The notes under the pieces are model-generated. The model was given only the letters and a program-made list of their open reading frames with translations. It did no database searches and had not been told where the DNA came from. Positions 1 through 64,000 of a stretch of 64,000 nucleotides of DNA are shown here, one piece after another (within the stretch, counting starts at the first letter, position 1; each line of letters opens with the position of its first letter). Where the stretch lies: contig JAGAHX010000009.1 in NCBI GenBank assembly GCA_017626845.1, positions 33,425-97,424 on the forward strand. The letters run 5' to 3'. Source of the stretch: Bacillota bacterium. Lineage in GTDB: Bacteria; Bacillota; Clostridia; Peptostreptococcales; Anaerovoracaceae. A program made the translations under genes and the position numbers.

Positions 1-167
1 CTGTGGACGAGACCAGCGAAGACAGCTTAAAGAGCAGGTATTTTGCTTCCAGGGAACAGGCCATCGCTTATCTGCAGACGGCGGATCACAGCGCCGTGCT
101 GCGGCAGACCACGTTGGAAGACGTGTTCGTCGAATGCGCCGGCCGCAAGCTGGAAGGCGGGAGGTAG
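1..167 (+). CDS. ABC transporter ATP-binding protein, C-terminal fragment (gene starts upstream of the window)
   Basis: The frame opening at nt 3 reads ...AVLRQTTLEDVFVECAGRKLEGGR and stops at TAG 165-167. An LEDVF tail is typical of DrrA/CcmA-type ABC ATPases. A permease gene starts 5 nt downstream. Confidence 0.6.
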   Translation, partial: VDETSEDSLKSRYFASREQAIAYLQTADHSAVLRQTTLEDVFVECAGRKLEGGR

Positions 168-171
168 CGGC

Positions 172-903
172 ATGGGTATACTCACCGTACTTTGGGAAAA
201 ATGGGTGGAATTCCGCCGGGACTTTTATAAGATCACGGTCGCTGCCATGATCTCGCCCCTGATGTACCTGATCATCTTCGGCATGGGCATTCAGACCACG
301 TCCCACGGCGAACCGTATCTGCACTTTCTGATCCCCGGCGTCGTCGCCATGTCCACCATGACGGGCAGCTTTTCCGCGATCGCCCAGAACATGAGCGTAC
401 AGCGGCTGTACGAAAAGGCGCTGGACCAGGTGATGGTCTCGCCAACGCCGCTGTGGCAGTTCATTCTGGGTCAGGTGATCGGCGGCAGCCTTCGCGGCAT
501 GTATGCCGGCGGCATCATATTGCTGCTTACGATGCCGATCCGCACGGATCTTACGTTTAATGCGCTGTCCCTGTTCATCCTGTTCCTCAACGGCCTGGTG
601 TTCTCCACGATCGCGCTCACGCTTTCGTTCCTTGCGAAGAGCTACACGGATGCACCGCGCTTTACGTCGTACATCATTACGCCCATGAGTTTTCTGTGCA
701 ACACGTTCTTCTCCACGGAGCAGATGCCGGCGGGGTTCCGGCAGGCAGTCTCGGCCTTGCCGCTGTCCCAAAGCGCCGGCATGATCCGCGCCATCGCCAA
801 CGGGGAAGATCCCGGATGGGTCGGATTTGCCGTGCTGGCAGCCTATCTGCTCGTGTTCGGGTTGCTGTCGATGAACTTTATCTATAAGAAAAAGAATCTG
901 TAG
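172..903 (+). CDS. ABC-2 type exporter permease
   Basis: ORF 43..903. ATG 172 (MGILTVLWEKW...) lies just after the upstream stop. The protein is hydrophobic and multi-TM with ABC-2 permease character. The 43-171 extension overlaps the ATPase tail. Confidence 0.7.
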   Translation: MGILTVLWEKWVEFRRDFYKITVAAMISPLMYLIIFGMGIQTTSHGEPYLHFLIPGVVAMSTMTGSFSAIAQNMSVQRLYEKALDQVMVSPTPLWQFILGQVIGGSLRGMYAGGIILLLTMPIRTDLTFNALSLFILFLNGLVFSTIALTLSFLAKSYTDAPRFTSYIITPMSFLCNTFFSTEQMPAGFRQAVSALPLSQSAGMIRAIANGEDPGWVGFAVLAAYLLVFGLLSMNFIYKKKNL

Positions 904-914
904 GAGGTCTCTTC

Positions 915-1694
915 ATGAAAAAAGCATTGCTGGCGGTCAGTTTCGGCACGTCGTTTCCCGATACGAGAAGAAAGACCATCGAATCGGTCGAAGAAGATCT
1001 GCAGAAGGAATTCCCGGACCGGACGTTTTACCGGGCCTGGAGCAGCGGGTTTCTGCGCCGCAAGGTAAAGGAGAGAGAGGAGATCGTCATGGATTCTCCC
1101 GCAGAGGCGCTGGACCGCATGGCGGAAGACGGCGTGACCGACGTGATCGTCGCCAACATGCACCTGATGAGGGGTGAAGAAAACGATTCGCTTCAGAACG
1201 TGCTGCTGCAGAAGAAAGACAAGTTCGCCCGGCTGGCAATCGCAAGACCGCTGATGGCGGAAAATCAGGATATCTCAGCGCTGGCAAAGGTGCTTGCCGA
1301 GGAATTCTACTTTGCAAAAGTGGAGGAACTGGTGGCTCTGATGGGTCACGGCAGCGAATTCCCCATGGAGAATCCCTATTGCAGACTGCAGGAATCCCTG
1401 GAACAGATCGCGCCCGGACGCTTCTGCGTCGGCACCGTGGAGTTCGACCCCGGATTTGAACCCGTTCTGCAGGCTGCGAAGGCCAAAAGACCGGCAAAGA
1501 TCTGGCTGGCGCCCCTGATGGTCGTCGCAGGAGACCATGCGGTGAACGACATGGCAGGCGATGGGGACGACTCCTGGAACAGCCGCCTGCAGGCGGAAGG
1601 GTTCCGTACGGAATGCCTGCTGCAGGGGTTGGGACAGATCGCCGGTGTGCGGAAACTCTACTGCAGACACGCGCAAGAGGCAGAGGTTTTATGA
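915..1694 (+). CDS. cbiK: Sirohydrochlorin cobaltochelatase CbiK (cytoplasmic, no signal peptide)
   Basis: 259 aa. N-terminus has LLAVSFGTSF. LMGHGSE and VVAGDHAVNDMAGD carry the two metal-binding His typical of CbiK. Confidence 0.85.
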   Translation: MKKALLAVSFGTSFPDTRRKTIESVEEDLQKEFPDRTFYRAWSSGFLRRKVKEREEIVMDSPAEALDRMAEDGVTDVIVANMHLMRGEENDSLQNVLLQKKDKFARLAIARPLMAENQDISALAKVLAEEFYFAKVEELVALMGHGSEFPMENPYCRLQESLEQIAPGRFCVGTVEFDPGFEPVLQAAKAKRPAKIWLAPLMVVAGDHAVNDMAGDGDDSWNSRLQAEGFRTECLLQGLGQIAGVRKLYCRHAQEAEVL

Positions 1695-2791
1695 GGAAAA
1701 TTGTTTTCCAAAACAGAATAGCCCTCGGAAAGCGGCTGCTTGCTCTGTTGATCTGCCTGCTTTTCGTCCTGAGCGACGGTTCCGCATTTGTTTATGCGGA
1801 CGGCGAGGAGGAGCTGACCGTGCAGGAGCGGATCGCAGAGATCCAGAAGCAGATCCGCAGCCAGAAAGTAGGGCAGTACGGCATGGTTCCCATCGACGGC
1901 TCCCTCATCGCGGACGGAGAATATCCCATCCAGGTGGAGTCCAGCTCCCCGTTTTTCCGCATCATCGAGGCGGTTCTGAAGGTGCAGGGCGGCGAGATGA
2001 CCGCCGACATCACCATCTCCAGCCTAAGTTACCAGTGGGTGTACTGCGGCACGGGCGAACAGGCGGATGCGGACAGCGAAGCAAACTATATCGGATACCG
2101 CGATGACGGCGGTCACGGCGTATTTACAGTCCCCGTGGAAGCGCTGAACAAACCCATTCCCTGCGCCGCCTACAGCAAAAAGCGCAAACGCTGGTACGAC
2201 CGGGACATCCTGTTTGTTGCCTCGACGCTTCCCGAAGGCGTGCTGCATACAGAACTTCCAGACTTCGAAGCCATCGAAACTGCGTTGAAAGCGTACGAAG
2301 TAAAGGATATTCAGGAACTGGCATCCAAACCGCATAAGATCCCGGAACCGGTAAGCGTTCCGAAGTCCGACGGCGAGTATTCCATCGAAGTCAACATGAC
2401 CGGCGGCAGCGGCCGGGCCAGCATCAGTTCGCCCACGCTGCTCACCGTAAGGGACGGCAAAGCCTATGCCACGCTCATCTGGAGCAGCACCTATTACGAT
2501 TATATGATCCTCGAAGAGGAGTATTACCTCAACCTGACGGAGGACGGCGGCCCGTCCCGCTTCGAGATCCCGATCACGGCCATGGATACGCCGATCCCCG
2601 TCATTGCGGATACGACGGCCATGGGCGACCCTGTGGAGATCCGCTACGAACTGACGTTCTACGAGGAATCCATCGGGGAAAAGGGACAGATCCCCCAGGA
2701 AGCGGCGAAGAAGGTGCTGATGATCGCAGGCGCCATCATCGTGTTCGGCGGCATCCTGAACTATTTTGTAAAGAAGAAGCGGGCGGCTTAG
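1691..2791 (+). CDS. Secreted, C-terminally membrane-anchored protein with two beta-rich repeat domains, family not recognised (paralog of 8383..9297)
   Basis: ATG 1691 overlaps the cbiK stop (ATGA). Signal peptide is LLALLICLLFVLSDGSAFVYA and the C-terminal TM is VLMIAGAIIVFGGILNYFVKKKR. Long colinear similarity to 8383..9297. Confidence 0.75.
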   Translation: MRKIVFQNRIALGKRLLALLICLLFVLSDGSAFVYADGEEELTVQERIAEIQKQIRSQKVGQYGMVPIDGSLIADGEYPIQVESSSPFFRIIEAVLKVQGGEMTADITISSLSYQWVYCGTGEQADADSEANYIGYRDDGGHGVFTVPVEALNKPIPCAAYSKKRKRWYDRDILFVASTLPEGVLHTELPDFEAIETALKAYEVKDIQELASKPHKIPEPVSVPKSDGEYSIEVNMTGGSGRASISSPTLLTVRDGKAYATLIWSSTYYDYMILEEEYYLNLTEDGGPSRFEIPITAMDTPIPVIADTTAMGDPVEIRYELTFYEESIGEKGQIPQEAAKKVLMIAGAIIVFGGILNYFVKKKRAA

Positions 2792-2801
2792 GAGGTCCTC
2801 T

Positions 2802-3452
2802 ATGGCATATTTTCCGATCCTGATCGATTGGGACGGTCTGCCTTGCCTGGTGGCGGGCGGAGGCCGTCTTGCGCTGCATAAAGCGGCGCTGTTAACGGAG
2901 CAGGGGGCGGTGGTGACCGTCGTGGCGCCGGAGATCTGCGAAGAGATCCTGGCTCTTCCTGTGACCCCGGTATTGCGGAGGGTCACAGGGGAAGACGCTG
3001 CCGGCAAAGCCCTGGTGATCGACGCCACGGGCGACAGCGAAGCGCAAAAGCTCTTATCGGACGCCTGCAGACGGCAGAACGTGCCCTTTAACAGCGCGTG
3101 CAAGGTCGACGACGGAACGGCGATCTTTCCGGCGGTCCACAGACAGGGACGAACGGTCGTCGCCGTATCCAGCCTGGGAGCCAGTCCCGCTGCCAGCGCA
3201 AAACTACGCGATAAACTGGCAAACGAGGTTCCTGCGGAGATGGATGCGATCCTGGACTGCATGGCAGACCTGCGGCCGCTGTCCCGGGAATGGTTCTCCG
3301 AACAGCCGGAGCGAAGAGAATTCCTGCACCGCTGCCTGGATGCCATGCTGGCTTCCGGCAGACCTTTAAACGAAGAAACGGTCCGGGAGATCCGGAATTC
3401 CATTCGATCAATGTGTATTCAGCGAGAAGAAAAGGAGAAAACACATGGGTAA
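2802..3452 (+). CDS. Precorrin-2 dehydrogenase / sirohydrochlorin ferrochelatase (SirC / CysG N-terminal-domain type)
   Basis: 216 aa. N-terminal Rossmann motif VAGGGRLALHKAALLTEQGAVVTVVAPE is typical of siroheme synthase N-domain proteins. Confidence 0.75.
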   Translation: MAYFPILIDWDGLPCLVAGGGRLALHKAALLTEQGAVVTVVAPEICEEILALPVTPVLRRVTGEDAAGKALVIDATGDSEAQKLLSDACRRQNVPFNSACKVDDGTAIFPAVHRQGRTVVAVSSLGASPAASAKLRDKLANEVPAEMDAILDCMADLRPLSREWFSEQPERREFLHRCLDAMLASGRPLNEETVREIRNSIRSMCIQREEKEKTHG

Positions 3453-4404
3453 ACGATCCAAATTACTGATCTTACTGCTCTGCCTGTCCCTTCTGGCAGG
3501 CTGTGCAAAAACGGCGGAGCCGGAAGTAGAGGTGCAGCCGGCAGAATGGACTGCTGTAACCGTTACGGACGATCTGGGCAGGGAAGTGACCCTGGAGAAC
3601 GAGCCGCAGCGCGTTGCCTACCTCATCGGCAGCTTTGCGGAGACCTGGCAGCTGGCCGGCGGTGAAATGGCTGCTGCTGTCCGGGATGCCTGGGATGATT
3701 TCGATCTCGGCCTCGGCGAAGACGTCATCAATCTCGGCAAATATCAGGACGTCAACATGGAGATCCTGTTCGCAGCGGAGCCCGATCTTGTGATCGCCAG
3801 CGCCAATACGAAAGGGCAGGTCGAACTGAAGGAAACGCTGGAGAGCGCCGGCATCCCCGTGCTCTATTTCAGCGTATACGGCTTCGAAGATTATCTGCGG
3901 ATGCTGGACGTCTGCACCCAGATCACGGGCCGTCCGGACCTGTATGAAGAGAACGGCCTCAAGATCCAGCAGAACATCGAAACCGTAAAGCAGGCGGCTC
4001 AGGCCGCCGCAGCGGAACAGGGCGCTCCCAGAGTTCTATTCATCCGCGCCGCCGCATCTTTCGTCAGAGCGAAGGGCAGCGACGATACGGTCCTCGGCCT
4101 GATGCTGAAGGATCTGGGTTGCATCAATATTGCGGACGGCAGCGACCTTCTGGACGATCTTTCCATGGAAAAGATCATCGAAGAGGATCCGGACATGATC
4201 TTCATCGTGCAGCAAGGGAACGACACCGAAGGCACCCAGCAGGCACTGCAGGATGCGCTTACCGGCAACCCTGCATGGGCCGGACTGACTGCCGTGAAGG
4301 AAGACCGGGTCTACCACATGGATCGAAAACTATTCCACTTTAAGCCCAATAACCGTTGGGACCAGTCCTATGAGCAGCTCGAACAGATCCTCTACGGAGA
4401 ATAA
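3445..4404 (+). CDS. ABC importer substrate-binding lipoprotein (BtuF/FhuD-type, cluster A)
   Basis: Lipobox LLAGC at the N-terminus. Sits next to a FecCD permease and ATPase. DLVIAS and FIVQ motifs fit periplasmic-binding-protein type 2. Confidence 0.8.
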   Translation: MGKRSKLLILLLCLSLLAGCAKTAEPEVEVQPAEWTAVTVTDDLGREVTLENEPQRVAYLIGSFAETWQLAGGEMAAAVRDAWDDFDLGLGEDVINLGKYQDVNMEILFAAEPDLVIASANTKGQVELKETLESAGIPVLYFSVYGFEDYLRMLDVCTQITGRPDLYEENGLKIQQNIETVKQAAQAAAAEQGAPRVLFIRAAASFVRAKGSDDTVLGLMLKDLGCINIADGSDLLDDLSMEKIIEEDPDMIFIVQQGNDTEGTQQALQDALTGNPAWAGLTAVKEDRVYHMDRKLFHFKPNNRWDQSYEQLEQILYGE

Positions 4405-5383
4405 GACGATAACATTGATCGCAGCGGCTGCGACCTTCATGGCCGCTGCCGCCTTGCTGAATATCTGCCTGGGCGCCTCCCGCATCTCGCTTCCTCAGCT
4501 CTGGGAGGCGCTGCTCAGCGGGCCTGGTACGTCTGCCGCGTCCCGCATTCTCTGGTATGTCCGGCTGCCCCGCACTGCCGCCTGCCTGCTGGCGGGGGCA
4601 GGGCTTGCGGTGTCCGGCACCGTGATCCAGAAGGTGCTGGCCAATAATCTGGCATCGCCCGGGATCATCGGCGTCAATGCCGGTGCAGGTCTTGCGGTTG
4701 CCATCTGCAGCGGCTTCGGCATGTACTCCGCCTGGGTCATCGCGGGTTCCGCCTTCCTGGGCGCCATGATCGCCACCTTCGTCGTGGTCATCGTCGCCAG
4801 AAAGAGCAGCGCGTCCCGGACGACGGTCGTGTTGGGCGGCGTGGCCGTTACGGCCTGCCTGAACGCGGTGACCGAGACCATCATCGTCCTCATCCCGGAT
4901 GCGGCGCTTGCCAACGTGGATTTCCGGGTGGGTGGCTTTTCTGCGGTCAACCACGCGAGACTGGTGCCCGCCGCAGTGCTCATTCTGGCGGGGATCGTTC
5001 TGGTATGCACGCTGACGAACGAACTGGACGTACTGTCTCTTGGAGACGACACTGCCCATTCCCTGGGTCTTCGGGTCAACCGCATGCGCAACGGTTTTCT
5101 GACCCTGGCAGCGCTTCTGGCCGGAGCTACCGTAAGCTTTGCCGGCATCCTGGGATTTGTCGGGCTCATCGTGCCCCATATCGCCCGGCGCTTTATCGGA
5201 AACGAAAGCGGAAGGCTGCTGCCGTTCTGCGCGCTGATGGGGGCGGGATTTGTAACCATATGCGATCTGGCAGCACGCCTGATCTTTGCGCCTTACGAAG
5301 TATCCACGGGCATCCTGCTGAATTTCCTGGGCGGACCGTTCTTCGTCTGGCTGCTGCTGAAAAGAAAGGATAAGCACAAATGA
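4370..5383 (+). CDS. FecCD/BtuC-family ABC importer permease
   Basis: 337 aa and highly hydrophobic. LPRTAACLLAGAGLAVSGTVIQ and GILGFVGLIVPHIARR are hallmark FecCD motifs. Confidence 0.9.
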   Translation: MSSSNRSSTENKTITLIAAAATFMAAAALLNICLGASRISLPQLWEALLSGPGTSAASRILWYVRLPRTAACLLAGAGLAVSGTVIQKVLANNLASPGIIGVNAGAGLAVAICSGFGMYSAWVIAGSAFLGAMIATFVVVIVARKSSASRTTVVLGGVAVTACLNAVTETIIVLIPDAALANVDFRVGGFSAVNHARLVPAAVLILAGIVLVCTLTNELDVLSLGDDTAHSLGLRVNRMRNGFLTLAALLAGATVSFAGILGFVGLIVPHIARRFIGNESGRLLPFCALMGAGFVTICDLAARLIFAPYEVSTGILLNFLGGPFFVWLLLKRKDKHK

Positions 5384-6138
5384 TTTCCATACACGATCTG
5401 CATGCTTCCTATGAGGGAGACGAGATCCTGCACGGGATCGATGCTGCCTTTCCGGAAGGAAAGATCTCGGTGCTGATGGGTCCCAATGGCTGCGGGAAGA
5501 GCACCACGCTGCGCTCCCTCGTGCGCTTGGTTCCGCAGCGCAGCGGCCGGATCGAGATCGACGGACAGTCCGCGGATACCTATACGCCGCGGGATCTGGC
5601 CCGGAAGATCGCGTATCTGCCCCAGAGCAGAAACGTACCGGACATCGCGGTGCGTTCCCTGGTGATGCACGGCAGGTTTCCTTATCTGAGTTATCCGCGG
5701 CGCTATCGCCCGGAAGACCACCGGAAAGTACAAGAGGCGCTGGAATGGGTCGGTCTTTCGGATCTGGCGGACCGGAAGATGGAAAACCTCTCCGGGGGTC
5801 AACGGCAGAAGGCGTATCTGGCCATGGCGCTGGCGCAGGATACGGACGTCATCCTGATGGACGAACCGACGACGTTCCTGGACATCCGCAACCAATTCGA
5901 TCTTCTGGACCGGGCGAAGCAGCTGGCCCGGCAGGGAAAGACCGTCATCATGATCCTGCACGATTTTGAGGCCATCCTGCGCTACGCAGACCACGTCATC
6001 CTTCTGCACGACGGAAGCGTCCTGCAGGAGGGCAGGGCGGAAGATGTTCTCCGCTCGACCTCCATTCCGGAAGCGTTCCGGGTGACTCCTGTGTTCTATC
6101 AGGGCGACGATGGGTTGCACTGCTACGTGCATAAATAG
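5380..6138 (+). CDS. ABC importer ATP-binding protein (FepC/BtuD-type)
   Basis: Walker A GPNGCGKST, signature LSGGQRQ, Walker B ILMDEPT. 252 aa. Confidence 0.9.
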   Translation: MISIHDLHASYEGDEILHGIDAAFPEGKISVLMGPNGCGKSTTLRSLVRLVPQRSGRIEIDGQSADTYTPRDLARKIAYLPQSRNVPDIAVRSLVMHGRFPYLSYPRRYRPEDHRKVQEALEWVGLSDLADRKMENLSGGQRQKAYLAMALAQDTDVILMDEPTTFLDIRNQFDLLDRAKQLARQGKTVIMILHDFEAILRYADHVILLHDGSVLQEGRAEDVLRSTSIPEAFRVTPVFYQGDDGLHCYVHK

Positions 6139-6146
6139 AAATAGGG

Positions 6147-6175
6147 TTGAATTTTTCTTCCTTCTATACTAAAAT
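6147..6175 (+). promoter_or_regulatory. Sigma-A-like promoter (TTGAAT-17 nt-TAAAAT) feeding the riboswitch leader
   Basis: Hexamers at 6147-6152 and 6170-6175 with a 17-nt spacer, in the only AT-rich gap of this region. Confidence 0.5.
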
Positions 6176-6229
6176 TATTTTGTTATGCCGTGGGCAATTC
6201 CGCCCAGGGTTTTGACGTGCACAACTGAA

Positions 6230-6428
6230 TAAGAGACCGGTGCTCCGGCGTACAGATCAGTATGTCGGGGATAATAGGGAAACGGGTGAGAATCCCGTAC
6301 GATCTCGTCACTGTCATAGGCGAGTATGCGGCAACGCGAAATAAGCAGTCACTGATTCTCCATTGGGAAGACTGCCGCATATGAGGACCCTTCAGTCAGG
6401 AAACCTGCCGGTCATGGTACAGGAGCGT
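6230..6428 (+). ncRNA. Cobalamin (AdoCbl) riboswitch
   Basis: Core motifs read directly: AATAGGGAAACGGGTGAGAATCCCGT, TCGTCACTGT, CACTGATTCTCCATTGGGAAGAC and the B12 box CAGTCAGGAAACCTGCCGG. Lies about 80 nt upstream of the 6507 start, with a T-rich tract at 6466-6475. Confidence 0.85.
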
Positions 6429-6506
6429 TTGCTCTGCGCCACGAGTTATTGGTTGTACCGCCGCGTTTGTTTTTTCATGTGACGCGACAGAAACAAGGAG
6501 GAAAAC

Positions 6507-8303
6507 ATGAAACTCAAGAAAATTCTTGCGCTGCTGCTGGCGCTGGTCCTCATCATGGGATCGCTGGCAGCATGCACCAGCTCTCAGCAGCCTGCTGAGG
6601 AAGAGGATGAAGAAAACTACGAGACCGGCGACGCGTCTCTGGACGATCCTCTGAATCAGGACGGCATCGGCCCCACCGAGATCTTAGTCGTATCTTTCGG
6701 AACCAGCTTTAACGATTCCAGAAGACTCACCATCGGCGCCATCGAAAAGGACATCGCCGCTGCTTTCCCGCAGTTTGACGTCCGCAGAGGCTTCACCGCG
6801 CAGATCATCATCGATCATGTGCAGAACAGAGACGGCGAAGTCATCGATAACTTCGAACAGGCCATGGACCGCGCAGTTGCCAACGGCGTCAAGAACATCA
6901 TCATCCAGCCGACCCACCTGATGGCAGGTCTGGAATACAACGACATCGTCGCTTCCGCAGCCAACTATGCCGACGCCTTCAACAGCATCACGATCGGCAA
7001 GAACCTGCTGGATACCGACAGCGATTTCGTGACCGTTGCAAGCCTTCTCTATGAAGAGACCAAGTCCTACGACGACGGCGAGACCGCGATCGTTTTCATG
7101 GGTCACGGCACCGAAGCTGAATCCAACAGCGTCTACGCTTCCATGCAGGCTACCTTCGACCAGATGGGTCTGAAAAACTGCTATGTCGGCACCGTCGAAG
7201 CGACTCCGTCCCTGGACGACGTCGTAGCAGCAGCCAAGGAAGGCGGCTATAAGAGAGTCGTTCTCGAGCCCATGATGATCGTCTGCGGCGACCACGCCAA
7301 CAACGACATGGCCGGCGATGAAGAAGACTCCTGGAAGAGCACTTTCGAAGCGGAAGGCTTTGAAGTCGAATGTGTCATGAAGGGCCTGGGCGAGATCCAG
7401 GGCATCCGCGATCTCATCGTAGAGCACCTGACCGAGACCATCGAAAATGCAGACGAAGATCTGCTCACCGGCGATGCGTCCAAGGACGACCCCCTCAACG
7501 CTGACGAGATCGGCGAAAACGAACTGCTCGTCGTATCCTTCGGCACCAGCTTTAACGACTCCAGAGTTGCCACCATCGGCGGTATCGAAAAAGCTCTGGC
7601 CGCAGCATTCCCCGAATGGAGCGTCCGCAGAGGCTTTACCGCTCAGATCATCATCGACCACGTAGCGGACAGAGACGGCGAAGTCATCGACAACTTCGAA
7701 GAAGCCATGGATCGCGCTGTTGCCAACGGCGTCAAGAACATCGTTATTCAGCCGACCCATCTGATGGCAGGTCTGGAATATAACGACATCGTTGCTTCCG
7801 CAGCGAACTATGCAGACGCGTTCGAATCCATCACGATCGGCAAGAACCTGCTGGATTCCGATGCGGACTTCGAGCACGTTGCTCAGGTCGTCCACGAAGA
7901 GACCCAGCAGTACGACGACGGCGAGACCGCCATCATCTTCATGGGTCACGGCACCGAAGCCGAATCCAACGCAGTCTACGCCAAGATGCAGACCGTGTTC
8001 GACAAGCTCGGCTATGCCAACTACTACATCGGCACCGTCGAAGCTACCCCGTCTCTGGACGACGTCGTAGCAGCAGCAAAAGCCGGCGGTTATAAGAAGG
8101 TCGTTCTCGAGCCTCTGATGATCGTCTGCGGCGACCACGCCAACAACGACATGGCAGGCGATGAGGAAGACTCCTGGAAGAGCACCTTCGAAGCAGAAGG
8201 CTTCGAGGTCGAATGCAACATGGTCGGTCTCGGCCAGCTGCCCGCGATCCAGGAACTGATCGTTGACCACTGCAAGGCCACGATGACCGAAGCAGGTTTC
8301 TAA
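6507..8303 (+). CDS. Lipoprotein made of two tandem full-length CbiK-like chelatase modules
   Basis: Lipobox GSLAAC at residues 18-23, then an acidic linker. Two 281-aa units each carry VVSFGTSFNDSR, FMGHGTEAESN and IVCGDHANNDMAGDEEDSW. Confidence 0.85.
   Translation: MKLKKILALLLALVLIMGSLAACTSSQQPAEEEDEENYETGDASLDDPLNQDGIGPTEILVVSFGTSFNDSRRLTIGAIEKDIAAAFPQFDVRRGFTAQIIIDHVQNRDGEVIDNFEQAMDRAVANGVKNIIIQPTHLMAGLEYNDIVASAANYADAFNSITIGKNLLDTDSDFVTVASLLYEETKSYDDGETAIVFMGHGTEAESNSVYASMQATFDQMGLKNCYVGTVEATPSLDDVVAAAKEGGYKRVVLEPMMIVCGDHANNDMAGDEEDSWKSTFEAEGFEVECVMKGLGEIQGIRDLIVEHLTETIENADEDLLTGDASKDDPLNADEIGENELLVVSFGTSFNDSRVATIGGIEKALAAAFPEWSVRRGFTAQIIIDHVADRDGEVIDNFEEAMDRAVANGVKNIVIQPTHLMAGLEYNDIVASAANYADAFESITIGKNLLDSDADFEHVAQVVHEETQQYDDGETAIIFMGHGTEAESNAVYAKMQTVFDKLGYANYYIGTVEATPSLDDVVAAAKAGGYKKVVLEPLMIVCGDHANNDMAGDEEDSWKSTFEAEGFEVECNMVGLGQLPAIQELIVDHCKATMTEAGF
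6627..8300 (+). repeat. In-frame tandem duplication with an 843-nt period (unit 1 6627-7469, unit 2 7470-8300)
   Basis: GDAS(L/K)DDPLN restarts exactly 843 nt (281 codons) after its first occurrence. The units are colinear and roughly four-fifths identical at protein level by eye. Confidence 0.9.
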
Positions 8304-8336
8304 ACCCATTCAGAAAGGCAAACAACGAATCGAATA

Positions 8337-8366
8337 GCGGTCCGGAACATCTATTCCGGACCGCTT
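8337..8366 (+). terminator. Intercistronic hairpin (partial terminator, attenuator or mRNA-stabilising stem)
   Basis: Perfect 11-bp stem GCGGTCCGGAA / TTCCGGACCGC with a 6-nt loop. Only a weak T tract (TTCTT) follows. Confidence 0.5.
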
Positions 8367-8382
8367 CTTGAAGGAAGAGAAA

Positions 8383-9297
8383 ATGGACAGGAAGACCGTA
8401 AAATTATTGAGCCTTCTGCTCGCCGTGCTTTTAACGGCAGGAAGCTTCGCCGCCTGCACCCAGAGCAGTGAACCCGCAGAAGAACCCCAGACTGAAACGC
8501 AGGAAGAACCTTCGGAGACCAGCGATCAGATCGCATCGGAAGATGAAAAGATCGCCCGGGAAGACGTGGTGGAAGAGGGGATGATCCCCGTAGCCGCTGC
8601 GGACATCAAGGACGGCGTCTACGAAGTTCAGGTGGACAGCAGCTCCGGCATGTTCGTCGTAACGGGCTGCATCCTTACCGTGGAAAACGGCAGCATGACC
8701 GCCGACATCACCCTCAGCGGCGACGGATACCGCTATCTGTATCTGGGTACGCCGGAAGAGGCTGCATCCGCTCCCGAAAGCGATTATCTGATGCCGCAGA
8801 TCGACGAAAACGGCGTTCACCATTACACGTTTGCCGTGGATGCTCTGGACCAGGGCATCGACTGCGCCGCCTTCTCCGACAAGAAGGAAAAATGGTACGA
8901 CCGCATCCTCGTATTCCGCGCCTCTTCGCTTTCTCTCAGCGACTTCCGGGACGGTTTCATCAAGACGGCTTCCACGCTCGGTCTTGCGGACGGCGATTAC
9001 ACCTGTGAGGTAAGCCTGTCCGGCGGCAGCGGAAAGGCCAGCGTGGCTTCTCCCGCCAACCTGACGGTAAGAGGCGGCCGCGTGACCGCGGAGATCATCT
9101 GGAGCAGTGACAAGTACGACTATATGGTCGTCAACGGTGCGCATTATGATCCAATTTCCACCGAGAACGGCTCCACGTTCCTGATCCCTGTCGATGCCTT
9201 CGATTTCAGTCTGACGGTCATTGCCGACACCATCGCCATGAGCACGCCTCACGAGATCGAATACACGCTCAATTTCGATTCTTCCACGATCCAGTAA
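8383..9297 (+). CDS. Lipoprotein with two beta-rich repeat domains, family not recognised (paralog of 1691..2791)
   Basis: ATG 8383 is preceded by GGAAGAG. Signal and lipobox read LLAVLLTAGSFAAC. An acidic linker precedes two domains colinear with the 1691 protein. Confidence 0.75.
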   Translation: MDRKTVKLLSLLLAVLLTAGSFAACTQSSEPAEEPQTETQEEPSETSDQIASEDEKIAREDVVEEGMIPVAAADIKDGVYEVQVDSSSGMFVVTGCILTVENGSMTADITLSGDGYRYLYLGTPEEAASAPESDYLMPQIDENGVHHYTFAVDALDQGIDCAAFSDKKEKWYDRILVFRASSLSLSDFRDGFIKTASTLGLADGDYTCEVSLSGGSGKASVASPANLTVRGGRVTAEIIWSSDKYDYMVVNGAHYDPISTENGSTFLIPVDAFDFSLTVIADTIAMSTPHEIEYTLNFDSSTIQ

Positions 9298-10446
9298 ATG
9301 AAACACCTGAAACAAACAACGCTATGTCTTCTGCTGGCTGTCTGCCTTCTCATCCTGGCAGGCTGCGCGGCCGGCGGAGGATCTGCCGGGCAGCAGGACA
9401 CGCTGCCCGGTACGGACATTCCCAAGACGGATTCCATGGCTCTGGAATATGCGGATCAGTTTGCCGTCGATTATTACGAGGGCGGCTATAAGCTGCTCAC
9501 CGTAGTCCAGGGCGACCGGTACCTGCTGGTCCCGGAAGGGGCGGAGGTCCCTGCGGGACTGGACAGCAGCATCATCGTGCTGCAGGCGCCGGTGGAAAAA
9601 ATCTACATGGCCGCATCTTCCGTCATGTCCCTGTTCGACGCCATGGATGGACTGGACAGCATCCTGTTCTCCGCGACCCAGGCGAACGGTTGGTACGTAG
9701 AAAACGCGAAGAAGGCCATGGAAGAAGGGCGCATCTACTTTGCCGGCAAATACAGCGAACCGGATTACGAGGCGCTGCTGGAAGGGGAATGCGGACTTGC
9801 CATCGAGAATACGATGCTCCTCCACAGCCCGAAGGTGAAGGAGATGATCGAACAGCTGGGGATCCCCGTGCTTATCGAATACTCCAGCTACGAGAGCCAT
9901 CCGTTGGGGCGTACGGAATGGATCCGCTTCTTCGGCGCGCTGCTGGATAAGGAAGAGACCGCCAAGGCCTATTTCGACTCCCAGGTCGAGCGGGTAGCGG
10001 CGATCCAGTCCAACGAGAATACCGGCAAAAAACTGGGATTCTTCTACATCAGCCCCTCCGGCCGCGTGGTCGTCTACAGCGACAGCTGCTATGTCGCCAA
10101 GATGGTGGAGCTGGCCGGCGGCGAGTACCTGTTCCAAGGGGTCACCGACGAGGACAGCAGCCGCACCTCCGTCAACATCACCATGGAGGATTTCTACTCC
10201 TATGCGGTGGACGCCGACTATCTGATCTACAACGCCACCATCGACGATCCCGTCTATACGGTGGACCAGCTGCTGCAGAAGAGCGATCTTCTGGCGGAGC
10301 TGAAAGCGGTGCAGGACGGCCATGTCTGGTGCACGGGTAAATACATGTATCAGGCGTCGGACATCATCGGCGACCTTATCCTGGACATTCACCGGGTGCT
10401 TACGGATGACCCGGGCGAGATGTCCTTCATCTATCAGTTGCAGTAA
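9298..10446 (+). CDS. ABC importer substrate-binding lipoprotein (BtuF/FhuD-type)
   Basis: Lipobox LILAGC. 382 aa. Starts immediately after the upstream stop and is followed by a FecCD permease. Confidence 0.8.
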   Translation: MKHLKQTTLCLLLAVCLLILAGCAAGGGSAGQQDTLPGTDIPKTDSMALEYADQFAVDYYEGGYKLLTVVQGDRYLLVPEGAEVPAGLDSSIIVLQAPVEKIYMAASSVMSLFDAMDGLDSILFSATQANGWYVENAKKAMEEGRIYFAGKYSEPDYEALLEGECGLAIENTMLLHSPKVKEMIEQLGIPVLIEYSSYESHPLGRTEWIRFFGALLDKEETAKAYFDSQVERVAAIQSNENTGKKLGFFYISPSGRVVVYSDSCYVAKMVELAGGEYLFQGVTDEDSSRTSVNITMEDFYSYAVDADYLIYNATIDDPVYTVDQLLQKSDLLAELKAVQDGHVWCTGKYMYQASDIIGDLILDIHRVLTDDPGEMSFIYQLQ

Positions 10447-10456
10447 TGAGGATAGA

Positions 10457-11506
10457 ATGGGTAAAAGCAATCCGGAAAACGGTTACGATCTTTTAAAGCG
10501 CAGGCTTCGCTGCGAGACGGTTTTTGTGCTGCTCATCCTGGCATTCTGCGTCATTACCGTTCTGAATATCAACATCGGAAGCGTGCCGATCTCCGTAAAA
10601 GAGATCGCGCGCATTCTGTTTTTGCAGGAGGGTGACGCCACCCAGATGAACATCGTCTGGCGGATCCGTTTGCCCCGCATCATTACCGCTGCCGTGCTGG
10701 GCGGCGGTCTTTCTCTGTCCGGCTTCCTGCTGCAGACCTTCTTCAGCAATCCCATCGCCGGTCCTTTTGTGCTGGGCATCTCCTCCGGCGCAAAGTTGAC
10801 GGTCGCGCTCACCATGATCTATGCGCTGAGCTGGGCGGGTCATGTATCGTCCTTCCTGCTGGTGCTGGCGGCCTTCGTCGGCTCCATGCTCTCCACCGGA
10901 TTTATCCTGCTGGTATCTTCGAAACTGAAGAACATGTCGGCGCTGCTGGTGGCGGGCATCATGATCGGCTACATCTGCTCCGCCATTACGGATTTTGCCG
11001 TTACCTTTGCGGAAGAATCGGACATCATCAACCTGCGGAACTGGTCCCTGGGCAGCTTTTCCGGCATGAGCTGGGACAACGTAAAGATCGCCTGCATCAT
11101 CGTCGGCATTACCTCGGTCTGTGTGTTTTTCCTCTCGAAGCCCATCAACGCCTATCAGCTGGGGGAAAATTACGCCCGCAGCATGGGCGTCAACATCAAG
11201 ATGTTCCGCACGGCCCTCATCCTGCTCTCCAGCGTGCTGTCCGCCACGGTCACGGCTTTCGCGGGCCCCATCTCCTTCGTGGGCATCGCGGTGCCGCATC
11301 TCATCAAGCGCAGCCTGAACACGTCGAAGCCCATCGTCGTCATTCCGGCCTGCTTCCTGGGCGGTGCGGTGTTCTGCATGTTCTGCGACCTGGTGGCCCG
11401 GACGGCGTTTGCGCCTTCGGAACTCAACATTTCCACCGTAACGTCCATCTTCGGCGCGCCGGTCGTCATCGCCATGATGATCAAACGGCAGAAGGAGAAG
11501 CAGTAA
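10457..11506 (+). CDS. FecCD/BtuC-family ABC importer permease
   Basis: ATG 10457 (MGKSNPENG...) lies 10 nt after the upstream stop. FecCD motifs LPRIITAAVLGGGLSLSGFLLQ and ISFVGIAVPHLIKR are present. Confidence 0.9.
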   Translation: MGKSNPENGYDLLKRRLRCETVFVLLILAFCVITVLNINIGSVPISVKEIARILFLQEGDATQMNIVWRIRLPRIITAAVLGGGLSLSGFLLQTFFSNPIAGPFVLGISSGAKLTVALTMIYALSWAGHVSSFLLVLAAFVGSMLSTGFILLVSSKLKNMSALLVAGIMIGYICSAITDFAVTFAEESDIINLRNWSLGSFSGMSWDNVKIACIIVGITSVCVFFLSKPINAYQLGENYARSMGVNIKMFRTALILLSSVLSATVTAFAGPISFVGIAVPHLIKRSLNTSKPIVVIPACFLGGAVFCMFCDLVARTAFAPSELNISTVTSIFGAPVVIAMMIKRQKEKQ

Positions 11507-12631
11507 ATGGGTGAGCTGTATTTCAAGACAAAAGGCCTGACGGTCGGTTATAACGGAAAGCCGCTCATCCGGGACATCGAGTTCGGCGTGGAAAGAGGGG
11601 AGATCCTCACCCTCATCGGCCCCAACGGTTCCGGCAAATCCACGATCCTCAAATCCATCACGAAGCAGCTGAAGATCCTGGCGGGCACGGTCTATATCGC
11701 AGAGGACGATCTGAAGACCGTAAGCGCAAAGGAACTGGCGAAGAAGATGTCCGTCGTCCTGACGGAACGCATGAAACCGGAACTGATGAGCTGCCGGGAC
11801 ATCGTTGCAACGGGACGCTATCCCTATACGGGCAATCTGGGACTTCTGTCCGAAGAGGACGAAGCCATCGTGCAGCAGTCCATGGAGAGCGTCCACGTTC
11901 TGGACCTGCAGAACCGGGATTTCAACGCGATCTCCGACGGACAGCGGCAGCGCGTCCTGCTGGCCAGAGCGCTCTGCCAGCAGCCCGAGATCATTATTTT
12001 AGACGAACCCACGTCGTTCCTGGATATCCGCCACAAGCTGGAGTTGCTCTCCCTGCTGCGCAAACTTACGAAGGAGCGGGACATCGCCGTCATCATGTCC
12101 CTTCACGAGATCGATCTGGCCCAGAAGGTCTCTGATAAGGTGATCTGCGTGAAAGGTGAGATCATCGCGCGGTACGGCACACCTGCGGAAGTCTTTCAGG
12201 AAGAGACGATCCGGGAACTCTACGGCATCGAAAACGGCACTTACGATCCGCTCTTCGGCAGCATCGAGCTGGGCAGGCCCCAGGGCACGCCGGAGATCCT
12301 CGTACTGTCCAACGGCGGAAGCGGCATTCCGGTCTACCGGGATCTGCAGAAACAGGGAACGCCTTTTGCGGCAGCCATCCTGAGCACCAACGACATGGAC
12401 TACGCCGTCGCGCGGCACATGGCGACGGAGATCGTGACGGCAGCCCCGTTCCAGCCCATAACGGAAGAGGCGCTGGACCGCACCATGGCGCTGGTGAGAT
12501 CCTGCAAAGAAGTGATCGATGCGGGGGTCACCATCGGGCAGACCAATCAGGCCATGGAAGAGATCCTGGCGGAGGCGGAACGCCTCGGCAAACGGAAGAA
12601 GGTGAAACAGCATGACGTTCTTCCGGTATAA
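11507..12631 (+). CDS. ABC importer ATP-binding protein with an extra C-terminal domain of about 115 aa
   Basis: Walker A GPNGSGKST, signature ISDGQRQ, Walker B IILDEPT. 374 aa, against 252 aa for the paralog at 5380. Confidence 0.85.
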   Translation: MGELYFKTKGLTVGYNGKPLIRDIEFGVERGEILTLIGPNGSGKSTILKSITKQLKILAGTVYIAEDDLKTVSAKELAKKMSVVLTERMKPELMSCRDIVATGRYPYTGNLGLLSEEDEAIVQQSMESVHVLDLQNRDFNAISDGQRQRVLLARALCQQPEIIILDEPTSFLDIRHKLELLSLLRKLTKERDIAVIMSLHEIDLAQKVSDKVICVKGEIIARYGTPAEVFQEETIRELYGIENGTYDPLFGSIELGRPQGTPEILVLSNGGSGIPVYRDLQKQGTPFAAAILSTNDMDYAVARHMATEIVTAAPFQPITEEALDRTMALVRSCKEVIDAGVTIGQTNQAMEEILAEAERLGKRKKVKQHDVLPV

Positions 12632-13574
12632 TGCGATCGCCATGGCGGCGGGGCTCCTGCTGGACCTTCTGATCGGAGATCCGGAAAACTGGCCCCATCC
12701 CGTCATCTGGATCGGAAAATGGATCTCTTTCTGCGACCGCAAGATCCGGGCCAAGGCGGCAGGGGATAAGACGAAGCTGCGCCGGGGATCCGTCTGGATG
12801 ACCGCAAGCACCGTCCTTTTCTCCATGACTGTAACGGCAGCCGTGCTGCGGGTCGCCGCATTCGGAGGGACCTACGTGCTGCTTGGGCTCATGTCCATAA
12901 TTTCCTGGACTTGCCTCGCCTCCAAAAGCCTCGCAAAGGAAGCCCGCGGCGTGCAGAAGGCGCTGGAGCAGAGCCTGGAAAAGGGCAGAAAACAGGTGGG
13001 ACGCATCGTGGGAAGAGATACGGCGTCGCTTTCCGCGGAGGAGATCGTGGCGGCTACGGTGGAGACCGTGGCGGAGAACACGACCGACGGCATCATTTCA
13101 CCCCTGATCTATCTGTTTTTAGGCGGACCTGTGCTGGCCATGGGCTTTAAAGCCGCCAGCACCTTGGATTCCATGGAAGGCTATCTGGATGAAAAGTACC
13201 GGGACATCGGCTGGTCCGGAGCAAAACTGGACGACGTTCTGAACTATGTGCCGGCCCGCATCAGCGGTCATCTGATGTGCCTGGCGGCATTTCTGACCGG
13301 CACAGACGGCAGAAATGCTTATAAGATCCTAAAGCGGGACCACGCCAATCACCTGAGTCCCAACTGCGCCTGGACGGAGAGCGCAGCGGCAGGCGCCCTG
13401 CACGTGCAGCTGGGCGGCAGCCACGAATACTTCGGCAAGGTGATCGAAAAACCGACGATCGGAGATGCGGACCGTCCCATTCAGGCGGACGACATTCAAA
13501 AGACGAACCGGCTGATGTACGGCACCACGTTCCTGGCGGCAGGAGCGCTGACCGTCCTCGGCCTGATGTTATAA
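12612..13574 (+). CDS. cbiB: Adenosylcobinamide-phosphate synthase CbiB
   Basis: N-terminal LLLDLLIGDPENWPHPV is the CobD/CbiB family signature. Membrane protein of 320 aa. Confidence 0.85.
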   Translation: MTFFRYNAIAMAAGLLLDLLIGDPENWPHPVIWIGKWISFCDRKIRAKAAGDKTKLRRGSVWMTASTVLFSMTVTAAVLRVAAFGGTYVLLGLMSIISWTCLASKSLAKEARGVQKALEQSLEKGRKQVGRIVGRDTASLSAEEIVAATVETVAENTTDGIISPLIYLFLGGPVLAMGFKAASTLDSMEGYLDEKYRDIGWSGAKLDDVLNYVPARISGHLMCLAAFLTGTDGRNAYKILKRDHANHLSPNCAWTESAAAGALHVQLGGSHEYFGKVIEKPTIGDADRPIQADDIQKTNRLMYGTTFLAAGALTVLGLML

Positions 13575-13581
13575 ACTGCGT

Positions 13582-14646
13582 ATGGAAAAATTGAGAGAAG
13601 GGTTTACGACCGGAAGCTGCGCGGCGGCAGCAGCCCTGGCCTGCTGTCTGTGGCAGCGGGACGGAGCCTGTCCCGAGGCGGTGGAACTGGAAGTGCCCGG
13701 CGGAAAAGTATATAGACCGGAGATCCTGCCCCACGGGGACGGAAGCTGCGGCATCATCAAGGACAGCGGCGACGATCCGGACATTACGAACGGCATGGAG
13801 GTCATCGCAAAGGTGGAACTGTTCCCGGAGGATGGACCCATCTCGTTCTGTGCGGGAGAAGGCATCGGCATCATCACCCAGCCGGGACTGAAGATCCCGG
13901 TGGGAGAGCCTGCCATCAATCCGGTACCGCGTCAGATGATCGAAGGCGCGGTGCGCAGCGTGTTCGGGTCAAAAGGAGCCGTCGTGACCATCTCCATCCC
14001 CGGCGGCGCCGACATCGCAAAGAAGACCTTCAATCCCAGACTCGGCATCGAAGGCGGCCTGTCCGTGCTGGGGACCACCGGCATCCTCCGTCCTATGAGT
14101 CTGGAAGCCCTGCGGGATTCCCTGTACGTGGAACTCAAGATGCGGGCGGAGCAGGGGCATAAGGCGCTGGCGTTCACCTTCGGCAACCAGGGAGAATCGG
14201 CGCTGCAGACCATAGGCTGCAGGCTGCCGGTCGTTCAGGTAAGCAACGAGATCGGCTTTATGCTGGATTCCGCCAAGGAACTGGGGATCGAATATCTGCT
14301 GGTGAGCGGTCACCCGGGCAAGATGACGAAGATCGCGGCAGGCATTATGCAGACCCACAGCCATACGGCGGACGGCAGAAAAGAAGGGATCATTACGCAG
14401 CTGGCCCTGATGGGTGCACCGAAACAGCTTTGCGAGCAGGTGTACGGCTGCGTTACGACGGATTCCGCGGCGGAGTTCATCCACAAGGCCGGATACGACG
14501 GCGTGTGGGACCGCATCGCTGCGGCCGCGAAAGATTATATGACGTTCCGGGTTCGGGATGCGGTCCGGATCGAAGCGATGGTGACGGACTACGCCGGAAA
14601 CGTGATGGGAAAGTCCGCAGAGCATCCGGAAGGGTTGGAACTATGA
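13582..14646 (+). CDS. cbiD: Cobalt-precorrin-5B (C1)-methyltransferase CbiD
   Basis: N-terminal LREGFTTGSCAAAAA and GDDPDITNG motifs are typical of CbiD. 354 aa. Confidence 0.85.
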   Translation: MEKLREGFTTGSCAAAAALACCLWQRDGACPEAVELEVPGGKVYRPEILPHGDGSCGIIKDSGDDPDITNGMEVIAKVELFPEDGPISFCAGEGIGIITQPGLKIPVGEPAINPVPRQMIEGAVRSVFGSKGAVVTISIPGGADIAKKTFNPRLGIEGGLSVLGTTGILRPMSLEALRDSLYVELKMRAEQGHKALAFTFGNQGESALQTIGCRLPVVQVSNEIGFMLDSAKELGIEYLLVSGHPGKMTKIAAGIMQTHSHTADGRKEGIITQLALMGAPKQLCEQVYGCVTTDSAAEFIHKAGYDGVWDRIAAAAKDYMTFRVRDAVRIEAMVTDYAGNVMGKSAEHPEGLEL

Positions 14647-15701
14647 ATACCATAACACACGGAGGAAACGTCTGGCAGGGCAGCAGCCCCGGCGAATGGC
14701 TGGATTACTCCGCGAACATAAGACCGGACGGCGCGCCTGCATGGGTCAAAGAAGCCCTGCAGCAGGCGATGGACAATATCTCGTATTATCCGCCTGTGGA
14801 CATGCACCGGGCGAGAAAAGGCCTGGCGGAGTATCTGGAGCTTCCGGAGCAATTCGTGCAGCCGGCATCCGGCGGCGCCTCCGCCATCGAACTGGCCACC
14901 CGCTGCGGCATGAACCAGGTGCTGCTGTGTGCGCCCTGCTTCGGGGAATACAAAGGAGCGGCGCTCAAGGCGGGACTGCCGGTGGAGACCGTCGTCCTGC
15001 TCCGCAAAGACCGTAGCATCGCTTCCCCCGCGGAAGCCATCCGGGATACGCTGCAGGAACGGACCCTCATCTGGATCTGCAGTCCCATGAATCCCACGGG
15101 ACACACCTTCAGCAGGCAGGAGATCCTGGACCTGCTGGACCTGGCGAGGGAACACCGGAGCCGCGTCGCGCTGGATGAAGCCTTTATCGACTTCTGTCCC
15201 GGTGCCAGCAACCGCGATCTGATCAAGACCTGGCCGGAACTGATCGTGACCGGCTCCATGACGAAGATCCTCGGCATTCCCGGAGTCCGGCTCGGTTATC
15301 TGTGCAGCCAGGACGCTCTGCAGCTGGGCGGCAAATGCCTGCCCTGGGAGCTGAACTGCTTCGCGGAAGAAGTGGCGGCGCAGCTGCCGGCTCATAAGGA
15401 AGAGATGCTGGCGGATGCGGATGCCAGCCGTCTCCGCACTGAAAGCTTTACAAAGCAGCTGCAGGAACTGGGCCTTGCCGTTTATCCCTCGGCTTCCAAT
15501 TTCGTCCTGATCGACCTGGGCCGGGATGCAGAGCCCGTCATCGAAGCGCTCAAAGGAAAAAAGATCCTGGTGCGCCGCTGCATGGACTTTGCCGGGATCG
15601 ACGACGGACGCCATCTGCGGCTGGCCGTCAAAGACGAAGAATCGAATCAACTTTTTATCCATACACTGAAGGAGATCCTCACATGCGCGGAAAATCATTG
15701 A
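14643..15701 (+). CDS. cobD: L-threonine-O-3-phosphate decarboxylase (CobD-type class I/II aminotransferase fold)
   Basis: ATG 14643 overlaps the cbiD stop. HGGN near the N-terminus. The SMTKILGIPGVRLGY lysine motif, length and context fit CobD. Confidence 0.75.
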   Translation: MNTITHGGNVWQGSSPGEWLDYSANIRPDGAPAWVKEALQQAMDNISYYPPVDMHRARKGLAEYLELPEQFVQPASGGASAIELATRCGMNQVLLCAPCFGEYKGAALKAGLPVETVVLLRKDRSIASPAEAIRDTLQERTLIWICSPMNPTGHTFSRQEILDLLDLAREHRSRVALDEAFIDFCPGASNRDLIKTWPELIVTGSMTKILGIPGVRLGYLCSQDALQLGGKCLPWELNCFAEEVAAQLPAHKEEMLADADASRLRTESFTKQLQELGLAVYPSASNFVLIDLGRDAEPVIEALKGKKILVRRCMDFAGIDDGRHLRLAVKDEESNQLFIHTLKEILTCAENH

Positions 15702-17215
15702 TGTTTCAAGGAACCGGCTCCTCCGTGGGCAAATCCATGCTCTGCACGGCGGTGCTGCGCATCCTGCACCAGGACGGACTGAAGGTGGCGCCGTTCAAGG
15801 CCCAGAACATGGCCCTCAATTCCTTTGCCACCAGCGAAGGGCTGGAGATGGGCCGGGCTCAGGTGACCCAGGCAGAAGCGGCCTGCATCGAACCCTCCGT
15901 CAAGATGAACCCCATTCTGCTGAAGCCCACGTCGGACCGCAGGAGCCAGGTCGTGGTGGGCGGCAAGCCCATCGGCACGCTTACGGCCATGGAATACGAA
16001 GAATATAAGCCGCAGCTGCGCCAGTTCGTGAAAGACACTTACGATGAACTGGAGAGCAGCGTGGACGTGGTCGTCATCGAAGGGGCCGGGAGCCCTGCGG
16101 AGATCAACCTGCATGAAGGGGATCTCGTGAACATGGCCATGGCAAAAGCGGCCGATGCGCCGGTGCTGCTCATCGGCGACATCAATCCCGGCGGCGTTTT
16201 CGCATCCGTCTACGGCACCGTCAAACTGCTGCCCGAAGACGAGCAGAAGATGATCAAGGGCATCGTCATCAACAAGTTCCGCGGCGACGTCAAGATCCTG
16301 GAACCGGGTCTGGACATGCTGGAGGAACTGCTGGGGATCCCGGTTGTGGGGGTCATCCCCTATATGGACGTGGACATCGAAGACGAGGACTCCGTAACGG
16401 AGCGCTTCAACCGCCAGTACGGCGGGGAGGCGGTGCGCATCGCCGTGGTCCACATTCCGCACATCTCCAACTTTACGGACTTCAACATCCTGGAGAGCGA
16501 AGCGGACGTTTCCGTCAAATATGTAAAGAGCGCCTCCGAGATCAAGGACGCGGACATCGTCATCATCCCCGGAACGAAGAACACCATCGAAGACCTCAAC
16601 TGGATGAAGCAGCGCGGCATCGCCGACGAGATCGTGCGCTTCGCCCGCAAGGGCGGCATGGTCGTCGGCATCTGCGGCGGCTATCAGATGCTGGGCGAAC
16701 GGCTGTACGACCCGTACTATTCCGAATCCCGCATCCCCGAGATGGCGGGACTGGGCCTGCTGGACCTCACCTGCACCTTCGAAAACGAAAAGACCACGGT
16801 GCAGTCCCGGGGCGTCGTAAACAGCAAGGCCGGCTGGATGAGCGAGCTCAACGGCGTGCTGGTGGAAGGCTACGAGATCCACATGGGCGTCAACGATTAC
16901 GGTCCGGGCTGCGAACCCTTCCTGTTCCTCAACGGAAGAGAGCATCCCGACGGCGTATCCAATAAGGAAGGCAACGTGATGGGCACCTATCTGCACGGCC
17001 TGTTCGACACCGGCGCCTTCGGCAGAGCCCTCATCAACAAGGTGAAGAAGGATAAAGGCATCGCCGTATCTGACGAAGAGATCCTCACCATGGAGGAATT
17101 CCGCGAAAGAGAGCTCAACAAGGCGGCGGACATCGTCCGGGCCAACCTGGACATGGATGCGGTCTACGAGATCATCCGGGGCGGCGACGCTCCTTTAGGC
17201 AGGTGGAAGGAATGA
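15683..17215 (+). CDS. cbiP: Cobyric acid synthase CbiP/CobQ (alternative start at 15701)
   Basis: MFQGTGSSVGKS P-loop. The C-terminal glutamine amidotransferase domain has ICGGYQMLG and YLHGLF. Confidence 0.9.
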   Translation: MRGKSLMFQGTGSSVGKSMLCTAVLRILHQDGLKVAPFKAQNMALNSFATSEGLEMGRAQVTQAEAACIEPSVKMNPILLKPTSDRRSQVVVGGKPIGTLTAMEYEEYKPQLRQFVKDTYDELESSVDVVVIEGAGSPAEINLHEGDLVNMAMAKAADAPVLLIGDINPGGVFASVYGTVKLLPEDEQKMIKGIVINKFRGDVKILEPGLDMLEELLGIPVVGVIPYMDVDIEDEDSVTERFNRQYGGEAVRIAVVHIPHISNFTDFNILESEADVSVKYVKSASEIKDADIVIIPGTKNTIEDLNWMKQRGIADEIVRFARKGGMVVGICGGYQMLGERLYDPYYSESRIPEMAGLGLLDLTCTFENEKTTVQSRGVVNSKAGWMSELNGVLVEGYEIHMGVNDYGPGCEPFLFLNGREHPDGVSNKEGNVMGTYLHGLFDTGAFGRALINKVKKDKGIAVSDEEILTMEEFRERELNKAADIVRANLDMDAVYEIIRGGDAPLGRWKE

Positions 17216-18564
17216 CCCGGGTCAAAGCACCGCGCATCATGATCGCCGGCACCGGATCGGGCTGCGGCAAGACCACAGCGGTCTGCGCGCTGCTGCAGGT
17301 CCTGGTGAACCGGGGATACGATACGGCATCCTTCAAATGCGGACCGGATTACATCGATCCCATGTTCCATTCCCAGATCATCGGGACAGACAGCCAGAAC
17401 GTGGACCTGTTCTTCAGTTCGGAGGAAGAGGCGAGAGATCTGTTCGCCCGCCATGCGAAACAGGCGAACGTGGTGGAAGGCGTGATGGGCTTTTACGACG
17501 GCCGGACCATGGATTCGGACCGGGCTTCCGCCTACCACGTTTCGCAGGTCTTAAAGACGCCGGTCATTCTGGTCGTCAATGTGCGGGGCATGGCACTGTC
17601 CGCTGCGGCGGTCGTAAAGGGATATCAGAACTTCCGGCCGGATGCGGATATCGCCGGCGTGCTGTTCAACCGGGCGACGGAGAACAGCTATGAGCGGCTC
17701 AAAAAAACGGTCGAAAACGAGTGTGGTATCCCGGTTTTGGGATACTTGCCCACAGACCCGGAAATTTCGCTGGAAAGCCGGTATTTGGGCCTTATAACGG
17801 CATCGGAGATCGAAGGTCTGCAGGCCAAGATGCAAAAACTTGCGGCCCAGGAGGAAAAGACGGTGGACATCGGGAAGATCCTCGCTCTGATGGAGAGCGC
17901 ACCGGATCTGGAAGAAAAGCCGCTTGCCGTCGAAGCACACGGAACGTTCCGGCTGGCTGTCGCGAAGGACAAGGCGTTTTGCTTCTATTACAGCGCCAAT
18001 CTGGAGCTGCTGGAAGCGATGGGCGCCGAGATCGTTCCTTTCAGTCCGCTGACGGACGAAGCGCTGCCGGACTGCGACGGTCTGCTGCTGGGAGGCGGCT
18101 ATCCGGAGCTGTACGCGGACGTGCTGGAACGGAACGCTTCCATGCGGGAGAGCGTGCACAAAGCCATCGAAGGCGGTCTGCCCGCGATGGCGGAGTGCGG
18201 CGGCTTTATGTATCTGTGCCGGGACATCGCAGGACACGCCATGTGCGGCCTGTTCGATACGCCCGTGCGGAATACCGGAAAGCTTACCCGCTTCGGCTAC
18301 GCGGAAATCTCTTCGGAAGAGAGCAGCCTTCTGTTCAAACCCGGAACGAAGATCAAGGGCCACGAATTCCACTATTGGGATGCGGAAGATCCGGGCTCTG
18401 CCCTGAAGGCTTGTAAACCCGCAGGGAAGGAATGGCGCTGCGGTTACACGTCGGATACCCTGTACGCGGGTTATCCCCACCTGTATCTGCCCAGCTGCCC
18501 GCAGGCCGCGGAGCGTTTTGCGGACAAATGCCTGGAGTATAAAGAGAGGAGAACGGCCCTATGA
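17203..18564 (+). CDS. cbiA: Cobyrinic acid a,c-diamide synthase CbiA
   Basis: IAGTGSGCGKTT P-loop, GPDYIDP motif, and C-terminal GATase with ECGGFMYL. Confidence 0.9.
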   Translation: MEGMTRVKAPRIMIAGTGSGCGKTTAVCALLQVLVNRGYDTASFKCGPDYIDPMFHSQIIGTDSQNVDLFFSSEEEARDLFARHAKQANVVEGVMGFYDGRTMDSDRASAYHVSQVLKTPVILVVNVRGMALSAAAVVKGYQNFRPDADIAGVLFNRATENSYERLKKTVENECGIPVLGYLPTDPEISLESRYLGLITASEIEGLQAKMQKLAAQEEKTVDIGKILALMESAPDLEEKPLAVEAHGTFRLAVAKDKAFCFYYSANLELLEAMGAEIVPFSPLTDEALPDCDGLLLGGGYPELYADVLERNASMRESVHKAIEGGLPAMAECGGFMYLCRDIAGHAMCGLFDTPVRNTGKLTRFGYAEISSEESSLLFKPGTKIKGHEFHYWDAEDPGSALKACKPAGKEWRCGYTSDTLYAGYPHLYLPSCPQAAERFADKCLEYKERRTAL

Positions 18565-19193
18565 AGCCGATGGAGATAGAAAAACGCAGTTTCGAGATCA
18601 TCGCAGAGGAACTGGCGCAGAAATATCCGGGTCAGACGCTCGATCCATCCATGGATCTTGTCGTTCGCCGGGTCATCCACACGACGGCGGACTTCGATTA
18701 TTTCGAGACGATGGCCTTTTCGGAAGGCGCTGTGGACAAGATGAAACGGGCCATCGAGAGCGGCTGCCATATCGTGACGGACACCACCATGGCCCTGTCG
18801 GGCATCAATAAAAAGACGCTGGCGAAGTTCGGCGGCGAAGTCCACTGCTTTATCGGCGACGAAGATGTGGCGGCGGAAGCAAAGGAACGCGGCGTTACGC
18901 GGTCCCTCGTCTCCATGGAAAAGGCGGCCCGGATGGGCAAACCGCTCATCTTTGCAATCGGCAATGCGCCCACGGCGCTGCAGTCCATCTGCAGCCTGTA
19001 CCGGGAAGGAAAGCTGAAGCCGGAGATGGTCATCGGCGTTCCCGTAGGATTCGTCAACGTGGTGGAAGCCAAGGAAGAACTGATGGAGACCGTGCCGGAC
19101 TACATCGTAGCCCGGGGCCGCAAAGGCGGCAGCAACGTGGCGGCATCCATCGTAAACGCTGTGTTATATCAACTGGTCAACAGAGAAGGGTAA
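18561..19193 (+). CDS. cbiC: Cobalt-precorrin-8 methylmutase CbiC
   Basis: 210 aa. RVIHTTADFDY and IGNAPTAL motifs are typical of CbiC/CobH. Confidence 0.85.
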   Translation: MKPMEIEKRSFEIIAEELAQKYPGQTLDPSMDLVVRRVIHTTADFDYFETMAFSEGAVDKMKRAIESGCHIVTDTTMALSGINKKTLAKFGGEVHCFIGDEDVAAEAKERGVTRSLVSMEKAARMGKPLIFAIGNAPTALQSICSLYREGKLKPEMVIGVPVGFVNVVEAKEELMETVPDYIVARGRKGGSNVAASIVNAVLYQLVNREG

Positions 19194-19198
19194 ATACT

Positions 19199-19954
19199 AT
19201 GATCCATTTTGTCGGAGCCGGCTGCGGAGCGCCGGACCTCATCACTGTCCGCGGTGCGAGACTGCTGTCCGAAGCGGACGTAGTCATCTATGCGGGTTCT
19301 CTCGTCAATCCCGCGCTGCTGGACTACTGCAAGGAAGGCTGCGAGATCCACGACAGCGCCTACATGACCCTGGAAGAGGTCATCGAAACGATGAAAAAAG
19401 CCGAAAGCGAAGGGAAGACCACGGTGCGGCTTCACACCGGTGACCCCTCCATCTACGGCGCCATCCGGGAGCAGTTTGATGCGCTGGATCCTCTGGGCAT
19501 TTCCTACGACGTTTGCCCGGGCGTGAGTGCATTCTCCGGTGCAGCGGCCAGCCTGAAGGCGGAATATACGCTGCCCAATGTGTCCCAGACCGTGATGATC
19601 ACGCGGATGGAAGGGCGGACCCCTGTTCCCGATAAGGAAAAGATCCGCAGTCTGGCCCAGCACCAGACCACCATGTGCCTGTTCCTGTCCACGGGACTGC
19701 TGGAAGGTCTGCAGACCGAGCTGATGGCGGGCGGATACGCCCCGGATACCCCGGCAGCCATCGTTTATAAAGCCAGCTGGCCGGAAGAAAAGATCGTGCG
19801 CTGCCGCCTTTGTGAAATTGCGCAGAAGGCGACAGAAAATCATATTACGAAAACTGCCCTGATCGTGGTCGGATACTTCCTCGGAGACAACTACGACCGC
19901 TCAAAACTCTACGATCCGGGCTTTACGACGGAATTCCGGGAGGCCACGAAATGA
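19199..19954 (+). CDS. cbiF: Cobalt-precorrin-4 C11-methyltransferase CbiF
   Basis: FVGAGCGAPDLITVRG and LHTGDPSIYGA are tetrapyrrole methylase motifs. The length fits CbiF/CobM. Confidence 0.85.
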   Translation: MIHFVGAGCGAPDLITVRGARLLSEADVVIYAGSLVNPALLDYCKEGCEIHDSAYMTLEEVIETMKKAESEGKTTVRLHTGDPSIYGAIREQFDALDPLGISYDVCPGVSAFSGAAASLKAEYTLPNVSQTVMITRMEGRTPVPDKEKIRSLAQHQTTMCLFLSTGLLEGLQTELMAGGYAPDTPAAIVYKASWPEEKIVRCRLCEIAQKATENHITKTALIVVGYFLGDNYDRSKLYDPGFTTEFREATK

Positions 19955-20952
19955 AGAAAGCGGCGGTGCTTTCGTTTTCGGAGCAGGGCAGGATGCTCGC
20001 CGGCAGGATCGCGCAGATCCTTCCTGCGGACTACGAGCCCTATGCCGTCGAACCGAGGGGTAATCTGCAGGAACTCACCGGCCAGCTGTTCGGGTGCTGC
20101 GATGCGCTGATCTTCGTAGGAGCGTGCGGCATCGCGGTGCGGGCCATCTCTCCCTTTGTGGTGTCGAAGACTTCCGATCCGGCCGTGCTCGTTACGGACG
20201 AACTGGGCCGGCACGTTATCTCGCTGCTGTCGGGTCACATCGGAGGCGCCAACGAGCTGACTATCCGGATCGCAGCCAGCATCGGCGCGGACCCCGTCAT
20301 CACCACGGCGACAGACGTAAACGGACGCTTTTCCGTGGACGCCTGGGCTGCGAAGAACGGCATGGCGATCGACTCCATGGAGCTGGCGAAGCTGTTTTCT
20401 GCGGAGATCTTAAAGCGCGACCTGCCGCTGTATTCGGAACTTCCTGTGGAGGGAAGACTTCCTGCCGGACTGGAACTGAAGCAGAACGGCGTGCTGGGCG
20501 CGGCGGTCTCTTACCGCATCGTGCATCCCTACACACATACGCTGCGGCTCATTCCCCGTTGTCTGCATCTCGGCATCGGCTGCCGCAGAGGCACGTCGGA
20601 AGAACTCATCGCACAGACCGTCCGGGAAACGCTGGACGAATACGGCATCGACCTGCGTGCCTGCGCCGATATCTCATCCATCGACGTTAAGGCGGACGAA
20701 GCAGGCCTGCTGGCATTTGCCCAGTCCCTCGGCGTTCCCGCCAAATTCTACAGCGCACAGCAGCTGCAGGCGGTGCAGGGCAACTTTTCCGCCTCCGCCT
20801 TCGTGCGGGATACCGTAGGCGTGGACAACGTCTGCGAACGGGCAGCCATGCTTTCCGCGGGAGAAGGCGCTGCGCTCATCATTCACAAGACGGCCAAAGA
20901 CGGCGTTACCGTTGCGGTCGTTCAGGATAACAGGAGGATACGGTTTGAATAA
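19951..20952 (+). CDS. cbiG: Cobalt-precorrin-5A hydrolase CbiG
   Basis: 333 aa. LGIGCRRG and VCERAA-type motifs, and position between cbiF and cbiH. Confidence 0.8.
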   Translation: MKKAAVLSFSEQGRMLAGRIAQILPADYEPYAVEPRGNLQELTGQLFGCCDALIFVGACGIAVRAISPFVVSKTSDPAVLVTDELGRHVISLLSGHIGGANELTIRIAASIGADPVITTATDVNGRFSVDAWAAKNGMAIDSMELAKLFSAEILKRDLPLYSELPVEGRLPAGLELKQNGVLGAAVSYRIVHPYTHTLRLIPRCLHLGIGCRRGTSEELIAQTVRETLDEYGIDLRACADISSIDVKADEAGLLAFAQSLGVPAKFYSAQQLQAVQGNFSASAFVRDTVGVDNVCERAAMLSAGEGAALIIHKTAKDGVTVAVVQDNRRIRFE

Positions 20953-21673
20953 GTTATACGTGATCGGGATCGGTCCCGGCGGACAGGAATACATGACCTT
21001 CGAAGCCATGCAGGCGTTAAAGGATTCGGATCTCATCGTCGGATACGGCGTCTACACAGATCTGGTAAAGCCTCTGTTTCCGGAAAAGAAATATCTGACG
21101 ACGCCCATGAAGCAGGAGATCGAGCGCTGCCGCATGGCGGTGGATGCCGCAGCGGAAGGCCGCACGGTCGCCATGATCTCCAGCGGCGATGCGGGCGTAT
21201 ACGGCATGGCCGGCCCCATTCTGGAACTGGCGGAAGGAAAGGACGTGGAAGTGAAGGTCGTTGCGGGGGTCACCGCAGCCCTTTCCGGCGGCGCCGTGCT
21301 CGGCGCACCGCTGACCCACGATTTCGCCGTCATCTCCCTGTCGGACCTGCTCACGCCCTGGGAGAAGATCGAAAAGCGGCTGGATGCGGCGGCTTCCGCA
21401 GATTTCTGCATCGCGATCTACAATCCTTCCAGCCACAAGCGGGCGGATTACCTGCAGAAGGCCTGCGACATCCTTCTGCAGCACAAAGGACCGGACACCG
21501 TGTGCGGCACCGTGCGCAACATCGGAAGAGAAGGGGAATCCTTTACCGTTCTCACCCTGCAGGAACTGCGGAATACCCAGGTGGACATGTTCACCACAGT
21601 GTTTATCGGCAACAGCCAGACGAAGGCGGCAGGAGGCCGCATGGTGACCCCGAGAGGATATAAACATGACTAA
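20945..21673 (+). CDS. cbiH: Cobalt-factor III / precorrin-3B C17-methyltransferase CbiH
   Basis: TTG 20945 sits 7 nt after AGGAGG. LYVIGIGPGG and ISSGDAGVYGM are methylase motifs. Confidence 0.8.
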   Translation: MNKLYVIGIGPGGQEYMTFEAMQALKDSDLIVGYGVYTDLVKPLFPEKKYLTTPMKQEIERCRMAVDAAAEGRTVAMISSGDAGVYGMAGPILELAEGKDVEVKVVAGVTAALSGGAVLGAPLTHDFAVISLSDLLTPWEKIEKRLDAAASADFCIAIYNPSSHKRADYLQKACDILLQHKGPDTVCGTVRNIGREGESFTVLTLQELRNTQVDMFTTVFIGNSQTKAAGGRMVTPRGYKHD

Positions 21674-23636
21674 ACTCTGCATCTTTGCGGGAACAAGCGA
21701 AGGAAGACGGCTGGCGGAAACGCTGGCGGGCCGCGGTGCGGAACTGACAGTCTGCGTCGCCACGGAATACGGGGAAGTGTCCCTGGGCGAACTGCCGGAC
21801 TGCCGCGTGCTGGCGGGACGCATGCCCCGGGACGACATCGAAGCGATGCTGCGGAAGGAAACGTTCGCAGCCGTCGTGGATGCCACGCATCCGTATGCGG
21901 AGCACATTACGGAGAGCATTCGAAGTGCGGCAGCCGCTTCCGGCACGGCATACATCCGCCTGCTGCGGGAGAGCACCGCATCGGATTCCGACGGCGTATT
22001 CGTGGAGGATACGGCGGCCTGCATCGCCTTTTTGAAGGGAACAACGGGAAACGTGCTGCTGACCATAGGCAGTAAGACCCTGCCGCAGTACTGCGAAGAC
22101 CCCGCGCTGAGAGAGCGGATCTATGCCCGGGTGCTGCCTTTGGCAGAATCTCTGAAGATCTGCATCGAATGCGGACTTCCTGCGGACCGGATCCTGGCGA
22201 TCCAGGGACCGTTCTCCCGGGAGATGAACACCGCCATGCTGCGCCAGACCAAGGCGGCCTGGATGGTCACGAAGGACACCGGCAATGCCGGCGGCTACGC
22301 GGATAAGATCGCCGCGGCAAAAGAATGCGGCGCCAAAGCGGTCATCATCGGAAGGCCGGCGGAAAAGGAAGCCGGACTGTCTCTGGAGGAGACCATAGCG
22401 CTACTGGAAGAAAAGCTGAAGCTGGCTCCCAGACGCAAGAAAGTGACGATGGTCGGCACTGGCATGGGAGGCCCCGGCACACTGACGGCGGACGCCCGCA
22501 AAGCGATCGAAGCGGCGGATGTCCTCCTGGGCGCTGCGCGCATGCTGGAAGGGTCAAAAACGGCCCATAGCCGCACGTTTACCGCCATCGCCGCAAAGGA
22601 TATCGTCGACGTTATAAAACGTGAAAACGGGCCGTTTTTTGCGGTGCTGTTTTCCGGCGACACCGGCTTTTACAGCGGCGCCAAGGGACTGAAGGCGGAA
22701 CTGGAAAAGCAGGGGATCGACGCGGAAGTGGACATCCTGCCCGGCATCGGCAGCCTGTCCTATTTCTGCGCAAAACTGGGGCGCACCTGGCAGGACGTAA
22801 AGGCCGTCAGCCTGCACGGCAGACAGACGGATCTCGTGCGCTGCGTAAGAGAGAACCCGGCCGTGTTTACGCTGCTCGGCGGAGAGACCGGCGCCCTGGA
22901 TGCGCTCACCCGGCTGAAGGGAGCGGGCCTCGGCACGCTGCAGGCACACATCGGACAGCGGCTGGGCTATGAAAACGAAGAGATCGTGTCCGGAACGGTT
23001 GCAGAACTTGCGGAAAGAGACTATGATAGCCTGAGTGTGCTCTTGGTGGAGAACCCGGAGTGGACCGAGTATGTCGTGACCCACGGCATCGCAGATGAAT
23101 CCTTCACCCGGGCAGACGTACCCATGACGAAGCAGGAGATCCGCTCCGTCACGCTGTCGAAACTGCAGCTGGGCAAAGGCTCCATCGTGTGGGACATCGG
23201 TTCCGGCAGCGGCTCCGTCTCCGTAGAATGCGCCCTGCAGGCCTGCGAAGGACAGGTCTATGCCATCGAAAAGGAAGCGGATGCCGTCGAACTCACGAAG
23301 CAGAACCTGGCGAAGTTCGGCGTCGTCAACTGCACCGTGGTGGAAGGTTCCGCGCCGGAGGCCCTAAAGCATCTTCCTGCGCCTACCCACGCCTTCATCG
23401 GCGGCAGCACGGGAAATCTGAAGGACATCCTGGCCGTGCTTCTGGAGAAGAACCCCAAGGTGCGCATCGTGGCCAACGCCGTTACGATGGAGACCGCCGC
23501 AGAACTGAGCGAAACGGCGAAGGATTTCGCCTTCAGCGACATCTGCTGCGTCAACGTCAGCCGAAGCCGCAAACTGGGCCGGTATCACCTGATGACCGCC
23601 CAGAATCCCGTATATATCGTTACCATGCAGAATTAG
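21666..23636 (+). CDS. Triple fusion: precorrin-6x reductase (CbiJ) + CbiE + CbiT (decarboxylating precorrin-6Y C5,15-methyltransferase)
   Basis: The N-terminal CIFAGTSEGR is CbiJ/CobK-like. The middle VTMVGTGMGGPGTLT is CbiE-like. The C-terminal MTKQEIRSVTLSKL...DIGSGSGSVS is CbiT-like. Confidence 0.8.
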   Translation: MTKLCIFAGTSEGRRLAETLAGRGAELTVCVATEYGEVSLGELPDCRVLAGRMPRDDIEAMLRKETFAAVVDATHPYAEHITESIRSAAAASGTAYIRLLRESTASDSDGVFVEDTAACIAFLKGTTGNVLLTIGSKTLPQYCEDPALRERIYARVLPLAESLKICIECGLPADRILAIQGPFSREMNTAMLRQTKAAWMVTKDTGNAGGYADKIAAAKECGAKAVIIGRPAEKEAGLSLEETIALLEEKLKLAPRRKKVTMVGTGMGGPGTLTADARKAIEAADVLLGAARMLEGSKTAHSRTFTAIAAKDIVDVIKRENGPFFAVLFSGDTGFYSGAKGLKAELEKQGIDAEVDILPGIGSLSYFCAKLGRTWQDVKAVSLHGRQTDLVRCVRENPAVFTLLGGETGALDALTRLKGAGLGTLQAHIGQRLGYENEEIVSGTVAELAERDYDSLSVLLVENPEWTEYVVTHGIADESFTRADVPMTKQEIRSVTLSKLQLGKGSIVWDIGSGSGSVSVECALQACEGQVYAIEKEADAVELTKQNLAKFGVVNCTVVEGSAPEALKHLPAPTHAFIGGSTGNLKDILAVLLEKNPKVRIVANAVTMETAAELSETAKDFAFSDICCVNVSRSRKLGRYHLMTAQNPVYIVTMQN

Positions 23637-23640
23637 TTTT

Positions 23641-24474
23641 ATGATCGGAATCATCGACGTAGGCGGCGGCATGCGCGGCTCGTACGGAGCCGGCGTGTTC
23701 GACTGGTGCCTCGAAAATAACATCGCTTTTGATTATCATGTGGGCGTATCTGCCGGATCCGCCAATCTTTGTTCGTTCCTTTCCGGACAGAAGGGCCGCA
23801 ACCTGTTCTTCTATGCGGATTATTCCTTCCGTCCCGAATATATGGGATTAAAGCATTTTATCCGGACCCACGACTATCTGGATCTGGAGTATATCTACGG
23901 AGAAGCGCTGACGAACAGTCAAGGGGAGTATCCGCTGGATTTTGCTGCCATGTTGCAAAGCGGCAAACCCTTCGAGATCGTGGCGACGGATGCCCTTACG
24001 GGTCTGCCGCACTATTTTGAGATGCACGACATGGATCAGGACGATTACGGCGCCATCAAGGCCAGTTCCTGCGTTCCCGGGGTCAACCGCCCCTACGGAT
24101 GGAAGGGCGGACTGTATTATGACGGCGGTCTGAGCGACCCCATCCCCTTTAAGCGGTGCCTGGACGCCGGCTGCGAAAAGATCGTGGTGGTGCTCACCCG
24201 GCCGAGGGATTTCGTCCGCGATCCTGCGAAGGACGAACGGATGGCGAAACTGCTGTTCAAATATCCGAATGCGGCAAAGGCGCTGGAGTTCCGCAGCCGC
24301 GTCTATAACGACCAGCTGAAGGACGTAACGGAACTGGAACGGCAGGGCAGAGCGCTGATCGTAGCGCCGGACGATATCTCCGGCATGAAGACCCTCACGA
24401 AGGACAGGGAGGCGATCGTGGCGCTGTATCATAAGGGGTTCCGGGATGCGGAAGCCATCGGCCGTTTCGTTTAA
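23641..24474 (+). CDS. Patatin-like phospholipase
   Basis: Oxyanion GGGMRG, lipase GVSAGS (GxSxG) and catalytic-Asp motif YDGGLSDPIP. Confidence 0.85.
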   Translation: MIGIIDVGGGMRGSYGAGVFDWCLENNIAFDYHVGVSAGSANLCSFLSGQKGRNLFFYADYSFRPEYMGLKHFIRTHDYLDLEYIYGEALTNSQGEYPLDFAAMLQSGKPFEIVATDALTGLPHYFEMHDMDQDDYGAIKASSCVPGVNRPYGWKGGLYYDGGLSDPIPFKRCLDAGCEKIVVVLTRPRDFVRDPAKDERMAKLLFKYPNAAKALEFRSRVYNDQLKDVTELERQGRALIVAPDDISGMKTLTKDREAIVALYHKGFRDAEAIGRFV

Positions 24475-24496
24475 AGAGGCGGAATTAGACAGATTT

Positions 24497-24520
24497 GAGG
24501 ACGGTAAGTCCTCTTTTTTT
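24497..24520 (+). terminator. Rho-independent terminator closing the long + strand operon
   Basis: GAGGAC-GGTAA-GTCCTC hairpin followed by T7. Confidence 0.75.
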
Positions 24521-24630
24521 ATATTTTGACTGGGTCAACTCCCCAATTCCGGGATACGGGTTAACGCCGTATAACTGCGCCTTTGTGACTTATAATATTC
24601 ATAGAAAACATAATAAACGGAGGCAAAGAT

Positions 24631-24882
24631 ATGAAATACGACAAATTGGCATTATTCGCAGGCGGTGTACTGTTCGGTACGGCGGGGATCGCGGTCCTGG
24701 CCAGCAGAGAGGCGAAAAAGGTCTATACGGCCTGCACGGCAGCCGTTCTTCGCGGCAAGGATGCCGTAATGGACTGCTATGAGACGCTGAAGGAAAACTG
24801 CGAGGACATCGTTGCGGATGCGGAAGATCTGAACGAGATGCGCTATGCGGAAGACGCGGCCATGGAACTGGAAGCGGCCTGA
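24631..24882 (+). CDS. Small protein with an N-terminal TM helix and acidic helical tail (function unknown)
   Basis: RBS GGAGG upstream. 83 aa with LALFAGGVLFGTAGIAVLA TM. Ends at a TGA that is followed by 27 more in-frame sense codons. Confidence 0.55.
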   Translation: MKYDKLALFAGGVLFGTAGIAVLASREAKKVYTACTAAVLRGKDAVMDCYETLKENCEDIVADAEDLNEMRYAEDAAMELEAA

Positions 24883-24969
24883 GCGGTCATCGCCCAGTAC
24901 GAGGAAGATCTGGCGGAAGCGAAAGAATGCGCATCCTGCGAAGACGGCGAGGAAAAGGAAGCGTAGTCC

Positions 24970-26588
24970 ATGCGGGTATGCATCGTTCATGAATCCTCGA
25001 CAAAGATACGCTTTCAGACCGGTGTAAGAAGGATGTCTGTCGAACAGGCGGACATCCTTGATTATTTCCTGCAGCAGCTGCGTTTTGTAAAAGGAACCGG
25101 CATCCGGCAGCGCACGGCATCGTTTACCGTCTCGTATTCCGGCGATCCCGAAGACCGCAGGAAACTGCTGAGCGCCCTGGAAGACTTTTCGTTCTACGAC
25201 GAGGAGGCAAAAGCCCTGGTCCCGGAACAGACGGGACGCGAACTCAATAACAGCTACGAGGAAAGACTGGTGTTGAAGGTGCTGGGACGCATCGGACGCA
25301 AGATCTTCCTGCCCGTCCCAATGCAGTGCGCCTGGACCGTTTTCCGAAGCCTTGGCTACGTCCGCAGGGGCATTTCCTGCCTGGCGAAAGGCAGACTGCA
25401 GGTGCCGGTACTGGATGCGGCGGCCATTACGGCTTCCATGCTTACGGGAGACTTTGATACGGCGGGTTCCGTCATGTTCCTGCTGGATGCAGGCGAGATC
25501 CTGGAGGACTGGACTTACCAGAAATCCGTAGGCGATCTGGCCCGGTCCATGTCCTTGAAAGTGGACCGCGTCTGGGTGCGCCCGGAAGAGGGCCCGGACT
25601 ATCTTGCCAACCTTTCCGACGTTAAGGAAGGCGATACGATCGTCATCCGCAGCAGCGACGTGGTACCTCTGGACGGCAGCGTCGTCAGCGGCGAACTCAC
25701 CGTCAACCAGTCCTCTTTGACGGGGGAATCCGTTCCTGTCGCGAAGACGGCGGGCGGCTACGTCTATGCCGGCACCGTGGTGGAAGAGGGGGAGGCAGCT
25801 GTCCACGTGACCCGCACCAGCGGCTCCGGCAAATACGACCGCATCGTAAAGATGATCGAAGAATCCGAAAAGCTCAAGTCTTCCACGGAGGCGAAGGCCT
25901 TCCATCTGGCGGATTCTCTGGTGCCTTACTCGTTTGCGGGAGCGGCGCTTACCTTCCTTCTTACGAGAAACGTGCAGCGGGCCATGTCCTTCCTGATGGT
26001 GGACTTTTCCTGCGCGCTAAAGCTTTCCATGCCCTTATCCGTCCTGTCTTCCATCCGGGAGGCAGGCGAACAGAACATCTCCGTCAAAGGCGGCCGCTTC
26101 CTGGAGAACTATTCGGAAGCCAAGACCATTCTGTTCGACAAGACCGGTACGCTGACCCACGCAGCGCCGCACCTGTTCCGGGTCATTCCCTTTAACGGCA
26201 TGTCGGAGAAGGAATGCCTGCGGCTGGCAGCCTGCCTGGAGGAGCATTTCCCCCATTCCATGGCGCGGGCCGTGGTCGAAGCGGCAGAGCGGCAGGGGAT
26301 CGACCACGAGGAACGGCACAGCGTCGTGAATTACGTGGTGGCCCACGGCATCTCCAGTTCCGTGGACGGAACGCCGGTGCTGATCGGCAGCTATCACTTC
26401 ATCTTCGAAGACGAAAAGTGCCGGATCCCGGAGGGCAAACAGGAGCTGTTCGACAGCCTGCCGGACGAATATTCGCACCTGTACCTGGCGTCCTGGGCAT
26501 CCTGCCGCCGGCATCCTCTGCGCTGCTGCACAACGGCTCGACGATCCTTACGGGTCTGAAGAGCATGACGCCATTGCTGAAAGCATAA
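24970..26588 (+). pseudogene. Heavy-metal-type P-type ATPase, disrupted by an internal out-of-frame deletion
   Basis: TGES (SLTGESVPV) and DKTGTLT are present. MLTGD and GDGINDxPAL motifs and the TM5-6 region are absent. The conserved C-terminal tail GVLGILPPASSALLHNGSTILTGLKS continues in another frame from about 26489. Confidence 0.7.
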
Positions 26589-26591
26589 GAA

Positions 26592-26628
26592 AACCGGGAG
26601 ACCGTCACGGCTCTCCCGGTTCATTTTA
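26592..26628. terminator. Bidirectional terminator between convergent genes
   Basis: AACCGGGAGA / TCTCCCGGTT 10-bp stem with a 10-nt loop. A-rich on the 5' side and CATTTTAT on the 3' side. Confidence 0.7.
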
Positions 26629-26641
26629 TATGCGAAAGATG

Positions 26642-28015
26642 TTATTCCGGTATCTTCGACAGATCCGTTCTCCAGAGTCTCCGCAGCATTAAGAGGGAGA
26701 AGACCAGGGAGAATCCTTCCGCCAGGGGGAAGGCGTACCAGACGCCCATCACGCCGATCGCCTTGCTCAGGATATAAGCGGCGGGCACGATCAGGACGAG
26801 CTGGCGCAGGATGGAGGTCAGAAGGGAGTAGACGCCGCGGCCGGTGGCCTGGAACAGCGTTCCCGTAATGATGCCGATGGCGGCGAAGGGGAAGCACAGG
26901 GAGATGGTCCGCAGAGCCTTGACGCCGACGTTCATCAGGTCGCCTTCCGCTTTGAACAGGGTCATCAGCTGCGCCGGGAAGAGTTGGAAGATCAGCAGAC
27001 CGACGATCATGATGCCCAGGGCGATGAGGATGCCCAGCTTATAAGCCTTCATCAAGCGGCCTCTGCTGCGCGCGCCGTAATTGTAGCCCATGATGGGCAT
27101 CAATCCGTGGTTCATGCCGAACACCGGCATAAAGACGAAGCTCTGCAGCTTGAAATAGACGCCCAGCACCGCGACGGCGGCTTCGGAGAACGCGATGAGG
27201 ATCGCGTTGAGGCAGATCGTCATGACGGAGCCGATGGACTGCATCACCATGGAGGGAAGGCCGACCTGGTAGATGTCCTTGATGGTGCGGCCGCTGATGG
27301 CGAATCTGCCGTACTTGACCTTCACCGGCAGCTCCAGCTTATGCATGAATATGTTGGACACGATAAAGCAGACGCACTGTCCGATGACGGTGGCGATGGC
27401 TGCACCGGCGACGCCGAGGGCCGGGAAGCCGAAGTAGCCGAAGATCATGATGGGATCCAGGATGATATTCGTAACGGCGCCGGACAGCATGCACCACATG
27501 GGCGCGATCATGTTGCCGCCCGCCTGCATGATCTTCTCCATGGAGGAAGAGCACAGGGCGAACAGGGAGCCGATGCAGACGATGCTGCAGTAGGCGACAG
27601 CGGGTTCGATGAGCGTTGCGTTATCGGAAAAGGCCGTGGCGAAGGGGCGGCTTCCGAAGAAGCCGAACAATACGAAGATGACCCAATGGCAGAGCGCCAG
27701 GAACAGACCGTGTTCCGCCGCATTCTGGGCCGCTTCCACATCCTTGGCGCCTAGACGGCGGGAGATGAGGGAAGACAGACCGATGCTGGCGCCTACGCCT
27801 ACGGAGATGTTGATGAGCTGGATGGGATAGACGAGAGATACAGCGGAAAGCGCGTATTCGCCCAGTCTCGACACGAAGATGCTGTCGACGATGTTGTACA
27901 GCGCCTGCACCAGCATGGAGAACATGGAGGGCAGGGACATTTTTATGATGAGAGGCAGCATGGCCATTTCACCCATGCGCAGGGTATTCTGATTCTGTAT
28001 TTTTTCGTTTGCCAT
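26642..28015 (-). CDS. MATE-family efflux transporter
   Basis: 457 aa and 12-TM-like. The N-terminal MLPLIIKMSLPSMFSMLVQALYNIVDSIFV is typical of MATE/NorM. Confidence 0.85.
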   Translation of the reverse strand: MANEKIQNQNTLRMGEMAMLPLIIKMSLPSMFSMLVQALYNIVDSIFVSRLGEYALSAVSLVYPIQLINISVGVGASIGLSSLISRRLGAKDVEAAQNAAEHGLFLALCHWVIFVLFGFFGSRPFATAFSDNATLIEPAVAYCSIVCIGSLFALCSSSMEKIMQAGGNMIAPMWCMLSGAVTNIILDPIMIFGYFGFPALGVAGAAIATVIGQCVCFIVSNIFMHKLELPVKVKYGRFAISGRTIKDIYQVGLPSMVMQSIGSVMTICLNAILIAFSEAAVAVLGVYFKLQSFVFMPVFGMNHGLMPIMGYNYGARSRGRLMKAYKLGILIALGIMIVGLLIFQLFPAQLMTLFKAEGDLMNVGVKALRTISLCFPFAAIGIITGTLFQATGRGVYSLLTSILRQLVLIVPAAYILSKAIGVMGVWYAFPLAEGFSLVFSLLMLRRLWRTDLSKIPE

Positions 28016-28084
28016 AGAATAATTTTATTCCTTCCTTAAGATAAGCAAAAGGCATTCTATCATTGCAGATGAAACAAAGTCAAG

Positions 28085-28114
28085 TTGCACAGACGGCAAG
28101 GATTGTGGTAATAT
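28085..28114 (+). promoter_or_regulatory. Sigma-A promoter with extended -10 (TTGCAC-18 nt-TGgTAATAT)
   Basis: Hexamers at 28085-28090 and 28109-28114, with TG at -15/-14. Confidence 0.5.
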
Positions 28115-28145
28115 GATTCCATAAATACAGGAAGGAGTGATACCA

Positions 28146-28871
28146 GTGGGTAGACACGGTACAATAGCAGGCAGAAAGGCGGCTCAGGATTCGAAGAGAG
28201 CCGCGGTATTCACCAAGTACGCAAGATTAATTACAGTAGCAGCAAAGGCGGGCGGAGATCCCGATTACAATCCTTCGCTGAGACAGGCCATCGATAAGGC
28301 CAAGGGCATCGGAATGCCCAACGACAACATTACCAGAGCCATTAAGAAGGGCACCGGCGAACTGGGCGGCGAGTCTTACGAGACCGTTACGTTCGAAGGT
28401 TACGGCGCGGGCGGTGTAGCCGTCATCGTAGAGACCCTGACCGACAACAGGAACAGAACGACGGCAAGCGTAAAGCATGCCTTCGATAAATATAACGGAA
28501 ACTTCGGCGTTCCCGGATGCGTTTCCTACATGTTCTCCCGCAAAGGCGTCTTCGTCTTCGACAAGGAAGAGGGCGTAACGGAAGACCAGCTGATGGAAGT
28601 CGCGCTGGAAGCGGGTGCCGACGATATCGTCGAATATGAAGACAGCTTCGAAGTCACCTGCGAACCCGATGTGTTCAACGACGTCAACGACGCGCTGAAG
28701 GCTGCCGGGATCGAACCCATGGAAGCCGACGTCGAAATGGTGCCCTCCGTCGAGAGCACACCGACCGATGAATCCGCCATCAAGAGCCTCAAGAAGATGA
28801 TCGAGATCCTCGAGGACGATGACGACGTTCAGAAAGTATATACGAACTGCACCATAGATCTGTACGAATAA
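28146..28871 (+). CDS. YebC/PmpR-family transcriptional regulator or translation factor
   Basis: GTG 28146 is well spaced from AAGGAG. KAAQDSKRAAVFTK, NRNRT and DDVQKVY motifs are present. Confidence 0.85.
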   Translation: MGRHGTIAGRKAAQDSKRAAVFTKYARLITVAAKAGGDPDYNPSLRQAIDKAKGIGMPNDNITRAIKKGTGELGGESYETVTFEGYGAGGVAVIVETLTDNRNRTTASVKHAFDKYNGNFGVPGCVSYMFSRKGVFVFDKEEGVTEDQLMEVALEAGADDIVEYEDSFEVTCEPDVFNDVNDALKAAGIEPMEADVEMVPSVESTPTDESAIKSLKKMIEILEDDDDVQKVYTNCTIDLYE

Positions 28872-29072
28872 GAATCAGATGTCCTGGGGTGTTCGTTAAG
28901 ACTCTTAATTCAACCTACAGTTTCACATTGGGATTCCGGATGTCGCGTCCGCGTGTATGTCAGGCCTCCGTTGCAGTGGAAGGCAGAAAACGGACCGCAG
29001 GAGACCCACCTATCTATCGATAGGGCGTGAATTAAAGTCTGACGGCACTCTGGGCTTCTTCGTTTTTACGGG

Positions 29073-29642
29073 ATGGATTTCGAGCTGAAAAGGACAATAG
29101 ATCGAGCAAAGAAGGGAGACGAGGACGCATTCGCTTCCCTTATTTCTCGTGTCCAGAATACCGGCTATTCCGTCGCCTTCCGCTACATGGAGAACGATGC
29201 CGACACCAGGGACGTAATGCAGGAAGCGTTCATCAAGATGTACCGCAACCTGGATTCCTTTAAGGGAGACAGCAGCTTCGAGACCTGGTTTACGCGCATC
29301 CTGATAAACTGCTGTCTGGACGAGCTGCGAAAACGAAAAAACAACTACGGGCACGAGGACATCGACGAGCATTACGATCTCGCCGATACCGGGCCCGGCA
29401 CCGAAGCCCAGATCCTCAAGAAAGAGAGGCAAAAGGCGGTGACGGACGCCATCAGGCAATTGCCCGAGGAGGCCCGGAACATCATTATCCTGAGAGAATT
29501 TCAGGGGCTCAGCTACGAAGAGCTGGCGGATGTTCTGGATCTGGAACCGGGAACGGTAAAATCCAGGCTGAACCGGGCGAAACAAAAATTAAAAGAAATT
29601 TTATTGCAAACCATGGAACAAAGTTCGATCTGGGACGTCTAA
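29073..29642 (+). CDS. ECF-type RNA polymerase sigma-70 factor
   Basis: Region 2 (DVMQEAFIKMY) and region 4 (REFQGLSYEELADVLDLEPGTVKSRLNRAK). Confidence 0.85.
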   Translation: MDFELKRTIDRAKKGDEDAFASLISRVQNTGYSVAFRYMENDADTRDVMQEAFIKMYRNLDSFKGDSSFETWFTRILINCCLDELRKRKNNYGHEDIDEHYDLADTGPGTEAQILKKERQKAVTDAIRQLPEEARNIIILREFQGLSYEELADVLDLEPGTVKSRLNRAKQKLKEILLQTMEQSSIWDV

Positions 29643-29650
29643 CAGGTAAG

Positions 29651-30559
29651 ATGGACGATTTGAGACTTGATAATTTAATAGACGAAACGCTCAAGACGAT
29701 CGATCCCGTCGAGATCCCTGAGGATCTGCATTTTGATGCTGCCAAGATCATGAGGCTCGCCAGAATGGAAGAAGAAGCGGAAGCCGAGGCGAAAAGAGAG
29801 GAGAGACCTGCGCCTTTGCTGAGCCTTTCACGTCTGCGCGACGTATTCCAATCCCGCAGTTGGACAAGATATGCTGCTGCAGCAGCCGCATTTGCAATTC
29901 TTCTGGGCGTCTATGGCTTCTCCCAAAACGGAGAAGGAAACCCTGTCGTACCGGTACCGGGCGGCCCCACGAACGTAGCCGATGTCGAGATCGATGACGG
30001 TCAGATCCCTCTGGCCGAGCCGGATGACCCCATGCAGGGTGAGGAAGATCCTGCGGTCACCCCCGGAACGGAAGTCGATCCGCAGCCGGAGACCGACCCG
30101 CAGCCCGCTGTTACGCCGGCACCGCCGGTCCAGAGCGCAGAGAATACCCCGGCACCGGTCCAGCCGCAGCCGGCACCTGCTCCCGCGGAACCGGAAACAC
30201 CCCCTGAAGTGATCGATGACCAGGAAACGCCTGCAGCGGAAGGTCCGGAATATGCAGGCGGACTGGAAGAGAACCCCGCAGAAGGCGAAACGCCGCAGCC
30301 AGACCCGGCGGTAGATCCTGAGAATCCGCAGGAAGACATCCTGGGCAGCCTGCTGGAACTGGCAATGCAGAACGAAAGTTTTGCGGAAAGCTTTGCCGCG
30401 GAGGACAAAGGATACGGATATCAGCTGCTCAAGGCAGAAGATGTGCCTGACGGCACGCAGTTTATGGTATACTTTTACGAGAGCGAGGAAGAAGCCGCTG
30501 CTCAGACCGTAAACGAGGAAAACGTCAGGAGCATCTTATGGAAGAGAGAATCGTTATAA
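29651..30559 (+). CDS. Putative anti-sigma factor: single-pass membrane protein with a Pro/Glu-rich ectodomain
   Basis: Immediately downstream of the ECF sigma gene. TM is YAAAAAAFAILLGVYGF. Low-complexity PQPETDPQPAVTPAPP region. Confidence 0.55.
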   Translation: MDDLRLDNLIDETLKTIDPVEIPEDLHFDAAKIMRLARMEEEAEAEAKREERPAPLLSLSRLRDVFQSRSWTRYAAAAAAFAILLGVYGFSQNGEGNPVVPVPGGPTNVADVEIDDGQIPLAEPDDPMQGEEDPAVTPGTEVDPQPETDPQPAVTPAPPVQSAENTPAPVQPQPAPAPAEPETPPEVIDDQETPAAEGPEYAGGLEENPAEGETPQPDPAVDPENPQEDILGSLLELAMQNESFAESFAAEDKGYGYQLLKAEDVPDGTQFMVYFYESEEEAAAQTVNEENVRSILWKRESL

Positions 30560-33240
30560 TCGACGGCAACAGCCTGGTCAACCGGGCTTACTATGCCATT
30601 CAGAGACCTATGATGACGAAAGAAGGGCTGTATACGCAGGGCGTGTACGGCTTTCTTTCTATGCTTCAGAAGATACGGAAAGATTATAAGCCGACCCACA
30701 TGCTGGTGGCCTACGACCGCAAGGCGCCCACGTTCCGGCATCTGGAATACGGAGAATATAAGGCCGGCCGGCGGAAGATGCCCCTGGAGCTGGCCATGGA
30801 ACTGCCGGTCTTAAAAGACGTGCTGGATGCCATGGGCATTAAGCAGTACGAGATCGACGGTTTCGAAGCGGACGACATCATCGGCACCACCGCGAAGATG
30901 GCCGAGGATGCAAATGTTCCTGCGTTCATCATTACGGGAGATAAGGACGCCCTGCAGCTGGCGACGGACAAGACGTCCGTCATCATTACGAAGAAGGGCA
31001 TTTCCGAGTTTAAACTGTACGACGATGCCGCCATGATCGAAGAATACGGCTTCGACCACAAGCAGTTCATCGATTATAAGGGCCTGCGCGGCGATACCTC
31101 CGACAACATCCCGGGCATTCCCGGCGTCGGAGAAAAGACGGCGACCAAGCTGCTTCTGCAGTTCGGCAGCATCGAAAACATGATCGCCCACGTGGACGAG
31201 ATCGAAAACGCGAAGCTGCGGGAAAAGATCGAAGACGGCGCCCAGTCCGCCATGATGAGCAAGAGGCTTGCTACGATCATCACGAACGTTCCCGTGGATT
31301 ACACCATCGAGGACTGCCGCATCGGCAAAGAGGACCGGGACCGCCTTATCGGGCTGTATCAGAAGCTGGAATTCAAGACCTATCTGAAGAAGCTTATGGA
31401 AGAGGCTTCCGATCCTGACACGTCCACAACGATCCCTTCGACAAGCTCAGGGAACGTTTCCGAGACCGCAGAAGAGACAGCCGCATCGATCTCCATCCTT
31501 CAGCCGGAAAGCCTTCCCCTGACGGACGACGTTCTCCGCAGTCTGAAGGACGGACAGGAGATCTATATCGATCTGGAGACGGACAACGATCACCGAAAGA
31601 CGCCCAGCGTGGATCTGCTGCAGATCTGTGACGGAAAAGCGGTCTATACGGGACTTGCAGACCTCGCGCTGCTGTCCGGAAAGACTTTAAAGCTCTGCGG
31701 CAGCGGACTGGAAAAGGTCTGGTACGTGCTGAAGAGCCGCGGGATCGATACCGATGCCATGGAGACGGGAAGCGACCTGGCTCTGGCCAACTATGTGCTG
31801 GACCCTGCCGCCAAGACGCCGGCCCTCCGGGATCTGGCCTTTTCGGAATTGAAGGTCGACATCGCCGCCGGAACGCAGCCGAACAAAGAAACGCAGATGG
31901 ATCTGTTTTCCGCCGTTTCTGCCGATCCCTTCGAAGAAGCAAAACAGACCGCAGGCCTGAAGTTCGGCGCCATGATGGCACTGAGAAACCTTCTGGAACA
32001 GCGGATCGATGAGGCCTGTTTACAGAAAGTTTATTATGATATTGAACTGCCGCTGTGCAAAGTCCTCGCCGAGATGGAGAAAAACGGCATCGACGTGGAC
32101 AGCGGAGCGCTGCAGGAATTCGGCAAAGAGCTGAAAGTGCGCATCGATGCTCTGGTCCAGGAGATCTACGGCCTTGCCGGGGAAGAGTTCAACATCAATT
32201 CGCCCATGCAGCTCGGAAACATCCTGTTCGAAAAGATGGGGCTGCCCGCGGGCAAAAAGACGAAGAAAGGGTATTCCACCAACGCGGAGATCCTGGAAAA
32301 GCTGGCGCCGGATTATCCCATCGTCGAAAAGGTGCTGGAATTCCGAACGCTGTCCAAGCTCAACAGCACCTACGTGGAAGGGCTGCTGCCCCTAGTGGGA
32401 GCAGACGGCCGCATCCATGCCCACTTCCAGCAGACCGTTACGGCGACGGGCCGCATCAGCTGCACCGAGCCGAATCTGCAGAACATCCCGGTGCGCCAGG
32501 AGCTGGGCAGACAGCTGCGCAAAGTCTTTACGTCCGGCAGCGAGGATATGGTGCTGATGGGCGCCGACTATTCCCAGATCGAACTGCGGGTGCTGGCCCA
32601 CATGTCGAACGATCCCACGCTGATCGAAGCGTTCAACGAAGGGCTGGACATTCACCGGGAGACGGCCGCCAAGGTGTTCGGCGTGCCCCAGGACGAAGTG
32701 ACCCCGCTCATGAGATCCAACGCCAAAGCGGTCAATTTCGGGGTCATCTACGGCATGAGCGGCTTCGGCCTGTCCGAAGAACTCTCCATTACGAGAAAGC
32801 AGGCGGAGCAGTACATCAAAGACTATTTCCACCGTTTTCCCGGGGTCAAACAGTTTATGGACGGCTGCATCGCGGACTGCAAGGCCGCAGGCGAGATCCG
32901 CACCCTGTACGGCAGGCGCCGCAGCGTGCCGGAGATCCACGCATCGCAGTTCATGGTGCGGCAGCTGGGCGAACGGCTGGCGATGAACACGCCTATCCAG
33001 GGAACCGCTGCGGACATTATAAAACTCGCCATGATCCGCACGGAAAAGGCGCTGCGGGAGCAGTGCCCGGAAGCGCAGCTCATCCTGCAGATCCACGATG
33101 AGCTCATCCTGCGGGTGCCGAAGGAGAAGGAAGAACTGGCTGGAAAGATCCTGCGGGAGAGCATGGAAAACGCCGCTTGTCTTGCGGTAAAACTGGATGT
33201 AGACTTAAACATAGGCCAAAACTGGTACGAATTGAAATAA
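30538..33240 (+). CDS. polA: DNA polymerase I
   Basis: 900 aa. 5'-nuclease domain IIDGNSLVNRAYYA. Pol motifs DYSQIELRVLAH, KAVNFGVIYG and QIHDELI. Confidence 0.95.
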   Translation: MEERIVIIDGNSLVNRAYYAIQRPMMTKEGLYTQGVYGFLSMLQKIRKDYKPTHMLVAYDRKAPTFRHLEYGEYKAGRRKMPLELAMELPVLKDVLDAMGIKQYEIDGFEADDIIGTTAKMAEDANVPAFIITGDKDALQLATDKTSVIITKKGISEFKLYDDAAMIEEYGFDHKQFIDYKGLRGDTSDNIPGIPGVGEKTATKLLLQFGSIENMIAHVDEIENAKLREKIEDGAQSAMMSKRLATIITNVPVDYTIEDCRIGKEDRDRLIGLYQKLEFKTYLKKLMEEASDPDTSTTIPSTSSGNVSETAEETAASISILQPESLPLTDDVLRSLKDGQEIYIDLETDNDHRKTPSVDLLQICDGKAVYTGLADLALLSGKTLKLCGSGLEKVWYVLKSRGIDTDAMETGSDLALANYVLDPAAKTPALRDLAFSELKVDIAAGTQPNKETQMDLFSAVSADPFEEAKQTAGLKFGAMMALRNLLEQRIDEACLQKVYYDIELPLCKVLAEMEKNGIDVDSGALQEFGKELKVRIDALVQEIYGLAGEEFNINSPMQLGNILFEKMGLPAGKKTKKGYSTNAEILEKLAPDYPIVEKVLEFRTLSKLNSTYVEGLLPLVGADGRIHAHFQQTVTATGRISCTEPNLQNIPVRQELGRQLRKVFTSGSEDMVLMGADYSQIELRVLAHMSNDPTLIEAFNEGLDIHRETAAKVFGVPQDEVTPLMRSNAKAVNFGVIYGMSGFGLSEELSITRKQAEQYIKDYFHRFPGVKQFMDGCIADCKAAGEIRTLYGRRRSVPEIHASQFMVRQLGERLAMNTPIQGTAADIIKLAMIRTEKALREQCPEAQLILQIHDELILRVPKEKEELAGKILRESMENAACLAVKLDVDLNIGQNWYELK

Positions 33241-33265
33241 TAATAGATAAGAAAGAGGTAATGAA

Positions 33266-33856
33266 ATGATATTTGGATTAACAGGGGGCATCGGCTCCGG
33301 CAAGAGCACGGTCGCGAACATCCTGCGGGATAAGGGATATATCGTTTTAGATGCCGACGCGATCGGCAGAGAAGTGACGGCGAAGGACGAACCGCTCCTT
33401 CGTATGCTGGTCAAGGAATTCGGCATCGAGATCATCAACGAAGACGGCACGCTGGACCGCAGAACGCTGGCACGGCTCGTGTTCGGCGATAAGTGGAAGA
33501 CCCATCGTCTCAACGAACTGGTGCAGACCGCCATTCTGGTCCGCGCCATGGCGAAGTTCCACAGCCTCGAGCTGGGCGGAGAGAAGAAGGTCATGTTCTT
33601 CGACGTGCCGCTGCTGTTCGAAGCCGGCTGGGACAAGTACGTCCAGGAAGTCTGGCTCGTTACGGCGCCGGAAGACATCCGCATCCAGCGGATCGAAGTC
33701 CGCGACGGTCTTTCGGAAGAGGAGATCCGCTCCCGCATTAAGCTGCAGATGAGCGAAGAAGAGAAGATGGAGCGTTCCGACGTGATCATCGAAAACGATG
33801 AAGGCATGGCGAAGCTGATGGGCCAGGTGGAAAAAGCCATCGCAGAAAGGCTGTAA
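33266..33856 (+). CDS. coaE: Dephospho-CoA kinase
   Basis: GLTGGIGSGKST P-loop at the N-terminus. 196 aa. Confidence 0.9.
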   Translation: MIFGLTGGIGSGKSTVANILRDKGYIVLDADAIGREVTAKDEPLLRMLVKEFGIEIINEDGTLDRRTLARLVFGDKWKTHRLNELVQTAILVRAMAKFHSLELGGEKKVMFFDVPLLFEAGWDKYVQEVWLVTAPEDIRIQRIEVRDGLSEEEIRSRIKLQMSEEEKMERSDVIIENDEGMAKLMGQVEKAIAERL

Positions 33857-33857
33857 T

Positions 33858-35264
33858 ATGCCCCAGAAGAAGTTTGAAAATAAAGTAGAAGTCATAAAAT
33901 ATAAGGTCCTGCGGGAGCTCGCCAGAGCGATCTGGGAGGATCACGACCCGTTCACCGTGTTCAACGACATCGCAGGATCCGTCATCAAGAAGGGTGAACC
34001 GCCCATGAGCTGCTGCATTTACAAAGACAGAGCCATCGTGGCGGACCGCATGCGCATGGGTATCGGCGAATACCACGGCCACAACGACACGATCCAGGTG
34101 GTCGATATCGCCTGCGACGAATGTCCGAAGGCCGGCTATATGGTAACAGACCTGTGCCGCGGGTGCCTTGCGCACAACTGCCGCGAAGCCTGCCCCAGAG
34201 ACGCCATCGCCATCGATGAACGGGGCCACAGCCACATCGATAAGAGCCGCTGCGTCGAATGCGGCCGCTGCTCCCAGGCCTGCCAGTACGGCGCCATCAT
34301 CAACCTGCAGCGCCCCTGCGAAAAGGTGTGCCCCACGGGCGCCATCCATATGGCGGAGACCGGCGAAGCGGTCGTTGACCAGGAGAAATGCATCGTCTGC
34401 GGCCAGTGCGTGTATCACTGCCCGTTCGGCGCTCCCAACGACATTTCCGCCATCGTAAAGGTCATCCGGCAGATCAAGGCAAATGACGGCCGCAAGGTCT
34501 ATGCCATCGTGGCGCCGGCAGTTTCGGCCCAGTTCCCCGGCGGAACGACCGAACAAGTCTATACGGCAATCAAGAAGGTCGGCTTCGACGATGTGGTGGA
34601 AGTCGCGAAGGGTGCGGACGAAACGGCCCGCACGGAAGCGGCAGAACTGCTGGAGAAGGGCTTCCTCACCACGTCCTGCTGCCCGGCATTCGTGGAATAT
34701 ATCCATGTAAAGTTCCCGGAACTGGACCAGTACGTCAGCCACACGCTGTCGCCCATGGCCTATACCGGCAAGGCGATCAAGGAAGCGGATCCGAACGCCG
34801 TGGTCGTGTTCATCGGGCCCTGCATGGCCAAGAAATACGAACGCAAGAAGGACTGCTCCAAAGATTATATCGACCATGTGCTGACGTTCTTCGAACTGCA
34901 GGCGCTGTTCGATTCCAAGGATATCGTGCTCTCCGAACTGGAGCCCACGGATCTGCAGGACGGCAGCAGCTTCGGCAGAGCCTACTGCAAGAGCGGCGGT
35001 GTGGCGGCGTCCGTAGCACAGGCCGTGAAGGAGATGGGAAGGGAAGACTTCGTCGTAAAGCCCGTCGTCTGCAACGGCATCGAAGAATGCAGAGCAGCGC
35101 TGATGAAGGCGAAGGTAGGCAAGCTGGACGGCAACATCATCGAAGGCATGTGCTGCCCGGACGGCTGCATGCGCGGCATGGGGACCCTGGTGAACAAGCA
35201 GAACTCCATGAAGTTCGTCGCGGATTATGCGGCTTCTGCGCAGAAGAAGACGATCTTAGACTAG
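33858..35264 (+). CDS. [FeFe]-hydrogenase catalytic subunit with N-terminal 4Fe-4S ferredoxin domains
   Basis: All three H-cluster motifs are present (TTSCCPAF, GPCMAKKYE, EGMCCPDGCMRG), plus CxxCxxCxxxCP clusters. Confidence 0.8.
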   Translation: MPQKKFENKVEVIKYKVLRELARAIWEDHDPFTVFNDIAGSVIKKGEPPMSCCIYKDRAIVADRMRMGIGEYHGHNDTIQVVDIACDECPKAGYMVTDLCRGCLAHNCREACPRDAIAIDERGHSHIDKSRCVECGRCSQACQYGAIINLQRPCEKVCPTGAIHMAETGEAVVDQEKCIVCGQCVYHCPFGAPNDISAIVKVIRQIKANDGRKVYAIVAPAVSAQFPGGTTEQVYTAIKKVGFDDVVEVAKGADETARTEAAELLEKGFLTTSCCPAFVEYIHVKFPELDQYVSHTLSPMAYTGKAIKEADPNAVVVFIGPCMAKKYERKKDCSKDYIDHVLTFFELQALFDSKDIVLSELEPTDLQDGSSFGRAYCKSGGVAASVAQAVKEMGREDFVVKPVVCNGIEECRAALMKAKVGKLDGNIIEGMCCPDGCMRGMGTLVNKQNSMKFVADYAASAQKKTILD

Positions 35265-35280
35265 AAAATAAACTAAATTA

Positions 35281-35317
35281 AAAGCCACGACCGTTATTCA
35301 ACACTCGTGGCTTTTTA
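35281..35317. terminator. Bidirectional terminator between convergent genes
   Basis: AAAGCCACGA...TCGTGGCTTTTT: a 7-bp GC-rich stem flanked by A and T runs. Confidence 0.7.
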
Positions 35318-35339
35318 TTGATCTGTTTTGTCTTTTACT

Positions 35340-36551
35340 TTATCCTTCGAAATCTACGACATCGGAGAACGTACGCAGATAATCGGTATAGGATCTGCCG
35401 GTCGTCATGGATTCCGGATCCATTACGAATTTCATGCCGGCGGTCATGCAGAGACGTTCAGCCTTGGCACGCTGCACTTCGTCCTCGATGGACTTGATGT
35501 CCTTTACCTTGGACGTTCCTACCACGCGGCGGATGAGCTCCGTGCCGGCAAAACCGGCCTGGTCTTTAAAGATATCTTCCAGATACAGATCGAAGAAGGC
35601 TTCGGAACGCATCTGCCGGTCTGCGGACTTTTCCCGCATCAATTGCTTGGCATTTTCGACGAACCTGCCGCAGAATTCCTCGATCGTATCGAGGATCCAT
35701 TCCAGATACTCCGTCTTTTCCATGCCGTCCTCCAGGCAATAGAGTCCATTCGCGTAGGCGAAGATCATGTTGGCGATAAAGTTGCCCGTGTCGTAGCCGA
35801 TGGGCCCGTAAAAGGCGAATTCCGGGTCCAGGATGCAGGTCTTGTCCGGCGTCACGAAGATGGATCCCGTGTGCAGATCGCCGTGGAGCAGGGCCTGGGC
35901 CTTGGTCTCAAACAGGGCTTTCAGCATGCCGACCTTGGCGTGCAGCTCCTCGCTGCCGTAGATCCAGGTGCGCATGAATTCGTCGTTTTCGTCTGTGACC
36001 CCGTTATCGTCCAGATCCTCGTAATAGGGCTCCGTGAGCACGTGCCGCTCCGTGATCTCGCACAGTTTCGGGTTGGTGTAGCGCTTCACCAGTTCTTTTT
36101 TCTGTTCTGCACCCACGATCATATCCGTGGAGCCGATAAGGGCTTTGCCGCAGAACTCCGCCACGTCTTTCGCCAGATTGGGGAAGATCTTGTGGCGGCA
36201 GAGTTCGTAGCGCAGGTTCTCATAGCCCCTCATGTCTTCCATCACGATATTGTGTTCGTCCTCGTCGTACAGATAGACCTCGGGGATGAGAGAAGGGCAA
36301 TATTCCCGCTGAAGCTTCAGCACTTCGCACTCGATCTTGCTGCGGTCGAAACCGATGTGCCGGTTGGGGTTGACCCGCAGCGTATCCTCGGCGTGCTTGA
36401 TGATGAGAGACTTGCCGTTTTCGTCCTCCACCCGGAACACGTAGTTGATGTTGCCGTCGGAGAGTTCGGCCGCTTTCAGCTGGGCATCTTTCCCGAAAAA
36501 GTCGGGCAGGTTCTTCTGGATAAAATCGATGGCGGTTTGCGGTGTATACAT
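35340..36551 (-). CDS. mtnK: S-methyl-5-thioribose kinase
   Basis: 403 aa. SDGNINYVFRV and HGDLHTGSIF (APH-type kinase) are typical of MtnK. Confidence 0.85.
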   Translation of the reverse strand: MYTPQTAIDFIQKNLPDFFGKDAQLKAAELSDGNINYVFRVEDENGKSLIIKHAEDTLRVNPNRHIGFDRSKIECEVLKLQREYCPSLIPEVYLYDEDEHNIVMEDMRGYENLRYELCRHKIFPNLAKDVAEFCGKALIGSTDMIVGAEQKKELVKRYTNPKLCEITERHVLTEPYYEDLDDNGVTDENDEFMRTWIYGSEELHAKVGMLKALFETKAQALLHGDLHTGSIFVTPDKTCILDPEFAFYGPIGYDTGNFIANMIFAYANGLYCLEDGMEKTEYLEWILDTIEEFCGRFVENAKQLMREKSADRQMRSEAFFDLYLEDIFKDQAGFAGTELIRRVVGTSKVKDIKSIEDEVQRAKAERLCMTAGMKFVMDPESMTTGRSYTDYLRTFSDVVDFEG

Positions 36552-36561
36552 GGAGTCCTCC

Positions 36562-37614
36562 TTACAGGTCGAAATAGGTATGCAGGTCCGCCGGCTTAAA
36601 CAGGCCCTTATCCGTGGCGATAGCCGTTACGTACTCCGGCGGGGTAATGTCGAAGGCGGGGTAGTAGCCCTTTACGCCGTCCTTCGTCAGCTTGATGTCC
36701 ATGGCGTGCAGCGTAAGCTCGGGATCGCGTTCCTCGATCGTGACGGAATCGATGGACGGATGAGCCGGATTGGGATTGCCGGCTGCGATATAGGGCACGC
36801 CGTAGTAGCGGCAGGCCAGCGCGATCTGAAAGGTGCCCACTTTGTTGACGATGTAGCCGTCGCAGGTTGTTACGTCCGCGGCGCTCGTAAACAGATCGAT
36901 GCCCTTCGTCTTCATGGTGTAGGCGGGCATGTTGTCGGAGATGACCGTCACGTCGAATCCCATCTCCACTGCGCAGCTGGCGGTGAGCCGCGCTCCCTGG
37001 AAATAGGGGCGGGTCTCGGCGCAGAACACCTTCACATCCTTGTTCTGCTCCCGGATCGCCCGCAGCACCATGGCGATATCGAGTTCTGCCCAGCACTGGG
37101 TGAGGATGGAGCCGCCGTCGGAGATCTGCTCTGCGATCAGACGGCCGATGGGGACGGACTTGGCGTAGCGTTTGTCCAGGTCTTCCAGAGCCTGCGCGCG
37201 GGCTGCGAGGGTCACTTCCGGGCCCTGCGCCCCTGCATCCATCGCATTCTTTGCCGCTTCCAGCACGCGTCCGGTGTACATCTGCATCTTGGCCGAAGTG
37301 GTGGGGCGGGCGTGGGAGAGGGTGTAGGAGGCCTTTTCCAGGTAAGTGACCCGTTTATCCCGGGTCATGCCTTCCGATTCGAAGCAGGCCAATACCACGG
37401 CCATGGAAGCCGCCGTATAGGGGCCGCCGCTCTGGGTGACCATATCCGCGATGGCCTTGGCCACTTCTTCGTGGCGTCTGCAGGTAACGAATTCGATGCG
37501 GATGGGGTAGATGCGCCGGTCCAGGATGCGGACCGCGCCGTCTTCGTACCAGGCCACGTTTTCGTACTGCATCAGAAAGCCGAGGCCTTCGTCGGGGCGT
37601 TTGTATTCTTTCAT
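36562..37614 (-). CDS. mtnA: S-methyl-5-thioribose-1-phosphate isomerase
   Basis: 350 aa in the eIF-2B alpha/beta/delta-like family. ETRPYFQGARLTA and GADVTTCDGYIVNKVGT-like motifs. Confidence 0.85.
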   Translation of the reverse strand: MKEYKRPDEGLGFLMQYENVAWYEDGAVRILDRRIYPIRIEFVTCRRHEEVAKAIADMVTQSGGPYTAASMAVVLACFESEGMTRDKRVTYLEKASYTLSHARPTTSAKMQMYTGRVLEAAKNAMDAGAQGPEVTLAARAQALEDLDKRYAKSVPIGRLIAEQISDGGSILTQCWAELDIAMVLRAIREQNKDVKVFCAETRPYFQGARLTASCAVEMGFDVTVISDNMPAYTMKTKGIDLFTSAADVTTCDGYIVNKVGTFQIALACRYYGVPYIAAGNPNPAHPSIDSVTIEERDPELTLHAMDIKLTKDGVKGYYPAFDITPPEYVTAIATDKGLFKPADLHTYFDL

Positions 37615-37670
37615 TGCTGTTTACCTCACTTTTGAACATTATATCGTACTAGAGTTTGATTGTTAAGTTA

Positions 37671-37699
37671 TTCCAAAACACAAGGGATTGTGCTATAAT
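37671..37699 (+). promoter_or_regulatory. Sigma-A promoter with extended -10 (TTCCAA-17 nt-TGcTATAAT) upstream of ftsK
   Basis: Hexamers at 37671-37676 and 37694-37699. Confidence 0.5.
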
Positions 37700-37741
37700 T
37701 TATTCTGTATGATTATGTTCTTTCTGAAAGGATCGAAATAA

Positions 37742-40618
37742 ATGGCAGAAACAAAGAAAACGAAAACAAGCACTTCCAAGACCTCTTCGGCAAAGCCCAA
37801 GAGCAAGTCTGCGGAGGAAAAGCAGAAGATCAAGGAAAAGGAACTGGCAGAAGCCGAAAAGCTGCATAAGAGCAAGCGGCTCCACGACGAGATCTGGGCC
37901 ATCGTCATCATTGCGTTAGGCGTGCTGGTGGTGCTCAGTCTTCACACCAATCTGATCGGCGCCCTGGGTCACGTAACGAAGGCCGTCATGTTCGGCATCT
38001 TCGGCCGGGTCTCCTACATCCTGGCGTATTTCCTCATCCTTTACGGTATCCTGATCTTCCTGAATAAGACCAGCTACCTGACGGTGCGGTCGCTCCTGTG
38101 CCTGCTGGCGCTGTTTATCTGCGTCTGCGTGTTCAACGCGTCGCTGTATGACGGCCTGGGCACGGAGCTGAGCGGAGACCTCATCCGCGAAGCCTATAAG
38201 TCCGAGACCATGAACATCGGCGTCTTCGGCGCCGTAGCCGGCACGCTGCTCAACAAGCTGGCGGGCCTCGTCGGCATGCGCATCATCGCGATCTGCGGCA
38301 TCGTCATCACGCTGATGTTCATCATCGACACGCCGATCTCCGTGTTCTTCGACAACATGAAGATTAAGCGGGCTGCCGTCCGGAACACCCGCCAGGCGCA
38401 GAAAGCGGCAAACGAACTCATCCTCGAACGGGAACGGGAGAGAAAAGAAGAGGAGCACCAGCTGGCCATGGAGGAGATGGCGAAGCAGAGAGAAGCTGCC
38501 GCCAAGAAGTCCAACGCCGCGGAATATACGCAGGGGGATGTGCATCCTACTTCCGGAGAATCCCTGAAAACCACGATGCCCGTGCCTGCGGTCATCGAGC
38601 CGGAACCCGAACCCATCCCGGAGCCCGAGCCGGAGCTGCCCGTGTTCAACCCGAGCTTTACGCCGGAATCCATCGGCCGCAAGTCTGCCGACAACCCGGA
38701 GGCAGCGGTGACCAGCGGACAGAAGCAGATCCTGGACTACATGAACGACGACACGCTGTTCGGCCAGGACGGTCCCATCAAGGAAGGCTATGGATTGAAC
38801 GGGGAACGGCCTGCAAAAGCAGACGAACCGGAATACACCGGATCTTTCATCCCACAGGAGATCTCTCACGAAGAACCAGCAGCTGCCGTAAAACCGGCCC
38901 GCACCGTGGTGCAGACCGCAGCGGAAGCCGCGGCGCCGCCCTTGCTGAAGCGCCCCGCCAAACAGGAAGCGCAGAAGCACGGCGCCATGGAAAAGGACCC
39001 GAAGACGGGCCTTTCGGCCAGCCAGACAGCTGCACCTGCTGCTCCGGCAGCCCCTCCGGTACCGGTCTATAAACTGCCGCCCCTGGATCTGCTGCATAAG
39101 CCGGCTGCGCAGAAAGAATCGAACGACGGCGCTGCCATCCAGGAACTCGCGCGTGTCTTGGAAGAGACGCTGGCATCCTTCGGCGTTTCCGCCACCGTAG
39201 AAAACATGATCAAAGGACCCACGGTCACCCGGTTCGAAGTCAAGCCGGCTCCCGGGGTCAAGATCTCCCGCATCGTATCCCTGCAGGACGACTTAGCCCT
39301 CAACCTGAGAGCGAAGTCCCTGCGTATCGAGGCCCCGATCCCCGGCAAGGCCGCCGTCGGCATCGAGATCTCCAACGATAAGTCCAGCCCGGTGCTGCTG
39401 CGCGAAGTCCTGGAGTCCAAGGAGTTCCAGAACGCGAAGTCCAAGATCTCCGTGGGCCTGGGCAAGAACGTCGGCGGCGACTGCATCGTAGCGGACCTTA
39501 AGAAGATGCCGCACCTGCTGATCGCAGGCACCACCGGCTCCGGCAAATCCGTCTGCCAGAACTCCATGATCCTCAGCATGCTGTACAAGGCAACACCGGA
39601 CGAAGTCAAGCTCATCCTGATCGACCCGAAATCCGTCGAACTCAGCGGCTATAAGGGCATTCCGCATCTGCTCATCCCCGTGGTGACCAAGCCGGATAAG
39701 GCCTCCGCCGCGCTGGGCTGGGCCGTGGGCGAGATGGAAGAGCGCTACAACAAGTTTATGGAAGAAAGCGTTCGCGACCTGGAGAGCTACAACGAGACTG
39801 TCCGGGCCAACGGCGAAGATTATAAGGTGATGCCCCAGATCGTCATCATCATCGACGAGCTGGCAGACCTCATCATGACCGCCCAGAACTCCGTGGAAGA
39901 TTCCATCTGCCGCCTGGCGCAGAAAGCCAGAGCAGCAGGCATCCACATGGTCATCGCGACACAGCGTCCGTCCACGGACATCCTGACGGGCGTCATCAAG
40001 GCAAACGTGCCGAGCCGCATCGCGCTGTCCGTCTCCAATGGCATCGACTCCCGCGTCATCCTGGACATGACCGGCGCCGAAAAACTGCTGGGCCACGGCG
40101 ACATGCTCTATTATCCTCAGGGCATGGCCAAACCGGAGCGCGTGCAGGGCTGCTGGGTCTCCGACGAGGAGATCAAGGCCGTCATCGACTACCTGGTCGA
40201 ACAGGACAAGGCTCTGAAGGCGGCAAAGGAAACCGCGGAAGAGGGCACGACAGTCGAACCGAACGCCTTCCAGTATAACAGCGAAGACATCCTGAAGGCG
40301 ATGGAAAGAAGCGCATCGGCCTCCGGAAACGGTTCCGGCAGCAAGGATGACCCGGGCAGCGAGGAAGACGACCTGCTGGCCGGCGCCATCGAATGCGTGG
40401 TAAGAGCCGAACAGGCCAGCGTCTCCATGCTGCAGCGGCGTTTCCGCATCGGCTACAACCGGGCGGCCCGCCTTATCGATATGATGGAAGAGCGGGGCAT
40501 CGTAGGCCCTGCGGACGGCTCCAGACCCCGCAAGGTGCTGCTGTCCGTCGAACAATTCGAACAACTGGAGAGCGAGAGCGCACCGGAAGACGACGGTGTG
40601 CCCGAAGAGATATTCTAA
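37742..40618 (+). CDS. ftsK: DNA translocase FtsK/SpoIIIE
   Basis: N-terminal TM helices, a long linker, motor domain with Walker A GTTGSGKS and IIIDELADL, and a C-terminal gamma winged helix (MLQRRFRIGYNRAARLID). Confidence 0.95.
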   Translation: MAETKKTKTSTSKTSSAKPKSKSAEEKQKIKEKELAEAEKLHKSKRLHDEIWAIVIIALGVLVVLSLHTNLIGALGHVTKAVMFGIFGRVSYILAYFLILYGILIFLNKTSYLTVRSLLCLLALFICVCVFNASLYDGLGTELSGDLIREAYKSETMNIGVFGAVAGTLLNKLAGLVGMRIIAICGIVITLMFIIDTPISVFFDNMKIKRAAVRNTRQAQKAANELILERERERKEEEHQLAMEEMAKQREAAAKKSNAAEYTQGDVHPTSGESLKTTMPVPAVIEPEPEPIPEPEPELPVFNPSFTPESIGRKSADNPEAAVTSGQKQILDYMNDDTLFGQDGPIKEGYGLNGERPAKADEPEYTGSFIPQEISHEEPAAAVKPARTVVQTAAEAAAPPLLKRPAKQEAQKHGAMEKDPKTGLSASQTAAPAAPAAPPVPVYKLPPLDLLHKPAAQKESNDGAAIQELARVLEETLASFGVSATVENMIKGPTVTRFEVKPAPGVKISRIVSLQDDLALNLRAKSLRIEAPIPGKAAVGIEISNDKSSPVLLREVLESKEFQNAKSKISVGLGKNVGGDCIVADLKKMPHLLIAGTTGSGKSVCQNSMILSMLYKATPDEVKLILIDPKSVELSGYKGIPHLLIPVVTKPDKASAALGWAVGEMEERYNKFMEESVRDLESYNETVRANGEDYKVMPQIVIIIDELADLIMTAQNSVEDSICRLAQKARAAGIHMVIATQRPSTDILTGVIKANVPSRIALSVSNGIDSRVILDMTGAEKLLGHGDMLYYPQGMAKPERVQGCWVSDEEIKAVIDYLVEQDKALKAAKETAEEGTTVEPNAFQYNSEDILKAMERSASASGNGSGSKDDPGSEEDDLLAGAIECVVRAEQASVSMLQRRFRIGYNRAARLIDMMEERGIVGPADGSRPRKVLLSVEQFEQLESESAPEDDGVPEEIF

Positions 40619-41932
40619 ATGAAAGTATTTATCAAAACCTTAGGCTGCGAAAAGAATACGGTGGACTCCGAGAACGCGCTGGCGCTTCTGGACGAAGCAG
40701 GCGTATCCGAAACGGATGACCCCTCCAAAGCGGACATCCTGATGGTGAACACCTGCGGCTTTATCCACGACGCCAAGGAGCAGTCCATCGAGACGATCTT
40801 CGACCTTGTCCGGGAGAAGAAGGAAGGGCAGAAGCTGATCGTCTCCGGCTGCCTGTCCCAGCGCTACGCGAAGGAACTGGCCAAGGAAATGCCGGAGGTG
40901 GACGTGTTCTTAGGGGTCAACGATTACCCGGTCCTGAAGGACATCGTCCGGGATCTGAACGATACCCGCATCGCCGCAAATCCCGCGGCGAAAACCTACG
41001 AGGAGCTTCCGCGGAAGTTCTCCGGCGGCGTTTCCGCGTCCATCAAGATCGCGGAGGGCTGCAACAACATCTGCACCTACTGCGCCATCCCGTTTATCCG
41101 GGGCCGCTACCGCAGCAGAAAGCCGGAAGCCATTCTGGCAGAAGCGAGACAGCTGGCAAAAGAGGGCGTGCAGGAACTGGTCGTGATCGCGCAGGACGTG
41201 ACGGGCTACGGCAGGGATCTGAAGACAGACTATCTGCTGCCGCAGCTGTTACACGATCTGTGCCGTATCGACGGATTCCGGTGGATCCGCCTGATGTATT
41301 GCTACGAAGATGAGATAACCCCGGATCTGATCGAAGCCATCAAGACCGAGCTGAAGATCTGCCACTACCTGGATATTCCCATCCAGCACAGCGTGGACCG
41401 GGTTCTCAAGGCCATGAACCGCAAATCCACGGAAGCGAGCATTCGGGCGACGATAAACGAATTACGTAAACAAATACCGGATATCGTCATCCGCACGACA
41501 CTCATCACCGGATTCCCCGGCGAAACGAAGGAAGAGTTCGAGCAGCTGATGGATTTCGTGGAAGAGATGAAGTTCGACCGGCTGGGTGTGTTCCCGTATT
41601 CCAAGGAAGAGGGAACGGCTGCCGCGAAGATGGACCATCAGGTGAGAAGCGACGTTAAGCAGCGCCGGGCCGATAAGATCATGGCGCTGCAGCAGAAGAT
41701 CTCGCTGGAGAACAACCAGAAATATGTCGGACAGACCATGGAAGTGCTGATGGAAGAAGTCTTCGAAGACGGATCCTACAGCGGCCGCACAAGATATGAC
41801 GCGCCGGAGATCGACGACGGCGTGCTGTTTACGGGCCCTGCGGGGCTTTCGCCCGGCACCTTTGTCCGGGTCAAGATAACCGACGCATTCGATTACGATT
41901 TATCGGGAGAGTATTATGAACCTGCCAAATAA
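40619..41932 (+). CDS. rimO: Ribosomal protein S12 methylthiotransferase RimO
   Basis: N-terminal TLGCEKN, radical-SAM CNNICTYCAIP and a C-terminal TRAM domain. Confidence 0.85.
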   Translation: MKVFIKTLGCEKNTVDSENALALLDEAGVSETDDPSKADILMVNTCGFIHDAKEQSIETIFDLVREKKEGQKLIVSGCLSQRYAKELAKEMPEVDVFLGVNDYPVLKDIVRDLNDTRIAANPAAKTYEELPRKFSGGVSASIKIAEGCNNICTYCAIPFIRGRYRSRKPEAILAEARQLAKEGVQELVVIAQDVTGYGRDLKTDYLLPQLLHDLCRIDGFRWIRLMYCYEDEITPDLIEAIKTELKICHYLDIPIQHSVDRVLKAMNRKSTEASIRATINELRKQIPDIVIRTTLITGFPGETKEEFEQLMDFVEEMKFDRLGVFPYSKEEGTAAAKMDHQVRSDVKQRRADKIMALQQKISLENNQKYVGQTMEVLMEEVFEDGSYSGRTRYDAPEIDDGVLFTGPAGLSPGTFVRVKITDAFDYDLSGEYYEPAK

Positions 41933-42437
41933 ACTGACGCTGGCGCGCATCATCGCCGTACCTGTTTTCGTTGTTCTGTACATGAAGGGCCTGTTTATCC
42001 CGGCCTTCATCATCTTCATCCTGGCATCTCTGACGGACATGCTGGACGGCAAGATCGCAAGAAAGTATAACCTGATCACCAACTTCGGCAAGATCATGGA
42101 TCCGCTGGCGGACAAGATCCTGGTGTATTCCGCCTTCTGCCTGATGGTGGAGGACGGCGCCGTGCCTTCCTGGATGCTCATCATCATCCTGCTGCGGGAA
42201 TTCGCCGTATCCGGCATGCGCACCGTGGCTGCGGCAAACGGCATCGTCATCGCGGCCGGCATGAGCGGCAAGATCAAGACCGTGCTGCAGATGATCGCCG
42301 TACCTCTGCTGATCCTGCGCAGCGTCCATCCGGTGCTGAACATACTGGCTACCGTCTTCCTGTGGGCCAGCCTCGTGATGACCGTGTACAGCGGCATCGA
42401 ATACATCGTACAGAACAAGCAGGTATTTAAGGAATAA
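41916..42437 (+). CDS. pgsA: CDP-diacylglycerol-glycerol-3-phosphate 3-phosphatidyltransferase
   Basis: NLPNKLTLARI and the DMLDGKIAR...DPLADK CDP-alcohol phosphatidyltransferase motif. Confidence 0.9.
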   Translation: MNLPNKLTLARIIAVPVFVVLYMKGLFIPAFIIFILASLTDMLDGKIARKYNLITNFGKIMDPLADKILVYSAFCLMVEDGAVPSWMLIIILLREFAVSGMRTVAAANGIVIAAGMSGKIKTVLQMIAVPLLILRSVHPVLNILATVFLWASLVMTVYSGIEYIVQNKQVFKE

Positions 42438-42439
42438 TC

Positions 42440-43681
42440 ATGAAAAGCGCCATTCTTACCGTAGGGACCGAGATCCTGTTCGGTTCCATCCTCAATACGA
42501 ACGCACAATACTTAAGCGAGCAGCTGCGCCTGATCGGCCACGACGTGATGTACCACTTCACCGTGGGGGACAATCCCGGCCGTCTGAAGGACCTGCTGGC
42601 CTATGCCTATCACGACTGCGACCTCGTCATTACGACGGGAGGTCTCGGACCCACCGAAGACGACCTCACCAAGGAGATGATCGCTTCCTATTTCGGCGAG
42701 ACGATCGTGGAATTTCCGGAGCAGACGAAGATCCTCAAAGAGCATTTCGAAAAGCGGCATTCCGTCTTTACCGAGAACAATCTGAAGCAGGCGTGCTTCC
42801 CCGAGCATGCGCAGATCCTGGAGAATCCCAACGGGACGGCTCCGGGTTTTCTGCTGGAACAGGACGGCAAGATGATCGTCTCCATGCCGGGACCGCCCCG
42901 GGAGATGAAGCCCATGTTCGAAAATCTGGTAAAGCCGGAGCTTCTTCGCAGGGCCGATGCCGTCATCTACTACCGGAATCTGCGTACGACGGAGATCGGA
43001 GAATCCCGTCTGGAGACCGAACTGATGGATCTGATCGACGGTCAGACCGATCCGACGCTGGCGACCTATGCCGGCGAAGGGGAATGCACGCTGCGCATCG
43101 CATCCAAGCGCAAGACCCGGGCGGAAGCCATCGATGCTGTGGACGACATGATGATGCAGGTCCTGGAGCGGGTAGGGAACTACGTCTTCTCTGTGGACGA
43201 CGAAGACCTGGAGGACGTGGTCCTGGACCGTCTGCACATGGACATGATCTCTCTGGCGGCAGCCGAATCCATCACCGGCGGCATGTTTGCTGCCAGGGTC
43301 ACCGACAAGCCGGGCGTGTCGGCCTTTTTCGACCGCTCCTGCGTCACCTACAGCAACCGCGCGAAGATGGAGCTTCTGGGCGTCTATAAGTCCACGCTGG
43401 ACAAGTACGGCGCCATCAGCCCAGAATGCGCCGCTGAGATGGCGGAAGGGCTGCACAAGAAGTCCAAATGCGACCTGTGCGTTGCCGTAACGGGCAATGC
43501 GGGGCCCAATCCCGACGAGGGGAAGGAAGTGGGCCGCTATTACATCGGCGTCTGGTACAAGGGCGAAGTGACCGTGTCCGAGCACTTCCGGCAGGGTGAC
43601 CGCGGCAGGATCCGCAGAGATGCCTGCTTCAACATGTTCAAGCAGATCTATAAAGTTCTCTTCAACAAATCGTTGACATAG
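42440..43681 (+). CDS. cinA: CinA-family competence/damage-inducible protein (NMN deamidase domain)
   Basis: N-terminal MoCF-binding domain (VGTEILFGSILNTNAQYL...TTGGLGPTEDD), C-terminal CinA domain (ESITGG), and position upstream of recA. Confidence 0.9.
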   Translation: MKSAILTVGTEILFGSILNTNAQYLSEQLRLIGHDVMYHFTVGDNPGRLKDLLAYAYHDCDLVITTGGLGPTEDDLTKEMIASYFGETIVEFPEQTKILKEHFEKRHSVFTENNLKQACFPEHAQILENPNGTAPGFLLEQDGKMIVSMPGPPREMKPMFENLVKPELLRRADAVIYYRNLRTTEIGESRLETELMDLIDGQTDPTLATYAGEGECTLRIASKRKTRAEAIDAVDDMMMQVLERVGNYVFSVDDEDLEDVVLDRLHMDMISLAAAESITGGMFAARVTDKPGVSAFFDRSCVTYSNRAKMELLGVYKSTLDKYGAISPECAAEMAEGLHKKSKCDLCVAVTGNAGPNPDEGKEVGRYYIGVWYKGEVTVSEHFRQGDRGRIRRDACFNMFKQIYKVLFNKSLT

Positions 43682-43755
43682 ATACCATTATTTGGTAGAC
43701 TTCTTTTGATCAAAAATGCTTGACCGCGGAGCATTTTGGGTCTAATATAGAACCA

Positions 43756-43769
43756 CGAACAAATGTTCT
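43756..43769. promoter_or_regulatory. LexA (SOS / Cheo) box upstream of recA
   Basis: CGAACAAATGTTCT matches the Gram-positive consensus CGAAC-N4-GTTCG at 12 of 14 positions, 23 nt upstream of the recA start. Confidence 0.75.
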
Positions 43770-43791
43770 CTCTTTTGTAAGGAGGAATTTC

Positions 43792-44868
43792 ATGGCAACG
43801 AACGTCAATAAATCCGATCGGGATAAAGCGCTGGAAGCGGCGATCGCACAGATCGACAAGCGTTTCGGTAAAGGCTCCATCATGTCTTTGGGAGACGACA
43901 GCGCAAGATTAAATATCGAAGCGATCCCCACGGGATCCATCAGTCTGGACATCGCCTGCGGCGTAGGCGGCGTACCCAAGGGAAGGATCATCGAGATCTA
44001 CGGACCGGAGTCTTCCGGTAAGACCACGCTGGCGCTGCACGTTATCGCAGAAGCCCAGAAGCAGGGCGGCAAGGCTGCGTTCATCGATGCCGAGCACGCG
44101 CTCGATCCCATCTATGCGAAGGGCATCGGCGTAGACATCGACGACCTGCTGGTATCTCAGCCGGATACCGGCGAAGATGCGCTGGAGATCTGCGAGATGC
44201 TGGTCCGTTCCGGTGCCATCGCCGTCGTTGTTATCGACTCCGTGGCTGCGTTGGTCCCCAAGGCCGAGATCCAGGGCGACATGGGCGATTCTCACGTCGG
44301 TCTGCAGGCAAGACTCATGTCCCAGGCTTTAAGAAAGCTCACGGGCGTCATCAATAAGACCAACACCACCTGCATCTTCATCAATCAGTTAAGAGAAAAA
44401 GTGGGCGTCATGTTCGGCAACCCCGAGACGACCACCGGCGGAAGAGCGCTCAAGTTCTACAGCTCCGTGCGTCTGGATGTGCGCCGCATAGAATCCATCA
44501 AGGTGGGTGACGCCATCGTGGGCAACCGCACCCGCGTAAAGGTCGTCAAGAACAAGGTAGCGCCTCCGTTCAAGATGACGGAATTCGACATCATGTACGG
44601 CAAGGGCATCTCCCGTGCGGGGGACGTGCTCGACTGCTCCGTGGAAGCGGGGCTGCTGGAAAAGAGTGGCGCCTGGTACAGCTACGCTGGCGAACGCATC
44701 GGACAGGGCAGGGAGAACGTCAAGAACTATCTGGACGAACATCCCGAACTCATGGCCAAGCTGGAAGAGCAGATCCGCGCCAAATACGTGGCGAAGAAGG
44801 ACGACACGCTCGTGGACGATTCCGATTCCATCAAAGTCGATGCGGACGGCGTCGTCATCGAAGAATAA
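43792..44868 (+). CDS. recA: Recombinase RecA
   Basis: ATG 43792 follows [24 protein letters not shown], Walker [10 protein letters not shown], 358 aa. Confidence 0.97.
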
Positions 44869-44894
44869 ATTTCCGAAAAGGGCGAAAATCTTTC

Positions 44895-44923
44895 TTGACA
44901 CTGCATCCGCAAACCTTTATACT
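44895..44923 (+). promoter_or_regulatory. Sigma-A promoter (TTGACA-17 nt-TATACT) for the rplU-rpmA operon
   Basis: Consensus -35 at 44895-44900 and near-consensus -10 at 44918-44923. Confidence 0.65.
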
Positions 44924-44929
44924 ATTTGC

Positions 44930-45005
44930 GTTGCCGCTCTGAACGGGTACTTTTCAAGTGTCTGAAAAAGACCACCCCCGATGGCGAGACCGGATAGAGG
45001 AGGTA
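44930..45005 (+). ncRNA. Possible L21 ribosomal-protein leader
   Basis: An untranslated leader of about 80 nt lies between the promoter and the rplU RBS. Firmicutes commonly carry a structured L21 leader here. Structure was not verified. Confidence 0.3.
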
Positions 45006-45012
45006 AAATATC

Positions 45013-45507
45013 ATGTATGCAGTAGTAGTTACCGGAGGAAAGCAATACCGCGTTTGCCCCGGAGACAAGATCCGTGTTGAAAAGCTCAACGCAGAAGCCG
45101 GAAGTTCCGTATGCCTGGACAAGGTCCTGGTTCTCGGAGGAGAAGGCGAGACCATGGTCGGCGCACCCTATGTGGAAGGCGCTGCCGTAGAAGCCGAAGT
45201 CGTTTCCAACGGCAAGGCAGACAAGGTCATCATTTTCAAGTATAAGGCCAAGAAGGACTATCGCAAGAAGCAGGGTCACAGACAGCCCTACACCGAGCTG
45301 AAGATCAATGGCATCTCTGTAAACGGCGAAGTCAAGGCGAAGGCTGAGGAAGCTCCCAAGGCAGAAGCAGCGGAAGCTCCCGTAGACCTGAAGTCCATGA
45401 AGAAGGCCGAGCTGGCTGAATTCGCAGCCGCAAAGGGCATCGAAGTGGATTCCAAGCTCAAGAAGGAAGAAATGATCGCAGCGATCGAAGCCGCGCTCAA
45501 CAAGTAG
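45013..45507 (+). CDS. rplU: 50S ribosomal protein L21 with a C-terminal extension of about 60 aa
   Basis: [14 protein letters not shown]...[10 protein letters not shown] is the canonical L21 core of about 103 aa. A Lys/Ala/Glu-rich tail follows. Confidence 0.9.
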
Positions 45508-45531
45508 TCAAGGGATCGGAGGTAAAAACTT

Positions 45532-45792
45532 ATGGCAAGTAAAAAAGGTGTAGGCAGCTCTAAGAACGGCCGCGATTCCGAGGCGAAACGTCTTGGAGTC
45601 AAGAGAGCAGACGGTCAGTTCGTCAGCGCAGGAACGATCCTCGTTCGCCAGAGAGGAACCAAGATCCACCCGGGCAACAACGTAGGCATCGGCGGAGACG
45701 ATACCCTGTTCGCAAAGCAGGACAGCGTCGTCAAGTTCGAGAGAAAAGACAAGACCCGCAAGCAGGTCAGCGTTTATTCTCAGGAAGCATAG
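45532..45792 (+). CDS. rpmA: 50S ribosomal protein L27 (no N-terminal propeptide)
   Basis: [24 protein letters not shown] aligns from residue 1 with mature L27. Confidence 0.95.
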
Positions 45793-45799
45793 TTCTCAC

Positions 45800-45832
45800 A
45801 GGCCTCTGGCAATTCCAGAGGCCTTGCTTTTT
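45800..45832 (+). terminator. Terminator or attenuator hairpin between rpmA and obg
   Basis: AGGCCTCTGG-CAATT-CCAGAGGCCT (10-bp stem) followed by TGCTTTTT. Confidence 0.7.
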
Positions 45833-45846
45833 CTCAGGGTGAACTC

Positions 45847-47124
45847 ATGTTTGTAGATAAGGCAACGATCTTCATCAAGTCCGGCAAGGGCGGAAACGGT
45901 TCCGTGTCCTTCCGCCGGGAACCCTATATTCCCCAGGGCGGTCCGGACGGCGGAAACGGCGGCAAGGGCGGCGACATCGTCATCCAGGCCGATCGCAACC
46001 TGCGCACCTTGATGGATTTCCGTTATAAAAGAAAATACGAGGCGGAGAGCGGAGAAGACGGCAGAGGCCGCCAGCAGTTCGGCAAGGACGGCGCGGATCT
46101 GGTCATCAAAGTTCCTGTCGGCACCGTGGTGCGCGACACCGAGAGCAACGCCGTCATGGCAGACCTCACGGAAGACGGCCAGTCTTTTATTGCCGCAAAA
46201 GGCGGTAGAGGCGGCAAGGGCAACGTCATGTTCAAGAACTCCGTCCGCCAGGCGCCGAACTTCGCGGAAGCCGGCGGATTTGCCAGAGAACGGCAGATCG
46301 AACTGGAGCTTAAGCTGATCGCAGACGTGGGCCTTGTGGGTTATCCCAACGTTGGCAAATCCACGCTGCTGTCCGTTTCCACCAGCGCCAACCCCAAGAT
46401 CGCGAATTACCACTTCACGACCATTACGCCGAACCTGGGCGTCGTATCCATGTACGACTCCAGTTTCGTCATGGCGGATATTCCGGGGCTCATCGAAGGT
46501 GCCTCCGAAGGCGCAGGCCTCGGCCTGGACTTTCTGAAGCACATCGAACGCACGCGCATCCTCATCCACGTGGTGGATGTATCCGGAAGCGAAGGCAGAG
46601 ATCCGAAGGAAGATCTGGACAAGATCAACGCGGAGCTGGCAGGCTACAGCGAAAAGCTGGCGAAGAAGCCCCAGATCGTCTGCGCCAACAAGATCGACAT
46701 GGCGGACGACGAGGTCTACGAGGAATTCAAGGCCTACGCGGAAAGCAAGGGCTACGACGTCTATCCCTGCAGCGCACCCATCCACGAAGGCGTGGACGAA
46801 CTGCTGCGGGCTGCTTATAAGCTTCTGCTGGAGACCGAGGCGGAAGAGCAGGAGGAGACCGTCTTTTTCCAGGATACGAAACCCGAGGACGACCCGGACT
46901 ACAGAAACGTCTACGTGGAGCGCAAGAAGGGCGGCTTCCTGGTAACGGGCAAGCAGCTGGAAAAGATCTTCAATTCCACGAACTTCAACGATGCAGGGTC
47001 TCTGCGCTATCTCTACCGCTACATCGAAGAGAGCGGCGCCATCGAGGAGATGCTGCAGATGGGACTGGAAGAAGGGGACACCATCACCGTCATCGATTAC
47101 GACTTCGAATATTACGATGAGTAA
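45847..47124 (+). CDS. obg: GTPase Obg/CgtA
   Basis: MFVDKATIFIKSGKGGNGSVSFRRE Obg fold, G1 GYPNVGKST, and a C-terminal OCT domain. Confidence 0.95.
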   Translation: MFVDKATIFIKSGKGGNGSVSFRREPYIPQGGPDGGNGGKGGDIVIQADRNLRTLMDFRYKRKYEAESGEDGRGRQQFGKDGADLVIKVPVGTVVRDTESNAVMADLTEDGQSFIAAKGGRGGKGNVMFKNSVRQAPNFAEAGGFARERQIELELKLIADVGLVGYPNVGKSTLLSVSTSANPKIANYHFTTITPNLGVVSMYDSSFVMADIPGLIEGASEGAGLGLDFLKHIERTRILIHVVDVSGSEGRDPKEDLDKINAELAGYSEKLAKKPQIVCANKIDMADDEVYEEFKAYAESKGYDVYPCSAPIHEGVDELLRAAYKLLLETEAEEQEETVFFQDTKPEDDPDYRNVYVERKKGGFLVTGKQLEKIFNSTNFNDAGSLRYLYRYIEESGAIEEMLQMGLEEGDTITVIDYDFEYYDE

Positions 47125-48976
47125 CGTTCAGAAACAATTAGACAAGCTGCTTTTAAAAGTAGAAAAACCGGCACGGTATATCGGAGGAGAGCTGCACAGC
47201 ATTGTGCGCGAGCCTCTTCCCGGTACCGTGCGTTTTGCGTTCTGTTTTCCGGATCTGTACGAGATCGGCATGTCCTATATGGGGCTCAACATCCTGTACC
47301 ATCTGCTGAACAAAACGGATCATACCTACTGCGAGCGCTGCTTTACGCCGGCACGGGACATGATGGCTGCCATGAAGGCGGCGGATGTGCCCCTGTTTAC
47401 GCTGGAAACGAAGACCCCTTTAAAGGAAATGGATTTTGTGGGGTTCACCCTCCAGTACGAACTCAGCTATTCCAACATCCTGGCGATGCTGGATCTGGCA
47501 GGCATCCCTGCGCTTTCCAAAGACCGCACCGAGGATGACCCCATCATCATCTGCGGCGGCCCCTGCGCCTTCAATGCAGAACCGGTGGCGGACTTCATGG
47601 ACGTCATTCTGATTGGAGACGGCGAAGAACTGCTGCCCGAAGTCTGCCGCATCCGGGGAGAATTCCGCCGGGCGGGAAAGACGAAGCAGGAATTTCTCGC
47701 AGAGATCGCCAAACTGCAGGGCGTCTATATCCCTTCGTTCTACGAGGAGATCCGGGACGAAAAGGGGACCTTCCGGGGATACCGCAAACTGCGGGAAGAA
47801 GCGCCGGACCGGGTGCTGAAGGCCATCGTCCACGACATCGACACCGTGGATTTCCCCAAGGAGCTCATCGTTCCCCTCATCGAAGTGGTGCACGACCGTT
47901 CCGTAGCGGAGCTGTTTCGGGGCTGCACGAGAGGCTGTCGGTTCTGCCAGGCAGGCATGGTCTACCGGCCCGTACGCGAACGCAGCGAGGAAAAGGTGCT
48001 GGACATCGCCAAGACCCAGCTGGAGAACAGCGGTCAGGGCGAACTGTCGCTCCTGTCCCTCTCCACGTCGGATTACACGCATTTCGAACCCCTGGTAACG
48101 GATCTGATGGAATACTGCAAGCAGCATCAGGTGAGCCTGTCGCTGCCGTCTCTGCGCATGGACAACTTCAGCTTTAAGGTGCTGGACGAGATCCAGGGCG
48201 TGCGAAAGACCGGCCTTACCTTTGCCGCGGAAGCGGGGACCCAGCGTCTGCGCAACGTCATCAACAAGAACATTACGGAAGAACACATCTTTACCGCGTT
48301 GCGGCAGGCATTCGACCTGGGCTGGACTTCCGTCAAATTATATTTCATGATGGGACTTCCCACGGAGACCTACGAAGACCTGGACGGCATCGTGGATCTG
48401 GCGAAGCGCATCATGGACCTGGCGAGGGAACACAACGGAGGCAAGGTCGGGCGCTACAGCGTGTCCGTGTCCGTCTCTAATTTCGTGCCCAAGCCCGATA
48501 CGCCCTTCATGTGGGTGCGGCAGAATACGCCGGAAGAATTCGAACAGAAGCACTATTATCTGAAGGACCGCTTAAAGAAGATCAAAGGGGTCAATTTCCG
48601 CTACCACGGCAGCTATGCCAGCATGCTGGAGGCGGTATTCGCCAGAGGCGGCCGGGAACTGTCCGCCGTGCTGCTGCGGGCCTACGAGCTGGGCGCCGCC
48701 TTCGATGCCTGGACGGAAGGATTCCGGCAGGATGCCTGGGAGCAGGCGCTGGCGGAGAACGGCATCGGCGCGGACTATTTCGCGCTGAACGACATCGACC
48801 CGGATGCGCCCATGCCCTGGGAGATCGTGGACTGCGGCATTACGAAGGAATTCTTCCAGAGAGAATGGAAGAAGGCACAGGAAGCGGCAACCACGCCGGA
48901 CTGCCGGCTGGGCTGCAACGGCTGCGGGGTCAACGCCCACACCGAGTGCCGCTGGGGAGGGATCTATGCCGAATAA
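47117..48976 (+). CDS. Radical SAM protein (TIGR03960-like family)
   Basis: ATG 47117 overlaps the obg end. VEKPARYIGGE N-terminus and a CxxxCxxC-type cluster (CTRGCRFCQAG). Confidence 0.75.
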   Translation: MSNVQKQLDKLLLKVEKPARYIGGELHSIVREPLPGTVRFAFCFPDLYEIGMSYMGLNILYHLLNKTDHTYCERCFTPARDMMAAMKAADVPLFTLETKTPLKEMDFVGFTLQYELSYSNILAMLDLAGIPALSKDRTEDDPIIICGGPCAFNAEPVADFMDVILIGDGEELLPEVCRIRGEFRRAGKTKQEFLAEIAKLQGVYIPSFYEEIRDEKGTFRGYRKLREEAPDRVLKAIVHDIDTVDFPKELIVPLIEVVHDRSVAELFRGCTRGCRFCQAGMVYRPVRERSEEKVLDIAKTQLENSGQGELSLLSLSTSDYTHFEPLVTDLMEYCKQHQVSLSLPSLRMDNFSFKVLDEIQGVRKTGLTFAAEAGTQRLRNVINKNITEEHIFTALRQAFDLGWTSVKLYFMMGLPTETYEDLDGIVDLAKRIMDLAREHNGGKVGRYSVSVSVSNFVPKPDTPFMWVRQNTPEEFEQKHYYLKDRLKKIKGVNFRYHGSYASMLEAVFARGGRELSAVLLRAYELGAAFDAWTEGFRQDAWEQALAENGIGADYFALNDIDPDAPMPWEIVDCGITKEFFQREWKKAQEAATTPDCRLGCNGCGVNAHTECRWGGIYAE

Positions 48977-49682
48977 CAGAGAACAGCACAGATACCTTTT
49001 CGGGTTTTATAAAAAAGGGAATATGCGATTCATCTCCCACCTGGACCTGCAGCGGCTCTTCAAGCGCAGCATCAAAAGGGCGGAGATCGTTCCTGCGTAC
49101 TCCAACGGGTTCAACCCCCACGAAAAGATCAACATCGTCCATCCGCTGTCTTTAGGCTTCGAAACGGAGCAGGATTATTTCGAACTGGACACGGAACAGC
49201 CTTACGAAGAGAGCCGTCTGGTGGAGGGCATGAATCTGGCCCTTCCGGAAGGCATCCGATTTACGTTTTGCCGCGAGATTCCCTGCTCGTCGAAGAATTC
49301 ATCCTCCATTACGGAAATGAGCCTCTATGAGGCGTTTTTGCCTTCTTCACAGAATCTTAACACGGAAGGTTTTATAATACAGGACGAGGTAAAGATCTTA
49401 AAGAAAGACAAGAAAACGAAGAAGATGGTCGAAAAGGACGTAAAGGACTGGATCGGCCGCATCGAACTTTTGGAGGAGACGGAAGAGGGGAGCAGGCTCT
49501 CCCTGCTGCTGCGGAGCGCGCCCAACGAGACGCTCAATCCCGCATCGCTTCTGGAATCCCTCTGCGCGTTCAGCGAGTCACCCTTCGACCGGGAAGCCCT
49601 GCGCATCGTCCGCAAGGACCTGTTCGCAAGGAAGGACGGACAGCTCGTTTCCTTGTCCTGTTACTATACACAGGAAGGCTAA
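48966..49682 (+). CDS. Radical-SAM-associated protein (TIGR03936 / DUF2344-like)
   Basis: ATG 48966 overlaps the upstream gene. The MRFISHLDLQRLFKR motif is typical of the partner family. Confidence 0.65.
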   Translation: MPNNREQHRYLFGFYKKGNMRFISHLDLQRLFKRSIKRAEIVPAYSNGFNPHEKINIVHPLSLGFETEQDYFELDTEQPYEESRLVEGMNLALPEGIRFTFCREIPCSSKNSSSITEMSLYEAFLPSSQNLNTEGFIIQDEVKILKKDKKTKKMVEKDVKDWIGRIELLEETEEGSRLSLLLRSAPNETLNPASLLESLCAFSESPFDREALRIVRKDLFARKDGQLVSLSCYYTQEG

Positions 49683-49683
49683 T

Positions 49684-51132
49684 ATGGCTGAATTTAAAAA
49701 GAAATACAGAACGACGCCGAAATTCCGCAACCTGGTGGTGTGGATCGCAACGGTGATCGTTTCCCTTATTTTTATTTTGGGCGGAAACAAGATCGTCACA
49801 AAGGACCTGACGATCCTCTACGCCGAAGACGCCTATGCGGAAAAGGCGAGGATCACCAGCATCGAGAACACCGTCTCCGACAACTACGAGCTTTCGGAGG
49901 ACGTGGAATACCAGAACGACCTTACCTATTTCAAAGCCCGCATCCTGACGGGAGAGTTCAAAGGCCAGGAGGTGCTGGCGGCCCATACGTCAGACAACTA
50001 CACCGTGCAGGCAGACGAAACGCTGGAGGTCGGCGATAAGGTCATCCTCTACAATTACGGCACGAAGGAAGGGGACGCGGACTGGGTGTACGGCGGCTAC
50101 TACCGGCTGGATGCCATGATCCGCTTCGGCTTGCTGTTCTGCGCGGCGCTGCTGTTCTTCGGCCACCTCAAGGGCCTCAACACCCTGGTCTCCCTGGCGT
50201 TTACCTGCCTGGCGGTCTTCATGGTGTACGTGCCTTCGATCCTGGCGGGCTACAACGTCTACTTCATGACGGCGCTCACCTGCATCTACGTCATCATCAT
50301 GACCCTGCTCATCACCAGCGGTGCTACGGAAAAGGCCCTCACCACCATCCTGGGCTGCAGTTTCGGTGTGGCGGTGGCGGCCATCATGGAACTGCTCTTC
50401 GACCACATCCTGCGGCTGACGGGCATCATCGATGAACACTCCATCTACCTGGGCTATCTGGACAGCGGCGTCGTCATCAACCTGCGGTCCCTCATCTTCG
50501 GCATGATCGTCGTCGGCGCTATGGGCGCCGTCATGGACGTCGCTATGGATATCTCTTCGTCCCTACACGAGCTGCACTACCGGGCTCCGGATCTGACATT
50601 CAAGGAGCTGTACCAGTCCGGCATTACGATCGGGCGCGACGTCATGGGCACCATGGCCAACACGCTGGTGTTGGCATACATCGGTTCGTCCCTGTGCAGC
50701 ATCCTTCTGCTCATCACGTATTCGGGCTCTCTGCGGGAGCTGCTCAACCGGGAAAACATTACAGTGGAGCTGCTGCAGGCGATCATCGGTTCGTTCTCGA
50801 TCCTGCTGACGATGCCTCTGACCTCGCTGATCTGCAGCTTCCTGTACACGAACAAGAGCTTCCTGAAGCTGGAGCAGAACATCAAGGATCCCAGCGACGA
50901 TTTCGATCCCGATGCGCCGGTCACGGTGCTGGAGCCGGAGCACAAATCCATCATTCCCAAGGATCCCTTCGAGATGTTCAAGAAAAAGACGGATGCGAAT
51001 GCTGCGAAGAAAGACGAGGCAAAAGAGTTCGGCAATTACTATTATGAAGGGCAGCCTCCGAAGGAAAAGCGGACCAGCATCCTTTCCGCCATAGGAAAGA
51101 AAAAGGATACGGACAAAAAGAGCGAAGAATAG
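49684..51132 (+). CDS. YibE/F-family integral membrane protein
   Basis: N-terminal TM plus soluble domain, then six or more TM helices with a YibE/F-like pattern, and a basic C-terminal tail. Confidence 0.6.
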   Translation: MAEFKKKYRTTPKFRNLVVWIATVIVSLIFILGGNKIVTKDLTILYAEDAYAEKARITSIENTVSDNYELSEDVEYQNDLTYFKARILTGEFKGQEVLAAHTSDNYTVQADETLEVGDKVILYNYGTKEGDADWVYGGYYRLDAMIRFGLLFCAALLFFGHLKGLNTLVSLAFTCLAVFMVYVPSILAGYNVYFMTALTCIYVIIMTLLITSGATEKALTTILGCSFGVAVAAIMELLFDHILRLTGIIDEHSIYLGYLDSGVVINLRSLIFGMIVVGAMGAVMDVAMDISSSLHELHYRAPDLTFKELYQSGITIGRDVMGTMANTLVLAYIGSSLCSILLLITYSGSLRELLNRENITVELLQAIIGSFSILLTMPLTSLICSFLYTNKSFLKLEQNIKDPSDDFDPDAPVTVLEPEHKSIIPKDPFEMFKKKTDANAAKKDEAKEFGNYYYEGQPPKEKRTSILSAIGKKKDTDKKSEE

Positions 51133-51137
51133 CTTTC

Positions 51138-51168
51138 AGAAAAAAGGCCGGAAGGTCTTTTTTCTTTT
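51138..51168 (+). terminator. Weak AT-rich terminator hairpin
   Basis: AGAAAAAAGGCC-GGAA-GGTCTTTTTTCT. The GC core is only 4 bp. Confidence 0.4.
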
Positions 51169-51211
51169 GCCTGAATATGGTAATATATGGACGGTACGGG
51201 AAAATTTATTT

Positions 51212-51610
51212 ATGGACATCCCCTGGGAAAAGCTGAGGAAGACGGGACTTGCTCTCTTTTGCGCTGCCGCCGCCCTCGGAAGCGTGCACGGTTATCTGGA
51301 AGGCGCTGCGCTGCAGGAGGCGCCGGTATTGTACGAAGAGGCGCCGCCGGTCTCCGCCGCGCGTCCCGCTGACCCGGTCATCGTTGAACAGACAGATCCC
51401 CGCATCGACTTAAATCATGCATCGGAAGAAGAGCTCTGCACCTTAAAGGGCATCGGTCCCACGAAAGCGGCAGCCATCGTCGCATACCGGAAGAGCTACG
51501 GCGGATTCGTTTGCATCGAGGAGATCATGGAGGTGAAGGGGATCGGCGAAGGCACCTTCGAAAAGATCCGCGAATTCATCTATATCGGGGACGAAGGCGG
51601 GGATTTATGA
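51212..51610 (+). CDS. comEA: ComEA-family helix-hairpin-helix DNA-binding protein
   Basis: N-terminal TM, then IDLNHASEEELCTLKGIGPTKAAAIVAYR...GIGEGTFEKI (tandem HhH). Confidence 0.85.
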   Translation: MDIPWEKLRKTGLALFCAAAALGSVHGYLEGAALQEAPVLYEEAPPVSAARPADPVIVEQTDPRIDLNHASEEELCTLKGIGPTKAAAIVAYRKSYGGFVCIEEIMEVKGIGEGTFEKIREFIYIGDEGGDL

Positions 51611-51638
51611 TAAAATAAATTGTTAATTTAAATGTATT

Positions 51639-51777
51639 GCGGGATATTGGTCACGGTCGGACACGCTCTCGCTAACAGGGTCCCCTCCCAGCGGTTCTAA
51701 GCTCTGTCTGCGCCTGCGGCTTGCCAATCGCTAAGAACCGGGTTCCCCGATTGTCCTCCCTGTGACCAATATCCCGC
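51639..51777 (+). ncRNA. 139-nt structured element closed by a perfect 16-bp terminal inverted repeat (candidate ncRNA, class unknown)
   Basis: GCGGGATATTGGTCAC (51639-51654) pairs with GTGACCAATATCCCGC (51762-51777). Inner 11-bp stem CGGTTCTAAGC / GCTAAGAACCG has one mismatch. There is no ORF. Strand is uncertain. Confidence 0.45.
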
Positions 51778-51834
51778 CGATAAAGCCAATATAGATATTT
51801 ACAAATAACCCCGAAGGGCATTTAAGGAGTAAAC

Positions 51835-52053
51835 ATGCTATCGGATGCAGAACTGGCCAGGATCAACGAACTGGCCCATAAAAAGAAATCCGTAGGACTG
51901 ACGGAAGAAGAACGGATCGAACAGGCCCATCTGCGGGAAAAGTTTCTGGAAGATTTCCGTTCCCGATTCCGCCAGCAGCTGGACAACATCGAGATCGTCG
52001 AACCGGACGATCCCCGTTTGGAAGAACAGAATAAGAACAAGAAGAACAACTGA
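51835..52053 (+). CDS. DUF896 / UPF0291 (YnzC-like) small protein
   Basis: 72 aa. INELAHKKKSVGLTEEERIEQAHLREKFL matches the family pattern. RBS is AAGGAG. Confidence 0.75.
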   Translation: MLSDAELARINELAHKKKSVGLTEEERIEQAHLREKFLEDFRSRFRQQLDNIEIVEPDDPRLEEQNKNKKNN

Positions 52054-52055
52054 TC

Positions 52056-52760
52056 ATGGAGCACTTTATCGAGTTCCAAAACGTAAGCAAGATCTACCGC
52101 ATGGGCGAAGTGGAGATCCCGGCTCTTCACGACGCCAGTTTTGTCGTGGAAAAAGGCGAGATCTGCATCATCGTCGGACCTTCCGGCGCCGGCAAGACCA
52201 CGCTGCTCAACATCCTGGGCGGCATGGACCGCTTAACGGAGGGCAAAGTCTATCTCGACGGGCAGGAGATCTCTTCCTATAACAAAAAACAGATGACGGC
52301 TTACCGGCGCTACGATATCGGCTTCGTCTTCCAGTTTTATAACCTCATCCAGAACCTTACCGCCCGGGAAAACGTGGAACTGGCCGCCCAGATCTGCAAA
52401 GATCCCATCGACGCGGACGAAGTCCTGGCACGTGTCGGCCTGGCCGAACGGGCGAACAACTTCCCGTCACAGCTTTCGGGCGGCGAACAGCAGCGTGTCG
52501 CTATCGCCAGAGCCCTGGCGAAAAATCCAAAGCTGCTGCTCTGCGACGAACCCACGGGCGCCCTGGATTACGTCACCGGCAAAGCCATCCTCAAACTGCT
52601 GCAGGACACCGCCCGCCAGACCGGCATGACGGTGGTCATCATCACGCACAATTCCGCGCTCACCGCCATGGCCGACCGCATTATAAGGGTCAACAGCGGC
52701 ACCATCCTCGAACAGCGCGTCAACGATACCGTAACGCCCGTAGAAGACATCGAGTGGTAG
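52056..52760 (+). CDS. ABC transporter ATP-binding protein (MacB/LolD/FtsE-like)
   Basis: Walker [18 protein letters not shown], signature LSGGEQQR, Walker B LLCDEPT. Confidence 0.9.
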
Positions 52761-55700
52761 CCATGCTTCTGCGTTCTCTTCTCCGTACCATCCGATCCAC
52801 GCTCGGCAGATTTCTGGCGATCTTCGCCATCATCGCGCTGGGCGTCGGATTCTTCATCGGTCTCCGTGTTACCCACGATTCCATGCTGAAAACGGCAGAT
52901 GATTATCTGACGGATCTTTTGCTGTACGATTTTCGCCTGGTCTCCACGCTGGGGCTTACGGATGAGGACGTTAATACGTTTGCGCGCGATCCTGCCGTCG
53001 CACTGTCGGAAGGCTCGTTCTCCATCGACGCACTCATCGAGACCACGAAAGGGCAGGAGGATGTACTGCATTTCCACACGCTGCTGCCGGACGTCAACCG
53101 CGTGGACCTTGTGAGCGGCAGGCTGCCCGAAACATCGGATGAGATCGTCCTGGATGCGCGCTATGCACAGCCCGGGCAAGTGGGAAAGCAGGTCGTCCTG
53201 TCTTCCTCCAACGACGAAGACACGCTATCGCATTTCGGCCACACTTCCTACACGGTAGTCGGCACGGCCAACACCTCCTATTACGTCAACTTCGAACGGG
53301 GTTCCACCAGCCTTGGCTCCGGCGAAGTGGAAGGTTTCGCCTATGCGTTGTCCTCTGCCTTCGATGCCGATTACTATACCGAGGTGTTTCTGCGCCTGAA
53401 GGACATGCCCGCCATGGGCTCCCAGGCCTACGAAAAGGAAGCGGAACAGCAGCAGGACCGTCTGGAGGACATACTGAAAGAAAGGGGACAGGTCCGCTAC
53501 GAAGATCTAAAGACCGAAGCGAACGAAAAGATCGCAGAAGCCCAGGCGGAGATCGACGACGGCTGGGTCAAGATCGACGACGGAAAGAGAGAGATCGCGG
53601 ATGCCGAAAGAAAACTGGCCGACGCGGACCGGGAGCTGAAGGACGCCCGCAAGGAACTGGACGACGGCTGGGCGGAACTGAAGGATGCCGAGACCGAACT
53701 GGCCGATGCCCGGATCGAACTGGATGACGCGGAAGCGGAACTGGCGGATTCCCGCAAAGAACTGGACGATGCAAAGATCGAACTGGCCGATGCCCGAAAG
53801 GAGCTGGACGACGGCTGGAAGGAATACGAAGACGGAAAGAAAGAATACGAGGATGGTCTGGCCGAATACGAAAGAGGCATGAGTGCCTACCGCAGCGGCC
53901 GCCGAGAAGCAAACGAACAGCTGGTGGCAGCCTCCAAACAGCTGGACGATGCTCAGGCACAGCTGAGCGAGACCCGTACACAGCTGGATGCGGCGGCAGA
54001 GCAGAAAAGTGCGCTGGAACAGAGCCTGCCTTATCTGGAAGGGGACGATCTTGCAGCGGCGCAGACCGCCATCGGCACCATTTCCGAACAGCTGGCCTAC
54101 GGGGAAGCGGCCTACTCGCAAGGGTTATCCGAGTTGGAAAGCGGCAGGGAAGCCTACGAAGCGGCGGAAGCTTCCGCCAGAGGACAGCTGCGTTCCGCCA
54201 AGAGAAAGCTGGACAAAGCGAAGGAAGATCTGGATGCCGCAGCCATAGAACTGGAAGATGCCTTAAAGGAGCTGGAAGACGGCGAGAAGGAGTATGCGGA
54301 CGGCCTCGCCGAATATGAGGACGGCGAAGCGAAATACGCAGACGGCCTTGCGGAGTATCAGGACGGTCTCGCAGACTACGAGCAGGGCCTTGCCGAATAC
54401 GAAGACGCCAAAATCGAACTGGAAGACGGCGAGAAAGAATACGCGGACGGCCTCGCCGAATATCAAACCAAAGCCGCCGATGCAGCGGTCACCATCCGGG
54501 ATGCGAAAGCCGACATCGCCCAGGCGGAGATCGACCTGGAAGAAGGACAGAGAAAAGTCGACGATGCCAAAGCGGATCTGGCCGACCTGAAAGAGCCCTC
54601 GACCTACGTGCTGGGACGCAGCCAGAATGCAGGCTATGCAGCGCTGGAGAACGATACCGCCATCGTAAAGGGCATCGCCAAGGTGTTCCCGCTGTTCTTT
54701 TTCCTCATCGCGGTGCTGGTGTGCATCACGACGATGACCCGCATGGTGGATGAACAGCGCACGGAAAACGGCACCCTCAAAGCCCTGGGCTACAGCGACT
54801 TTTCCATCATCTCCCGCTATCTGATCTATTCGGGCAGCGCCTCGATCCTGGGCTGCTTTGCAGGTTTCTTCGCGGGGTCAAAGTTCATGCCCGTCACGAT
54901 CTGGAAGATCTACCGCATCATGTACGACATCGACCGGCCCGCAGCCTTCGTGCTGGACTGGAAGATGTTCGGCATCTGCACGGGGCTGTATCTGCTCTGC
55001 TCTCTGGGGTCCACCTGGTACGTGGCCCACGGCGAACTGAAGGAGATGGCGGCGGAGCTCATCCGGCCCAAGGCGCCGGAAGCGGGAAAGCGCGTGATCC
55101 TGGAGCGGATGCCGCTTCTTTGGAACCGCTTGAGCTTTCTGCGCAAGGTCTCGGTCCGCAACATCTTCCTGTATAAGAAGCGCATGGTGATGATGATCAT
55201 CGGCATCGGAGGCTGCACGGCGCTGCTGCTGACGGGCTTCGGCATCCGCGATACGATCTCCGGCATCGTGGACTATCAGTACGAGGAGATCAGCCTGTAC
55301 GATGCGGACGTTACGTTCTCGGACGTCATGGACGAGGCGGCGCAGCTGGAGTTCCTAAAAGAATTCGAAGATACGGTGGAAGGCGCTTCCTTCCTGGCTT
55401 CCGTTAAAATGGATGTGACGGGAAAGACGACGCAGGAAGCGAACGTGATCTGTTTTTCCAAGCCGCCGGAAGGCTTCGTGGATCTGCACGAAGGGGAGAC
55501 GCCGATCCCATGGCCAAAGAAAGGGGAAACGGTGATCAACTACCGTCTGGCGCGGGATCTCGGCGTCGCAGCAGGCGACACCATCCGCATCGTGGACAGC
55601 GACAGGCACAGCACAGATCTTCGGGTCACCGGCGTGTTCGACAATTACCTGTTCGATTACGTCTACGTAACCAGGGATACGCTGGAAGAGGCCTGGGGCG

Positions 55701-56251
55701 AAGCGCCGGAAGTGAAGAACGCATACCTCGAGCTCCGGGAAGGGATGGACGTGCATCAGGCTTCCGCCAAACTGCTGGCCTCCGATGATGTGATGGCGGT
55801 CTCGCTGGCGGCGGACCTCCGCAGCACCATCGGCAATCTCCTGGAATCCATGGACCTCGTCGTGCTCATCGTGCTGGTCTGTTCCGGCGCGCTCGCATTC
55901 ATCGTTTTATACAACCTGACGAACATCTCCATCACGGAGAGAAGGAGAGAGATCGCCACCCTGAAGGTACTTGGGTTCTTCCAGAACGAGACGGCCCAGT
56001 ACGTGTTCCGGGAAAACATCATCCTGACAGGCATCGCATCGCTGTTCGGCATCCCGGCAGGCCTGGCGCTGCTGCGCTACGTCATGGCGCAGATCGTCAT
56101 CAAGCAGATGTACTTCGGCTGCCGCCTGGCGCCGCTGTCCTATCTGTGGTCCGTGCTGCTCACCTTTGCGTTTGCCGTGCTCATCGATCTGGGCCTTCGC
56201 TTGAAGGTCGAAAAGATCGACATGGCGGAATCGATGAAAGCCATCGAATAA
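52754..56251 (+). CDS. Giant duplicated FtsX-family ABC permease with a long coiled-coil ectodomain
   Basis: 1165 aa. Two FtsX TM bundles (about residues 640-770 and 1040-1165). LKALGY and LKVLGF motifs. A coiled-coil insert of about 390 aa is present. Confidence 0.85.
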   Translation: MVAMLLRSLLRTIRSTLGRFLAIFAIIALGVGFFIGLRVTHDSMLKTADDYLTDLLLYDFRLVSTLGLTDEDVNTFARDPAVALSEGSFSIDALIETTKGQEDVLHFHTLLPDVNRVDLVSGRLPETSDEIVLDARYAQPGQVGKQVVLSSSNDEDTLSHFGHTSYTVVGTANTSYYVNFERGSTSLGSGEVEGFAYALSSAFDADYYTEVFLRLKDMPAMGSQAYEKEAEQQQDRLEDILKERGQVRYEDLKTEANEKIAEAQAEIDDGWVKIDDGKREIADAERKLADADRELKDARKELDDGWAELKDAETELADARIELDDAEAELADSRKELDDAKIELADARKELDDGWKEYEDGKKEYEDGLAEYERGMSAYRSGRREANEQLVAASKQLDDAQAQLSETRTQLDAAAEQKSALEQSLPYLEGDDLAAAQTAIGTISEQLAYGEAAYSQGLSELESGREAYEAAEASARGQLRSAKRKLDKAKEDLDAAAIELEDALKELEDGEKEYADGLAEYEDGEAKYADGLAEYQDGLADYEQGLAEYEDAKIELEDGEKEYADGLAEYQTKAADAAVTIRDAKADIAQAEIDLEEGQRKVDDAKADLADLKEPSTYVLGRSQNAGYAALENDTAIVKGIAKVFPLFFFLIAVLVCITTMTRMVDEQRTENGTLKALGYSDFSIISRYLIYSGSASILGCFAGFFAGSKFMPVTIWKIYRIMYDIDRPAAFVLDWKMFGICTGLYLLCSLGSTWYVAHGELKEMAAELIRPKAPEAGKRVILERMPLLWNRLSFLRKVSVRNIFLYKKRMVMMIIGIGGCTALLLTGFGIRDTISGIVDYQYEEISLYDADVTFSDVMDEAAQLEFLKEFEDTVEGASFLASVKMDVTGKTTQEANVICFSKPPEGFVDLHEGETPIPWPKKGETVINYRLARDLGVAAGDTIRIVDSDRHSTDLRVTGVFDNYLFDYVYVTRDTLEEAWGEAPEVKNAYLELREGMDVHQASAKLLASDDVMAVSLAADLRSTIGNLLESMDLVVLIVLVCSGALAFIVLYNLTNISITERRREIATLKVLGFFQNETAQYVFRENIILTGIASLFGIPAGLALLRYVMAQIVIKQMYFGCRLAPLSYLWSVLLTFAFAVLIDLGLRLKVEKIDMAESMKAIE
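53420..54590 (+). repeat. In-frame coiled-coil repeat region (degenerate repeats, coding)
   Basis: Iterated ELxDA(R/K)KELDDGW and EYADGLAEY(E/Q)DG units. EDGEKEYADGLAEY occurs twice, with near-identical DNA at about 54273 and 54428. Confidence 0.85.
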
Positions 56252-56267
56252 ATCGCCAGCAGCCTTG

Positions 56268-56306
56268 ACACTTTATACCAGAATGCAATAAAATAAAGTG
56301 TTTTTA
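56268..56306 (+). terminator. AT-rich hairpin plus T-run after the FtsX gene
   Basis: ACACTTTAT / ATAAAGTGT 9-bp stem with a 16-nt loop, then TTTTT. Confidence 0.4.
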
Positions 56307-56332
56307 TGTGCATAAATTGGAGGTACTTTTTT

Positions 56333-58975
<2,643 letters not shown>

Positions 58976-58988
58976 CCGCGCCGTCTTC

Positions 58989-59017
58989 TTGAGAAATACA
59001 CAAAACACTTGTATAAT
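58989..59017 (+). promoter_or_regulatory. Sigma-A promoter (TTGAGA-17 nt-TATAAT)
   Basis: Hexamers at 58989-58994 and 59012-59017. Confidence 0.55.
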
Positions 59018-59054
59018 AAATAAGGTGATTAGAGCATCGGACAGGAGGTAAAAA

Positions 59055-59303
59055 GTGGAGAGAAAAACGATACTGTTCAGCAGCCCGGACAAACCCGAGC
59101 AGAGAACGACGGAAGACATCCTCAAGACCGTATACGACGCGCTGGAGGAGAAGGGTTACAATGCCATCGATCAGATGGTCGGATACATTCTTTCCGGCGA
59201 TCCCTCCTATATCACGGGTCACAACAACGCCAGAAACCTCATCCGTCATATCGAACGGGACGATCTGGTAGAGGAACTTCTGCGGAGTTTCCTGAAGAAA
59301 TAA
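59055..59303 (+). CDS. ireB: IreB-family regulatory phosphoprotein (UPF0297 / DUF965)
   Basis: GTG start 6 nt after [35 protein letters not shown] is the family signature. Position alaS-ireB-ruvX is conserved in Firmicutes. Confidence 0.85.
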
Positions 59304-59330
59304 TCGGCGCTATATGGCTAAGTAACAAAA

Positions 59331-59360
59331 CAAAGCGGACTTTTCGAGTCCGCTTGTTTT
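59331..59360 (+). terminator. Rho-independent terminator
   Basis: CAAAGCGGACT-TTTCG-AGTCCGCTTG followed by TTTT. Confidence 0.75.
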
Positions 59361-59378
59361 GGAATATGGGGACATTTT

Positions 59379-59819
59379 ATGAGGATATTGGGACTGGATA
59401 TCGGCGACAAGACCATAGGCGTCGCCGTAAGCGATCCGCTGTTCATCTCCGCCCAGGGGGTGACCACCATAGAACGGATCGGCATTAAAAAAGATACGAC
59501 GAAGGTGCTGGAATATGCGAAAGAGTACGAAGCAGGCACCATCGTATCGGGACTGCCGCTGATGCTCTCCGGCGAGGACAGCCCGCAGACGCAGAAGGTG
59601 CGGGAGTTCGTGGAACGCCTGGAGAACAAGGCGAGAAGCACAGGGCTGAAGCTGCAGTTCGTCTTTCAGGACGAGCGCTTTACCACGAAGATGGCGGAAG
59701 ACGTGCTGATCGCCGCGGACATGCGCAGAGAAAAGAGAAAGACCATCATCGACCGTCAGGCAGCGGTCATCATCCTGCAAAGCTACCTGGACGCCAACCG
59801 GGGAAAACTGACGTTATAG
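59379..59819 (+). CDS. ruvX: Holliday-junction resolvase-like nuclease RuvX/YqgF
   Basis: MRILGLDIGDKTIGVAVSD N-terminus and DERFTT motif. 146 aa. Confidence 0.9.
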   Translation: MRILGLDIGDKTIGVAVSDPLFISAQGVTTIERIGIKKDTTKVLEYAKEYEAGTIVSGLPLMLSGEDSPQTQKVREFVERLENKARSTGLKLQFVFQDERFTTKMAEDVLIAADMRREKRKTIIDRQAAVIILQSYLDANRGKLTL

Positions 59820-59842
59820 GAAAGGACGATAGCAAGGAACAC

Positions 59843-60430
59843 ATGGGTAGACTAGGATTTTTCTTCAACATGAACACCTGTCTTGGCTGCGGAGCCTGCC
59901 AGGTGGCCTGCAAGGACCTTCATGGCCTGCAGCCCGGTGAATTTTTCCGCCGGGTGGAGACCATTTCAGTCCAGGCGGGCGGACAGAACGTGTATGCGCA
60001 CTATTCCGGCGCCTGCAACCACTGCGAAGAGGCAAACTGCGTCAAGGCCTGCCCGACAGGCGCCATGCATAAGGCGGCGGACGGCACGGTGGTGCACGAC
60101 GACAACCTCTGCATGGGATGCGGCAGCTGCATGTGGAACTGCCCCAACGGCGCGGTATCGTTCTCCCTGACCAAGGGCGTGGCGCAGAAATGCGACGCCT
60201 GCGGAGAACTGCGGGCGAGAGGGTACGAGCCCGCCTGCTGCGGCGCATGCCCCACCAGATCGCTGAAATTCGGCGATATCGACGAACTGCAGAAAGAATA
60301 CAGCGTATCGGCGCAGGAGAGGGGATTCCTTCCCATTGCGGACGTTACGGATCCGAACCTCATCGTCAAACTGCCGGCAAACATCGTAAAAGCTCTGAAG
60401 GGAGGCAGCGCACATGCAGAAGATCTATAA
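59843..60430 (+). CDS. DmsB-like four-cluster 4Fe-4S electron-transfer subunit
   Basis: Four Cys groups: CLGCGACQVAC, CNHCEEANCVKACP, CMGCGSCMWNCP and CDACG...CCGACP. Confidence 0.85.
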   Translation: MGRLGFFFNMNTCLGCGACQVACKDLHGLQPGEFFRRVETISVQAGGQNVYAHYSGACNHCEEANCVKACPTGAMHKAADGTVVHDDNLCMGCGSCMWNCPNGAVSFSLTKGVAQKCDACGELRARGYEPACCGACPTRSLKFGDIDELQKEYSVSAQERGFLPIADVTDPNLIVKLPANIVKALKGGSAHAEDL

Positions 60431-61610
60431 ATACATCATTGTCGGAGCTGGGATCGCTGCAGCCAGCGCTGCTGCGGGTATCCGGGAGGTCGACCCCGAC
60501 AGCCCCATCCTGATGATCGGCGACGAAGCGGTACCCGCCTACAGCCGTCCCATGCTCACGAAGACGCCGCTGCGTTCTTACGAACTGGGCCGCACCATCG
60601 TGTACGGACCGGAATGGTATCAGGAAAACAAGATCGACCTGCTGCTGGGAACCAGGGTCAGATCCATCGATAATTCATCCCGTCTCATCGCAACGAACCG
60701 GGGAGATTCCTTCTTCTACAACCGGCTCATCTACGCGGCAGGCGCCAACGGATCTGTGCCGCCCATCAAGGGCGCAGATCTGCCGGAAGTCGCGGTCATC
60801 CGCCGCTATGAGGACATCATGAAGGTCAAGCGTCTGTCCGTGAACACCGGCAAAGCCGTCATCATCGGCGGCGGCGTCATCGGCCTGGAAGCGGGCTTCG
60901 AACTGGCGCGCTACGGCCTGGACGTTACGGTGCTGGAGGCGCTGCCCATGCTGATGCCCCGGTTCCTGGACGAGGACTGTGCCAGAATGCTGGAAAAGTC
61001 CATCCATTCCTTCCCGGTCTATACCGGGGTCACCATCGATGAGATCGGCGGCCGCGGACACGTGGAGTACGTAAGACTGCAGGACGGCAGAGAATTCCCC
61101 TGCGACTTCGTCATCATGTCCACCGGCGTTCGGGCCGATACCGCGCTGGCCCAGGCGGCCGGCATCAAATGCGATCGCAGCGGCATTCTCATCAACGAAA
61201 AGTGCGAGACCAGCGCCAAGGACATCTTTGCCTGCGGCGACTGTGCTGCTTACGGCATCAACTGGCAGCTGTGGTCCCAGGCTCTGGAACAGGGCAGGGT
61301 AGCCGGCATCAATGCGGCGGGAGGCAACGCATCCATCCAGCCCACGGATTCGTCCATGATCATCAATTCGCCGGAGATCTCCATGTTCTCCTGCGGCGAT
61401 GTGGGCAAGGACCCGAACAAGACCTACACCACGGAAGTGGACGACAACATGCAGCCGGACCTGTTTGCGGTCAACAAGAAATTCATCCGTTCCTATGAGA
61501 AGCGCTTCTACTGCGGCGAAAAGCTGGTGGGCGCCATCATCATCGGCAATCTGGCACGCATGCAGGAACTGAAGGAGCAGATCCTGGGGATCGCTCCCCG
61601 TGAGGTATAG
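60414..61610 (+). CDS. FAD-dependent pyridine-nucleotide oxidoreductase (two-dinucleotide-binding-domain family)
   Basis: N-terminal IVGAGIAAASAA (FAD GxGxxA), second Rossmann motif VIIGGGVIGLE, and GDCA motif. Confidence 0.8.
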   Translation: MQKIYKYIIVGAGIAAASAAAGIREVDPDSPILMIGDEAVPAYSRPMLTKTPLRSYELGRTIVYGPEWYQENKIDLLLGTRVRSIDNSSRLIATNRGDSFFYNRLIYAAGANGSVPPIKGADLPEVAVIRRYEDIMKVKRLSVNTGKAVIIGGGVIGLEAGFELARYGLDVTVLEALPMLMPRFLDEDCARMLEKSIHSFPVYTGVTIDEIGGRGHVEYVRLQDGREFPCDFVIMSTGVRADTALAQAAGIKCDRSGILINEKCETSAKDIFACGDCAAYGINWQLWSQALEQGRVAGINAAGGNASIQPTDSSMIINSPEISMFSCGDVGKDPNKTYTTEVDDNMQPDLFAVNKKFIRSYEKRFYCGEKLVGAIIIGNLARMQELKEQILGIAPREV

Positions 61611-61613
61611 ACC

Positions 61614-64000
61614 ATGGCATTTACGAACAGCAAGACCTTTTTATATAACGCGCATATCCTGAAGTCGTTCTTCGAGGACCTGGAGCGCTGGAGAGAGGAG
61701 TGCGCCTGCTTCGGCATCCGCAGCACCATCGAAGACCAGCAGTACGACGACCTGTTCAAAGGGACCGACGCGGACGTGTATATCCCGATGTGGGCTTCAG
61801 CCTGCAAGGGGCACGGAGACATCCTGATCGACCGGACGACCTATGACTGCATCCGGTTCTATAAGACCTACGGCTACGAGGCGATCCACATGGACGGCAA
61901 CCCCGCGGACTTTCTGGGGGAACAGCTGCGCTTCCTGGAATACATCAGCGTCTGCGGCCTGAAGGGGACGGGAAATGCCGGCCTCGTGATCGAGGCGTTT
62001 ATCGAACAGTTTACTTTGGATACCGTAAAAGAATTCTGTAAAGCATTACGCGGACAGAACGCCGTCCCCATCTCCGAAGAGCTCGGATTTGTCTGCGATG
62101 CATTGGAGGCGCTGGTCCGCCTGCAGCCCAAGCCCCTGGCAACGGAGATCGGCTGCGATGAATTCTACTGCTGGCAGTGGAGCCAGAAGCCGCCTCTTCC
62201 CATTGAGGAACCGCATATCATCCGCTCTGCCGGGGTCAACAACTGCGGCGGCAACTGCAAACTGGAAGTCTGGTGCGCGGAAGGCTGCGTGCTGGATATC
62301 TCCGCCGATACGTCCATCAACGGCATCCAGCTGCGGACCTGCCCGAGAGGAAGAGGCTACCGGCACACCTTCCTGACGTCCCGCCGGCTGCGCTATCCCA
62401 TGAAGAGAAGGGAAGCCAGAGGCTCCGGCAAATATACCCGCATTTCCTATGAGGAAGCGGCGAAGGAGATCGCGGACAAGATCAGGGAGTGCGGCGAAAA
62501 ATACGGCCCCGGCAGCCGGTACCTGATCTATTCCACCGGCGTGTGCGCCGTAGCAAGACCGGACCACCTGATGAAGCGCCTTCTGTGCCTGGACGGCGGC
62601 TATCTGCAGCACTACAATTCCTACAGCAGCGCCCAGACGAACTACATTACACCGTATATCTACGGTACTGAACGCACGAACAACCACCCCGCGGACGTCA
62701 TGAACTCCAAGCTCATCATCCTGTGGGGCCACAATACGGCGGAAAGCATCATCGGACCGTTCCGCAACTATTACTTCGCCAAGGCGAAGGAGGCGGGCGT
62801 GCGCATCGTGGTCATTGACCCGCGCAACAGCGAATCCGCTCTGACGTTCGCCGACGAATGGATCCCCATCAAACCGGGCAGCGACTGCGCGATGGCCAAC
62901 GCCATGGCCTTCGTCATCTTCCAGAAGAACCTGCAGGACCAGGAGTTCATGAACAAGTTCTGCGTGGGCTTCGATGAAGCGCACATGCCCGAGGGCGTGC
63001 CCGTAGGGGAGAGCTATAAGAGCTACCTGTTCGGACTACAGGACGGCATCGTGCGTGACCCGAAATGGGCGGAAGAGATCTGCGGCGTTCCCGCGGAAAA
63101 GATCGAGGAACTGGCTGTCGAATACGCCACCAGCAAGCCGGCCAGCATCCAGCCCGGTCTGGGCGTTCAGCGTACGTTTATCGGCGAGAACGCGATCCGC
63201 GCCATCTCGGCGCTCTGCGCCATGACCGGCAACGTCGGCATCCCCGGCGGCGGGGCAGGCGGCACCGTTACACCCAACGGCCATTACGAGGCCCAGGAGA
63301 TGTTTAAGCCCGAGAACGGCTGCACCTATTCCACGCCGGTGTTCCTCTGGAGCAAGATCATCGACAAGTGGGAGACCATGACCGCAGAAGAGGACGGCAT
63401 CAAGGGCGCGGACAAGCTGCCCTGCGGCATCAAACTGATGTTCTCTTTAGCGTCCAACGTGATGATGAACCAGCATTCGGATATCAACGATACCAAGCGC
63501 ATCCTGAGCGATACGAGCAAGTGCGAGCTGATCGTCAATTCCGATCTGTTCTATACCTCCAGCGTCCGCTGGTCCGACATCGTGCTGCCCGGCGCCTCGC
63601 TGTTCGAGACCGAGTACATTCCTTCGGTCTGGAACTCCGACGACTACGTCCTGTATGCCAACCAGTGCACGCAGCCGCTGTTCGGCTCCGTGTTTGAGTA
63701 CGAATGGATGAAGATGGTCGCCAAAGACATGGGCCTCTACGAAGCCTTTACCGACGGCTGCGAGACCCGTCAGGACTGGAGCCGCAAGATCTACAACGAA
63801 GATCTGCTGCCCAAGGAACCGGAGCTACCCGACTTCGATACGTTTATGGAGAGGGGAGGCCACATGTACTCCGGTCCCTGCGACGAGCCCGTGGCATTCC
63901 AGAAGCAGATCCGGGACGGCGTGCCGTTTGCAACACCCAGCGGCAAGATCGAGATCTTCAGCAAACAATTGTTCGATATGCATAAACCGGACATCGGAGG
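61614..64000 (+). CDS. DmsA-family molybdopterin (bis-MGD) oxidoreductase with an N-terminal TorD/DmsD-like chaperone domain; 3' end lies outside the window
   Basis: An ORF open from ATG 61614 to the window end, absent from the supplied track. Residues 1-190 are TorD-like (DVYIPMWASA...PADFLGEQLRFLEYI). The rest is colinear with E. coli DmsA as I recall it (RLRYPMKR, NSYSSAQ, VIDPR, GNVGIPGG, TPSGKIEIFS). Confidence 0.85.
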   Translation, partial: MAFTNSKTFLYNAHILKSFFEDLERWREECACFGIRSTIEDQQYDDLFKGTDADVYIPMWASACKGHGDILIDRTTYDCIRFYKTYGYEAIHMDGNPADFLGEQLRFLEYISVCGLKGTGNAGLVIEAFIEQFTLDTVKEFCKALRGQNAVPISEELGFVCDALEALVRLQPKPLATEIGCDEFYCWQWSQKPPLPIEEPHIIRSAGVNNCGGNCKLEVWCAEGCVLDISADTSINGIQLRTCPRGRGYRHTFLTSRRLRYPMKRREARGSGKYTRISYEEAAKEIADKIRECGEKYGPGSRYLIYSTGVCAVARPDHLMKRLLCLDGGYLQHYNSYSSAQTNYITPYIYGTERTNNHPADVMNSKLIILWGHNTAESIIGPFRNYYFAKAKEAGVRIVVIDPRNSESALTFADEWIPIKPGSDCAMANAMAFVIFQKNLQDQEFMNKFCVGFDEAHMPEGVPVGESYKSYLFGLQDGIVRDPKWAEEICGVPAEKIEELAVEYATSKPASIQPGLGVQRTFIGENAIRAISALCAMTGNVGIPGGGAGGTVTPNGHYEAQEMFKPENGCTYSTPVFLWSKIIDKWETMTAEEDGIKGADKLPCGIKLMFSLASNVMMNQHSDINDTKRILSDTSKCELIVNSDLFYTSSVRWSDIVLPGASLFETEYIPSVWNSDDYVLYANQCTQPLFGSVFEYEWMKMVAKDMGLYEAFTDGCETRQDWSRKIYNEDLLPKEPELPDFDTFMERGGHMYSGPCDEPVAFQKQIRDGVPFATPSGKIEIFSKQLFDMHKPDIG

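Follow-up and report, generated by a model that had tools for sequence, protein, structure and literature searches.

In textbooks, NEAT domains are the receptors by which Gram-positive pathogens bind heme and hemoproteins. In the Isd relay, which is under Fur control and is accompanied by the heme oxygenases IsdG and IsdI, a NEAT surface protein with a sortase signal (LPXTG/NPQTN) precedes a class III lipoprotein binding protein, a FecCD permease, and an ATPase. In Bacteroides, BtuG, BtuH, BtuJ/DUF4465, and BtuK form a relay that feeds BtuB and BtuFCD, and a 2026 review describes extracellular corrinoid capture by Gram-positive bacteria as “entirely uncharacterized” (PMC13616437). Exported CbiK chelatases are also known: a single B12 element in Desulfovibrio controls cbiK-cbiL as well as btuCDF (PMC545781), and FetB, a CbiK homolog at the cell surface, acts as a chelatase on Co and Mn and also binds metalloporphyrins (PMC13065792). 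The physiological role of D. vulgaris CbiK and P. gingivalis FetB/IhtB is itself unsettled. ABC-2 transporters are exporters as a rule, and NosDFY-NosL, CcmAB-CcmE, and ABCG2 are ABC-2/type V or exporter-fold systems that have extracytoplasmic partners or act on tetrapyrrole/B12 substrates; Rv1819c of M. tuberculosis is reportedly an ABC system of exporter fold with a substrate of the tetrapyrrole/B12 type.

The locus compared here lies in a 64,000-nt stretch of DNA, the whole of which we call the window (JAGAHX010000009.1, positions 33,425 to 97,424 of the forward strand; assembly GCA_017626845.1), from a Bacillota bacterium placed by GTDB in Clostridia; Peptostreptococcales; Anaerovoracaceae. 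The features below were annotated in it.

172–903, + strand: ABC-2 (YadH/NodJ/DrrB-like) permease, complete, 243 aa; Pfam ABC2_membrane on its homologs
915–1694, + strand: cytoplasmic sirohydrochlorin cobaltochelatase CbiK without a signal peptide; Pfam CbiK E 5e-67; triad H145/E176/H208
1691–2791, + strand: protein A, 366 aa, with signal peptide, NEAT-like D1, helical linker, NEAT-like D2, juxtamembrane motif, and TM anchor
1871–2230, + strand: D1 of A (aa 61–180), with an SSS-x-FF lip, C158, and a W168-Y169-x-R171 motif
2357–2674, + strand: D2 of A (aa 223–328), with a GGSGRAS lip, WSS-YYDYM, and M311 with Y319
2675–2788, + strand: juxtamembrane motif (G)QIPQEAAKKV, TM helix, and KKKR tail of A
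2802–3452, + strand: SirC-like precorrin-2 dehydrogenase; Pfam NAD_binding_7 and Sirohm_synth_M
3445–6138, + strand: BtuFCD-type importer 1 (Pfam, NCBIfam), comprising a lipoprotein binding protein (Peripla_BP_2, 3445–4404), a FecCD permease (4370–5383), and an ATPase (5380–6138)
6221–6426, + strand: cobalamin riboswitch at the head of the second operon; Rfam RF00174, 92.4 bits, E 1e-21
6507–8303, + strand: extracytoplasmic lipoprotein with two complete CbiK domains; Pfam CbiK twice, E 8e-154; lipobox LAAC
8383–9297, + strand: protein B, a 304-aa lipoprotein, identified by BLASTP against A
about 8572–8931, + strand: D1 of B (about aa 64–183)
about 8977–9282, + strand: D2 of B (about aa 199–300), with P-H-E-I-E-Y, that is HxxxY where NEAT has YxxxY
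9298–12631, + strand: BtuFCD-type importer 2 (Pfam, NCBIfam), comprising a lipoprotein binding protein (Peripla_BP_2, 9298–10446), a permease (about 10457–11506), and an ATPase with a C-terminal extension (11507–12631)
12612–23636, + strand: anaerobic cobalamin biosynthesis genes in the same operon as B (ORFs, Pfam), encoding CbiB, CbiD, CobD, CobQ, CbiA, CbiC, CbiF, CbiG, CbiH, and a CbiJ-CbiET fusion

The DrrA-like ATPase of the ABC-2 permease lies upstream, beyond the window edge.

Proteins A and B are paralogs. Their BLASTP alignment extends over 286 aa and is colinear through both domains (38% identity, 58% positives, E 2e-61), and the shared motifs quoted in an earlier note on this DNA fall inside it. 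Both ORFs carry the anchors which that note had read in them: A begins with a signal peptide, MRKIVFQNRIALGKRLLALLICLLFVLSDGSAFVYA followed by DG, and ends in a TM anchor, while B begins with a lipobox, MDRKTVKLLSLLLAVLLTAGSFAAC. In the AlphaFold model of A (pLDDT 88), helices span residues 3–30 at the N-terminus and 335–365 at the C-terminus, the chain ending in KKKRAA. The proposal that one fold is displayed by two anchoring solutions, a TM helix in A and a lipid in B, is supported. Among A-type relatives, the majority-residue fraction was 0.86 in the juxtamembrane segment, 0.70 in the TM segment, and 0.27 in the signal peptide; taken together, the TM and juxtamembrane residues are conserved to the same degree as the domains.

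NCBIfam holds no model for either protein, and the earlier note had considered the family unassignable. We found instead that A and B each consist of two strongly diverged NEAT domains, related by internal duplication, that lack the canonical YxxxY heme signature. The significant Foldseek matches of the A model were NEAT proteins throughout, and the model has their eight-stranded immunoglobulin-like beta-sandwich. In the PDB, IsdB N1-linker-N2 and IsdH N2-linker-N3 were matched at E 1e-9 to 1e-7, and IsdX1 (3SIK) with a TM-score of 0.69–0.70 and an rmsd of 2.8–2.9 Å over 120 residues (probability 1.00). By hhalign, D1 is homologous to D2 (probability 97.7%). The D2 profile matched the IsdX1 NEAT domain (E 5e-4), GGSG(R/K)AS falling on SSRMN, the lip that binds heme, and the D1 profile gave a full-length, weak alignment to IsdX2-NEAT5 (E 0.14). 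NEAT structures were reached only by profiles built from more divergent family members: a single-sequence search of A against PDB sequences returned chance plasmepsin matches only, the first D1 profile, from close homologs, found nothing, and hhalign of the close-homolog D1 profile against IsdA alone gave a probability of 0.3%. For Pfam NEAT (PF05031, gathering cut-off 32.8 bits), A has a weak match of 20.0 bits at residues 94–156 and B no match; two relatives, P0101 (34.7 bits) and P0186 (33.1 bits), exceed the cut-off, others score 27–32 bits, and PF05031 was found on many B homologs. No adhesin-type family, the assignment that the earlier note had set against its own reading, emerged. An FMN-binding domain, prompted by one JGI name and by the DGxY and GGSG motifs, was rejected because Pfam gave no FMN_bind match and Foldseek gave NEAT only.

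The resemblance to the Isd relay covers both proteins and gene order. The beta-sandwich is the same, the NEAT-helical linker-NEAT arrangement is that of IsdB/IsdH, the lip motif of the A/B family is homologous to the SSRM lip of IsdX1, multi-NEAT proteins occur in both systems, and the order of NEAT protein, class III lipoprotein, FecCD permease, and ATPase is shared. The NEAT gene likewise adjoins, or is fused to, a class III binding-protein gene, so that a similar hand-over may be suspected by analogy. The systems differ in that the A/B family is under cobalamin riboswitches, is lipid- or TM-anchored, is frequently fused to a binding protein and to a chelatase, and has CbiK/SirC/CbiL, Hem/cob genes, and an ABC-2 transporter as neighbors in place of heme oxygenases.

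They differ also in the heme-binding signature. Heme-binding NEAT domains carry YxxxY on strand beta-8, which supplies one axial and one H-bonding Tyr, as well as a Ser-bearing 3-10 helix lip, and this signature was not found in A or B. The second Tyr is kept and invariant (Y169 in D1 and Y319 in D2 of A), and the lip is present yet shortened (SSS-x-FF, GGSG(R/K)AS). A column census, which rests on weak profile alignments to the NEAT axial position (D1 E 0.14), placed Arg/Lys at that position in D1, Val/Leu/Ile in A-type D2, and His in 103, Tyr in 16, and Lys in 2 of the 121 B-type D2 domains, giving [RK]xxxY, [VLI]xxxY, and HxxxY, respectively. With Arg/Lys and Val/Leu/Ile there, A-type proteins may take a metal-free ligand, coordinate through other residues such as M311 or C158, or have no tetrapyrrole ligand. 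An IsdA structure with Co-PPIX (3QZP) was among the Foldseek matches; NEAT pockets accept Co-porphyrin.

Ordinary heme acquisition, with A and B as heme-binding NEAT receptors feeding IsdE-like importers as in Staphylococcus and Bacillus, is in our judgment very improbable. The fold is that of heme-binding NEAT domains, the canonical YxxxY is present in D2 of 16 of the 121 B-type proteins, and IsdE is the best NCBIfam match of binding protein 2 and a leading one of binding protein 1, far below cut-off in both cases. Exported CbiK homologs also bind heme (PMC13065792). Yet most domains have another residue in place of the axial Tyr, none of 149 family representatives has an LPXTG sortase signal, the operons around the genes serve cob/hem biosynthesis, and no iron-regulated gene recurred among the neighbors. 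The reading is further weakened because all 20 dereplicated B-type clusters are under cobalamin riboswitches, which sense corrinoids and neither iron nor heme.

The RF00174 aptamer, missed in the earlier note, lies upstream of B on the coding strand, which places the B operon in the cobalamin-riboswitch regulon. The region upstream of A falls outside the window; a relative of 89% identity (L001) has two cobalamin aptamers, one per operon. Among relatives, aptamers were called with our own covariance model, seven loci being checked with Rfam, and neighborhoods were scored within 10 kb flanks. By this measure, a plus-strand riboswitch precedes 20 of 20 dereplicated B-type clusters and 26 A-type loci; it was present in 18 of the 45 A-type loci that have at least 9 kb of upstream sequence.

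The cassette of B-type genes runs from a cobalamin riboswitch through a lipoprotein CbiK chelatase and B itself to a BtuF-like binding protein, a permease, and an ATPase. CbiK was found upstream in 21/21 dereplicated clusters and the binding protein downstream in 17/18; the permease follows in 47 of 48 loci, and 58 of the 62 CbiK genes upstream of B-type genes encode a lipobox. The placement between CbiK and a BtuFCD-type importer claimed in the earlier note is correct for the flanking genes in the window and, among relatives, generalizes only for B. The chelatase keeps its metal-site residues: the lipoprotein at 6507–8303 has one triad per CbiK domain (H200/E231/H263 and H481/E512/H544), equivalent to H145, E175, and H207 in S. 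enterica numbering, and the His/Glu/His triad was intact in all 56 distinct surface CbiK segments. Fusions keep the order chelatase, NEAT, binding protein. NEAT repeats are fused to a BtuF-like binding protein in 48 of the 149 representatives, some with up to 10 matched NEAT-like stretches joined to a class III (siderophore/heme/B12-type) binding protein, and CbiK is fused to NEAT in 4. The B-type cassette is mostly stand-alone: an ABC-2 permease accompanies it in 2/80 loci, and 3/12 clusters have other cob genes within 10 kb. It is apparently commoner than the A type. The importer-2 ATPase has an archaeal corrinoid ABC ATPase as its best family match in NCBIfam, below cut-off, and a PDB sequence search with binding protein 2 was uninformative.

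The riboswitch control, conserved synteny, and gene fusions support the tie to tetrapyrrole/corrinoid genes that had been suggested. They place a large NEAT family (at least 2,258 representatives when clustered at 50% identity, abundant in human-gut metagenomes) inside regulons that B12 riboswitches control in commensal Clostridia of gut and rumen, linked or fused to a surface cobaltochelatase and BtuF-like proteins. Our literature search found no paper joining NEAT domains to B12, corrinoids, or riboswitches, and the context points to a hitherto undescribed relay at the cell surface for a corrinoid or cobalt tetrapyrrole.

The Bacteroides relay is alike in having riboswitch-controlled, lipid-anchored extracellular accessories beside a corrinoid importer, paralogous copies per genome, and the same proposed hand-over logic, whereas its folds are unrelated to NEAT: beta-propeller in BtuG/BtuK, the C-terminal domain of BtuH, jellyroll in DUF4465, and PKD plus propeller (PMC13616437). 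None of BtuG, BtuH, BtuJ, and BtuK was among the 50 Foldseek PDB matches listed, and there was no Pfam DUF4465 match. The Clostridia here also lack an outer membrane and BtuB, and the CbiK chelatase is obligatory in their cassette. As to exported CbiK, D. vulgaris and P. gingivalis likewise have a CbiK with an export signal beside a Fec/Btu-type importer; here the chelatase can be tandem-duplicated (6507–8303) or fused to a NEAT pair, and no NEAT partner is known to be described for D. vulgaris CbiK or FetB/IhtB. The Desulfovibrio locus is also under a B12 element (PMC545781). The purpose of exported CbiK chelatases, in question since these two cases, and extracellular corrinoid or cobalt capture by Gram-positive gut bacteria become directly testable with the present loci.

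From fold and context, we infer a surface role of A and B in tetrapyrrole handling, and likewise the ligand, the direction of transfer, and import versus export by the ABC-2 system. With moderate confidence, we favor a reading in which A and B are tandem NEAT-fold, membrane-tethered carriers of a B12-riboswitch-repressed apparatus by which anaerobic Clostridia acquire cobalt-tetrapyrroles or corrinoids. B, together with the surface CbiK-type chelatase lipoprotein, would bind a metallated tetrapyrrole outside the cell, most likely a corrinoid or other cobalt tetrapyrrole, through His (or Tyr) at the NEAT axial tyrosine position. It would then pass its ligand on to the BtuF-like binding lipoprotein that serves the neighboring ABC importer, much as NEAT receptors do in the Isd system. 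Hints at such a ligand are the His or Tyr of most B-type D2 domains, the Co-PPIX structure among the Foldseek matches, and the best family match of the importer-2 ATPase. A would be the same module, held by its conserved C-terminal TM helix and serving as the extracytoplasmic partner of the DrrA/ABC-2 transporter. Several points weigh against this acquisition model. The residues of A and B depart from the heme-binding signature; every B-type cassette includes a chelatase whose triad is intact, for which corrinoid salvage has no obvious need; an uptake receptor would be coupled to an ABC-2 transporter, normally an exporter; and the riboswitch was found in fewer than half of the A-type loci with sufficient upstream sequence.

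The A-type loci themselves are organized differently from the placement first claimed. BtuFC follows A in only 11/60 loci, and even in the window the layout is not immediate, a SirC-like gene (2802–3452) standing between A and the importer; such a gene is directly downstream in 37 of 77 A-type loci. The earlier interpretation of A and B is partly supported. What precedes A is an ABC-2 permease (62/68 loci), together with its ATPase in 58/61. The permease is the partner truly conserved with A-type genes, with a median identity among loci of 84% versus 57% for A, and in early-pathway B12 operons the ATPase/ABC-2 pair has cbiL on one side and cbiK/sirC on the other. NCBIfam matched the permease to nothing but generic ABC-2 permease families, none of them reaching cut-off, a PDB sequence search was uninformative, and the AlphaFold model (pLDDT 51, shallow alignment) was unfit for comparison. 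Our literature search returned no ABC-2 transporter described for the B12 regulon, and this extremely conserved one can be flagged as an as yet unassigned component of the anaerobic B12 pathway.

The A-type operon also encodes HemA/L/B/C, CobA, SirC, CbiK, and CbiL, and therefore covers all steps to Co-factor III except the cobalt supply. This gap speaks for a second reading, in which the ATPase, ABC-2 permease, and A, and perhaps surface CbiK, B, and the importer too, would replace CbiMNQO and take up cobalt as the ion or in a loose chelate, the surface CbiK and NEAT-like domains acting as extracytoplasmic cobalt-binding proteins. In classical cbi operons, cbiMNQO lies between cbiL and cbiK, the very interval occupied by the ATPase-ABC2-A block. 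CbiM, CbiN, and CbiQ were found neither in the window nor as recurrent neighbors, the two regions searched, and a NiCo riboswitch and a CDF efflux gene adjoin one cassette. Cobalt importers are typically under B12 riboswitches (PMC7689651), and some CbiK-using genomes are known to be without any recognized cobalt transporter (PMC545781). Nonetheless, we regard this reading as quite unlikely. The NEAT fold binds a tetrapyrrole or a protein, A has no invariant His-rich or Cys-rich metal site, and the fusions of as many as 10 matched NEAT-like stretches to a class III binding protein suit an organic ligand better. We also know of no bacterial ABC-2 metal importer.

A third reading, unlikely in our view, is an extracytoplasmic cobalt-insertion loop in gut and rumen Clostridia, with a tetrapyrrole as “cobaltophore”. 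Sirohydrochlorin made by CobA and SirC would be exported by the ABC-2 pump and held by TM-anchored A, the surface CbiK lipoprotein would load scarce Co2+ outside the cell, B would take the cobalt product through its His, and the BtuF-like protein and ABC importer would return it for CbiL. If true, an intermediate of the B12 pathway would double as a tethered metallophore, and its cobalt-insertion step would run outside the cell. All parts are present in the window, membrane-tethered and in two adjacent riboswitch operons, and one self-contained cassette (CbiL-ATPase-ABC2-CbiK-A-SirC-binding protein-permease-ATPase) unites exporter-type and importer-type ABC systems with three enzymes around cobalt insertion. 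The intact surface CbiK triad and the fusion order also speak for the loop, as does the lack of CbiM/N/Q in the window and among recurrent neighbors. An A-type D2 without an axial ligand and a B-type D2 with His/Tyr fit a metal-free substrate and a metallated product, respectively; in several lineages the two modules are neighbors; and FetB shows chelatase activity at the cell surface (PMC13065792). Against it, cytoplasmic CbiK is encoded in the same operons in 33/68 A-type loci, the L048 operon has both the cytoplasmic and the surface form, and B-type cassettes mostly stand alone and seemingly outnumber the A type. The loop is also without precedent.

Compared with NosDFY-NosL, CcmAB-CcmE, ABCG2, and Rv1819c, the ABC-2 pair has no detectable sequence relation beyond the generic ABC-2 family. 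The likeness to this group lies in the arrangement: within a cofactor pathway, an ABC-2 pair is tied genetically to an extracytoplasmic beta-sandwich protein that is anchored in the membrane.

Protein A (product of 1691-2791) and protein B (product of 8383-9297) had been described in the earlier note as paralogs displayed by two anchoring solutions. This description is correct, since pairwise alignment gave 38% identity over 286 aa (E 2e-61), A combines a signal peptide with a TM helix at its C terminus, and B carries a lipobox. The family had been left unassigned; Foldseek and profile searches place it in the NEAT fold, at the far edge of the NEAT family. The assignment draws on structure matches, profile matches, and two relatives that pass the Pfam NEAT threshold; A itself scores a sub-threshold 20 bits (cut-off 32.8) and has no NCBIfam match. 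The AlphaFold model of A (45 homologs, pLDDT 88) consists of two beta-sandwich domains linked by short helices, and all of its significant PDB matches in Foldseek were NEAT proteins. The NEAT-linker-NEAT constructs of IsdB and IsdH matched with E 1e-9 to 1e-7, and the IsdX1 hemophore with a TM-score of 0.70 and an rmsd of 2.8 Å. Profiles built from divergent family members also reached NEAT structures by sequence: that of the second domain (D2) matched IsdX1 (E 5e-4), aligning GGSG(R/K)AS with the heme-contacting lip SSRMN, and that of the first (D1) gave a full-length, weak match to IsdX2-NEAT5 (E 0.14). D1 is homologous to D2 (hhalign probability 97.7%, E 1.5e-12), and each protein is therefore an internal duplication. 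A and B are ordinary as to fold, and unusual in their regulation, partners, and likely ligand. The genes are arranged in the window as follows:

172-903, plus strand: ABC-2 permease
915-1694, plus strand: cytoplasmic CbiK (no signal peptide)
1691-2791, plus strand: protein A, with signal peptide and C-terminal TM helix
2802-3452, plus strand: SirC-like dehydrogenase
3445-6138, plus strand: first BtuFCD-type importer
6221-6426, plus strand: cobalamin riboswitch
6507-8303, plus strand: lipoprotein with two CbiK domains
8383-9297, plus strand: protein B, with lipobox
9298-12631, plus strand: second BtuFCD-type importer
ending at 23636, plus strand: remaining anaerobic cobalamin pathway genes

The earlier note mentioned neither the riboswitch, nor the SirC gene that separates A from the first importer, nor the ABC-2 permease. 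Its order of CbiK, surface protein, and BtuFCD holds in the window and at loci resembling B (B-type); it does not extend to those resembling A (A-type), where BtuFC follows in just 11/60. The 6507-8303 gene, a tandem duplication, encodes a single lipoprotein with two complete chelatase domains. Ahead of each stands a conserved acidic motif (NYETGDASLDDPLNQDGIG in one case, LLTGDASKDDPLNADEIG in the other), which also occurs in the single-domain surface CbiKs of loci L115, L048, and L165. In the second importer, the ATPase (11507-12631) is extended at its C terminus by ~120 aa. Among NCBIfam models it comes closest to PRK09536, the archaeal 'corrinoid ABC transporter ATPase', which it matches over residues 8-357 at 224 bits, below the cut-off of 537.

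Two conserved modules were found. The A-type module was sampled in 80 loci from GTDB genomes, most of them from Lachnospiraceae and Oscillospiraceae of the rumen and gut and a few from Coriobacteriaceae and Eubacterium nodatum. Here A has as its conserved partner a DrrA-like ATPase together with an ABC-2 permease; the pair stands immediately upstream of it in 58/61 loci, and in 55/56 the permease is no more than 4 kb away. Riboswitch-bearing operons (26 loci) have the order (HemA/C/B/L, CobA)-CbiL-ATPase-ABC2-(CbiK)-A-(SirC)-(BtuFCD), and in some genomes CbiL to BtuFCD forms a self-contained nine-gene cassette. Conservation is much stronger in the permease than in its neighbors: its median identity across loci is 84%, compared with 57% (A) and 45% (CbiK). 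Within A, the juxtamembrane motif (conservation 0.86) and TM helix (0.70) are as conserved as the domains, the signal peptide less so (0.27), which suggests that the helix may pack against a membrane partner. Across the window (172-903) and L002-L081, the permease, ATPase, and CbiL show 74-84% median identity and flanking genes 31-57%; this high identity spans Lachnospiraceae, Oscillospiraceae, and even Coriobacteriaceae, reflecting either unusually strong constraint on the block or its horizontal spread. No CbiM, CbiN, or CbiQ was found in the window or among recurrent neighbors. Uptake of cobalt ions in place of CbiMNQO is a rival reading that we consider quite unlikely. Directly adjoining the A-type cassette of L016 is a NiCo riboswitch (14038-14119, minus strand, 62 bits) ahead of a CDF-type cation efflux gene (13050-13955, minus strand); a heavy-metal P-type ATPase lies downstream in five other A-type loci (L038, L039, L042, L047, and L073).

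The B-type module was sampled in 80 metagenome loci, representing 25 clusters at 90% identity. All 20 informative clusters carry a plus-strand cobalamin riboswitch; plain heme uptake, which is hard to square with riboswitches, seems very improbable. CbiK lies immediately upstream in 21/21 clusters, bearing a lipobox in 58/62 loci, and a BtuF-like lipoprotein immediately downstream in 17/18 clusters, with a FecCD permease in 47/48 loci, followed by an ATPase that is extended at the C terminus. The His/Glu/His triad is intact in all 56 distinct surface CbiK segments. Further cob genes occur within 10 kb in just 3/12 clusters, so the cassette is mostly stand-alone. In several lineages the two modules adjoin: the window, L001/L082, L065, L070, and L165, with a divergent arrangement in L037/L043/L048. 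HMMER was run over all 1.84 billion representatives and found at least 2,258 family members. Among the best 149, 48 are fusions in which two to ten NEAT-like repeats precede a BtuF-like binding protein, four have CbiK fused ahead of the NEAT pair, and none has LPXTG. The fusions run in the order of the genes, from chelatase through NEAT to binding protein, and point to joint action of the three proteins on one ligand. Giant representatives (P0253, 1965 aa; P0331, 2538 aa; P0261, P0262, P0290, P0348, and P0379) have 6-10 matched NEAT-like stretches and terminate in a partial BtuF-like domain, possibly truncated at contig ends. In some operons, a single-domain NEAT-like lipoprotein of ~157 aa, with WYDH for WYDR, replaces B between surface CbiK and binding protein (L048 5224-5697, minus strand; L037, L042, L043, L047, L005, L060, and L076); six other loci have a 328-aa lipoprotein variant. 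The cassette abundant in human gut, L115, has gaps lacking ORFs of at least 90 aa between surface CbiK and B (~550 bp, 9449-10001) and between permease and ATPase (~740 bp, 13069-13808).

Putative binding-site residues were located from Pfam coordinates anchored on IsdA (sequence identical to 2ITE), combined with D1-D2 and NEAT-structure alignments. In these weak alignments, the invariant Y169 (D1) and Y319 (D2) correspond to the second, hydrogen-bond-donating Tyr of the NEAT YxxxY, and the iron-ligating Tyr position holds Arg/Lys in D1 of both types, Val/Leu/Ile in A-type D2 (120/121), and His (103/121) or Tyr (16/121) in B-type D2. M311, C158, W168, and R171 are invariant or almost so. The sequences suggest that B-type D2 could ligate a metal tetrapyrrole via His or Tyr, and that A-type domains may lack the axial metal ligand. 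This difference at the axial position would fit an extracellular cobalt-insertion loop, in which ABC-2 exports sirohydrochlorin, surface CbiK inserts Co2+, and the importer returns the product, as would the cassette joining exporter and importer and the universal, intact surface chelatase; however, a cytoplasmic CbiK is encoded alongside and B cassettes are stand-alone, and we judge the loop unlikely. We lean slightly toward B as an Isd-like relay under B12 control: B and the surface chelatase would bind the ligand, a cobalt tetrapyrrole or corrinoid, on the outer side of the membrane, B would hand it to the importer's binding protein, and A, anchored by its TM helix, would play the matching part for the ABC-2 transporter.

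The Isd NEAT relay is the closest working analogue. A and B depart from the heme-binding NEAT subclass in YxxxY signature, regulation, and anchoring. Bacteroides BtuG/H/J/K are functional analogues with unrelated folds. We know of no NEAT partner for the exported CbiK of Desulfovibrio or P. gingivalis. Passages of two papers describe exported CbiK homologs under B12 element control in Desulfovibrio (PMC545781) and Co/Mn chelatase activity of FetB, the exported P. gingivalis homolog (PMC13065792); those passages name no NEAT partner for either. A 2026 review describes extracellular corrinoid capture in Gram-positives as uncharacterised (PMC13616437), and full-text searches found no literature linking NEAT to B12. 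Finally, patatin-like phospholipase and E1-E2 (P-type) ATPase genes lie immediately 3' of the cob operon (23641-26559), and a gene for a YebC/TACO1-family regulator is closely followed by a 6S RNA (28878-29060; Rfam RF00013, 55 bits).

Follow-up and report, generated by a model that had tools for sequence, protein, structure and literature searches.

A cobalamin-riboswitch-controlled cassette of exported CbiK and NEAT-like lipoproteins in Clostridia, a probable surface relay for a tetrapyrrole

The closest characterised homolog of the exported CbiK protein described here is FetB of Porphyromonas gingivalis (37-38% identical), a surface chelatase active with Co and Mn, which inserts both metals into porphyrin in vitro and whose deletion lowers surface Mn-porphyrin in vivo. 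FetB neither inserts iron nor removes iron from hemin, and its structure was deposited in the PDB as 'heme-binding protein'. The literature interprets the iht/FetB operon as a heme system; the operon starts with a cobalamin riboswitch, as does the cassette studied here, and is unresponsive to starvation for iron or heme. Precorrin-2 synthesis is lacking in P. gingivalis, and no uptake route is known for 180 'tetrapyrrole precursor salvagers'. In Desulfovibrio, cbiK-cbiL-btuCDF are placed under one B12 element, and cbiK-type delta-proteobacteria are without any known cobalt transporter (Rodionov, 2004). The control of these two operons contradicts the preliminary description of the locus, in which the known exported CbiKs were linked to heme rather than B12. 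In the riboswitch-controlled btu loci of Bacteroides, the accessory surface lipoproteins are corrinoid binders. In the way proposed below, the cassette would work like the staphylococcal Isd heme relay, from which it differs by its cobalamin riboswitch. Extracellular cobamide capture by Gram-positive bacteria was called 'entirely uncharacterized' in a 2026 review, and no description of the cassette was found in the literature searched, in agreement with the initial remark that no characterised equivalent was known in Firmicutes. The cassette looks like an undescribed Gram-positive route to B12-type molecules or their precursors.

The window analysed is a stretch of 64,000 nucleotides from a Bacillota bacterium, and the features discussed are listed in Table 1. 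The AdoCbl riboswitch previously placed at 6230-6428 was recovered by Rfam with a match of 92.4 bits (E 1.2e-21; gathering score 31.5) covering model positions 1-189 of 189. The promoter-like site, situated in the 83 nt that separate the riboswitch from the ATPase gene upstream of it, is a weak indication of a promoter; the consensus scan did not find more such sites in the region than in shuffled sequences. The hairpin of the candidate expression platform (GGUACA...UGUACC) is followed by a U-run (UUUGUUUUUU), and its fold energy is not better than that of shuffles (z -0.33). A ribosome-binding site (AGGAGG, 6497-6502) is found 6 nt 5' of the ATG at 6507.

Table 1. Features of the cassette and its surroundings in the 64,000-nt window
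Feature	Position	Strand	Basis
Upstream paralogous module (second cobalamin riboswitch, outside window)	915..6138	+	Pfam
Cytoplasmic CbiK	915-1694	+	
NEAT-like paralog, signal peptide and C-terminal membrane anchor	1691-2791	+	
SirC-like protein	2802-3452	+	
Upstream binding protein	3445-4404	+	
Upstream FecCD permease	4370-5383	+	
Upstream ATPase	5380-6138	+	
Promoter-like site TTGAAT-17-TAAAAT	6147..6175	+	consensus scan, 9/12 matches
Cobalamin riboswitch aptamer (RF00174)	6221..6426	+	covariance match
Candidate expression platform	6416..6476	+	sequence, fold
Exported lipoprotein, 598 aa, two class II chelatase (CbiK) modules	6507..8303	+	Pfam CbiK
CbiK module 1	about 6612-7466	+	
CbiK module 2	about 7467-8300	+	
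Strong stem-loop between CbiK and NEAT-like genes	8336..8365	+	-26.4 kcal/mol
Lipoprotein (Cys25, lipobox F-A-A-C), two NEAT-fold domains, 304 aa	8383..9297	+	AlphaFold2, Foldseek
NEAT-fold domain D1	about 8560-8937	+	
NEAT-fold domain D2	about 8965-9294	+	
Class III substrate-binding lipoprotein (Cys23, lipobox L-A-G-C)	9298..10446	+	Peripla_BP_2, 106.7 bits
FecCD/BtuC-type permease, type II ABC importer	10457..11506	+	Pfam FecCD, 259 bits
ABC ATPase, C-terminal extension of ~120 aa	11507..12631	+	Pfam ABC_tran
Rest of cassette operon	12612..24513	+	Pfam, NCBIfam
Terminator-like hairpin with T-run, end of operon	24497-24513	+	

The first gene encodes the tandem-CbiK lipoprotein with complete modules that had been proposed: Pfam recognises two full-length CbiK stretches (PF06180, 511 bits), and the N-terminus (MKLKKILALLLALVLIMGSLAAC) has a basic n-region, a hydrophobic core and a lipobox L-A-A-C with Cys23, signal peptides and lipoboxes in the window being assigned by rule. 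Both His motifs noted earlier, FMGHGTE and CGDHANNDMAGD, as well as GTVEA are present in two copies each, giving the catalytic sets His200/Glu231/His263 and His481/Glu512/His544, and each module is preceded by a conserved N-terminal motif, EENYxTGDASxDxxxNQDxIG. The modules are 76% identical in protein sequence and the DNA repeats with a period of 843 nt at 79-83% identity; the tandem thus arose by an old duplication rather than through an error of assembly. Sequence searches of the PDB returned FetB (9b86, 8e-47), S. enterica CbiK (1qgo, 2e-45) and D. vulgaris CbiK(P) (2xvx, 1e-32). Over 80 modules the catalytic His/Glu/His residues are at least 98% conserved, and 58 of the 69 positions that cytoplasmic CbiKs conserve are kept. 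A single module is the norm; proteins with two or three are variants of particular lineages. Exported CbiK homologs had been called rare but are not: all 8000 scored candidates match the tandem CbiK at E <= 1e-10.

NCBI names members of the cluster 'sirohydrochlorin cobaltochelatase' and the product passes the NCBIfam equivalog cut-off (436.8 vs 400 bits), as an ordinary cytoplasmic enzyme would whose signal peptide was a start-codon artefact and whose neighbours were unrelated. The cut-off is, however, passed only through the sum of two modules, the true cytoplasmic paralog scoring 221.5 bits. A cytoplasmic location is also contradicted by the strong ribosome-binding site 5' of the start codon of the signal-peptide-bearing frame, by the signal peptides (of lipobox or signal-peptidase-I type) kept across the exported CbiK family, by the fusions to exported NEAT-like and binding proteins described below and by the separate cytoplasmic CbiK in the window, and we regard it as extremely improbable.

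The second lipoprotein had been assigned to no recognised family, and it indeed has no Pfam or NCBIfam match; its fold, on the other hand, could be recognised. The top Foldseek matches in the PDB of its AlphaFold2 model (mean pLDDT 87.3) are all NEAT proteins, the best structural ones being IsdB (3e-7), IsdH and IsdX1 (TM-score 0.70), and homologs pass the Pfam NEAT threshold (33.1 vs 32.8 bits). The modelled structure thus identifies it as a tandem NEAT-fold protein, and the analogy with Isd drawn in the preliminary description is literal homology of fold. Conservation in 79 sequences points to Met90/Tyr172 in D1 and Met286/His290/Tyr294 in D2 as candidate axial ligands; Met residues are invariant in the family, whose last strand carries an [H/Y]xxxY motif.

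The three importer genes were correctly named from the outset, as their Pfam families confirm. The binding protein has a best PDB sequence match of only E 0.009 and shares 24% identity over 364 aa with IhtC (E 6e-18), which places it by sequence in a divergent subfamily to which P. gingivalis IhtC also belongs; its match to the window's other binding protein is restricted to 43 aa. Its AlphaFold2 model (pLDDT 90.8) has siderophore, heme and B12 binders alike as structural neighbours. The best NCBIfam model for the permease is BtuC (213 bits, below the cut-off of 334 bits), and for the ATPase PRK09536, an archaeal BtuD model named 'corrinoid ABC transporter ATPase', which scores 224 bits (cut-off 537) and whose alignment to residues 8-357 spans the extension; the extension also has a precomputed Pfam assignment to MJ0874. 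Cobalt transporters are often under B12 riboswitches, and together with the conserved metal-binding His/Glu/His residues and the lack of a nearby CbiM this could mean that the CbiK modules are surface Co2+ binders feeding a metal or metal-chelate importer, with no tetrapyrrole involved. This is very unlikely: importers of the FecCD and Peripla_BP_2 type carry chelates, heme or B12 and not free ions, the permease scores only 20 bits with the ABC-3 family against 259 with FecCD, the NEAT fold binds tetrapyrroles, and conservation in CbiK extends to its tetrapyrrole-contacting motifs.

Hundreds of Clostridia from gut and rumen carry the cassette. At least 549 matches were obtained, and the 80 Clostridia species sampled from them keep the order of exported CbiK, NEAT-like protein, binding protein, permease and ATPase: the NEAT-like gene is immediately preceded by an exported CbiK gene in 69 of 72 loci and immediately followed by the three importer genes in 51 of 60. 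A genome survey for co-occurrence with the riboswitch had been suggested, and our own covariance model detected one at the same position in 70 of the 72 loci with enough upstream DNA; Rfam did so in 7/7 related loci. Conserved order and riboswitch bear out the view of an exported, cobalamin-riboswitch-controlled module that acts as a functional unit. Natural fusions link the parts (Rosetta-stone evidence): four cases combine CbiK with NEAT and seven NEAT with the binding protein, and a riboswitch also precedes a fusion gene of the form 2xCbiK-2xNEAT that stands alone. The repeat numbers, up to 11 in NEAT-like proteins and one to three modules in CbiK proteins, are as expected for a capture role.

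Heme, porphyrin or iron acquisition of the Isd/Iht type, with an incidental riboswitch, would account for the NEAT domains, which are heme binders with IsdB, IsdH and IsdX1 as closest folds, for the deposited name of FetB, and for a binding protein that weakly resembles IsdE and has heme binders among its neighbours. The recurrence of the riboswitch, also before the fusion gene, and the embedding of the cassette in cbi operons argue against it, as do the regulation of the iht operon and the inactivity of FetB towards iron. No heme oxygenase or IsdG-type gene was seen in the cassette operon, and this explanation seems highly improbable.

The genes run without a gap into cbiB (12612), so that position 12631 is no operon end. 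The abutting or overlapping genes that follow are cbiB, cbiD, a cobD-type aminotransferase gene, cbiP/cobQ, cbiA, cbiC, cbiF, cbiG, cbiH, a cbiJ-cbiE-cbiT fusion and a patatin-like gene. Judged from its gene content, the cassette heads a cbi operon of ~18 kb in a de novo producer with the whole anaerobic ring pathway, rather than being a stand-alone salvage operon. The NEAT-like paralog of the upstream module is 38% identical to that of the cassette (286 aa, E 2e-61). In a sequence of the same organism (L162), a second RF00174 match (110.8 bits) lies about 3.3 kb 5' of window position 1, with cobA, cbiL and the gene of a DrrA-like ABC-2 exporter behind it. Cassettes head or adjoin cbi ring-synthesis operons in at least 16 of the 80 loci, several of which show no other CbiK; most cassette-bearing genera are predicted B12 producers, and in rumen Lachnospiraceae only a full-length cobyric acid synthase gene follows the cassette. 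CbiMNQO is absent from the window, and a motif search found CbiM in none of the 80 cassettes within flanks of 10 kb, which say nothing on absence from the whole genome; the motif adjoins cytoplasmic cbiK in 35 metagenome loci, mostly of one lineage.

These features are best explained, with a probability of roughly 75%, by a B12-regulated relay for a tetrapyrrole; the version we prefer is a B12-repressed surface relay of the Isd kind with a cobalt tetrapyrrole as ligand. In the relay that we infer, including direction of transfer, metal ligation, cargo and binding or catalysis by the module, scarcity of AdoCbl would let the riboswitch permit transcription of the operon, and three lipoproteins would be tethered to the outside of the membrane via flexible acidic linkers. 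The CbiK-fold modules, two in this case, would be the outermost receptor, and from them the ligand would move to the tandem NEAT-fold protein, whose conserved Met/Tyr (D1) and Met/His-or-Tyr/Tyr (D2) may ligate the metal; the substrate-binding lipoprotein would then receive it and dock on the BtuCD-like type II ABC importer. Tentatively, the cargo would be a pre-formed, scavenged corrinoid, either complete or, more attractively, incomplete and polycarboxylated (such as cobyrinic acid, cobyric acid or cobinamide). Such incomplete molecules are similar to what CbiK itself produces, and the axial positions of their cobalt are free. The BtuD-model and BtuC best matches of ATPase and permease, the cobyric acid synthase linkage in Lachnospiraceae and, by analogy, the lipoproteins of the Bacteroides btu loci hint at a corrinoid, whereas NCBIfam scores below the curated cut-offs and the mixed structural neighbours of the binding protein speak against it.

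We slightly favour a scavenged corrinoid over cobalt insertion outside the cytoplasm or the salvage of a tetrapyrrole precursor from early in the pathway, which we consider rather unlikely. Here the exported CbiK would load Co2+ into a metal-free sirohydrochlorin-type tetrapyrrole, scavenged or self-exported, and the NEAT-like protein would ligate the product's cobalt before import and pathway entry at CbiL; the cassette would then supply de novo synthesis with cobalt or precursor and would not serve B12 salvage. A fully conserved chelatase active site, with its surrounding motifs kept as in the enzyme, would seem more than a mere binding protein needs, and this conservation, the FetB activity, the mostly B12-producing hosts with their cbi linkage and the lack of CbiM near the cassettes fit chelation at least as well. 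The cbiK-type delta-proteobacteria and the precursor salvagers mentioned above are in line with it, and the upstream operon interleaves cobA, cbiL, the ABC-2 exporter, cbiK, the NEAT-like gene, sirC and an importer. The same exporter adjoins the cassette in only 4 of the 80 loci, however, and the CbiM comparison is limited by its flanks and lineage. The host's own cytoplasmic CbiK and SirC make an outside chelatase unnecessary, and the Lachnospiraceae operons with cobQ only point to a later intermediate. To our knowledge free extracellular sirohydrochlorin has not been reported, which also counts against this explanation.

The stem-loop behind the CbiK gene (z -7.3; 0 of 200 shuffles reach its energy) is possibly a partial terminator or mRNA stabiliser. 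Of 75 related loci, 37 have a hairpin of <= -22 kcal/mol 3' of the CbiK stop codon and none has one inside the gene; hairpins are enriched 3' of both CbiK and NEAT-like genes. In the proposed relay, such stem-loops 3' of the first two genes would probably make the receptors more abundant than the transporter.

The cassette, which encodes an exported CbiK, a NEAT-like lipoprotein, a binding protein, a FecCD permease and an ATPase, belongs to an uncultured Bacillota bacterium that is known from metagenome assemblies only. The preliminary description had placed an AdoCbl riboswitch before the first lipoprotein gene, and this was confirmed with the Rfam covariance model RF00174, which aligned over its full length (model positions 1-189 of 189) at 92.4 bits compared to a gathering threshold of 31.5 bits (E 1.2e-21). 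A hairpin with a U-run is a candidate expression platform, its fold being no better than that of shuffled sequences (z -0.33). The 3' end of the cassette runs without a break into cbiB, cbiD, a cobD-type aminotransferase gene, cbiP/cobQ, cbiA and cbiC, and the operon continues through cbiF, cbiG, cbiH, the fused genes cbiJ-cbiE-cbiT and a last, patatin-like gene. Because these genes follow each other without gaps up to the terminator, ~18 kb of operon are placed under the riboswitch, with the surface and transport genes at its head. The parts of the module delimited earlier (6147-12631) are thus real, but its boundary was drawn too narrowly. The cbiJ-cbiE-cbiT triple fusion is a single ORF of 656 amino acids, and the cbi operon closes with the patatin-like phospholipase gene. 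A 6S RNA (RF00013, 55.4 bits) is located between genes for a YebC/TACO1-family protein and an ECF-type sigma factor.

Table. Features of the cassette and its surroundings (positions in the window)
Feature	Position	Strand	Remarks
DrrA/NodI-like ABC-2 exporter	43-903		ATPase + permease
Upstream module	915-6138		
Cytoplasmic CbiK	915-1694		first gene of upstream module
Upstream NEAT-like paralog	1691-2791		
Promoter-like site	6147-6175	+	5' of riboswitch
Cobalamin riboswitch (RF00174)	6221-6426	+	
Hairpin + U-run	6416-6476		candidate expression platform
Tandem CbiK ORF	6507-8303		AGGAGG ribosome-binding site 6 nt before ATG
EENYxTGDAS...NQDxIG motif copies	6612-6680 and 7455-7520		aa 36-58 and 317-338 of tandem CbiK
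Stem-loop	8336-8365		gap between CbiK and NEAT-like genes
NEAT-like lipoprotein	8383-9297		304 aa
Peripla_BP_2 lipoprotein	9298-10446		
FecCD permease	10457-11506		
ABC ATPase	11507-12631		C-terminal extension of ~120 aa
cbiJ-cbiE-cbiT fusion	21666-23636		
Patatin-like phospholipase gene	23641-24474		
Terminator	24497-24513		good terminator, operon end
6S RNA (RF00013)	28878-29060		

The first gene of the cassette encodes a protein of 598 amino acids with the N-terminus MKLKKILALLLALVLIMGSLAAC. Signal peptides in the window were assigned by rule, and the lipobox found in this way ends at Cys23, in agreement with the lipoprotein signal noticed before. The two complete CbiK modules with their metal-binding His motifs were likewise recovered: Pfam CbiK (PF06180) matches two complete stretches (511 bits, profile positions 3-262 of 262), and FMGHGTE, GTVEA and CGDHANNDMAGD are present in both modules. 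The catalytic residues His145/Glu175/His207 of S. enterica CbiK align with His200/Glu231/His263 of module 1 and His481/Glu512/His544 of module 2. The modules are 76% identical at the protein level and form a DNA repeat with a period of 843 nt. As the DNA copies are only 79-83% identical, the tandem is therefore attributed to an old duplication, and an assembly artefact was rejected as its source. The motif EENYxTGDASxDxxxNQDxIGExELL lies N-terminal to every exported CbiK module of the Clostridial family and is absent from cytoplasmic CbiK and from FetB of P. gingivalis; in sequence it resembles a calcium-binding loop.

In public records the exported CbiK is named as the biosynthetic enzyme, sirohydrochlorin cobaltochelatase. 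The tandem protein scores 436.8 bits with the corresponding NCBIfam equivalog model NF047852 (cut-off 400 bits), and the cytoplasmic paralog in the window scores 221.5 bits. The cut-off is passed only because the scores of the two modules add up, and the records accordingly use the name of the biosynthetic enzyme. That the protein would act as a cytoplasmic enzyme, as this name implies, was rejected as highly improbable, since it carries a lipoprotein signal and its gene has a strong ribosome-binding site; being exported, it falls outside the class of cytoplasmic biosynthetic CbiK proteins.

The second lipoprotein has no Pfam or NCBIfam family, and the NEAT profile PF05031 was not matched even at E ≤10. 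For many of its homologs, Pfam NEAT is listed as a precomputed match; scores are borderline in the homologs P0066 (33.1 bits, gathering threshold 32.8 bits) and P0022 (27.9 bits). An AlphaFold2 model based on 35 homologs (mean pLDDT 87.3) consists of two beta-sandwich domains, D1 and D2. The top 21 Foldseek matches of this model in the PDB are all NEAT proteins, among them IsdB (3e-7), IsdH N2N3 and IsdX1 (TM-score 0.70). Searches of PDB sequences with the protein, alone or as a 35-sequence profile, gave no match, and the NEAT-like protein was therefore recognised through the Foldseek comparison alone. According to the model the second lipoprotein has a tandem NEAT fold, which is eight-stranded and immunoglobulin-like. 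Its description as a lipoprotein of unrecognised family is accordingly correct with respect to Pfam and NCBIfam, but does not hold for the predicted fold.

The residues conserved in the NEAT-like family (n=79) fall in both domains. Invariant in D1 are Ser87, Ser88, Met90, Phe91, Tyr116, Trp171, Tyr172 and Arg174, and in D2 Gly214-Gly215-Ser216-Gly217, Tyr245, Asp246, Thr283, Met286, Pro289 and Tyr294; the lipobox Cys is also invariant. Position 290 of D2 is His in 67 and Tyr in 12 sequences and is combined with Tyr294 in all 79, giving an [H/Y]xxxY motif on the last strand, in a register relative to NEAT that was taken from Pfam profile coordinates. D1 has Tyr172 and no second Tyr. In NEAT domains that bind heme, a YxxxY motif on the last strand ligates the metal. 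We take the [H/Y]xxxY motif of D2 to be comparable to this motif, and the Met in the lip region of D1 to be comparable to that of IsdB-N2.

The order of the remaining genes was as expected from the preliminary description, the second lipoprotein being followed by the binding lipoprotein, FecCD permease and ATPase that Pfam assigns. The BtuFCD-type importer proposed there is supported by its architecture (Peripla_BP_2, FecCD and ATPase) under control of a B12 riboswitch, but not by matches at equivalog level. The best NCBIfam model for the permease is BtuC (213 bits, below the cut-off of 334 bits), and the best model for the ATPase, extension included, is the archaeal corrinoid ATPase BtuD (224 bits, cut-off 537 bits). 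No BtuF match was found in NCBIfam for the binding protein, whose best PDB sequence match has an E value of 0.009. In Foldseek comparisons of the modelled binding protein, siderophore, heme and B12 binders all score ~1e-11 to 1e-12, indicating that its fold does not discriminate between ligand classes. The extension of the ATPase (aa ~250-374) has a precomputed match to Pfam MJ0874 and aligns with that of the archaeal corrinoid ATPase model. Cassettes of rumen Lachnospiraceae encode ATPases of 256 amino acids without the extension.

To define the distribution of the cassette, one genome per species was scanned, which gave at least 549 matches, the best 80 of which were taken for locus analysis. 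Nearly all of these 80 are from Clostridia, and the carriers among them include Lachnospiraceae, Oscillospiraceae, Ruminococcus, Roseburia, Blautia, Dorea, Marvinbryantia, Agathobaculum, Butyricicoccus, C. clostridioforme, Lacrimispora, Coprococcus and others. An exhaustive profile search returned 2474 clusters at 50% identity (901 with E ≤1e-30). Within the best 80 loci, the NEAT-like gene is immediately preceded by the gene for an exported CbiK in 69 of the 72 loci with sufficient upstream sequence, and the genes for the binding protein, permease and ATPase are directly 3' in 51 of 60 loci among these best 80 of at least 549. The association with B12 riboswitches suggested earlier extends to the homologs. 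The Rfam cobalamin riboswitch was detected in all seven loci tested, and a covariance model built from these Clostridial aptamers (R1) placed a riboswitch on the correct strand shortly before the first gene in 70 of the 72 loci that were informative. R1 misses a P. gingivalis riboswitch that is scored at ~75 bits by Rfam; its survey of loci L081-L160 therefore undercounts and was left out of the statistics.

All CbiK proteins of the cassettes have export signals: at least 62 of 77 have a lipobox, and signals of the signal-peptidase-I type were seen in several others that were inspected. A single CbiK module is usual, and forms with two and three modules are common in Oscillospiraceae and in the clade of the window (loci L001 and L002); the tandem is therefore a variant rather than a defining feature. 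CbiK is fused to the NEAT-like region at locus L051 and in the proteins P0388, P0465 and P0204, the last having a NEAT-like region behind two CbiK modules. Fusions of the NEAT-like protein to the binding protein occur in P0365, P0366, P0371, P0374, P0413, P0435 and at L045, and chains of up to 11 NEAT-like repeats were found. P0204 stands alone with no adjoining transporter, yet a cobalamin riboswitch precedes it. A permuted cassette (L083:4047-9923) consists of a riboswitch, binding protein, permease, short ATPase, a fusion lipoprotein of two CbiK modules with a single NEAT-like domain, and cbiD. The order within the fusions equals the gene order, CbiK, NEAT-like protein and binding protein, and is the one that would be expected for a hand-over chain.

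The best PDB match of the tandem CbiK is FetB/IhtB of P. gingivalis, a surface lipoprotein that inserts Co and Mn into porphyrin, is needed for surface Mn-porphyrin, and showed neither Fe insertion nor removal of iron from hemin (2026 FetB paper). The two exported CbiK proteins named in the preliminary description had been linked there to heme rather than B12, which for FetB/IhtB is contradicted by the iht operon: on two P. gingivalis contigs (L081 and L082) it begins with a cobalamin riboswitch detected by Rfam (74.7 bits, L082:5178-5417). The riboswitch is followed by genes for the TonB-dependent receptor IhtA, for FetB and for the ABC importer IhtCDE, which consists of a Peripla_BP_2 protein, FecCD permease and ATPase (L082:5615-11924). 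The FetB/Iht literature examined makes no mention of a riboswitch and reads the system as one for heme/iron or Mn-porphyrin; according to a review, neither iron nor heme starvation affects transcription of iht. FetB is a CbiK-fold lipoprotein like the product in the window, 37-38% identical to each of its modules, and its gene directly precedes those for the Peripla_BP_2 protein, FecCD permease and ATPase, whereas in the window the NEAT-like gene is inserted. IhtC and the binding protein of the window align from end to end (E 6e-18 over 364 aa) and form one divergent subfamily; the second binding protein of the window has only a local match of 43 aa to the first. The unit of CbiK and importer therefore seems ancient and common to several phyla, and the Iht module is the closest relative of the cassette by descent. 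The differences are that P. gingivalis is Gram-negative, that Iht has a TonB-dependent receptor where the cassette has the NEAT-like protein, and that FetB has a single CbiK module without the N-terminal EENYxTGDAS...NQDxIG extension.

The periplasmic CbiK(P) of D. vulgaris is also exported and matches the tandem CbiK (PDB 2xvx, E 1e-32). It reportedly keeps chelatase activity and binds a metallo-tetrapyrrole, but it is soluble, has a single module and lacks a NEAT-like partner. In Desulfovibrio, cbiK-cbiL-btuCDF are under control of one B12 element, although this cbiK may not be the periplasmic paralog, and Desulfovibrio of the cbiK type are without any known cobalt transporter (Rodionov 2004). 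The cytoplasmic CbiK proteins (S. enterica, PDB 1qgo, and the one upstream in the window) share the fold and the catalytic His/Glu/His with those of the cassette, which differ in being exported, often multi-module and equipped with the extra N-terminal motif.

With the Isd heme relay of Staphylococcus aureus and Bacillus anthracis (NEAT proteins IsdB/H, IsdA, IsdC and IsdX1/2, binding protein IsdE and permease IsdF) the cassette shares a tandem NEAT-fold surface protein, encoded beside a FecCD importer and a class III binding protein, and multi-NEAT architectures; the [H/Y]xxxY motif and lip-region Met may correspond to those of NEAT domains that ligate heme. These resemblances would fit heme or iron acquisition, which we nonetheless consider very unlikely: control is by a B12 riboswitch instead of Fur, and the neighbours are cbi genes, with no IsdG-like or heme oxygenase gene among them, so that a place in a heme/iron regulon was rejected. 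Furthermore, the cassette proteins have lipoboxes and no LPXTG/sortase anchors, unlike the sortase-anchored wall proteins of Isd, similarity to NEAT in sequence stays at or under the Pfam threshold, and a chelatase-fold protein heads the chain. The Bacteroides BtuB-BtuG/BtuH/BtuJ and BtuFCD systems are similar in that riboswitch-controlled surface lipoproteins accompany a B12 importer and in the proposed logic of an extracellular relay under B12 limitation. Neither window lipoprotein has a Pfam match to the BtuG/BtuH/BtuJ families (e.g., DUF4465), their folds being CbiK and NEAT, and the window organism is Gram-positive without an outer membrane, where corrinoid binding is a proposal. BtuFCD importers (E. 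coli; Halobacterium BtuCDF) are also type II ABC importers under a cobalamin riboswitch, but the window encodes two extra surface proteins upstream, and its binding protein is not BtuF-like in sequence. Dehalobacter operons responding to corrinoid starvation have CobN-type chelatases and were hence rejected as the same system. No published description of a CbiK-NEAT-importer system was found in the literature searched, in line with the earlier statement that no characterised equivalent exists in Firmicutes.

The anatomy of the cassette and its genomic context make it well supported that, under B12 limitation, it provides a relay that feeds a metal tetrapyrrole related to B12 into the importer. 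The CbiK-fold receptor, the NEAT-fold shuttle and the binding protein would be displayed on the cell when B12 is limiting, and together would supply the type II ABC importer with this tetrapyrrole. By analogy, the cassette may work like the surface relays of Isd and Bacteroides Btu. We favor a pre-formed, scavenged corrinoid as the cargo, with a probability of roughly 0.45, because the ATPase and permease best match corrinoid BtuD and BtuC (both below cut-offs), because in rumen Lachnospiraceae a full-length cobyric acid synthase gene is all that follows the cassette, and because the accessory lipoproteins of Bacteroides btu loci are reported to bind corrinoids.

A more doubtful reading, though one with several points in its favor, is extracytoplasmic cobalt insertion or salvage of early precursors. 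Here the exported CbiK would possibly be a working outside cobaltochelatase that inserts cobalt into a sirohydrochlorin-type precursor, either scavenged or exported by the cell itself. The cobalt tetrapyrrole would then pass via the NEAT-like domains to the importer and enter the B12 pathway at CbiL. The His/Glu/His residues are at least 98% conserved over 80 modules, 58 of the 69 positions conserved in cytoplasmic CbiK proteins are kept in the exported family, and FetB is catalytically active outside the cell; family-specific changes near the active site are His204Ala and Thr265Asn. The cassette is often built into cbi operons, and the genera that carry it are mostly predicted B12 producers (genus-level calls, Rodionov 2019). 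The N-terminal CbiM motif MH[ILMV]x[DE]G occurs in none of the 80 cassette loci (best 80 of at least 549; 10-kb flanks, not whole genomes), compared to 35 metagenome loci, mostly from one lineage, where it lies beside a cytoplasmic cbiK (L096-L159). At several cassette loci no second chelatase is encoded in the visible cbi operon, and cobA, sirC and cbiL are also out of view, within flanks of 10 kb from which the absence of a gene from a genome is not inferable. CbiMNQO was found nowhere within the 64-kb window. Capture of free cobalt by the cassette is considered very unlikely.

Cobalt insertion would also fit the upstream operon, in which biosynthetic, export and surface genes are interleaved. 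This operon starts ~3.3 kb before window position 1, as seen on a contig from the same organism (L162), and has its own cobalamin riboswitch (L162:6655-6847, 110.8 bits). It is headed by cobA, cbiL and the DrrA-like ABC-2 exporter (L162:8408-9989), followed by cbiK, the NEAT-like gene, sirC and the importer; close orthologs of the exporter adjoin the cassette in four of the 80 related loci (L008, L021, L035, and L070). The upstream NEAT-like protein, which has no Pfam match, is equipped with a signal peptide and C-terminal membrane anchor and is a paralog of the cassette lipoprotein (38% identity over 286 aa, E 2e-61). Its gene sits between the cytoplasmic cbiK and the SirC-like gene, after which come those for a second binding protein, permease and ATPase. 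At positions 90 and 290 the paralog has Phe and Val, respectively, so that its ligand or binding mode may differ. From the gene content of the window and L162 together, the organism therefore encodes the whole anaerobic ring pathway, and from the two operons it therefore has two riboswitch-controlled sets of a NEAT-like protein and a type II importer.

A September 2026 review states that extracellular cobamide capture in Gram-positive bacteria 'remains entirely uncharacterized'. The cassette occurs widely among the dominant Clostridia of gut and rumen (at least 549 species-level matches). Its close tie to the B12 riboswitch makes it a concrete and testable candidate for Gram-positive extracellular capture of B12-family molecules. 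NEAT domains, which are heme shuttles, and chelatases would thereby enter the B12 regulon, and exported CbiK proteins would gain a physiological context in which CbiK(P) and FetB/Iht, the latter as a riboswitch-controlled system, are reframed. The family is hidden in databases behind the name of a biosynthetic enzyme or no name at all. The cassette could also be the route by which tetrapyrrole precursors or cobalt are taken up. The 180 'tetrapyrrole precursor salvagers' predicted by Shelton et al. are mostly host-associated Firmicutes and come with no named uptake route; the authors cite the P. gingivalis case. This 'enigma' concerns a corrin pathway without precorrin-2 synthesis, the best CbiK match in a published BLAST search being FetB. 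If an outside cobaltochelatase were true, the result would be a 'cobaltophore-like' or precursor-salvage pathway, which could explain the P. gingivalis 'enigma', the missing uptake route of the 180 precursor salvagers, and the cbiK-type Desulfovibrio without a known cobalt transporter.

The gap between the CbiK and NEAT-like genes contains a stem-loop with a perfect stem of 12 bp (-26.4 kcal/mol, z -7.3). In 37 of 75 related loci a hairpin of -22 kcal/mol or lower is present 3' of the CbiK gene, and in none of the 75 inside it. Such hairpins are also found 3' of the NEAT-like gene (28 of 78 loci), but rarely 3' of the genes for the binding protein (8 of 64) and permease (3 of 61). This distribution suggests graded expression within the operon, in which the outer components may be more abundant than the transporter.
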